64,000 nucleotides of DNA. Source: Tubulanus polymorphus. Its lineage: Eukaryota; Animalia; Nemertea. Numbering within the stretch: the first letter of the stretch is position 1; every line of letters starts with the position of its first letter. The notes under the pieces are model-generated. The model was not told the origin of the DNA, ran no database searches, and saw nothing but the letters and a program-made list of their open reading frames with translations. This document shows positions 1 to 64,000 of this stretch, piece by piece. Where the stretch lies: NCBI RefSeq assembly GCF_964204645.1, contig NC_134034.1:5554914-5618913 (forward strand), in the 5' to 3' direction. Position numbers and translations under genes: made by a program.

Positions 1-1458
1 CACTACGTTCTGGGTCATTTGTTGATTTTTCCAAAAGAATGGTTTCTAAGCTATCAACATCTGGATTGATTCGCTATGAGTTCAAAGGAAACGAACACAA
101 AAAATTCCAATCCGTGATGTATTTTTAGATGACTGGGTTGTTTTTTCTTGTTTGTCTCTATTATATGTAATTGCAACTGCTGGTGGAGTTACTGTAAAGT
201 TCGGCATGTAATCGGGCACAATTATTTCCAAGGTTTGAAAATCTAACCGGGCACCTTTGAGTGATTTCTAGATGGACTTAATTAACGTTTTCGCTATATC
301 CTAATGGTCATAATCGGGAATAGATTTTAGTGTGGGATTTCATATGAATTATCTATATTCAAACACAGATCACAGATTGATTCAACATTCACAGGTATTG
401 AATCATAAATTATTAAATGATTTCAGAAATTCCACCTAAATTGAGTTGAGGTAGGTAAAAGGTGGAATTATCAGGCATTATAAGAAAGGAAGAAATGCGA
501 AGAACCTGCTCGATGGATACACCTGCGCTTATAGCATACGTTATACCTGACGGTAATTTCACCAATTAGAGAACTCTTAAATCGAAAACAGATGCCGACA
601 GTCAGTTCGCACTCTCACCTACCCATATAGATCACTAGAAAATACCATGAAATAACAGCATCATCGCATCCACAGCTCGCTAGTTATAAATACTCGTAAC
701 ATATACGTAGCCAACGCATCAGTCATAAGTATATAGGAAGGAAAGTCAATTTGATTTATTGTGTGAATGGCCAGCTTATTTTGGCATAGGTTGGAATTAT
801 ATGCAATATGGATTCAAAATATCTATGTATATTTCCACTTAGATATGTAGTTTTTTTAAGTTCATCTAACTCGTTGATAACCCTAAAGTAACAGAATGTA
901 CAATCTGTTATTTAATTCAATTGTATTGGTTTGATCGCATTATCATAATTTACAGCTCAGAAGTCTTCGAAACTATACATTCTCGTTCTAAAATATTTGA
1001 AATGACTCAATAATTCGTTAATAAAATTCACCCGGCTTGCCGCACTACGTTACAATAAACAGTAAACCATTTCGATTAGTTTAATACTTTTAGTTCAGTT
1101 GTTTCCGCGATCCTCAGCCCAACACAAAATACCTCCCACTTGGACTGTAGTGATAGTTCCCATGAAATTTGAAAATTACAACTACGGCGGGAATATTCAA
1201 CGCTTGATAGTCTTCGTTCGTTTGCGCTGGTTTTCTCGAATTACACGACAGCGTGTCAAATATCACCATAGACGTACGTTCATGATATCGCTAAATAACG
1301 ACTGTGAGTAGACATCTCGGTGCCGCTCAAATGTAGACTTAAATTCCCCTGCACCAAAAATGATTTCTTTTTGCGTGTAAATTGTTGATATAAAGTTTTC
1401 TTGTTTGACCGATCCAACGTGCTGAGAGGTACTCCCGCTCTAGACAATCAGGACAATG

Positions 1459-1668
1459 AGGAGAGAATCCCACAATGATAATAAAAAGTCCGAACGAGAT
1501 AGTAGTTTATTTCAAATTATTATTCATTATTCCTGAAGATGACTATTAGGATATAGTCGAAACGTTGAAATAAACTACTATCTCGAAGTTTCATTTTCGG
1601 ACTTTTTATTATCATTGTGGGATTCTCTCCTCATCGCGTCAACACGGATATAGTGTTCTACCAATCGT
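1459..1668 (+). mobile_element. Truncated Penelope-like retroelement fragment (inverted pLTR-like arrangement) with 13-bp TSD
   Basis: Direct repeat AATCAGGACAATG at 1446-1458 and 1669-1681 flanks a 210-bp insert. Inside, arms ~1457-1515 and ~1565-1634 are inverted copies enclosing a hammerhead core. Inverted terminal segments plus minimal hammerheads are typical of Penelope-like elements. Confidence 0.6.
1527..1573 (+). ncRNA. Minimal type I hammerhead ribozyme (candidate)
   Basis: TTATTC-CTGAAGA-T-GACTA(TTAGGATA)TAGTC-GAAA-CGTT-GAAATAA: CUGANGA box 1533-1539, 5-bp stem II, GAAA box 1559-1562, short palindromic stem III (AACGTT), imperfect stem I (TTATTC/GAAATAA). Confidence 0.6.
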
Positions 1669-3190
1669 AATCAGGACAATGTATACCCATCAATTTACTT
1701 CAACAAGGAAATGAAACATTTACATGTATGTAGAAATAGATTTCATGTTTTTATTACAACAAAAACCTCGGAATAAATTCTATACATATACAGAGCAGGT
1801 ATGATTGATAATATGCGACGTGCGACGTTGAAGAATTCATTCAGTATCCGGTAATTTTCGATTAGTTTGCTCGCTTCGGCCATTACCGCCTTTTTGGAAT
1901 ACTTATCAATGAATCCTGTAAATACAAAGAATGATATTCATTAGAAAATGAGAAATGAAAATGCAGCGGCAATTTTTCCGCGGTTTAGAGTTAGATCAAA
2001 CGCTTTATCCATTCAACTTTTGATTCAGATTCAACTCGCACTGCGGAACTGAAGAACCCAGTGTAAAATTACAGATCAATGACAAATCGACGAAAGTCAT
2101 AACTTCAAAACTAATCTCGTCAAGATTGAAATATGATTGATACTGCTAAATACGTGTGCGGGGCAAGTGATACGGACAGACATGTTTACATTAACCGCGT
2201 GCTGTTTGATTACATAATGCGTGCACCGTACTGATATATAATGATCGGTAATCGACGCCGCGTAGATCATCTGCCTCTGTGTCGCCGGGTCGATAGAAAC
2301 GACCGATTCGCAGCACTCGGGAGACCCACAGTATCAAATCTGATGAGAGCGTATCTCTGCGTGTACGCGGGGAACACCACCCTCGTCTATGCGTCGAGCA
2401 ATCCAAAGGATTAACTCAATTTAATGGTAGTTGAGCTCAAACTATAGGCCTACGCAAAAACGAGTTACAAATAACATGTTTTTTGAGTCCTCAAGGTTTT
2501 ACGATGTCAATGCTGATTTACAGAATTGGCGAATAGTTAAAATTCGGCGTGAGAATACCGAACTCGCGATAAGTAGACTAAATAAAAAACCCACCGGCTG
2601 GATAGTCATTCTAGGCCACATGTCCCACATTTGTTGAATGATATATAAAACGATGTAGGCTATGAACGTTATCTTCCAGCTGTTTAACCAGTGTTTAATT
2701 TTTCTCGTATTGGTATTCATTTTGAAAATTAACGAGTTCATGCAGACCAATTCCTCTTTGCTGCGGTGTTGGTGGACACGCCCTTAGTGAGCCAACACAA
2801 GGGATGGCAATTCATTGAAGATTTAGGGAAACGCCACCATATTTATTTTGTAAGAATGATTTATTTCTAAAGCTTTCACTGACCGTAAATTCTAATTTCA
2901 ATGTTGAAAATACAATCGGGTTACAGAAAAAGCGAAAGACGTCACTATCATTGAATGATAGCCTACGTACAGGTATTCATTTGAAATCACCCGCAGTAAA
3001 ATCGCCAAGGTGATGAAATGCACATCATCAAGTCTATACGAATTTTCATTTCTCAATGGGGCCCCAAGATCCAATTTTGCCCAAGGAGAAATTGTTGAAT
3101 TAACTTAGGGATACATAAACTTAAAGAGTCCTTACCTCCAGATGTAGCAAGTAGCACCAAATATTATGAGTTCATATATTACTGGACGTC

Positions 3191-3916
3191 CTAAAGTAAA
3201 TTTTGAGTGTTGTGGTCTGCATTCATGTAATCGCTGTGGATCGCCCAAGCTCCTTCCATTCTCCACATAGAGAAAGCGTAACTGAGTCTCTCATGGGCGA
3301 CGTAGCTACAACTATTGTTTATTTTCTTTTCCACGGTCTCGTCGTCATTCCTTAAAACCTGATCCAGAAAGTCAATATACCGCGTAGCTAATTTGAGCGT
3401 TTGTATTTTAGATAGTTTGTCCGATGGCAAAGTGGGTATAATTTTTCGCAGTGACGAAAACGCATCGTTTAAACTTTGAGTTCGTTGTCGTTCGCGGACG
3501 TTGGCCAAGACACGTTGATTCTGTAGTTCCTCAAATGACTGTGGTTGCTGCAGTTTCATTGTTGGCGTTGTGCGACGCACTTTTTTAGCCAAAGCAGGTG
3601 CTTTCGGCGATTGCCGACTGATTCTCAGCTCGTTATCACGATCAGCTGATCTTTTACGCGAATAATGTAGTGGCTGTTTACTTAGTTCACCATTGGCTAA
3701 ACCCGGGGAACACGAGCCAGCTGAATGTCCAGACGAGCTTGGGCTTGTCTGCTGTTGCCATTCGAGAAGTAGCGGTGAATTAACACTTTGCAAAATACCG
3801 AACATGTCGCGTTGTGTCTGTTCGTGACGGTGCTGTTGAAACCCGTGGATATTTGAAGACTCAACGTCGAGTTCCGTCAACGAATCTGCAGCGGTCGAAC
3901 ATTTAATAGGGATCAT
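3191..3916 (-). CDS. twist: Twist bHLH transcription factor (241 aa, single coding exon)
   Basis: [59 protein letters not shown] is the Twist bHLH. The C-terminal WR motif ([14 protein letters not shown]) is diagnostic of Twist. Confidence 0.97.
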
Positions 3917-5519
3917 CGAAATTTTTTACCATACGCAATTTCCTACGACGAACGACGAAAAAGCTCTGGAAGATGATACGATATTGCTTTTGGAGTAACG
4001 AAGTGGCACACTCCAACTTACACATTTAACTGATATGTTTTATCACTTAACATCTACTAAACGAGATACGCCCCATAGTGATTGTTGACCTATCAGCGCG
4101 CGTAACCACAGAACTGACAGATACGTTCGCGCAAAATAGAACATGGCTTTCATCCAGGTTTTCCTCATGTGTGGTACATAAGCTACATAACCCCAAAAAT
4201 ATCGTAAAATATTTCATCATCCGCATATTATTATCTAATCCAAATTATCGAATTTGCATGTGTTACATTAGATACGTAGTATTAAATTGATATCAAATAA
4301 GATATCAAATTCGAGTTGTGGAGCCAATGTTCGTGGAACTGTATCCTGTGGTGTAAACAACCCTGTAAAACATCACCGTTGGTCGAATAGCAAGAAATTG
4401 TGTGCATCTTTATTTTAAAAATAAAGATTAATATCGGCCTATGATTACAACAGCGAGTCTGAATGTCCAATCGATTGAGTCACCCGACATATGACTATGG
4501 GGATATAACAGTATATTTTCCAAGGAGAAAGCTGGAGAAAACTTGATCGTCGATGATAATCAAAAGGGCTGGATAAACTTTAGGTTAATTATAAATATAC
4601 TGAATTTCCCAGTAAATTGTATAACATTTCCGAAATACATGAAACTTTCCAATGCGAGAGTAAGCCTCTTGTGTTCTCCCCAAACGCGTTTGTCGCTGGA
4701 CTAAAATTGCTTGCTTTCAATCGCTTTGTTTAAGAACGCCCCAAAGACCAATTTACCACAGCCATGGACTATATGGACCATGTGCTATTAAATGAAGAGA
4801 AACCATGTCGTCGTTATCGAGTCCAAGGATGGATGTACAAATTAGAGTAGGTCCATATCACAACTCGGATGATAAAATAAATACCAGTAGATTACCGTCA
4901 AGGGCCAGTGGAATGTCTTTAAAGAGAGCACGTGCCGGAATGAAGTGTGAACGCGACAGAACCCACTTACGCGTTATTTAGACAGAAAATGTAACCCCGC
5001 CAATGTGAGTGCCTTTGTTAAATGCAGATTCGCGGTGGTTCATTCTCAGTCCTACATCATCGATGTGATTATGAAAATTTCGAGGGTTTGATCGGTTCAT
5101 AACGTTAACTCACAAACAGGGTTATCAAGGCGTGAACGCCGAATAATTAGTTCAATTAACCTTCAATACACACGTGCGTGTTTTAGTAACAAAAATGAAG
5201 TCAGTTTTAGTCTTTCATTCGGACTAACGGGGCGAATAGTACCACGAGCCGAGATATTCAGCTTCACAGAAATCTTTTGTTATTGGCCAAGTATTTATTA
5301 TTTATTTTGATGAGGCCAATTATTTCTCGATATGTAAACGGTACAATGAGGCCATAAAAACAGAGATATGATTCGATGCGCTGTTGATTCTGCACCCTAA
5401 ATTAGCATTCGAGCAAATTTTTTGATTAAGGTATCATGAATTACTTAAATGACTCGATTGAAAATTCCTCGGCCTAATGCTCGACCGCATTTCATTACAT
5501 TTTTTTCGTGTAAGCACTT

Positions 5520-5968
5520 TGTCGAAACAGAATCGTTTATGACGAACCTGGTCCGGTCAAAATTTTGGACCGGTCTAAATCTATGTGTGTGGACAGAAAC
5601 TAGTACCAGGTCCGGTCTAAATCGTAATTCCGAATCTCTACGGTAGATGTCACGACCTCTGCGGTATTTTATCAATTAAGTTTTAAATGTTTTAATTACC
5701 GTTTATGTAATTATTTGTAAGTACTGTTTTTCCTCCCTATACTATGGAAATGATTGGAGCGTAATTCGTATTCGTATGTCACGATCATCATCCGTTTTAC
5801 CATCCAGGCCCAGTAAATTATCTAGCAGATGGCGACATCTTGTGGGCCCGGTGACAAGCGATTTTATCAACGCGTGTCAAAACGCCGTGTGAACGCTCAC
5901 CAAAATTTGGACCGGACCAGGTACGGACCCATTTAGACCGGGTCTAACTAGTTGTGTGAACGCGGCTA
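5520..5968. mobile_element. Non-autonomous DNA transposon fragment (Harbinger-N-like)
   Basis: Inverted subterminal motifs CCTGGTCCGGTCAAAATTTTGG/GGTCTAAAT (5548-5620) vs CCAAAATTTGGACCGGACCAGG/ATTTAGACC (5899-5940). Right end GTGTGAACGCGGCT resembles Harbinger-type TIR ends; left end not resolved. Confidence 0.4.
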
Positions 5969-7515
5969 TAGGCGTAGGATGTTTGTCCCCCCTTGCTTAT
6001 TCCACCCTGAGCCCGTAAATAGTCACTAAATGCTATCAAAAGAAAATGGTTGTTCCTCGTACTCACTTGGACTCTTCGTTAAAGTCCATACTACTGGCTC
6101 CTCGGGGTCTCGCGTATATGCAATTACATTTAGCGTGACCTCCCTTATAAAAGGGCGCTAATAGCGCACCTGATCCTCAGGTTTAGTTTGAAATTATATA
6201 TAGCAAATGCGGGTTGGTTTATAAAATACCTGCCGTTGTAGGGTAAATATTTCAGTAGATTTACATGGATTTGCGATCTAAGTGTAACTGGATATATATT
6301 TTACACGCTGGTACCTGTGCCGACGAGTTTCAAAAACAGTTTCCCACGGGTCTGATATTTGATGTCGAATGTTCTAAATGTTCTATGATATATTTTGTAT
6401 AGCGCCAATTGAAACTTTGAAAAAAGATTAAGTCTACTCGATATATTTAGATAGATAAAAGATTCACAGTCAATACAATCAAGTCCAGAAGGTCATGCCG
6501 ACTATCCGAGAAATCGGCGCTAATTGAAATCGTTTTTCACCGAAGAGTTAATACCGATCGCTGGAGTGTGACCTGAATTCACACGTGAAGAATATTGACC
6601 GAGTGAGTAGAGTTCAGAGTGGACGTCTCATTTTAGACTATTTACTTTACATTATTAACGCAAAACCTTCAAATAATGATAATCATATTATATCATTCTA
6701 TACCTGATTCATGAAGTGCTCTTACGATTTGACTTTTAAAAATATATGCCTGTTAGCCAGATTTCGCTCGATATTACTGCGCTAATCGGATAACGATAAC
6801 AAATAAATAACCCAACAATAACAACCAGAAAAGCCGAGATAAATCTGTTTCGCAATTGTATCAACTTAGCCAAAACCTGAGTTCACCTGTTATACAGGAT
6901 GCCTCATCGAACATTTCTTTGACGTTATTTCTTTTGTACACAACACGGGCAGTCAACAGATGGACTCAATAGTATCTCCATGGAATAAAACGTCATACCA
7001 TCGTAATCATAAAATAACTTTAATACGTATGGGCCATATCTGGACATGTCAAAATCAATTGAAACAACTACTTTACCAAGGTTCAAGGTAGGTATAGGTC
7101 TACTATGTAAGACGATCTTTCGAATCATAATACGTATTCATCACCGATATCTAAGTTGCAAATGTATTCTCGTATCTAAATGTTTTAACGATGTATGTCT
7201 GATAACATGGCCAAAATCATAGTTGCCTATGTCCAGATGTTTTTGTTAACCAGTGAATCTGCTGACCTATATCGAGGTTAGTATCCACGCTAGATATTTG
7301 TCAAATCTACGTTTTCACGAGATCTGTGTTTTGTGGAAATTATTATATTCAAATCCGATGCAGGCCTATGTCTGACCTGCCAATCGGAAAATGATCATCT
7401 TTGCAAAGTTTTCTGAGGAATCCAGGATATCCGTTAATATCATTAATATTATCATTAATTTAATGAAATATCATGTTGATTTTGATTTCTTACGTATCTT
7501 GCTAAAAGTGATATA

Positions 7516-7661
7516 CCGTGGAACCTCGTTACAACGAACTCGGATGCAACGAATTATCGGATATAACGAACATAGAATTTTGTCCCAAGTAAGACTATTT
7601 GATTAATTTCAGATCATATTTTCTGGTCCCGTGAAGTTCGCTGTAAGGAGCGGTTCCACTG
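7516..7661. mobile_element. Tc1/mariner-pogo (Tigger-like) MITE
   Basis: TA|CCGTGGAACCTCGTTACAACGAAC ... GTTCGCTGTAAGGAGCGGTTCCACTG|TA: imperfect TIRs with TA target duplication. Confidence 0.7.
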
Positions 7662-9963
7662 TAAAAGCTGGCTTCCTTCAGGAATTACCATCTTTCATGA
7701 GAAAATAGTGTTTTTCCATGTGGTTTTCGTGGGCTTTGTGATGGTGCATGCATGTGTGTGCACCTGTAACTAGTCTATAGATTGATACCATATGTACCTA
7801 CGGTAAGCATTGACTGATTTTATTAGACCGTGCGCATTTTGTCTAAAAATGCTACGCGATCTCTGCAGCGAAGTCGATGGGATTATCAGGCACGATGTCA
7901 ATCATTGAGAGGTGACATCACAAGGAGCGCCTTTCTCATGAAACACATAGCTCTAATTACTAACTCTCTTGGTATTCTTCGAAACTATTGATCAGAGAAT
8001 CAATGACGAATCCCTTTTTAACTATTTTTGGTAAAATGTTCAACTGGACGTATCGGCCCCACTCTGCGCGGGATTTACGCGAAGCAGCAAACACAAACAT
8101 GGCCACTCTCTCAATTTTCAATGATAGAAATCGTGTGTGCATTTCAATTATTTCGGCTGTTAGGGCTTTAAGGCACAATATAAGTTGATGATGTGATATG
8201 GCGATGTTAAATAATGATAATTCCGCAGTGAAGCTAGTCACGAACGGTGCCGATTGAGTGTACAGCTACCAAAAACACTGAAATGTGCGTAGTTGCGTAA
8301 CTATTTGCAGTGAATTGCAGACGAAACATGAAGCCTTAACGGCCGAGTAAAAAAAAAATTATACCAATCGCAATTGTAAAATAAAAATGAGATAGAACCT
8401 AAGTTAAAATTCTGGCCATTTCTAAAATGTTGTTACTAATTTTTAGTCATGCCGAACGTTTAGTTTTCCAACAATAATGAGGGATGGTAGGTAGTCAATT
8501 CAAGTCATCATTTATTACACGTTACTTCCGTGTTGTTGAAAATCTCGCGAGTCCTGGACCAAACCACATTGAACAATGTGATCGGTGTGCTGGCCACAAA
8601 TGCACACAGATCACACTACACTACCCATTACACACTCCAGTACCCACAGCTTTCATATATCCATCCAAATATTTAGAGTGTCTTTCTTCCTTGGTATCGT
8701 TTACATGGGGATAGTAACAACTTTGTTTCCAAACATGGTGCATTCAATCTGATTTCACATATAATGTGATTAGGGAGAGTATTCATACCGGTACATATGA
8801 TTTAAATCGATTATGAATTTGATTTTAACAATTTGTCATGGAAGTTTTGTGTATGTCCCGGGGCTAGTTACGTAGTTCTGATATTGGTCCAAGGTGTTAA
8901 GACTGGTTGTTCAATTGGCTATATAACTAGACTGGTCTAACTAGACTGAAATTGTGCGAATGAATCCAGATGATCAATGAAAATGTTGTTCCTGCGATTG
9001 ATTACATGGTAACTGGGATTACACAAAACCTTAGTCTTTATGTCCAGCTTCTTTGCACATTTACCTTGGTAAAAGTAAAAGTCTATAATCTATGACATGA
9101 TGCGCAGTAAAATAGTTTAGAAATTAATTTCTATACATGTATACATTTAGTCTACACAGTGAAACGTTGTTAGGTTGAACATTGTAAATAGTTGAGACTA
9201 ATTCCAGTCTTGAATATCATTGAGCTATTGTGAATATATCTCATATATCTATACAACTATATCTAATTTCGAATAAATTCTGAAGATGGGTAGAAAAGTA
9301 TTCCACCCGAAACGATGGGGAAACAACAATAGCAGTTGTAATAGGTGATGAATCCAGGTAATAATGCCAGAGGTAAAAATGCCATAGGTAATAATGCCTA
9401 AGGAAATTAAGCGAGGAATATTAAGCGAAGAACTTATTAACATTGGACCTGATATTCATATTTACATTAGATTTTACGTAATGAATGCACAGTTTAGATA
9501 TACCGTGAATAACATATTCCTAATAAAAATTAAAAAAATGAATGACAAATTCACAAAATAAAGAGAATCACAAATCTATAGAATAAAGCCTGACATAAGC
9601 AAGAAATTCATTAAGATTATCGATATTCATATTCGTACAAGATGATTGAGATACAACATATTCTTAGATCATTGGAAATTAAAACATAAATGCACATATT
9701 CTTATATAATTGAAATAAAAAAGCGAACATAGTCATGATATAACACATTTCTAAATTAATGAATATTAACAAATGAATGCACTGAGCTTACATATTGAAT
9801 GCACAATTCAGATAAAGCATATTTCTAGGTATAATTATAGGTATGATAATTAAAATCGAAAGGTTTTCGACAAGTTAGTTTGCTGAGAAATTCATTCTGG
9901 GGTAACTAGCGTGGTGAGAGCGAACAACCTGAGAAACCTGTAATACCCTAGAAGATAGACAAA

Positions 9964-10303
<340 letters not shown>

Positions 10304-11105
10304 TGGTCAGGCATTGTTTTTGACACCGAGTTTGCCTGTAACTATGTTCAAACCAAACATAAACATGTCAGTAATAGTGAATTTTTGTGATAATTAGCTG
10401 TTGATTAGCTGCTTTAAACAATACTTGGTCATACTCGATGTCTACTCATCAAAACAATGCTGTCAGCCATACTTAACAAAGAAATAGTTATGTTACAAAA
10501 TAAATGGAATATGTAAACTCCAAAAAATAAGAATTAATGAAAATGAACAGTAAATTGTAAGCATGGCACTCTCTCACATGTCAGTTTAATGCTTATGTCA
10601 ACTTCAGTCACCCATTATAAATATCTAATAAACATTTTTGAGAGGGGAGATCAGAACAGAACAGAACAGTGTACCGACCTGCGAGTCGCGAGCTTTGACA
10701 TACATAAAATAGTGAGCACACCTCTTTAATAGTCTTTCTGCTAAATACGCACGGTATCAACTGGTCGACCAGAGCACGAAAGTTCATTTTTCTGCTGATC
10801 GTGGAATCGGACGAGAAGAAAGGATCGTACATTCGTTTCAGTTTGACATTATCTATTGCGTTGTGACCTGATCGCTTACAACTCCCGGCTGTGAGAAAAT
10901 GATAACCAAACCATTGCTTTGGATCATTTACTTGGGTGTTCTAAATGAATACACTCTGTCAGATTGCACTGCTTTGAAAAAGGCCAACGATCTTTCCGAG
11001 AATCGTCGTAAAAACTCATACAAAAACCGGTTTTGTAGCAGATTTTTGTTAAAGAAACCAGTTTTTTTTCGTTGACAACCCTGCTAAAATTATACACACT
11101 ATTTT

Positions 11106-11107
<2 letters not shown>

Positions 11108-11160
<53 letters not shown>

Positions 11161-11166
11161 ATATAT
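11108..11166. repeat. (TA)n microsatellite upstream of the lipoxygenase start
   Basis: Directly visible. Confidence 0.95.
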
Positions 11167-11263
11167 GTGGTCAAATAACTTATTGGAGGTAATCCGAAGT
11201 TCCTATCAGACGTATGTACATCTTGTGCGACTTGTTCTACAAGCAAAGGTTTTAGTTATCGCA

Positions 11264-25476
<14,213 letters not shown>

Positions 25477-25586
25477 GATACTACTCACGATTGTCAAATA
25501 CAGCGACCGTAATTTGTATCTAAATACGCACTAAATATAAATTATATCTAAAAACGAATATGAAAAAAAAATATTATATCTTTATA

Positions 25587-25592
25587 AATAAA
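25587..25592 (+). promoter_or_regulatory. Candidate polyadenylation signal of the lipoxygenase gene
   Basis: AATAAA ~110 nt after the stop codon, followed by GT-rich sequence. Confidence 0.5.
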
Positions 25593-26019
25593 GACGTAGG
25601 TTGTTCTCGCACTCTACGCAACTGTTGTACTGTTGTGTGCGGTTGACATTATTCAAAAGATGGAGAAATTCCAGAAGAGATTTTTTACTAAATATTTAGC
25701 TAAATGTCAGAAAGATTGACTATTTCAAAGGATCAATGCGTAAGAAAAAGTTTATCTCCTTTGAAGAGGGTCAAATTCCAGCTGTTCGCTTGCCAGTTAA
25801 ATGTTTTCCGACTGCAACATTCCGCACTAATTTGCATTGAGTTGTCCATATTTATCGTTGCAATGACAAAAGGTTTATTTGCATGTTTAGATGGCAGTAT
25901 CGGCTTATTTAATGATAATTTAGTGATAATAATTTATTCAGCCTATAATCAATATAAAATATGCTCATCATACAACAAAAGAAAACATGGAAACAGAGAA
26001 AACGCAAAACGAGGTTAAT

Positions 26020-26200
26020 TAAAAGCTTTGATGAACAAATGGGTTTTTGAGCTTAGATTTGAAGATACATCGATTGAAGGACTAGATTTTGGACTAGGTA
26101 AAGTATTCCAGAGTACTGAGGCAGAGTATGCGAAGGCTCTGTCCGGATGAGACAAGATTAACGTGGGGAATGACTAAGGATTGATTGCTAGATCTTAAAA
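26020..26200 (-). mobile_element. L2/CR1-clade LINE ORF2 3' fragment
   Basis: Minus strand translates (with a frameshift) to DRAFAYSASVLWNTLP...FKSKLKTHLFIKAF, the conserved C-terminus of L2/CR1 ORF2. Confidence 0.7.
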
Positions 26201-27737
26201 CTCATCTCTCCGTTTTACAATATCATTACTTCTTTTGGTTTATTTCTAAAGAGGGGCGGGTACTTCGCTAGTATATGATACATGAGTCCATTCGTTTTGT
26301 ATACCGAATGGTCCTAAAAGAAAAACCCGATTTTTAATACGTTAGAGATATCGTTGTAAAACAACCTACCTCGAATTTTAAAATTGAAAGCAATGTGATC
26401 AAGGCTAAAAATTGGTACATTGTTTCTCATTTCTGGAGCTTAAACGTTGACCGAGCCAGCCACCGAGTTACCCTGTACATTAATTCTTTTCATCAATCAT
26501 GATCAAGCAGCTCACCATAGTTATTAGAAAAAATATGTAATTCATTTGTATAATGTTCAATGTCATTTGCATATCTTATACTGTTTACTTGTCACGAGCT
26601 TGATGTCTGACTGTTTGTTACGCCAGCCTCTTCCGGACTGGTGAGAGGCGCAAACACTACAAAACGGTTTCCAGATCAATAATTTTTGTCTCAATGATAA
26701 TCAAGAGTTCTTTACATTGGATACTACCTAACACTGCCTTAGGTTTTATAGTTTTACATTTTTGAATTGATTCCTGATAGTTGCTTACTTGAATAGACAA
26801 ACACATAAGAAGTATAAATCTATCATTGTTAACATGTGCAATGGTTGGGTAAAATACTTTTTCAGCGCCGCAAGCACGGATGATGCCAATTAGCCATGCG
26901 TTTAGATTGCAAATTCAATAAGATTTAAACCAACAAAAACATCCAATTTCGTAAAGGAAAACCTCAAATCCAATTCAATTTTATTCAGGAAAATCATATA
27001 ATCAAATTCATAATATTCGGCGATATATCGCGCAGATAGTCATTGATTATTGTTGAGCAAAGAAAACACCAAACTATTTCTACCAAACGCCTATCTTTAT
27101 TAATACTTGACCGCACGTTTGATAACGGTTTCGGTTTGTTTTGGTTCCCACGATGATGTCTTTTACATCTAATGTATTTTCTTCCGTGATAATAATAAAG
27201 TTGATTGTAATCGCAGTATTAACCAGAAAAAGAGTTTGCTTTTAGTCCATGTCGTATCATTCAGAAGGAATTGACCTTGATTCTTAGACGAAGGCAAGTG
27301 AAACGAAAAGCCGCCTATCATATCTGTAGGATCCGAGGTACGGGTTTTTGTAAATAGGTAATTCGTCATCGGCGTGACATCGCCTGTCAGTATGGCTAAG
27401 CTAAATTTAGATGCGCACGCAGTGTCTATGCGGTCTATAATAGAAGTCTACACAATAGGATTATCAGTGACAAATGATAATCAACTGAATATAATTTCAA
27501 ACTGATATAACGAGAAATATGAAGTCCGCAAAGTTTCCAGTGGCAGGGCTTTTAGTGTAACCGCTAAACGCCGAAACGCCGAATCTTTCCGGACTGCGAT
27601 AAGGACCCAAGATTACACCACCGTTAAAATATTTTTGTCAAAAATAAATGTTACACTCACATCACGACATTTTAGTTTTCCTCACTTCGCGGGTTGACCT
27701 TTTTACCACTATTTTTGTACTACTTTTGACATTTTGG

Positions 27738-27802
27738 CATCCTCCCCAGGCAGGGATTCGAACGTAATGCCACCATGTTCGAATCCCTGCAGAGGGAGGA
27801 TG
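27738..27802. mobile_element. Minimal 65-bp copy of the CATCCTCCC-TIR MITE
   Basis: CATCCTCCCCAGGCAGGGATTCGAAC...GTTCGAATCCCTGCAGAGGGAGGATG, essentially two TIR tips; no clean TSD. Confidence 0.65.
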
Positions 27803-28149
27803 AGAAAATGGCGGCTGTTTCATTGTCGCAATGTCGTGTAGTCGATCAGTGTGAATGCACGAGACTAAACTTATTTTCATTTGCGAATACTTAGTTTAGT
27901 TGACAGTTTTTTATAATAAAGTTTTTTCAAATATTTGTCGTTGAATATTTTTGCTATACGAGGAAAGACGAGACTCAAAAACCGATAACTTTTATTGTAC
28001 ATGTATACTCTGTATTGGAATCTAAGGTTGGCTTCCGAGCCTCGTGCAACATTTTGATTGAATGAATCATGTGACAAGCGAGGCTCTCTGGTTGTAACGG
28101 CTCCATTTCGTAGTCCTAAAAATTTTTTCTAGTTGTTTGGCTCCATTTG

Positions 28150-29066
28150 GGGTGTCACTAAACCTAAGACCCCCCGAACCTAAGACCTAAGACCCGTTAG
28201 GTCTTATGTTTATGGGGTCTTAGGTTTAGCATATCATATATAGGTGTCACAAAACCTAAGACCCATAAACCTAAGACCCCCATATATCTCGGCCAAAGAA
28301 CACAAAAAACGAATTAGAGTCAGGTCTTATGTTAATAAACCTAAGACCCATAAACCTAAGACCTAAATGAACCAAATTTGAATAAATGATCCATCAATAG
28401 TGTATTCAAATTTGGTTCATTTATCAGAGACCAGATATTTGGGGGTCTTAGGTTTATGGGTCTTAAGTTTAGTATATTATATATAGGTGTCACTAAACCT
28501 AAGATAAGACCCATAAACATAAGACCTGACTCTAATTCTTTATTTGTGTGCTTTGGTCGATTTTAAAGGGTTCCAATATATAGGTATTAGTTAAAATGAT
28601 CCATCAATAGTCTATTGAAATTTGATTCATTTATCAGAGACCAGATATTTGGGGGTCTTAGGTTTATGGGTCTTAGGTTTAGTAGGTGTCACTAAACCTA
28701 AGACCCATAATTATAAGACCCGACTCTAATTCTTTATTTGTGTGCTTTGGTCGATTTTAAAGGGTTCTAATATTTAGGTATTAGTTAAAATGATCCATCA
28801 ATAGTCTATTTAAATTTGGTTCATTTATCAGAGACCAGATATTTGGGGGTCTTAGGTTTATGGGTCTTAGTTTTATTATATTATATAAAGGTATCACTAA
28901 ACCTAAGACCCATTAACATAAGACCTGACTCTAATTCGTTTTTTGTGTACTTTGGCCGGTATATTTGGGGGTCTTAGGTTTATGGGCCTTAGGTTTAGTA
29001 TATTATATATAGGTGTCACTAAACCTAAGAACCGATAAACATAAGGTCTTAGGTTTAGCGACACCC
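28150..29066. mobile_element. Foldback/MULE-like non-autonomous element with internal tandem and inverted repeats
   Basis: GGGTGTCACTAAACCTAAGACC ... GGTCTTAGGTTTAGCGACACCC termini, flanked by GCTCCATTT(G) 9-10 bp TSD (28140-28149, 29067-29076). Interior is built from AAACCTAAGACCCAT motifs in both orientations and ~200-bp repeat units. Confidence 0.8.
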
Positions 29067-30146
29067 GCTCCATTTGTTATAAAATCATTGAAACAAAGAA
29101 AATTGCTTATGTAGAAAGCAAATATTTATGTTTATGTTTTATTGGGAGAGTTCTTTCCTTCATCAATGTATGATAATGATGTTTTCGTTCACCATTTAAT
29201 CAATACTGAAATTTTTAAAGTGTTCATTAGACGCTGGGCTATATGTCGGTATTTACACGTAGATGCCGCGGGTGCCATCAGGTGAGTCGATCGCTTTTCG
29301 AAATGAAATTTAAGTTCATTTTGTGAAAACTTTATGAGGTGTATGTATAAGGTGCGTGAAACTCCAGACCAATTTTGGAAATGAGATAAAACCAAGAATT
29401 CTAGTCTTCATGAATTTTTTATAAAACGAGGAATAATTTTCGGTACTTCTGACATTAGGGTAGAAACGGATGAAAAAAAATTGAAGCATTTGACATAAAT
29501 TGCCCATGGGCAAAGTGTGGTTTACCTTGGAAGCTAGAGGTTGTTTGGAGTAAGGGCAGTGCTTGAAAAATCTTATTATTTCGTGACTTCAAAGTTCTAG
29601 AAGTTTATAATGTATTTTATCTTTCTTACAGTATTATTTTGTAGTCAAATAAGGCCAAAGATAAACATTTGTTTATGGTCTACGTCCAAAATTACAGGCA
29701 GGCGCGGCAGGGAAACTATTTCATATTTTCAAAAAAATATTTTTCACAATATGAAAAAATATTCAAATAAAATTCATATGATGTCACATAACAGAGGGTG
29801 GCTGAATATTGAGTCTTGGGAACGAAACCTCTTCCAATGTATGGCCGCGGAAGCTAAAACACCGGGGCGAAGCATTAGATCGTTTTAAATCCTGGAATTT
29901 ACCACTACAATATTCAGACCTCGACCTATACCCATAGTTTGCTGCTTAGTATTTTCAGGTCACAAGAAATTACAATTTATTACAAATTCCATCAAACAGA
30001 AAACACAGCGCTCATCTTCTGCTACGACGATTATTCAGCCTGTTATCATACCAAACGTGCACGCACCAAGCAGCGCTACAGCATCACCATATAGTAGTCT
30101 GTATGAGCGAGCGTATGTTTGTGTGTGCAACAGTCTTATGTTTAGC

Positions 30147-30485
30147 CATCCTCCCTCTGCAGGGACTCGAACCTGATGGCATCGCTACACTCAGCCACGG
30201 CACGAACCCCTGCATCAGTAGACCGGGTGCGCAGGTACATGCGTAGCTTTCCGAACGAAAACTGGCGGCACCAATCAGATTGCTCGTTGTATAATCGTTG
30301 AGGCAAATTTCAAGGAAGAACTATAAATGGGAAAACCCGGGCTAAAATAAAACGGGATTTCTGATTGGCTAAAAATCACATCATCTTAACTGCGCATGTA
30401 TCTGCGCACACGGTCGATTATGGCAGGGTTTCGTGCCGTGGCAATCTCGATGCCATCAGGTTCGAATCCCTGCCGGGGGAGGATG
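30147..30485. mobile_element. MITE with long imperfect TIRs and 9-bp TSD (MULE-like)
   Basis: CATCCTCCCTCTGCAGGGACTCGAACCTGATGGCATCG ... CGATGCCATCAGGTTCGAATCCCTGCCGGGGGAGGATG; TSD ATGTTTAGC at 30138-30146 and 30486-30494. Confidence 0.85.
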
Positions 30486-31802
30486 ATGTTTAGCAAGCAC
30501 TCTCGCGCAAGTAGAGGCCTTGTATAGTGAACGTTCGCTTCACTTCAATCTCAATCACCAATCACCGGGTATTAAAATGAAACAATACCTTTGGCGATAT
30601 GTGAAATAATTATATTCTCACCAGCAAAGAGCATTTAAAATTCGCACATTTACGGCACCAGTCCAATAAAACGTTCGCCATTAATGGCTTGCCCATAATT
30701 ATTTTAGTAGCGCCGGAATTCCCCGTATATCCCAAAAACAGCCAATCACATTCGCTCGTAGAGACGACGCCCCCCGATTGAGGTCATTGCAATTTTATGC
30801 GCAAGAGCTAAGAATTTTCCCGCCAAAAGCAGTTTTTCGTCGAATTTAAACAAAGTTGACCATGTCATCGACGGAGGCTCATCATGTCTTCAATCGCATC
30901 GATTATACGTCGTTTAACCCGAGAACCAATGAAAAAAATGCTCTCATAAAAAAAAACGTAACGCAATTTTACATGAATTGGCTCAATGCCAACCTCATAC
31001 TGCTGACAAAGGTAAACCAAAAACACTTCACCCAAAATATCATAAAAACGGAAGAAATACATGAATGGAGGTCTGTTATCAAATGTTACTACTAGGGAAG
31101 TGAATATCTAATGAAAAATATTTGAAAAATGTGTTGTATTTTTGGATTAATTTATCTTTCTGACAATTTATCTATCCAATTATCTATTATCGTACATCAA
31201 AACAACAATGTCTATTTAAATTTTCCGGTTTTCTCCTTTTTAGAAATATCAGCAAGGATCAGAGTGATACCATCACGAGCCGTATTATTTATGAATTCCA
31301 ATGTTCAGACTAACCCAAATATGATTCCGTTAATGCTGAGGTCTTATTTACAGATTTATGAATCTTTGCTAGGTATATCAGCCAAGAACCGAAAAAGAAT
31401 TGTTTTAACGTATGCTGATTTATGGTCTGCGTTGGCAGATAAGCTTACTACATCGTTTGTTATCTGACACCTAAAAACAGCAACGCATACCAGAAACCAA
31501 CGTTACGAATTAAAAAGCTGAAAATGGTTAGGAATTATTTGCAGTAGGCCCCATAAGATTGTTGCCTCGGAACCAGAAATAACAGTAGCGCAGCAACTTG
31601 GTATTATGTACCTATAACGCAGTCTATACATTATGTTAGTGAAGCGCTCCGATGTGTTATTTCGCCCTAGTTTTTCGTTCGGTTACAGGTATTCCGCCGG
31701 TAAACGGTCATTTTCCCAGTCAAAATTATCTGAATTTTTCCGTATCTGTGTCAACAAAATTCCCCAAACCAGTAAGTAATATGACAAATTGTAAGTGGCA
31801 AA

Positions 31803-32030
31803 TGTAACGATCCTGTCTTCTAAATGTCTAATACCTCCTTTAAGGATGATCTACGCTCCGACGATAGGCTATAAAGGGGCAATTTATCCCGAACAAAAGA
31901 ACAACGAACTTACTCGGACAATGGATTCACTTCAAAGAGACCCCACCTAGCGGTGATTTATTACACTATACATTACACTAATTACCGACGGTAAACTATA
32001 TACATAATAACGTGTACGAGACCCGTTACA
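31803..32030 (-). repeat. 3' LTR of the Gypsy element (228 bp)
   Basis: TGTAAC...GTTACA inverted termini (TG..CA), directly downstream (minus strand) of a G-rich PPT. Only one LTR is present, so no pairwise confirmation. Confidence 0.75.
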
Positions 32031-32599
32031 CCACCCCCCCCCCTCCCCCCGAAAGTGTCGTAAGCGTAGCTTACAACCGTACATACGTCCAGTATTTACA
32101 GTTCATATATCATGTCGATATTCAGTGTCCGTTACAAAATGTCATAAACTACGGGTTACGCAAACACACACATTCGCACACATTCGGTATTTACAGTTCG
32201 CAATTCGCAATAAATCCAATTATCCAACGCGACCCAACTGATACACCAACACTACGCTTATGTTCCACTGGGGGTAGATTAGTGGCGATTAAACCATTTG
32301 AAGGTACTCGCTCAATAATCAACACACTTGCCTAGGTCGGTGAACAGCAGGTTTCTACGTGCAAAAATCACAGAAGGTTCATCAGGTCGGTTGGGCCTCC
32401 TGTAGAAGGTTCCAACATGAGTCTGATTCCGTATCAACAAGGTAAGCTAAAAATCAAAATCAAAAACAACTGCCGTACCCAAATTCGAGGTAAAACATGT
32501 CAGCTCGGTAACCAGTTATGGGTAATGAAAGGAGAGTATGGATGATTTAACCGCTGTACGGTGCCCACCCTACTACCACATCATATCCCCAAGTGACCC

Positions 32600-33402
32600 T
32601 TAACCACAGTGACGATATGCCGGGTGACAGTCTCCATAGCCGAACGATGGTAGTGATTCTCTGAAGTCCGCATCCTCCAGGTCGGGGTGGTTTATGGTCC
32701 GAAATCCCGCTTTCTCGCAGTGCGTGTTTATCCGGTCTATGGGGTCCACCGTCTCTCGTTTTCCTCTCATAACAGGAGCTTTGGGCCAAAGGTGGAACAG
32801 AGGAAGGTTTGGGTATTTCCTAGCCAGAACATCGTATAGCGAGTAAATACTCTCCGTTGTCTGGCCATAGTTACGGACGTTATTAATACCGTGGTTAACA
32901 ACGACTGCACCACAGGTGACTCGTGTTGTTTTAACCCCCCCCCCCCCATCCAGCTGCTCCAGACGCTCCCCAGGGTGAGCAATGATGAACAGTTCGTTTG
33001 TGGATCGGGAATCTTTGAACATGGAGTCACTGAGGAGTAAAATCGGACTCCTAAGCTCCCCGACCTTCGCCGCACTGCCCAATACCGAAAATTTCGGGTC
33101 AAGTACGCTGCCCATTCCACCGTACTGGATTAAGGTCTTTTTCAGAACCTTAAACCGGCTAGTGGAGAGGTGGATTGGCGATCTCCTTGACGAAGCGACC
33201 GCTGCCTATATTCCCTGAATCACCGCACCCACCACAACCATTTTAGGGCCGTAAAGGTTTTCAACACATGACTGTACCAACTCACCCGCATTCAATTCAA
33301 ATAAGGGCTCCTGAGCCCGTGCAGCTTTCTCACGTCCTTGATGAGCTGACCCTTCAAACGCTTAGTCTTGGAGTTAAAGGCGTCCAATGTGGGAGAATCC
33401 AT
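32600..33402 (-). pseudogene. Extra ORF of the Gypsy element, SGNH/GDSL hydrolase-like
   Basis: ORF 32600-33115: ILLLSDSM (block I), AHPGERL (block II), VVVNHGINNV (block III), His near the C-terminus. The frame can be extended to an ATG at 33402 across one stop and one frameshift. Confidence 0.65.
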
Positions 33403-33477
33403 ATTTCAGTCTGTTCCTAAAAAGAGAGTAGCGACAAAACATTTCTATAGTTATGCGTTCTATGAGATTCAACCATG

Positions 33478-33797
33478 AATAATATTAATACAATAATATG
33501 TGTCTTATATAGCGCTAAATCCAGCCAGGCTGCTCAGAGCGCTTTACATTTTTTTTCGATATTATTACCCCGGCCAATCTTTACTCTAACATGTATCAGT
33601 CATCTCTCTCTGGCGAGAAGTAACACCGAGCTGCCAACAAACGCTCAGGAGTCATCTATCAGGCCAGGTACCCATTTACTCCTGGCTGGAGAGAGGCAAT
33701 GAGGATAAGTGTCTTGCCCTACGGCAATGTACGGGGTTCGAGCCCACGACCTGGCTTCCCAGAGTCGAGCGCTCTAACCGCTCGGCCACACCGCTCC
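33478..33797 (-). mobile_element. tRNA-derived SINE with L2-type 3' tail
   Basis: Minus strand: A box TGGCCGAGCGG, B box GCTCGAACCC, central GGGCAAGACACTT...GTAAATGGGTACC core, tail TGTAAAGCGCTCTGAG...AGCGCTATATAAG followed by ATT-rich repeats. Confidence 0.85.
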
Positions 33798-34888
33798 AAT
33801 GGAGGTGCTTTCTCTCCCATTCTCTAGCCATTTTGCCTTGTTGTCCATTATCACTAGACCAGCGCTGCTGACAGCAGGTGCATGTTTTCGATGAACCGAT
33901 ACATGACCTGGCGAACTCGCGGTATCTTACTGGTGGTCAAATAACATTCCGAGACCGAAGCTGGTTGCGATTGTCCTGGAAAACCTCAGCAGGCATCGCT
34001 GGAGCTTCGACTTGGTCGATGTCCGCTGCTTGCGGACCAGGCTCATTGTCAGTCCCCACCCGATCAGGGGTTAACTCCTCCTCAGACCCCGAGCTGTCCA
34101 AATTCATTTCTGGATTTCGGCGCCAGTAATAGGGAATATGGGGGTTCAAGCCAAAGGTCGAAGTGTCGAAAAATAAATTCTCGCACACTCGAATTTATTT
34201 TTCAACCCTTCCACCTTTGACTTGAACCCCCATATTCCCTATTCCTCTTAATAATATTCATATATATTATGAATATGAATAACTTCTAAAGTCGGAAGCA
34301 AATAAGAAGTACTACCGTTCAACATGTAAAATCAATATAGATAAATCAATATAATAAGGGTAAAAAATATTTTAAAGCGTAAGGTTTCAGCGAACTCTAA
34401 CAAAAAGTAACGAGTAATCAACGAGTTGATGAAAATATCAATTTTAATAAAAAAATTACTAATAAATTATGAATGAACAGATACTACCTAACAAAAAGTA
34501 AAGAGTAATTAACGAGTTGAAGAATATCAATTTTAATAGAAAAATTACTAGAAAAATTAGCTGAAAATATAAAATATATTGGCTGAAATATATAAAAATA
34601 GATTATATTATCACTATTTCTATACTTAGTTTAATAATTTATATTTATAATTTTTATAAAAACTAATTTATATATGTATGTATGAGAGGTACGAGTAAGA
34701 AACCAAGAATTCTTGCCATGAAAGTAAGAAAGTAAGAATTCTTGGTTTCTTACATATATAAATTAGTTTTTATAAAAATTATAAATATAAATTATTAATC
34801 TAAGTATAGAAATAGTTACAATATAGCTTATTTTTATATATTTCAGCCAATATACTTCACATTTTCAGCTAATTTAACAGTCTATTGC

Positions 34889-35191
34889 TTAATTTGAATT
34901 ATGTAATTTATCATTCAATTCGTGAATATATTTATGATTCCTTAATGATTTTGAATTTTTATATTTTTTATTGCATATTTCACAGCATTTAATATTATTA
35001 ATTCTATCTGAAATATAATTTATGTTTTCTTTTAATTCTGTATACCTAATTTTACAGTTATCATAAAATTCAAATAACTGTTTCAATGAGTAAACTGAGA
35101 ATGAAAATAAACCTGAAACCATAATTATTAATTTCAGTTGCTCTTGATTTCTGTAAATAAGATGTAATAAATTTAATATATTTTCACCCAT
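34889..35191 (-). CDS. Hypothetical 100-aa protein: hydrophobic segment, coiled coil, C2H2 zinc finger
   Basis: Intact ORF in very AT-rich DNA; CEICNKKYKNSKSLRNHKYIH fits C-x2-C-x12-H-x3-H; AAATAAATG start. Confidence 0.7.
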   Translation of the reverse strand: MGENILNLLHLIYRNQEQLKLIIMVSGLFSFSVYSLKQLFEFYDNCKIRYTELKENINYISDRINNIKCCEICNKKYKNSKSLRNHKYIHELNDKLHNSN

Positions 35192-35211
35192 TTATTTATT
35201 TAATTAATTCA

Positions 35212-35424
35212 CTAATCTGATTCAATATTAACTTTTTTATGAATATTTTTTCTGTGATTGTTTCCATTTAACTTCTTTAACTTTTTACTCAATTTCATAT
35301 TTTCATTCAATAGATCTTTACTGATATTTTCATAGTAAAAGTAATGTGCAGCCAATATTAACCCTCCAGCAACTAAATAATGTTTTAAATCACTTTTCCC
35401 AATTGGAATGCTGAAATCTTCCAT
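35212..35424 (-). CDS. Hypothetical 70-aa protein with one predicted TM helix and basic tail
   Basis: YLVAGGLILAAHYFYY hydrophobic stretch followed by a Lys-rich segment; AAATAAATG start; stop is 20 nt from the next ORF start. Confidence 0.6.
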   Translation of the reverse strand: MEDFSIPIGKSDLKHYLVAGGLILAAHYFYYENISKDLLNENMKLSKKLKKLNGNNHRKNIHKKVNIESD

Positions 35425-35547
35425 TTATTTAAGAAAAAAAATTAAAAGATTGATAAGGAATCTGAAATATCTTATTTTGAATATTTAGAGTTGAATTATT
35501 ATTTTTGAGTTATGATATTTTGATTTAAGATGGTGTGATTTATTGCT

Positions 35548-36060
35548 TCAAGTATAATATTTTCCACAATTACATAACGCTTTTTCATTAGGTTCATATT
35601 TAGGTGGTTCGATTTTATTGTCTAAATTACATTGAATTCCAACATCTTTGAATGATTTTTCATTTGGAATGTCAGGGATAAATCTTTTCTCTTGTAATCT
35701 GAAAAATAATACATAACATTCTCTGAAAGGGCAATAACGTAAGTGTATGAATAATGATTTGTGTGAATTTGCATTATTAAAAAGTGATTGCATTTCATCT
35801 GTAATTATCAAATGTTGATCTATTTCTTCAAATGTTGTGAATTTTGGAATTATTGTATTGAATAAGATATTATCTTTTTCATTCGAGAACTCTATCATTA
35901 GATAATGATTTTTAAACATTAATTCAGTAATATTTTTCACTTGAAAACGGAAACGTGCAGTTTTAATCAAATCTTTATTGGGAATAAAATTTTTAATTGT
36001 AAAATATTTTTCTAATTCATGTAAATCGATTTCTTTGAATTGTAGTATTTGTTCATTCAT
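35548..36060 (-). CDS. Hypothetical 170-aa protein of the hairpin-TIR element
   Basis: 510-nt open frame in very AT-rich DNA starting just inside the right TIR (TATAAATG). The C-terminal tail has KDVGIQC and PPKY motifs and a CNC. Confidence 0.7.
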   Translation of the reverse strand: MNEQILQFKEIDLHELEKYFTIKNFIPNKDLIKTARFRFQVKNITELMFKNHYLMIEFSNEKDNILFNTIIPKFTTFEEIDQHLIITDEMQSLFNNANSHKSLFIHLRYCPFRECYVLFFRLQEKRFIPDIPNEKSFKDVGIQCNLDNKIEPPKYEPNEKALCNCGKYYT

Positions 36061-36523
36061 TTATAAGTAATTTTTCTATTAAAATTGATATTTTCTTCAA
36101 CTCTTTAATTACTCTTTACTTTTTGTTAGGTAGTATCTGTTCATTCATAATTTATTAGTAATTTTTTTATTAAAATTGATATTTTCATCAACTCGTTAAT
36201 TACTCGTTACTTTTTGTTAGAGTTCGCTAAAACCTTACGCTTTAAAATATTTTTTTACCCTTATTGGAGATTTATCTATAGTGATTTTACATGTTGAATA
36301 GTAGTACTTCTTATTTGCTTCCATTTTTATATCAAATATTCTATTAAAATTGATTTTAGAAGTTATTCATATTCATATGTATGAATATTATTAAGAGTAA
36401 TAGGGAATATGGGGGTTCAAGTCAAAGGTTGAAGGGTTGAAAAATAAATTCGAGTGTGCGAGAATTTATTTTTCGACACTTCGACCTTTGGCTTGAACCC
36501 CCATATTCCCTATTACTGGCGCC

Positions 36524-39500
36524 GTACCAATACAAATGCCTCATCCTCCGACTCTGACTGTTCAGGGCTCGTCGGATGGACCGGCGGTTGGTGGGTTCTA
36601 AGGCGTCTTCGTGTTTTCATCCGCGATTTGTTTGGGGAAACCTCAGCTATGGGTCCATGACAGAGCTTCAGATTATTGAAATGCACTGTCCGAACCTTGG
36701 TGCCTAAACCCCCCTCCCACTGAACCCGGTAAGTGACCTCAGAGATTTTCTCAACAATTATGTGAGGACCCATCCAGCGCTTATGGAACTTGGCTGCCTC
36801 ATCAGTCTTGAGGGCATGGCTATACCTCCATACTCGGTCACCCACGTTGTACCCCCCACGCTGAGCAAATCTATCGTGATTTGCTGCCTGACGTCGTTGG
36901 GCTTTTCCAAGGCGGCCACGGACTCTCTAATGAGCTTCAGTCAGGTTTCTACACATGTCCTGGCTAAACTTGGTTAGGTGGAAGCTTCCTCAGGAGGGCT
37001 AACTAAAATGTCCAGTGGTAAGGTCATCTTACTGCCGAATGTCTTGAAAAATGGCGTTTCGCCAGTCGATTCCTGCACACTGGAACGAAAAGCCATCAAA
37101 CAGGACTGAAGTTTCTCGTCCCAGTCATTCCCCATGTCATTCACCGTCGTGGTCAACATTGATTTAATAGACTTGTTAAAATTCTCGACCTGGCCGTTTC
37201 CCATGGGGTGATAGGCGGTCGTTCTAGTCTCTTTTCAATCTCAAGCAGGCTCAACATCTCACTGAAGAGTCGAGATTCAAAATTGGATCCAAGGTCCGAA
37301 TGAATACTTTCGGAGCATCCGTAGCGTGTGATCCACTGGTTCACGACCTTCCTGGCAACTGTTGGTGCATTCTGGTTTCTAGCCGGCCAGGCCTCAACCC
37401 ACTTGGTGAAAGCGTCCTGCACCACAATGATATAAATATTCCCACGTTTTGTTCGTTGCAGTGGGCCAGCAATGTCGATATGCAGCCTTTGTCCTCTCCT
37501 ACCGATTGGCATTGGTACCAGTGGCGCTCTAGGTCGTTTAGGAGGGTTTTTGCATTGCTGATATTTACGACACTGCTTGACAAAGCTATTGACTGCCTTC
37601 GCCAGTCCAAAACGCCAAAACCGTTGGACTTTACGTTCTGTCTTAGTGGTCCCTAAGTGCCTACCGGATATACCAATATGGAGGTGAGATAGGACCTTAG
37701 GTAATAGCACATTTGCCAGAACTACCCGGTTTTTGGCTAATCTGGCACCAGGAAGTGGTTTCAGAACAAGCAGGCTTTCTACCACAGCCAAGCGTTCAAA
37801 TTCGCCCAAAAGAATCCTCACGTTCGAACCATACTGACACAGGGAATCAGTGTTTGACTTTTGTAAACCCTTTCGGACTAATTCCTTGACTACTATCTAA
37901 TGTCATCATCGGTATCCTGAGCATCACCGATCTCGACCGGAGTTAGGACATCCCCTATACCAATTGTTTGCAGGAATGACACTGTTGGAATTCCGGTAAC
38001 GCCGCAACTAGGGAAATCTCCATTACGCTGGACCCTCTTGGGAATCCGCGAGAGTGAATCAGCGTTTTGGTGATTGCGCCCGGGCCTGTGCTCAATATCG
38101 AAATCGTAGTCCGCCAGCCTTTCATTCCAGCGGGCGACTTGGCCTGATTGAATATTGGATGGCCGAAGCCACTTTAGGGCTGCGTGGTCAGTCCGGACAA
38201 GGAAATTACAGCCCAATAAGTAGTGGCGGAAATAGTCAACTGATTCGACTAGAGCAAGCATTTCTCGCTTCGTGGCGCAATAGTTCTCCTCCCCGCCTCT
38301 CAAAACTCGACCCCCATATGCTATTACTAGTGTGATCGCTTTGAAACTGTGAAAGAACTGAACCTATAGCCCAGTTACTAGCATCCCAATCAACTATGAA
38401 TTTCCACGATCCCTCTGAAAAGTCAGGGAAAGCCAGTACTGGAAGGCTTGTCAACGCAGATTTAATTCCTTCGAATGCTCCTTGCTGACTTATACCCCAT
38501 TCGAAAGGCTGACCCTTCTTTGTGAGCAGATGGAGGGGTTTACACATTTCCGCAAATCCCTTGATAAATCTTGAATAGTAAGTGACGAGGCCAGTGAAAC
38601 TTCGTACTTCTGATACATTAGTAGGGGCTGGCCAACCTATGACTTTGTCAATTTTTGCCCGGTCAGTTTCAATTCCGTTCCTGCTCATCACATGGCCCAA
38701 GAATTTTAACCGCTTTTGGAGGAGTGACCTTTTCTTGGCTTCAATTTCATATTTGCTGCTTTGAAACAACCGAATACCTCTGACAGCTAATAGAAATGTG
38801 TGACGCCACATCCGCAGAGTGGACTATGACATCATCGAGGTAGATCAAGGCTTTTTCCATAACACCTTGTCAAGAGCCAAAGACATGAGCCGTGTGAAAC
38901 AGGCCGGAGCATTTCTGAGACCGAATTGCATAACATTCCATTCCCACAAACGGTTCTCAGAACAAAAAGCTGTTTTTGGTTTGTCACATTGTTGGATCGG
39001 CACTTGCCAGTAGCCACTGGTCAGATCCAGAGAGGAAAACCATGACGATCCCGAAAGCGCCTCGAGGGTAGAATCTATTCGCCCCAATGGGTGACTGTCT
39101 TTAGTTGTGACGTGACGTCGTTTTATTTCCTGTAGTCACAGCACAGACGCAAACTGCCATCACTTTTCTTGGCTAGGACGATTGGGCTAGCCCAAGGCGA
39201 CTGGGATGGCCTTATAAGACCTTGGTCACACAGTTCTGCAGTGTACCCCTCAACAAATTGCTTGTAACGGGGCGGCAGACGTCGTTGATGCTGCCTAATC
39301 GGCTTCTGCTCCCCGGTATCGATCTCAAACTTTATGAGGGGTGTCCTCCCAATATCAAATTCCCCCCTGCCCCCGAGAAAATACACCCTGATGCTGCGCT
39401 AGGACCCTCTTAAAATCCTTCCGATCACCCTCCGAAATCTCGAGACTATCGACATTTAGTTCGTCGTAAAGACCCTTTAAATCATGGGGATCCTGCTGGG

Positions 39501-39670
39501 GCTGAGGCAGTTCCGTCTCTGATAAACCGGAAGTGTCTTGCACAGTGAGTACATCGACTGATTCGATAGGCGAGAAAATACCCACAAACTCTCCTCGCTC
39601 GGAATTCGCCTCTGCGCGGCTCGCTAGTCGAGTGTGTCACAGTCTTGTCATTACATTTCTTGTCAGTCAC
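36524..39670 (-). pseudogene. Gypsy pol (RT, RNase H, integrase) with multiple frameshifts
   Basis: SPWASPIVLAKKSDGSLRLCCDYRK; FSSLDLTSGYWQV; YLDD (~38829-38843); DASNWAIGSVL; NYCATKREMLA..TDHAAL; integrase DIAGPL..D..SDLGSNF..GNGQVENFN; GPY/F module WMGPHIIVEK. The integrase tail continues at 33937-34124 beyond the insertion. Confidence 0.92.
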
Positions 39671-39793
39671 CCCCTTTGGAAAATCCTAGATCCGCCCTGC
39701 CCCTGGAGAATCTGTTTAAAGCTAAAATTTCGTGAAAGTGGCTATTTAGCTTAAGAAATCGCCATCTTGATTCTAGTCGAGGCATACGTATTT

Positions 39794-40940
39794 CGGTGTT
39801 GTCATATCGCGGAAAGACGGAATCGCGGAATTTTCCAAAAACGCGGAATTTCTTCATTTTTACTATAAATAGTAAACGGGTTTTCCCACGGGGATACCCA
39901 CTGTCAGACAGGGCACCGGACCCAGCTTTTCAACACTGGGAATTAGTATTTGATAATTTATTATATCGCTAGTCAACAACTTAACGATACTGTTCCAAAT
40001 AATGGAGAACCTAGGCAATACGTGCTTTGCGAATTCAGTGATACAGAGTATCGCTGCATTAACTGAATGAATACAAATCGATGGTACGTAAACGTAGGAT
40101 TTGTGACACCATGGGTCATTCTCAAGGACTCACTTCCGAGGTAAGATTTGACTCTGGTCTCTGGATTTAAAACATTGGAAATGAATTGATTCTAAGTGAC
40201 TCAGAGTTAACTCACAACTGTGGAACTGGATCGATGTCAGACGAAAATAAATAGACATTATGTGTATTTCATTCTGGTTTAGGATTGTTCATGCGTGTTG
40301 TGTGTCTACATTGTTGTAATAAGCGAAGAATGTGGTTTATCTTTTAGAATTAAATGATATGAAAGATTATAAAATGGTTTCGTTTTTTTAATGTTTACTT
40401 TGTGACTGCTATAACATATATGTTCCTATGCTGATTATTTGGATCAAAAGAATCTTATTCGTACCGGTACTGGACGACCGTAAAATTATAATGATTTCAA
40501 AGGAATTGGAACCGGTACTTGTTTGGTCGTAGGATTTCGTGTTTGCAACCATCTACAACTACAGTCCGACACCGCGAACGTGCTCAATATTTATCTGATA
40601 ATATTCGTTTCTGAAGTTCTCAAAAAGTCGATGAACTTCGATAGTCGAAGTTTGCCTAGTAGAAATAGACATTAGGTGCCTGGTCTCTTTCACCTCACTT
40701 GATTCTGACTTCTTCTACAGGTGGCAGCCAGTCAACGGTATCGTAATATAATGATTCCATATAAAATTGCCTGCAAATAATGGGATTCGAACCTTAGTCG
40801 TTGCATCGATCGGTCCGGTGCCCTGTCCGACAGTTGGTATCCCCGTGGGAAAACCCGTTTACTATTTAAAGTAAAAATGAAGAAATTCCGCGTTTTTGGA
40901 AAATTCCGCGATTCCGTCTTTCCGCGATATGACAACACCG
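39794..40940. mobile_element. Non-autonomous MULE-like element, ~130-bp TIRs, 9-bp TSD
   Basis: CGGTGTTGTCATATCGCGGAAAG... (39794-39922) is the near-perfect reverse complement of 40812-40940; TSD TACGTATTT at 39785-39793 and 40941-40949. Confidence 0.88.
40002..40070 (+). pseudogene. Ubiquitin-specific protease (peptidase C19) Cys-box fragment inside the MULE-like element
   Basis: Translates to MENLGNTCFANSVIQSIAALTE*, matching the USP Cys-box pattern N-L-G-N-T-C-[FY]-x-N-S-x-[LI]-Q. Confidence 0.65.
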
Positions 40941-41257
40941 TACGTATTTTACTCCACGTGTGTCCTGCCGAGTGGATGCATAAACATATGACAATTATAA
41001 CAGGATAAATCATCAAAGTGTCCAGAGAACTTTCCACAAAGTCCGAGACCGAATCAAGACGAACGGACATGGTTGACATTCTCTGTGTTAAATGGGGCCC
41101 GGACTAAAAAATAAGACAGACATTTCAAGAATTTATATCAAAATGATTATATTATCAATATCATTATTATCATCATTTTTATTTGATCGTCATACATAAT
41201 TCACAATTACATAATATATGGAATAGGCTGCAATGGCCCTTAATTCCAGAGAGAAAA

Positions 41258-42298
41258 AAGAAAATTAATCTTAATAAATTAGTTGACGCCTGGGAAAAAA
41301 GTGTAGACGTATAGATGGATGAGCTAATGTAGGATTGCAAATTTGAAATCGAAGTTTAAAGAAATTTGGGGAATTGAGTTGGCGATTGGGTAGGTGATAC
41401 AGCCTTTCGACTGTATAGTGGTTTAATTTTTTTATTACAAATTGTCAATTTTACTTTTGCCCCTAAGCTGGTCTGCAACTTCATTGCATTCATGGCTGAG
41501 GAAAAAGCTCTTCTGATGTCTGCTTCATCATGACTTTGGAGCATATCGTGTGGCCTAGTCCAGTCGGTTTGGCTGCCACTCGAGAATCCTCGGATTGACA
41601 TTCTGGATTGAAGTGGACGTCATTTGAAATAACTTGTTTATGTTATTCTGTATGAATGACGCATGTGTTTTGTATTTTGTGTTTTGTATATTGTATTTTC
41701 TTTTTTTTAAATTTGTAACTTAAATGAATTTGGGAATCGGATCAATAAAGAATTGAATTGTCCCCTGATACACATGCCATCAGAGGACGCGGAGCCGTAA
41801 TACGACAGCTATGCTGTTATAAATTGCTAATCGGGACGATCGTTCTCATGAAACCTACATACCCCTAATATCGCACATATTTTCTAAAATATTTGAATAT
41901 TGTTTACACATTTTTATATTGACCGCTTGTAGCCGCCGATAAAATGCACGCCGGCCCTACACAGATCATAGATAGCTTCGTCATTCCACCAGCATCCCCA
42001 TGTCAGGGTCTTACTTTTATATCAGACTTCCGCATCGTGTTTACATCCGCAATTTTGACCGAAATATCCGATTTACTATTCAATGCAATATAATATTTCG
42101 ACGTTCAAATATGGCTCATATAATCACAGGAAGACATTATACATCTTTGTCAATGATATTTGCCAAATAGCTTGAATGTGTACACATAGACCTGTGACGT
42201 TTTGCACATCGATTTACGGTTGTGATTTGTAAAATGACGCTGAATGGTTAACATTGTTTAGGTTTCATAATGGCAACGTTTTATAAAGCGTCAAAAAA
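41258..42298. repeat. ~1-kb segment, inverted diverged copy of 62568-63745
   Basis: Colinear reverse-complement matches throughout, e.g. GATTGCAAATTTGAAATCGAAGTTT, CTTCTGATGTCTGCTTCATCATGACTT, GACCTGTGACGTTTTGCACATCGATTTACGG. Confidence 0.85.
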
Positions 42299-43051
42299 CA
42301 AACCCGAAATTTCCAGATTACTATATGGCTGACACAACCCGTCAGCTCCTATACAATATACTGTAGTCATCTATTGTAGTTTGTAGTAGTGTGAGGCGCT
42401 TAAAACTCAAAAAACTAAATTTGCTAATTTTGAAAATTTCAAACTTATCGTTAGTATTGCGGAGTTGTATATTCAAAAACTGATGGATGGCGTATGTAGT
42501 AAGGCTTGATATACAGCTTTCGAATATCGTCAAAACGGGGACATTTAATTGCTAAATGGTACTCATCTTCCAAGTCGTTGTGACCACAAAACTACATTTT
42601 CTGTTATCTCTCTCAAGTGGTGATCAAATTTATATTATCTGCTCCACCAGGAGAGTGACATTATTCTACCTTGGATAACACGGATACGGGTAATGGTTCA
42701 AATGAAAGAGAAATTCTTTACGACGTTCATGTTCCAAAAAATACATGCATATACGATTTGAATATCGGCAACTTGTCTTGCCAATTTCGCCACAAACATT
42801 TAAAGAGAATCTTGATAATTTTCTTTACTCCCAGGGCAAATTATTGTCGCACTTTGTCGTCTATTCTTGGATGCTGTACGCTCTCTGAAAAGAAAGGGGA
42901 ATACAATTACATACGTTTCATATGCAACATGTCGGGTTTAAGAAACAACCATGATATTCATTTCAACGTTATTATTCATCTTATAATTCACACGTGTATC
43001 ATCTTCGATAATATACATTAGCCAGAAACAAAGAATGTAGACAGTATCGCA

Positions 43052-46000
43052 TCAAATGTGAACGCTTACATATAATTGTGACCTGCTTAATTGTTCGATT
43101 TCATCTGTAATTGCATTCGTCAATCGAATGGCCTTTTCTGCTTCGTCTCCTCCGATTTTTTCCAGTGCATTTTCTGCCGCGCGGCGAACATTGGAAATTG
43201 GATCGTTACTCCTGAAATATGAATTATTGGAAATCATATCCATGGATGTCTGTGTAATTTAAATGCGAATATAGAATCCACTTTTGGCAGAGCCAACATG
43301 TGATATCTAATTAGCTCAGTTTCAGTAAAGATGAAATGGATACATAATTCCAGTGGCAATTTTTTTTCTCAAAACTAAGCCCGTTAAACTACAAAACCCT
43401 TATACCTGGCTATCGTACATTGCCAAAAACAAATTTTCACATATCAAAACAGGTATCGTAGAAATACTGTCATATTTGTCGCGCAAAGCGCTTCGTAGAC
43501 AAGGGCAGATGATAAAATATGAAACTCGTTACGCTGACTCGGTGTCTTATCTATACCGTATATATTACCATATGTTAATTAATTGTTGCGCAGCCAAAGT
43601 TGTTTTCAAGTGACCGAGTACAAGACAGCATGCCTCTCGTACTATTCGATCATGACTGGTGAGTCCCTTAATGAAATCATCCGCGGCTTCCGTTGATGAG
43701 CTGATTTCCCCAGACCCTTCACCGGCTAAAGTGTTGATAGCTCTAGAGAGTAACGTCGTTTCCATCACCGCATTCTTGGCGGAATCTCCACCTATTCGAT
43801 CTAAAGCTCTACCAGCTGATCGTCGAACACTTGATATAAAGTCGTTTTTCCTAACGAGAGACATTTATGTAAGATATTAATAAAGGGGATTTCAAGGGAT
43901 AAGCTGAAAGGGCCAGGCAAAAACATGGGGTACCATGAAGTTATAACAAAATGATAACGTCATTTTGTGAATTTAAAAACGATGCCAGTTCTTGATTACT
44001 AAACGCAGATTTTAGGGGCCTTTCAATACGTCATGATGAACGCATAGGACAGGACTACCTGCAGCCTCGATATTTGTGTCGCACAAGGAACTTTTCTGGA
44101 AACGCAATTTTCCGTTAACATAGAAATGGCGAAATCGGGAGACTCGAACCAACAAAAGTAAGTACAATATGCAAATCAGGGCACCGCAATATAGAGTACC
44201 CCGGATGTATGATACGAATGCAATGATATGGAAAGTTCCCTCAATAATATAGTAATTACCATACACTTGCTAAACGTGAAATGGCCTGGTCGTAGTTTAG
44301 GTAACCCAAGACTGTACATGCTGCCTGGCGACACAGTCGGTCTTTATCTTCTGTAGCATGCACGAGTGATTCAAGCGTATTAGCGTCAATGTTTCCAACC
44401 AAACCGATGCCGATAGCAGCTGCTGCCCGGGTATTAGCGTCACTACCGGAAAGCAGGTGCCGCAAACCACCTATATTTCCAACATTTTCTAGATAAAAAA
44501 ATTGTGAAGCGTTTAAGTATCTCAAAAATGTTTCTGTGGTAACTTAGGCCACTTAAATATTTATTGAAGAATAGCGAATGAGTTTAAGACATCTCGATTC
44601 ATCCGCTCTTTTTATTTCTAAATTTACGCATCATCCAACGCACGTGTAATGATAATCTACAGATCGATTTATATCATCCTATCATGATATAAGAAGGTAC
44701 GGAAGTTTCCTGGGGACATCGAAAAGTTCAATTTTATAATAGAAAATTTTCAAATATGTTCCTTTCCGATTTTCCACTTTATTTTCCCCAATATTTTCTC
44801 TTTTCCAAATTTGCTTTTTTCGGTTTCGGAATGTTTCTTTTTGCACCACGAAAGATTTGCTTGCCTACACCATTCCTCTTGCATTCCACCACAACATAAC
44901 ACGTATGATTACATTTACTTGATCTTCAATTAATCCCATTTCAATTTGCAGTAATGATATTTTGACATTGGCAGGTAGAGCTTTTTATCGGAAGATCTAC
45001 CTGCCAATGTCAAAAGAGCTAGGCTGTACGTACGGGTACTGGCGCTTACAACAGGCGCAGCATTAATGGTGTGTTTATGCGCGAGTAGATGTAATGATTT
45101 GTTTTAACCGCTAAATCGGCGTTCATTACGCATGCTTTTCAAAAAATGATATCATTTATTATTTATTTAAATATTTTTATCATAATAATTATAATATTCT
45201 TAAGACAAGCGAATTACGTCTGTGGACCTATTTCATTGCGGCGTATCACGCAATCTGAAAAAAAAAAATCTTCCGATCCTGTCACGTGACTTCATGACTG
45301 CAACTTGACGATAGCTTAGATTCTCATTCTTCGAACCAAAAATAGGTTTGTTTTCCTTCGATAATAGAATTTTCTATTCAATGATTGAATTGTTGTCTGT
45401 GTCCCCAGGACGCTACCGTAATAATGGAAGGGACTTGGTAAAAAACAATATTCCGGTTCCTACACAAGAACCTACCTTTCCCGACAAATCTTTCAAGCAC
45501 TTCAAAATCTAGTTCATCGACGGCAGTTTCGATCATGTCCGTTATTTCTATGGCTTTCTTTGCATCCTCATTTCCGATAAGCTTCAATGATAACTGTGCA
45601 CCTTGGCGAACGTTAGATATGACGTCATTTCGCCTGTGAAAACAAGATCACGGTGAAAAATGATTTGGCACAAATTAGTATGTATACGTATAAGCTCTAA
45701 AAAACTTTTTGTAACAAAATTGTCCCGACACACAACGATCATTACTCTCCCACTCATGGATGAAATACATATGTAAAGAATATCCAGTTAAAACAATGTC
45801 CAAAAGATTTTGTGATGGCATGGCAGCAGTAAGTACTATAATGGCAATAAGAATTAAATGACGATAATTCATAATAATAGTCATAATGTAAGTCCCGTAA
45901 AGAATACCCTCGTTTTTCATCAGCCCTTCAATTGACGAGGGAGGCAGGTCTTTTTTTACCTTACTTAAAAAGAGAGAAATTAAAAGCCTCATTCCAAATT

Positions 46001-46881
46001 CCAAAAGTGACGATTGCGACCATTTATGGTTTGAATGGGGAAATTTAAGCGTCAATGACGTTGGATCAGGGTGAGAAGCACTGACTGCGACAGACCTCTG
46101 GTCTAGCCAAGCCTGCGATGGTAGAGACTAACGGTCAACCCTCTAAAAAGAATATTCTTTAAAATCTATTTCTTGAACGGAATACATCTATAAATGATAA
46201 GAAATGTTACTAATTTTGATTTTTTTAGTACCGCCACTGCTGAGAAATAAGTCGGCTACTTTTCCAGGTGCACGTACACAGCAGGTGAAATCGCTGTTCG
46301 CTGTCGTCAACTTAGTCAAACATACACTCCAACGTGCGTTGTACTACTAAAGAGTAATAAGCTTTTAGTTGGGATTCATAAATAGTTAATCATATACGTC
46401 AAACCATGGATGTGGTGACATTTAAGCTGAGATTAAGAACAATGAACTTGGTAGATATTTTTTAACTTCTTATTATGGGATTACGTATTCATGTTCATTC
46501 TGCTTGTGTACGTTATTACTTACCACAATTCTAAAAGTTCCGGTACAGCATCTTCTACTTTCAAATGTCCTAGTGCCAGGGCCGCGGATTCACGGACCAG
46601 ACGATCGCTATCGTGCAAAGCATCGACGAGGACCTCCACGATTGCTTCATTCTTTGGCCGTGCTGCAAGACGCAACGCTGCACGTGCGCGGATATTCGAG
46701 TCAGTGCTTCGCATCTCGATAATACCGAACTCTTCCGAATCTCGACGTGATAAAGAATGGCGTTTCCGAACTAGTACTTCCTCGATACGGTCGCTACATG
46801 GGTGACTTCCTGTAACAGGATCCTTCATAATCGATATAGAAGGATCATTCATATTAGTAAGAAGGGAGTTCTCTACTTGAT
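43052..46881 (-). CDS. HEAT/PBS-lyase-like repeat protein, 3' five exons (5' end not resolved)
   Basis: Phase-consistent exons (minus strand): 46881-46524, 45633-45476, 44488-44260, 43850-43569, 43211-43052. Repeats such as LVDALHDSDRLVRESAALALGHL, EDKDRLCRQAACTVLGYL, SHDRIVREACCLVLGHL. A phase-compatible upstream exon candidate lies at 58110-58061. Confidence 0.85.
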
Positions 46882-47170
46882 CTTGAAAAAAAGAAATGAT
46901 GATAACGTTAAGTATTTGTCAGTGTCAAATTTGACCTGCAGTTTTTTACGCCGTTAAAACTCACTGTTACAACAATGTTTTTATACATTACTAATATGAC
47001 TACCGTACTCTATATGTTTTAATGGCAATGGGGAGCTACGAATATCGATCGGTCACTACGCGGCGCTGAACGCAACTCGGGCTTAAAGATTTAATTGAAT
47101 TGTATTGAATCGGTATTTACGCTGAATTGGAGGTTTTTTCGTTGTAACAAAAGCTCTGTTTTAGTAGAAG

Positions 47171-48848
47171 ATGCCAACTGAGTGTTGTGTACCTATGTGT
47201 AAAAATAGAGGAGGTCATGCTTTCCCGAGATCAGATGAAAAGCGGTTCAAAGCCTGGAAAACCGCTGTGCGACGAGGTGAAAGTTCATGGAATCCTACAA
47301 AGCACTCTGTTGTATGTCCGATGCATTTCGATGATAACGACTATATGGGAATCACAACGTACGGTAAGTCATTTTTTATACATTTTGTTATTTCACTAAC
47401 TATTCAGTTCAGAGCCAAGATGAGGTATTTTGTTGAGAGAAACCAGATTCTGTTCAATGTTATTGTATATTGTATATCTGATTTTAATACTCCTACACTC
47501 TGTAGGCTGCAGATCTTGTTGACTTGTAGTAGTAATACCATATCCTACTGTCTGTTGTTTGATTAAATCAGCTAATTTTGTGATTTTATTTTGAGGGACT
47601 GAAAGACTGCAACGACGAGAAAACTGCTGTCCCACACATTTTTCCATGGACCAAAGAGCCAACACCAAGTATAGTCGATAGGAGGCTGCGGGCCAAAAGG
47701 ATACAAGAGATCGAAAATGTTGCAGAAATAGAAAGTCAGAAACATCAGAAACTGTGTGATAATGCCAACACATCATGTGGCATAGATATGTATGAGGAGA
47801 CCATCGTGGATGAAGATCATAGCTCAGTCCCAGGTACAGGAATAGTTTTGATTTCATTTGTCTTTAGGACGCTCGGTGCTAGTAAAATATATGAATTTCT
47901 TGATTCACAATAGTGATCACATTTGGTTTTTTTTTCAGACTGTCAGTCGGAAAGAGGTGAAATAAAATCAGTTAAAGATGTAGGAACACAATGTAGTAGA
48001 TCGACAGCCAGATTTTCAGTTGAATTCTTCATCAATGATCCAGAGGGAATGCATTATTATACAGGACTAGTGATGTGAAATTCATGCTAGTATTCCTGTC
48101 ACTCGGACCAGAAGCTAATAACCTAGACTATTAGCATGGATTTACACCCCCGTTACCAGTCCTAATTTCGGACTGTCGAGAACATTTGACATATCACTTC
48201 ATCACGTATCGAATATATTTGTCACCCGGATAAATTTTATGTCATGCCAATGGAGTGAGTTTAATTGGTGGCCAGATGAGGATCTTGTTTATTTCTTCTG
48301 TCCCAAAGATTTCAAAGCAAAATATCCAACAACTAGAGTCATCCTTGACGGCACAGAATACCCGATTAAAAAGCCAAAAAATCCTCTCCTCCAGCAGGCA
48401 ACTTTTTCATCATATAAAAACAGAAATACGGCTAAGGTAGTGGTCGGCTCAACACCAAGTGGCTTGATATCATATATTTCTGATGCGTATGGCGGTGCAG
48501 CAAGTGATCGACAAATCATAGAAATAAGTGCAATGCAAGATATGTGCACTTCAGGAGACAGCGTAATGGTTGATAAAGGCTTTAACGTGCAGGACTTATT
48601 TGTAGCGTCAAATGTATCGATAAATATGCCAAAGTTCTTTAAAAACAAAAACCGCTTGAAAAACAATACTGTTTTGTGACAGGAAAATTGCAAGAGTGCA
48701 CATCGAACGACTTATAGGACTAGCCAAAACATACAAAATCCTCACACATCCATTGAATAATCATGAAATACCCCTGGCGACAGAAATTATGAAAGTCTGT
48801 TGCTACCTGTGTAACTTTAGAGAATGTATCGTTTCAAAAAATGCTTAA
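47171..48848 (+). pseudogene. THAP + HTH + DDE_Tnp_4 transposase (spliced, disrupted)
   Basis: THAP: CCVPMC..FP..W..VCPMHF (exon to 47363), AVPHIF in the next exon; MHYYTGL; catalytic ILDGTEYPI, VMVDKGF, RVHIERLIG. Stops and frameshifts present. Confidence 0.88.
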
Positions 48849-48899
48849 ATTTTGAAATAAGATTTATTTCTTAATGTTGACATCTTAGAAAGAATAATC

Positions 48900-49443
48900 A
48901 TAATAGTTTCTGTACAAGAAGTTATTTAAAACTGTATCTTTGTGGAATTCTGAATGAAATTTCATTAAATTTTCTACCATTGCTTTAATGAAATCGAAGT
49001 CAAATCAATATGAATTATTTTAATGTCTTTCAGTGTAAATACCACAAAATCACACTCTGTACGACCTGAACAATATAACTGTCCTTGTATTTGATAAAAA
49101 TAGTCATGGTTTCTTTTAAGTTGCTGGTTTCTGTTAACGTCCAACTCCAAGTGCTGAACAGTTTGTGGGTTGATTTCTTTATCTTTCGCAGAAAAAGGGC
49201 ATTTGACTTCCAAAATTAAAGTATCATTAACAACGCGATCAGGGGAAGCCGCTAAAACAGGGTGATCTTTGCTGACAAATAATCCACACTCATTCGTTAT
49301 AGATCCTGTTCTACTATGATACTTTTCCACAGCAACCTTCTCATATTTTTGGCCATGGAGTACGCATTAGTTTTTAACGTAATGTCCGTTACTAATTCTT
49401 GCCCCAACTTATTGCGCAATTTATTTCTTCTTTCTGTGGCTTT
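48900..49443 (-). pseudogene. YqaJ-like (lambda exonuclease family) gene, 3' part
   Basis: HGQKYE..ECGLFV..HPVLAASPDRVV..ILEVKCPF..YFYQIQGQLYCSGRTECDFVVFT: PD-(D/E)xK YqaJ motifs. Confidence 0.88.
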
Positions 49444-50603
49444 TTTTTTTTTTTTTTTTTTTTTATTTATTTGGCTGGTAAATTTTGTTTGATTTTTCGA
49501 TTGAGTGTCCCTTACAGACCCACCACACCTGCCGGGAGCGAAACAGGGGGTTTGATTTTGAAATCGGAAATCGAAGTACAGATATAGATGTGTGATCGGC
49601 GGTCGAGTAAACAGAATATTTTAAAATCGAAGTACATAATTGGAAATTCGGTTCCGGTTCATCCAAACAATCTTCCATTCAGTCTGAACTGGCAAGCGAC
49701 TGATTGGGATGAATTTTTCTGGCTGCCTAATTTAATACAATGAGATTCTGGAAATAGCTATATTACAAGATCATTTTGTCCATTTTTATATTTTTTTGGT
49801 CGTTTTCTACGTGTAAATAGTCCGATAGTTTAGTGTGGTTTTTTTCCTCGGGTAGATGTTGATGTAGAAGTCCTCTAAGTTGATGATCCCGCGTGTTGAC
49901 TAGATAGGAAGAAAGCACATATCGAAACGCAAATTTTCCAGATGAGAGTATGGCCCTGGGGTATCCGAAGTGTAGTTGTATGACATCGACGGTGCAGCTC
50001 CGATTAGGATGGGTTTCTCCGTCAAGGGGTGCGCAGTTGGTACTTCACATCTGGTGCTGAATTTGCCTAAAAGTATAAGTTTTACACTGGGAGCAGTTAT
50101 GTGTTTCTAATATACAGTGAGTTAGGTCCGTGAATGTATCGCAATCAAACGGACAGTGCTATGCGTATTGATAGACCGTCAGTAAGAAAGCGGCACAGAC
50201 ACGTGAATATTGAATACATGTTTGTACACTTACATATATACAGTCTTGATCGGGTTTTATTTACATTGTCACGATTAGATTTTTGGTAGCTTTTAATGAG
50301 ACTGATGTCAAGAGGCAACTTTCCAGTCACCATTGCGCGTAGATAGACTGAGCTTGCTATCCTAAGGTCACAAACGGAGGCAGCGTTCCAGCTATCGTGG
50401 CAATGAGACTGAGTTTACAGTCAAAACATCAGAAACAGTAAACTAATAAACTAATACGTATGTGATGATATAGAGCAAAAGTGGTCAGACAGTTCTATGC
50501 GTATTGATAGACCGTCATCCCTGTTCGATCTAAATCAGAACATACCTCGAGTGTAAAAGTCGGGATATGTAGGTGTAAGTAATAAAAAAGGCGTTGTGTT
50601 TAA

Positions 50604-53600
50604 TTAATAGACTACGCTAATGGTGTCGATTGTGATTCTGTTTACTGCATTCAGTCCGTTTGCATCCAGGTGTATAAGTACATTGTTAAGAGTCCAAATA
50701 TGAAGGTTTTGTTGAAGCATGATTTCTTGGTTTAGGCGATCTATTAGCGAGTTTTTGAAATAAATTATAGTGTTGATGCGGCCAGAGCCTTGTTCTAAAT
50801 TGTAGTGATTTTTGTACAAAATGGATTGTGCAAGAAACAAAAGGTAGTTCGCGAGTGTGCGTTTGAAGAAATCTCTTTCTATTGTTTTAGTAATTCCTGT
50901 GTAGACGATGTCTTGAGTGATATTTATTGGTGTGTCTAGTATGCGTTGAATGATTGGTTGTATAGATGAATATAATTGCTGTGCTTCTGTGCATGAGAAT
51001 ACTACATGGTCATTCGTTGCCGTGCGTCCACAAATTTTACAATTTGGATCAGTTTTTATTTTCCTAGTTTTGAAGCTGTTGCCAGAGTATTATGCAGTAA
51101 TTTCCAATGAATATCACTAAATCGTCTATCAATATGTTTATTATAAACTTCATTCCAAAATTCCGGCCAGTTCAGATCAGCATTTAACATTTCAGTAATT
51201 TTGGTTTGCCCTATCGGTGTGATTTGATGGAGATTTTTTAATAATAGAATTCGATAAATTTGAGATGATAAAAGTTTTCCTATAGTGCACACTATATTAC
51301 CAAATTGTACATAGATTTTTGGTAATTCATCGGGATCTAAATTTTGGTTAGACAGAATTAGTTTCCAATGTTGCGGTATCGCATTGTATATACATGTGTG
51401 TTTAAATTTATTTGTTAATGGAATTTCGTTAAATGCTTTGTAGTTTCCACGATTATCGAATAGATGTCGTAGATTGATTATACCGTGATGTATGTATTCT
51501 GTGAAATTGGTTTTCTTGTTGAGCTTAATTTTTGGGTTGCCAAAAATAGGTTTTTGCAGAATTTCGGTAATGGTCTCAGTTGTAACTAGATGTTGTTGAA
51601 AAACTGTCCATGATTTTAATAAATGTCTGTAGTAGTCATTTGTAATGACTTTTTTGGGTATTTCATTGTGAATGATGTTTGAAATATTCCAGCCTGGGCC
51701 TAGATATTTTTGCAGATTGTAGTTGATAAGTGGTTTCCAGTGTGTTGGTTTTAGAGCGTGGTTTATTATCGTCTTAATTGCCTGTGTTTGTTGTCTGTAT
51801 TTAATGTTGTGTAAGTCGAGACCTCCGTGTTCGATTTTTTTATGTATTATGTCTTTACTGACAAGGCGTTTTCCATTATCCCATAGGAAATTGATGATGT
51901 TTGGTTCAAAGATTTTGATATATTTATCTGGAATTGGGAAAATCTCGGAAGTGTACCATAATATAGGTAGTATAAAAGAGTTTATGACAACCTTTTTGCC
52001 ATGTAAAGATAATTTAGTTTGGCGCCAAAGATTTATGATATTTTGAATTTTATTTATTTTCGGATTCCAGTTTAAATCATCAGTATTTTCATTGCCGAAA
52101 TGAATTCCATAAACTTTCATTGATTTCTTCCAATTTAAGTCTAAAGGTTTATCGTTTCTAGCTTTCCAAGATCCTATCCACATACACTCAGTTTTATCTT
52201 TATTAATTTTTGCACCTGATGCTCTTTCAAACAGAGTTAAGGCTGTAAGGACTTGATTCAATGATTCTAAGTCGGTTAGACATAATGTAGTGTCATCTGC
52301 AAATTGTTTGATTTTAATTTCTGTGTCATCTGGTAGTTTTACTCCTTTGATATTGTTGTTTTCGCGTATTTTAATTGCTAATGGTTCCGCTGCTATTATG
52401 TAGAGTATTGCGCTCATGGGACATCCCTGTCTTACGCCTCTTTCTAAGGTGAAGGGTTTAGTTAAGAAGCCGTTACTTTTGATTCTGGATTTTGGATTTG
52501 AATAGCAAGTCTTGATGTACCGAATTAGATTTTCTCCAAAACCGAAAGATTCTAAAGTTTTAAACATATATTGCCAGTCAACACGATCAAAAGCTTTCAT
52601 TTGATCGATGGTCACCAAAAATGCTTCTAAATTATCATTATTAACGTAATCAATTAAGTCTCTTATGATATGACCATTGTCTTATATTCGACGTCCCTTT
52701 ACGCTACATGTCTGGTCTGGGTGTATTATGTCTGTTAGACAGTTAATTAATCTGTTAGCGAGAACTTTTGTGAATATTTTGTAATCTGTACATAGTAATG
52801 AGATTGGTCTCCAATTTTTCAAGTCTGTTTTGTCATTTTTCTTATGAATTAATGAAATAATACCAGTTTGCATTGATTTAGAAAGTCTATTTTCTTGTAT
52901 ACACGCATGTACTAATTGTAGAAAGTCATTTTGGAGAGTATGCCAAAATATTCTATAAAATTCAATAGGTAGTCCGTCTATACCAGGGGATTTATTATTT
53001 TGGAAAGATTTGACTGAATTTGTTAATTCATTGATATCTATTACGGAGTCATGCTGGAGTTTCTTTTGATTAGAAATTTTAGGTAGATTACTCAGGAAAA
53101 GATTTTGGGTTTCTAAATCCGTTTCTTCTTTTCTATATAAGTCTTTATAAAATTTTAGTTGAATTTTTTCAATGTCTTTTTGACCAGTTTTAATTTCACC
53201 CAGATTATTTTTGAGAGTCCTGATGTGATTCTTTTTAGCGCGTTGTTTTTCATAATTTGCAAAGAAGGTACTTGTTTTCTCCCCAAATTCTCTCCACTCA
53301 ATTTTAGATCTTATCATTGCACTTTTTGCTTTTTCAATGTCGAAGTCACGAATACGCTTGGTAAGATATTCAATTTGATTTTGGTTAGTGTTTACTCCTA
53401 AATCAGAAAGTTTTTCGAGAATGAATAATTCAGATTCTAATGATTTCTTAAGATTGTTTTTAATTCTGCGGAGTTCTAATGCAAATTTTATAGATCTTTG
53501 TTTTATTTGAATTTTGCCCTCTTCCCACCATTCAATAATCGATTCATAAAACTGTATGTGATTTTGCCATTGATTCCAAAATTCTGTTATCACAGTGATG

Positions 53601-54421
53601 TAATTAGGGTTTTTAAGTAGTTCTTTGTTGAGATGCCAGTATCCCTTGCCACGTTTGACTTGAGAAGTGTTAATTGTCAATTCGACGATCTTGTGATCGG
53701 AATGAATAGAGTTGATATGTTTCACCTGTTCTATGTCTGGCTGTAAAGTGTCTGATACATAGAATCGATCTATTCTTGTTTTAATGACGTTGTTATTGCG
53801 TTTTGCTACTCGAGAGAAAGCTGGTGTGTCTGGGTTTTTAAGTCTGTAAGCGTCTGCTAATCTGTTTTGTTGACATAAATTAGCTAATTGTTCTGAACCA
53901 CTACGTATTGATGAATTGACGGATGTTGAATCACGATCTATGGGACTTTCTATACAATTAAAGTCTCCGGCTATTATTGTATGCTCATTAGGGTTTATAT
54001 TAAGATAATTACTGATATTGCTTATGAAAATTTTCCTATCACGTTCCTTATTTGGGGCATATATGTTAACGATATTGTAAATTTGGCTGAATAGGGATAT
54101 TTTCAAGGATATCAATCTCCCTTGTCTATCTACAGTCTTATCTAAAATTGTATAGTCTAAAGATTTTCGAATACCAATGGTTACCCCACATTTTCTTTCG
54201 TTTATAATATTAGATATAATTTCAAAATCTTTCCTCAAGGGCTTAAATATTTTTTGAACTTCATAGTCATTCGATATGTGAGTTTCTTGAAGTAAAATGA
54301 TATCATAGTGTTTAAGTCTTTCAAAAATGCCAACAATTCGAGCATTCGAGTAAACTAAGCCGTTGCAATTTAGTGATAGTAATCTAATACGTTCTAACAC
54401 GTCCGCCATTTTATGTCTCAT
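50604..54421 (-). pseudogene. Tx1-like ORF2: APE endonuclease + reverse transcriptase + C-terminal CCHC
   Basis: SLNCNGL, LLQETH, NIYAPN, IAGDFN, RIDRFY, SDHKIV; KSPGIDGLP, WRPISLL, KAFDRV, GVRQGCPMS, FADD; C-terminal CKIC..H..C. One in-frame TAA at 52682-52684 and one frameshift near 51056. Confidence 0.93.
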
Positions 54422-54457
54422 TTGCCTACATTAGTAAAACGTTATGAATACCTCACC

Positions 54458-55471
54458 TTAAGTAGTTTTTTTGGTCTTTGATTTAGTTCCATTCTTTGTT
54501 TGATTCCTTTTCTGCATTCGGACTGGTGCTGGTGGCCCAGTGCTTGGTTTTGTTGTTTTTGCAGCAACTTCGCACGTATCGTCCGTGTCACTTTCTTCGT
54601 GTTCGTTTTCTGTTGGCTTCTGTATTGGTGAGCTTTCTCCTTCCGAGGGCGGCTTTGATTTTTGTGATTTTTTCGGAGTTTGTACCAGTTCAGTTGGGGA
54701 GGGTGGCCTCTTCCTCGACTCCTCAGTGACAACATCCACTTCTGTCGTCGCTTCATCCTTCTCCTCCGTTGCCTCTGCTGGTGTTGGGTTTCTTCTTTTC
54801 ATCGATTGTAAAGAAACAGCCTGTCGAAAGTGGAGTTGACGGCATCGATCTGGTGTATGGGTTGGGTGGGTACATGTAACATTGCACTCAACCCAGGTAT
54901 GGTTAAATTGTCCGCATATTGAGCAATGTTCGGGCTGTCCGTTATAATAGACCCGTACAAGGAGTAAACCATAACGTTTGGAATCCAGAGTAATGTTTCT
55001 CGGGATTGGCGATGTAATTGCCACCTCCAGTACGCGTTTCTCCCCGTTCTGGAAAGTTGTTTTTCCCATCGTCGGGTGATAGGATCCCGTAAGAATGTTT
55101 CCATATGGCCGGATCATCTTATCTACCGCTTCATGAGGGCAGATCGCCGGAATACCCTCGATTCTGACAATGGTTGGTGTTTCAAGTGCCGATCGGAAAT
55201 TTATCGTTGCTCCTCTGAATGTAATCCTGTGTTTTTTTAGAATTTCGTACTTCTCCGGGGAACCACAGAATACTCCTACGTTATAAGCGTTGAAATCGAT
55301 CACTTTTTCAACGCACTGCCGAGCTGTATCGTCAGTCGCCAGAATTTCACAGTTTTGTGAAGTATCAAGTTTGTTATACTGTACCCTAATCTTAGGGATC
55401 AGTAAGAAATTTTCGAAATCCTGAGCCATCGAATTATCGTATTTAAATGCTTTCACCTGGTGTAAAGCCAT
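54458..55471 (-). CDS. Tx1-like ORF1 (gag-like, zinc knuckle, low-complexity tail), 337 aa
   Basis: Intact ORF upstream of ORF2: IVRIEGIP, NGEKRV, VYYNGQPEHCSICGQFNHTWVEC (CCHC knuckle). Confidence 0.88.
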   Translation of the reverse strand: MALHQVKAFKYDNSMAQDFENFLLIPKIRVQYNKLDTSQNCEILATDDTARQCVEKVIDFNAYNVGVFCGSPEKYEILKKHRITFRGATINFRSALETPTIVRIEGIPAICPHEAVDKMIRPYGNILTGSYHPTMGKTTFQNGEKRVLEVAITSPIPRNITLDSKRYGLLLVRVYYNGQPEHCSICGQFNHTWVECNVTCTHPTHTPDRCRQLHFRQAVSLQSMKRRNPTPAEATEEKDEATTEVDVVTEESRKRPPSPTELVQTPKKSQKSKPPSEGESSPIQKPTENEHEESDTDDTCEVAAKTTKPSTGPPAPVRMQKRNQTKNGTKSKTKKTT

Positions 55472-55570
55472 ACTGAGTTGAAGACTGGTTCAAAGGTCGA
55501 TTGAAACGAGCGCGCCGAAAGTACGTCTGTACAGTAGGAGTGTCGTGGGGCTTTTTTTTTTTTTTTTTTT

Positions 55571-56830
55571 TTCTTTCTGTGGCTTTAGCGATCGTTCCAA
55601 ATTCTGTTATCCGCATTTCTCTCTCTCGTTTCCAGGTGACGTTCGAAGTTTGACCTCTGGTATTCAATTCTATTAATTTGATTTCCTCATCTGTAATCGT
55701 AGTCAACTGAAAAAGAACAGCAAATGATAATTACCAGTTTTTGTTAATACCCATGAATTCAAAAGGCTTGAATCATAAACATTTCACCAGCCAGGAACTT
55801 GTCCACAGGGTCTAATTTCAAATAATCATGGTCTAGGTACAACGCATGAGGATTGGCCGGTGGAATAAGATGCATAACTGCCATAGTACCTCCATGGATG
55901 GCATAGTACCTCCATGAATTACATTATTTATAACATGAAATAATGCTGATAGAGTTAATTTTTCAAAATATATTTTTTATACCTGATAATTTATACACAT
56001 GTTCCTAAAATTTGTCGCACATAATTGACGATTTTTGTACATAGATTTCCTTGGATCGAAGTTCATACTCTTCGTAGGTGAAATAGGTTGCAATAGCTGA
56101 TTATGACTAACAAGTTTGACGGGACTTCCTAAATGGGGTTTCGTACGATGAAATGTCTGAAGAGTCTGAATGAAAAATAGAAGAAAATTATGCTTGTCAA
56201 TTAAATGCAACATGTTACCAACAAAGTATGCAAAAAACCTCATATTTACCTGGGTGCATGTCACTTCTGTTATAATTTTCTTTTCCTCTTTAAATTTGTA
56301 TGCAGCATATAGAACTGTTGTCACATGCTTGCAATGAGCGTTCGGGCCCTGACCGGCTCCGCATTCACACTGGACCTCAACAACTACGCCACAATTATCA
56401 ATCACTACATCTACCTTGTACGAAACGGATTTCTTCATTTCAGCCCACATAACTGAAGTCAAATAAACTGATGACGCGCTTTTTGATGAGGATATTCGCA
56501 AAAAGCGAAGTAATCTAAAAAATTATAAGAAATAACCATGTTTCATATAGAAAATTTCCTGACACAATGTTGGCTTACTAATATGTAAGGCTACATTTAG
56601 AAAATGTAAGCAAAGCCTACCTACCTCTGCTCATATAAATCTTAAATTTTCCCATCAAATGCCTTATCATATTGTTTTAAGTATTCATTTATCCTCTCCA
56701 TATTCACTTTTGGCACCATTGCATACATTTCTGAATGTAAATCCTTGTAGGACTTCTGGTCTGGAAGTTCCATGCTGTACTCCGACTCTATAGTGATGTT
56801 GACCTTATTCGTTTTATAAAATTCTAACCT
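55571..56830 (-). pseudogene. SWIM zinc finger/YqaJ gene, 5' exons
   Basis: VWAEMKKSVSYKVDV..CECGAGQGPNAHCKH (SWIM) TCTQ|TLQTFH; IELNTRGQTSNVTWKREREMRIT is the YqaJ N-terminus that continues at 49443. Confidence 0.8.
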
Positions 56831-57115
56831 GAAAAACAGAAACCTTATAACTGTAGCATATATTACTCAATTGTCACAAAGAAATCTGAAGTAATATATG
56901 AATATATATTCATATTCATGAATATATATATTTAAGGAATTCATGCTGTACTCCGACTCTATAGGTGATGTTGACCGAATTCGTTCTATAAAATTCTAAC
57001 CTGAATAACAGAAACCTTATTACTGTAGCATATATTACTCAATTGTCACAAAGAAATCTGAAGTTATATATGAATATATATGAATATTCATGAATATATA
57101 TATTTAAGGAATTCA
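56770..57115. repeat. ~170-bp tandem duplication spanning a splice acceptor of the SWIM/YqaJ gene
   Basis: CATGCTGTACTCCGACTCTATAG...TATATTTAAGGAATTCA occurs twice head to tail. Confidence 0.85.
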
Positions 57116-59213
57116 AGTATCAGTAAAATTGCAGTGACTGAAGTTCATGGGACAATGGCCTAGTTCTACAGGTCTGGCATATGGTATTTGTCAAAAAAAG
57201 CATAAAACCACCCGATATTGTGTTATCTGTACTCTCGGTAAGGGCCAATATTTCAATAAATTACATAGATTTACTAAATAAAATTGCATTGCCATTGAAT
57301 TGAGTTGAATCCAGGACCAGGATTTTCTTAGGCCTAGATTTATTTATCCATCCGATGAATTCATCTCTCAATTCACAAGAAGTATCTGATTAAAAAGGGA
57401 CAAAATCATTTCAATGCACTTGTGTTATTGCTACTTCATTAAGAAACGAAAGGAAAAAATCTTCGAACCCGGAAGTTAAAGAACAAGACCGGCCGTGTAT
57501 ATTTACCTCTCACAAAGCTCTTGTTTTCGACCTGAAATCTTTGCTCCGTACGACCGAAGCTCGTCTTGAAGATCTTTGATAGTCATTGATGCGATGATTT
57601 TATGGATGATTTAAAACGATTAAGAAGAGATCGATTTCCACGGTAATAATTGAAAATAACCTGAGTCGATCGCAGCGTCGCGTATATGGAAGACCGAGTT
57701 GCCTATCAGAAACCTCATGCGGATTAGTACTAGCAGCTCCCCATTAAGTAGGCTATCCACAGCTGTGGATAATTCACTTGTCAAGACATATGAACTATTG
57801 CCACCGAAATGTGGCCTGTGAGAGATATGAATTGTCATAGTGGTGTTGCGCCAGGCACCACGAACTCGTTCATATTCATATCATATTAATTTGACATTTC
57901 CAGCTACTATACAATTCTAATTGAGTTATTCATAATCATCGCCAATATCATAAAAAAACTATGTTATTTTTTCAAGGCGAGTTAATTTTCTTATTGACGT
58001 ATATAGATGACAATACATTTCATCATAAATATTTATAACACCTTATCCAACCATACATACCTAGGCGCCGAATCGACGCAGCTAAACAGTCATAAACTTG
58101 TACTATATACCTGAATAAATTCTATATCAAATAGGTGTGTGCGCAAGTTTACCGTCAGAACATAAATAGACCTTTTGAACCAGTTCTTCACATTATTTCT
58201 TGCTGGATTTTTTATTTGCTCGAACAAAACAAAATCAGGGATTTTTCTGCCCTACAATGAATGCTTTAACACGGAGCATAAATATGCAGAATGCGCACGA
58301 TGTCTTCATTCGATAACACGGGGGGAGAGCGTTCGAGTAGAGCAGACGTAATCTGAAGACCAACTACCGTACGAGCGCCGCGTGGTTTCTGATTACACTC
58401 AGACCTACGCAGCACCAAGCACATTGTATATGTACATTGTATACTTACGTGCGTATGTATGTATGTATGTACCAGCCAAATACCCGCCCACAGGGTAGGT
58501 AATCGGTATACCTTTATATATATACCTATTAACAAAAAACCTTGCAGCGAATCAAACAAGATTGGCTAAAATATTGTCAGCGGTGAATCCAGGTTTTCGG
58601 ATAAGTCTAAGTGGCAAAAAAGCCAAGTTTTAGGTCGTGGCACTCTCCCCAGTTGTTTTAGAATAAGATGCACCGCAGACGCATCCTGGGCACGGTCGGA
58701 GTGAATTACTTTTTCAACTCACAAATTGAATAGCGATTTCACAACTTCCAATTCAGCGGAACCAATTACAAAAATCCAAAGATTGCGAGGAGGCGGTGCA
58801 CATTGTTCAAAATGCACCTATGGGTGGGTCCTCAGCTGGTATTGTCGTTTCATTAATTTCGATTATAACAAAGAGGTCCATGGGCCGTGAAGTTCGATTG
58901 ATGTTATACATTGAGTATGTATAACCAAGTTATCATCATTATCGGGAATTATTTTCCCATTGTCGAGAATTAACAAAATGTTTCAAAACAATATTTTGTC
59001 CGTACAGCATCGGAGAGTGACTTAACTAATGACTTGTTTCCTACCATAATGCGTCCTTGTTTCCTATTAGTTAGGGGCAGAAAGTAAGACTTCAAACTTT
59101 CGAAGAAAACAGCAATAAAAAGAACTGAATCCAGAATTTTTTCAGGGCTCAATAACCAGCAGCTGGCAACTTCTGGCTATTTTATCCGTTTTTGTAAGTG
59201 AACTCGAGGCCTG

Positions 59214-59276
59214 CATCCTCCCTCGGCAGGGATTTGAACCTGAAGGCATCACTACACTCAGCAACGGCACAAACCA
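59214..59276. mobile_element. Partial copy (left arm) of the CATCCTCCC-TIR MITE family
   Basis: CATCCTCCCTCGGCAGGGATTTGAACCTGAAGGCATCACTACACTCAGCAACGGCAC matches 30147-30210. Confidence 0.65.
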
Positions 59277-62200
59277 TGGACCCTAGGGGGTTCGGTAGTT
59301 CGAACGAACCACCTTTTTGAATTTTCAAAAAGGTAATGAATTTCTATAACTAAATGATCATTATTTGTCTAATAACTAAGATCAAGAGTGACTCTCCCGT
59401 TTATGAGGAAACACACGCAACTAGTGGAATAGGTTTGATATTAATACACATGTTGCAGGTATGAATATGTTTGTCAGTATAGAATTTGTAAACATAAAAG
59501 CCGAAATCAACATCGGTCGAGACCCAGACCAAATCAACACGCACATAGTTAATGCACTAGGCCCTACGGGTCACCATACAAGATTTTAGGGCCCTAGCTC
59601 AAGCGGTTATAGGTGCGCCCTCTTGAGATCAGCCGAAATTTTCGGAATTTGCTAAGTTCTGCCGTGCATGAAGGCCTACTATCCATGGAAACCCTAACCC
59701 TTGCATCTTAACCCTGGCTTTTATGCACGGTACCAATTGCATGATGGGTTACCAAATGACGTTTCAATGAAGTATGTAGTTGACCTCAAAAATCCGTGCT
59801 TGAAGGCCCAAAAGGGGTCCCCTCTTAGGGCTAATTTTTGGCCTTTAAGCACGGAATTTGAAATTTTCTCAAATCGATTTGAAAAGTATAATCCTATCAA
59901 GGGGGCAATTTGATTGGTCCTAAGTGGCTCCCCCTATCCCGCTAACAATAGTTAAATGAATTTTCAAGCTAAAAACAATTTTTTTTCACTTTTTACATTT
60001 TCTAAAAATGTGATACTAGCGCCCCCTGTAGACTTATGTACACGTTCGATACGTCAAAATTCTCAGAAAAGCCTTCTCCAATATGGCAAATTGTTTAAAA
60101 AGCTTAATCTGTATTTTGTTTTTTTTTTATTAACGACTCTTCTAAGTAAACCCATTTTACGAAAAGTTAAACCATTTTTCAGTGGGGGTCATACGACCAT
60201 CTGAACTTAGAAGTGTATTTTGAATGATTGGTTAATGAAACCAGGCCTTCTTCTACCTGCCTGCCTAATTTAGTAGTCCGATAAAGGTCCCAAATATGGC
60301 TTACAAAATGGACGTTTTTTCACTTTTTTGACTATATTTTACTCTTTTATTGTAGACTTTCTATAGAGGGCGCTCGCTACCGTGCATATGGTTTCGGTAA
60401 TTGTGCCCTATCTACAAGGCCCCCTCTACGTACCCAAGAAGTTTCTAAGCCCTACGGGACGTTTAAAGGGGTCTTACTAATTTATGAAACTAACCGGTTT
60501 TCGATTCGGGATAACTTACATCTAACTGATTGACCTTTATGCGCGGGTGACGTTTTTGTCACGTAGTCTTTGAGTTGGCGTCATCTTGATTTTGGGAGAA
60601 TGCTGCTCGCGAGGATCTGAGGTACGATCTAAAGGTTTTTCTGCCCACTATAGGCCCTACTCTAAATGCCTGCGAAGTTTCGCGATTGTCGGGATCATAT
60701 ACAGAGTACTATGGCGCACCGAAACGTAGTTCCGGCGAAAATCTACCTTAAAAGTCAGCCTCGCGATAAAGCGCACAATTCCGCTCGCGAGGGTCTGCGG
60801 TACTATTAACTCATATGCGCACTCGCACGAGGCCTTCTTCTATATGCCTGAGAAGTTTCAGCGATTTCCGAGTCGTTTTAAGGGTTCAAATCGATGTTTG
60901 AAATAACTAGAAAATCAACAGGCACCCCTGACGACTTACACGCATGTTTTATACATCAAAGTGTTCAGGGGAATCTCCTCTATAAGGGTAAATTGTTTAA
61001 ACAGCGTTTGCATCGCGTTAAAATGTTAATTAATTTCGGGAATCGAACGCTATTGTCAAGGGTAAGCGATCTCCTAACTGACTGGCCTTTGTGCGCGGTG
61101 GACTCATTTTTCGAGTGTTTCCCGAACGCCGACCGACGGTTTTCGTAAGACCGATCTTAAGCTTTGGGGGTCTCAACGACCGAATCGATCTCATATACCT
61201 AAAGTCTGTGTCCCCGGCTATAAGGGAAAACTTATTTCATGATGTTCGTCGACTTAGAAATCGGTTTAAAGACCCCCTGAAAAGTGACCGGGGCGTTGGG
61301 GTTAAGCGAAGTTAGAGTCATGGCCTCTATGCACGACTACAATCGAAGGTTTAGGTTCGAATCCTAAAATCCAATGATTTTTCGTGACTTTTATGTGTTG
61401 CCTACTGTTTTTAATAACTGTTTAATCATTAGACGCTTGGTAGGGGAATAAGGAATTAGTATACTATTACTGCAGATTGTTTGCAGTTAGACGACAGTTA
61501 TTAGACACTTAGTAGGGGAAGCAGTTAGACGACGGTTATTGATAGGATTGATATGGATAGCGATGAGGTGGATAGCGGTAGGATGGGTAGCGATTATGAC
61601 CCGTTTGAAGATTCCGATGACGGTGGAAATGGATAGTCTTTACTCGATATAAAAATGTCTAATATTACTATATATCTTATGCTACAATTTGCTCAATTTC
61701 AGAGGATGCATGTTCGAAACCGGCCAAAGAACCAGCCTCAGTTCCGGTTTCGAAACCGGCCGAACAACCGACACCAGATCCGGCCGAAGACACTGAACAT
61801 GCAAAAGATACGGATTGGAATGATTTCGATTATGCGGTAACACCTGTAGCATTCTGTAGATATATCAGAAGGCTGTCTAAAATCCAACTCATGAACGTAG
61901 CAAAATCTGCTGCACAATTTGAAAAGAGTCGAGTTAAGACCGACTTTATCGCTTTCATCTCGGGCAACACCACTGAAGTGAGTGCCGTACATCATATTGT
62001 CGCATTCAGATTTAATGGATATCTATATATCTCTTTTTTACTAGCTCATATTAACCACGGAGAGAAAACTATTCAAAGTTCTGGACACAGAACTAAGCTA
62101 AAATGTCGAGGAAACATTAAGGCCAAGAACTTTGGAAACGATAGCTGCCATGTGCAGTAAGTTCATCTTCGTGAAGGCCATCAAAGGAAGAAACATCATC

Positions 62201-62567
62201 AATTCTCATATACTACACATATCTATTTCAGTCACAGAAATAGACGCTACCAACAAAAAACTTGTACCAAATGCAGAAGAAAAATGGATACATTTTGATA
62301 AAGTCTGTAAGTACAAGTTGACGTTTTCATTCCATTGTAGGTACTTGATTTTGTATCCCTAGCAACATTGCACATGACTTTTTTTAGTTTGCGAGCGTAT
62401 GAAAGACAAAGCAGCAGCAGAAGAATTAATTGGTACACGCGTTCATTGTTATGATTTCAGTTGTCAGTTTTTTCTCTTTTTTCAACTTGTTTCTACTTGT
62501 TAGGTGTTCTTTTTAAAAATTTCATTCTTGTTGTTTCAATCGTTTTTTCTTTGTGCAATGTTCATAC

Positions 62568-63745
62568 TTTTTTGACGCCTTATAAAACGTTACCATTATG
62601 AAACCTAAACAATGTTAACCATCTAGCGTCATTTTACAAACGACAGCCGTAAATCGATGTGCAAAACGTCACAGGTCTGTGTGTACACAAACAAGCTATC
62701 TGGCAAAATATTATTGACATAGATGTAGAATGGCTTCCTGTGATTATATAATGACCTATATTTGAACGTCGAAATATTATATTGCATTGAATATCATTAG
62801 AAGACGTATTGTAATAGTAAAGGATGTATGATTATATTAGAAGCGGCAGGCATAAATAGAAATGATAAGTAAATCGGATTATTCGGTTAAATGGCGGATG
62901 TATACACGATTTGGAAGTCTGATATAAAAGTCAGACCCTGACGTGGGCATGCCGGTGGAATGACGAAGCTATCTACGATGTGTGTAGGGCCGGCGTGAAT
63001 TTCATCAGCGGCTACAAGCGGTCAATATGAAAATGTGTAAACATATAATTTCAATATTCAAACGTTTTAGAAAATATGTTTGATATTAGGAGTATGCAGG
63101 TTTCGTGAGATTAGCAATTTATAATAGCATAGCTGTCATATACGGCTCCGCGTCTTCTGATGGCATGTGTATTAGGCGACAATTCAATTCAATTCTTTAT
63201 TGATCCTTATTACATTGAAATTCCGGGATAAAATTCCCAAATTCAATAAATACAAATTCTAAAATAAATTAATACAACATACATGACACACGGGTAATTC
63301 ATACAGAACAACATAAGCATGTTATTTTAAATGACAATGTCTACTTCAACCCACCCAGACTCAAGACTCTAGTGACAGCCAAACCCGTGGCCCGGCCGGG
63401 CCGGCTGGCTAGGCCACACGATATGCTCGAAGTCATGATGAAGCAGACATCAGAAGAGCTCTTTCTTCAACCATGGAGGCTATGAAGTTGCAGACCAGCT
63501 TAGAGGCATAAGTAAATGAAGTCGGTCGCAAGTTCGCGATCAATTATTGAGAATTTTCAATAAAAAAATTTAAACTACTACTAGAGTCGAAGACCCGCTG
63601 TATCATCTACCCAATCGCCAGATCTCATCATTCCCCAAATTTCTTAAAACTTCGATTTCAAATTTGCAATTCCACATTAGCTTAGCCCAGAAATTCTACA
63701 TTTTTTTCGCAGGCGTCAAATAATTTTCTAAAATTAATTTTCTTG
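62568..63745. repeat. ~1.1-kb segment, inverted diverged copy of 41258-42298
   Basis: Reverse-complement colinearity with several indels. Confidence 0.85.
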
Positions 63746-64000
63746 TTTACAACAGTGATTGACGAAACATTCATACATAATTTTCCCCAATATCTCCGAG
63801 ACCACAAAAACGAAAGCGCCGAATTGAAGGAAAAAGTAACAAACAAACGGAAGCAGAAAAAAGGAACACCCAAAAAAGCGTAGGTCATAGCCTTATTATT
63901 TGATGTTTTATTGTAAAAATGTTTTTTTCCTACAACCTATTTCTTCAGCGTGCCAAACATCCGTGTCCCGTTTGCAATATGCTTAAGACTCAAATGCCGC

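Follow-up and report, generated by a model that had tools for sequence, protein, structure and literature searches.

Replication of animal Polintons (Mavericks) is generally ascribed to a protein-primed polymerase, and the (AGT)2 tandem at the ends of vertebrate Mavericks is believed to serve protein priming. The hallmarks that the locus described here shares with these animal elements are reportedly those set out by Kapitonov and Jurka in 2006. Hairpin ends are found in homotelomeric parvoviruses (AAV and densoviruses), in which a longer inverted repeat is tipped by a hairpin of about 120 nt that is identical at both ends. Transpovirons, small parasites of giant viruses, are AT-rich. In the genome of the protist Halocafeteria seosinensis, palindromes within the terminal inverted repeats (TIRs) lie beside the target-site duplication (TSD) in integrated virophages of subtypes 1, 2, 5 and 6 and in the Polinton-like virus (PLV) of subtype 4 (10.64898/2026.07.28.741278). 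According to that 2026 preprint, these palindromes occur mostly with replicases other than pPolB and with particular RVE integrases, and hairpin priming was proposed for the protist virophages and PLVs, with accidental annealing allowed as an alternative (10.64898/2026.07.28.741278).

The window, by which we mean the whole 64-kb stretch of DNA that was analyzed, is animal DNA and harbors an element of 2393 bp at 34125..36517 (no strand assigned). The termini of the element read AGT...ACT and are abutted on each side by GGCGCC, the left copy of this TSD lying at 34119..34124 and the right copy at 36518..36523 (both on the plus strand). At 23.7% GC, the element was far more AT-rich than its flanks of equal length (47.5% and 48.3%), so that the size, ends, flanking repeats and base composition given in the original prediction were all borne out; GC in the window beyond the surrounding Gypsy element was mostly 33-41%. 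The insertion lies in the decayed remains of a Gypsy element, recognized by the Pfam domains rve and Integrase_p58_C, and the C-terminal frame of the Gypsy integrase (Integrase_p58_C) runs on the minus strand from 36926 to the insertion (36518..36926) and continues past it (33937..34118). When 2399 nt were taken out, frame 36926-36518 came into register with frame 34118-33940, by arithmetic only, in agreement with the earlier claim that excision restores the Gypsy integrase frame. That claim had also been used to confirm a 6-bp TSD. The length of 6 bp held, on the evidence of the flanks of other copies presented below, but the frame argument by itself did not: GGCGCC is palindromic, frame restoration at one site fits a duplication of 6, 4, 2 or 0 bp equally, and a single site thus cannot fix the boundary of the element. 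No further copy of the element was found in the 64-kb window.

Contigs of three public runs (X1, X2 and X3, from one study and two samples) were used to define the boundary and the copies of the element. The share of the element's words present in these runs was 0.26, 0.10 and 0.07, respectively, each run having part of the element, and X1 may derive from the same source as the window. Boundary mapping was performed on 34065-34275, and among the rows listed (18 of 88 loose-end rows) contigs with loose ends at 34125 numbered 22 in X1, 12 in X2 and 9 in X3. The flanks of these contigs were unrelated (agreement of 0.40-0.48, with a median loose length of 101-255 nt). Among the same rows, 8 contigs of X1 stopped at 34124, while one contig of X2 and two of X3 stopped at 34123; the X1 split between 34125 and 34124 (22/30) is about that expected from one-base chance matching (81%). 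Some of these loose ends may instead reflect contigs that run on from the hairpin's inner arm, but their low agreement speaks for many sites. Since the unrelated flanks of other copies end at AGT, the element starts at AGT and the duplication at this site is 6 bp; TSDs of 4 bp (CAGT..ACTG) and 2 bp were ruled out by the same flanks. The TSD pair was read at one site only, and the family boundary comes from the flanks of the other copies. Empty sites also exist: a contig of X1 jumps exactly 2399 nt at the insertion point, and contigs of X2 and X3 track the Gypsy flank to 34124 and then depart.

The element belongs to a multicopy family with many copies. In X1, the summed depth over the interior was 2,178-14,782 (13 bins of 34492-36103) compared to 172-495 over the Gypsy flanks, where single contigs were at about 35-48. 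Summed depth is not itself a copy number, and we estimate from it that the copies number in the tens to low hundreds. TIR depth per end was about 2-3 times that of the interior, and in X1 a core of the terminal hairpin had a summed depth of 62,000-85,000 compared to 15,000-22,000 on the outer arm (4-5 times). Loose ends at 34168/34169 and 34202 flanked this core, with other arms attached. Related elements with different interiors thus exist, and the surplus TIR depth is a hint of ends shared with an autonomous element. The whole element is covered by no single contig, and the linkage of its parts in the other copies is one that we infer. A higher ratio of element to Gypsy depth in X1 than in X2 and X3 was considered as a sign of amplification and rejected, as library GC bias fits this difference: the gap between X1 and X2/X3 narrows on the GC-richer hairpin arm.

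The TIRs were measured at 425 bp (left, 34125..34549, plus strand) and 452 bp (right, 36066..36517, minus strand, with 29 nt extra), matching the predicted 430-450 bp, and differed by 12 mismatches over 420 aligned bases and a few indels, the largest of 29 nt. Each TIR terminates in a hairpin of 122 nt (left, 34125..34246; right, 36396..36517). The left hairpin has arms of 56 bp, a loop of 10 nt and 5 mismatches (z of about -14); the right has 4 mismatches (z of -14 to -16). The two hairpins are mirror images of identical orientation, each 122-nt tip by itself reads AGT...ACT, and folding was better than in 200 of 200 shuffles on each of the four strands (z of -14 to -16). A core of 34 nt (34169..34202), composed of the stem tip and loop, is common to related sequences with other arms. 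The terminal motif AGTAAT matches 5 of the 6 letters of (AGT)2, and no variant was listed at 34125-34162 in the runs. At the mirror positions 34164 and 36478, both ends of the window copy share letters from which nearly all of the run depth differs; therefore, one end was once copied from the other, which is what replicative Polinton-type models require.

Two further repeats were identified. A 91-nt tandem repeat lies in the left TIR (34397..34559, plus strand), where the opening codons of ORF1 recur in its unit, and in the right TIR (36042..36220, minus strand), where the inner unit continues into the start of ORF1. An AT-rich palindrome of 322 nt (34554..34875; z of -24) lies between ORF3 and the left TIR, 14 nt beyond the stop codon of the former and 5 nt away from the latter. 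A search of 33400-36700 against Rfam gave no matches. The 122-nt hairpins, the most telling feature of the element, had been overlooked in the original prediction, as had the palindrome, the tandem repeat and the TAAATG starts described below.

Three co-oriented open reading frames were found on the minus strand, each with a TAAATG start: ORF1 (35548..36060; 170 aa in the window copy), ORF2 (35212..35424; 70 aa, basic) and ORF3 (34889..35191; 100 aa, with a hydrophobic stretch, a long predicted helix and a C2H2 finger). This set is not due to chance, as a co-oriented set of 170, 100 and 70 aa was absent from all 2000 first-order Markov resamples. The number and orientation of the ORFs were as first described, but they are not all intact. 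ORF1, the start of which is 6 nt interior to the right TIR, is cut short by a stop codon (35548-35550) particular to the window copy, and the contigs covering this codon differ from the window in all three runs. When the frame was read with X at this break, 20 more codons were open (35485..35547, minus strand) and completed a zinc-finger-like motif of the form C-x-C...H-x5-H; by a crude null, an open stretch with such histidines arises 0.2% of the time. The window copy is ageing, as its ORF1 stop is absent from the copies in the runs. In the runs, one contig skips 116 nt of ORF2. TAAATG was found at 3 of 3 ORF starts compared to 2 among the 39 remaining ATGs of the minus strand (Fisher P of 0.0009, noticed post hoc), and at 0 of 36 plus-strand ATGs of the element and 78 of 2407 ATGs in the rest of the window. 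ORF3 has a single C2H2 finger, below the Pfam cut-off, and is the only ORF to come near a membrane-span score (1.46). The longest ORF being 170 aa, no pPolB, RVE integrase, ATPase, protease or capsid domain was present, in line with the absence of these enzymes that had been noted beforehand.

Homologues of the ORFs were sought in sequence and structure collections. For ORF1, none was found with a word index of proteins near its length and, for the read-through form, of longer proteins, by full phmmer search against 1.84 billion representatives, or in the ESM Atlas, PDB sequences, Pfam and PHROGs; metagenome contigs likewise gave none (0 of 92), and of three candidate stretches in viral contigs one passed tblastn, had no locus and was set aside. 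No sequence homologue of ORF3 was found (0/17), and ORF2 matched no family of Pfam or PHROGs. ORF2 and ORF3 were also considered as paralogues, and direct comparison detected no relation. In the ESM Atlas, ORF3 fell among generic single-finger proteins at a score of 0.86, which is a lead only; of the 10 clusters listed, 4 were of Nucleocytoviricota and 4 of Archaea. As to the zinc-ribbon protein of transpovirons, which is homologous to Sputnik V14, the element offered a generic C2H2 finger only, and no sequence homologue was found. Single-sequence models were poor (pLDDT of 41 for ORF1 and 64 for ORF3), and fold searches with them returned nothing usable (best Z of 4.9). DNA patterns of the terminus and hairpin core had 0 matches in viral and metagenome contigs.

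Differences among copies gave a weak signal of selection on the ORFs; such selection may date from a parent or from the short form itself. Of 397 difference rows, 40 were examined and 16 of these were within the open frames. Among these listed rows, 5 of 9 ORF1 differences were synonymous compared to 22% expected (P of 0.029; 5 of 10 and P of 0.048 with the stop included), whereas ORF2 had 0 of 2. For the three ORFs pooled, 6 of 13 listed differences were synonymous (P of 0.046; with the stop, 6 of 14 and P of 0.066). This pooled count sets apart a block of three adjacent rows, in which all letters of one ORF3 codon are changed and serine is kept. Of 79 indel rows, 12 were listed, and the one that lies inside an ORF is in frame.

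The locus resembles Polintons/Mavericks in its 6-bp TSD, AG...CT ends, intronless ORFs and accessory genes beside the TIR, and its TIR length is close to the vertebrate Maverick mean of 402 bp (PMC8097293). By contrast, Polintons/Mavericks span 12.7-24.6 kb, compared to 2.4 kb for an element devoid of pPolB, integrase, ATPase, protease and capsid genes, and Polintons/Mavericks end in the tandem motif (AGT)2, as in vertebrate Mavericks, or (AG)3, where the element has AGTAAT and hairpin tips (PMC8097293). The msft-1 element of C. briggsae was considered as a precedent for a non-autonomous Maverick and rejected, as msft-1 is a MULE. The virophages and PLV of Halocafeteria, like the element, have a palindrome at the tip of a long TIR beside the TSD and a GC content below that of the host; they are often nested in other mobile elements, as the element is in Gypsy, and fragments retaining TIRs and TSDs were reported. 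The Halocafeteria elements are about 24 kb, reside in a protist and carry capsid, replicase and integrase genes, with palindromes of 52 nt in subtype 5. The element differs in that it resides in an animal genome, measures 2.4 kb, has a hairpin of 122 nt and lacks a capsid module, a non-pPolB replicase and an RVE integrase. Compared to the homotelomeric parvoviruses, it has no Rep/NS1 or capsid gene and made a clean 6-bp duplication on insertion.

A link to transpovirons had been drawn on account of a C2H2 protein. Transpovirons are described as carrying 6-8 genes, one of them for a superfamily 1 helicase, and as known only with mimiviruses, and the element is like them in its small size, the logic of helper dependence and a stand-alone zinc-finger gene (PMC3671162). 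It differs from them in having three small ORFs and many chromosomal insertions. Transpoviron identity was rejected, as no ORF is long enough for a helicase, no Pfam match to one was obtained and three genes were present as opposed to 6-8; what is left of the proposed link is one generic C2H2 finger.

Taken together, we consider the element likely to be a non-autonomous member of the Polintons/Polinton-like viruses, with a borrowed integrase and hairpin priming as the most likely mechanism (probability of roughly 0.6). Helper-dependent insertion of the Polinton type, as originally proposed, is the best fit because the family is multicopy and enzyme-less and combines long TIRs and AG...CT ends with a duplication of 6 bp. 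A duplication of 6 bp is characteristic of Polintons and is also made by IS3EU/GingerRoot, the ends of which are TA..TA (or TG..CA) (PMC10045372), while Ginger1/Ginger2 have TGTNR ends and TSDs of 4-5 bp (PMC2836005). IS3EU/GingerRoot was rejected since the element ends in AG..CT, and Ginger1/Ginger2 on both ends and TSD length; with these ends differing and 6 bp being the Polinton duplication, a borrowed integrase of the retrovirus type is likely. The enzymes are likely borrowed from a larger relative, and the hairpin tips likely point to copying that is hairpin-primed rather than protein-primed. In such a scheme, the element would be freed as a single strand or linear duplex while a helper is active. 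The 122-nt tip, which folds back by computation, would then offer a 3' end to a polymerase of the helper or host, and copying through one end would template the other and keep both TIRs alike. The integrase of the helper would recognize AGT...ACT and insert with a stagger of 6 bp, this footprint being the one observed. We regard the three intronless ORFs as likely accessory genes of viral origin that probably came from the end region of a larger parent; ORF1 and ORF3, by their zinc-finger-like motifs, would act on nucleic acid, and transcripts would end at the 322-nt palindrome that follows the last gene.

Other explanations of the locus were weighed against this reading. Contrary to the original prediction, the element could be what a simple internal deletion left of a protein-primed Polinton, with the ORFs as passengers from the end region of the parent and the hairpins and palindrome as fold-back accidents without a role. 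The start of ORF1 just inside the right TIR, a site where Mavericks have accessory or cargo genes, is compatible with this possibility, as is a palindrome that adjoins the left TIR like a repair scar. One X1 contig, moreover, links the end of ORF3 directly to the TIR without the palindrome (34888 to 36300), the surplus depth of the TIRs implies ends common to other elements, and broken copies exist, as seen from the ORF1 stop and the ORF2 skip. We nevertheless regard such a remnant as unlikely. The hairpin is a family trait, in that positions 34164, 34204 and 34212, which are mismatched in or near the stem of the window copy, mostly have other letters in the runs, and related sequences retain the hairpin core with other arms. 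In addition, the X1 bins at the junctions of TIR with palindrome and of palindrome with ORF3 (2,619 and 4,022) were as deep as the ORFs; therefore, the short form itself was amplified.

Still less probable is a satellite of a large DNA virus (poxvirus-like or another of the Nucleocytoviricota), with viral late promoters and hairpin-primed replication, and with the Polinton-type integrase serving for insertion only. TAAAT(G/A) is the late initiator of vaccinia (PMC5294985), and all three ORFs of this very AT-rich, intronless, hairpin-ended element start with TAAATG. A short AT-rich motif, however, could be an ordinary start context of the parent. The single-finger proteins of Nucleocytoviricota among the listed ORF3 clusters (4/10, at 0.86) are a lead only, with Atlas scores below 0.9 and archaeal clusters that score equally, and many germ-line insertions demand a nuclear phase. 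Similarly improbable, in our view, is a foldback or composite transposon of the cut-and-paste type that has a 122-nt palindromic MITE as its building block and owes its mobility to a DDE transposase with duplications of 6 bp and no relation to Polintons. In favor of this origin are the AGT...ACT ends of each tip, the 4-5-fold depth of the core over the arm and an X1 joint (34190 to 36463) that would fit a solo hairpin, although its short side is just 26 nt. In X1, however, the summed depth of the TIR beyond the hairpin was about 38,000 compared to about 42,000 for the hairpins; therefore, most hairpins sit within long TIRs. The other published superfamily found with 6-bp duplications has TA..TA ends, and the compact, intronless, AT-rich ORFs are unlike fragments of a host.

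Under the preferred reading of a hairpin-primed, non-autonomous Polinton-type element, a wider proposal can be framed, which we put forward tentatively and consider rather doubtful: that the animal genome hosts integrase-using DNA viruses that are hairpin-primed and dispense with a protein-primed polymerase, of which the element would be a satellite with three selected genes, pox-type TAAATG starts and tens to hundreds of germ-line sites. Hairpin tips plus three orphan genes are the traits that distinguish the element. The full-text literature searched, which lacks most subscription papers and Repbase, yielded no account of a mini-element in animals that has hairpins at the tips of its TIRs; Repbase files such non-autonomous families by ends and TSD (PMC4455052). 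Within this literature, the only hairpin tips in TIRs that we encountered were those of integrated protist viruses with other replicases. That a high-copy, enzyme-less animal element retains its hairpins shows these to be among the cis parts carried along. If the ORFs are selected within the short family, the element would parallel, in an animal, the satellites known from giant viruses. The terminus and the 34-nt core provide a handle for finding the helper and make the priming model testable in an animal.

Elsewhere in the window, several degenerate transposons were observed, as was a bHLH gene at 3191-3925 (Pfam HLH), which we take from its motifs to be Twist.

The stem tip and loop of the left terminal hairpin of the element (hairpin core, 34169-34202) were found in many more contigs of the public sequencing runs X1, X2 and X3 than were the outer parts of the stem (arms), and diverged arms were detected joined to this core in contigs of the same runs. 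Taken together, these results revealed that related hairpin-ended families exist in T. polymorphus, and it is among these families that the helper, the larger element proposed to supply the integrase, should be sought.

The Gypsy element that hosts this insertion was also found to carry, about 330 nt from it, a very high-copy short repeat (about 33500-33800), whose summed depth in X1 contigs reached 46,000 (a sum of contig depths, not a copy number). A tRNA-like head was detected on its minus strand near 33735-33790, and no call was returned for the repeat by ARAGORN or Rfam; it is likely a SINE. An ORF downstream of the Gypsy integrase (32600-33205, minus strand), with a faint match to GDSL/SGNH hydrolases (E 0.08), is possibly an additional ORF belonging to the Gypsy element.

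Other repeats were detected in the window. An ISL2EU-like transposon (47168-56522), with THAP, DDE_Tnp_4 and YqaJ frames and a frame at 55977-56522 that we take from its motif to be SWIM-like, was broken up by a minus-strand LINE of the L1/Tx1 type that has long open frames (50604-55489). An element of about 1.16 kb (39784-40947), with 139-bp inverted ends (96% alike) and short duplications around TACGTA at these ends, is likely a non-autonomous DNA transposon. Two mutually inverted copies of a ~1 kb repeat (41254-42298 and 62568-63748; 77-91% likeness), spaced 20 kb apart and with no TSD seen at either, probably represent two independent insertion events. A palindromic, internally repeated array (28151-29052) was built from the CCTAAGACC motif.

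The single-exon bHLH gene on the minus strand at 3191-3925 (Pfam HLH), which resembles Twist in its motifs, marks the window as animal DNA.
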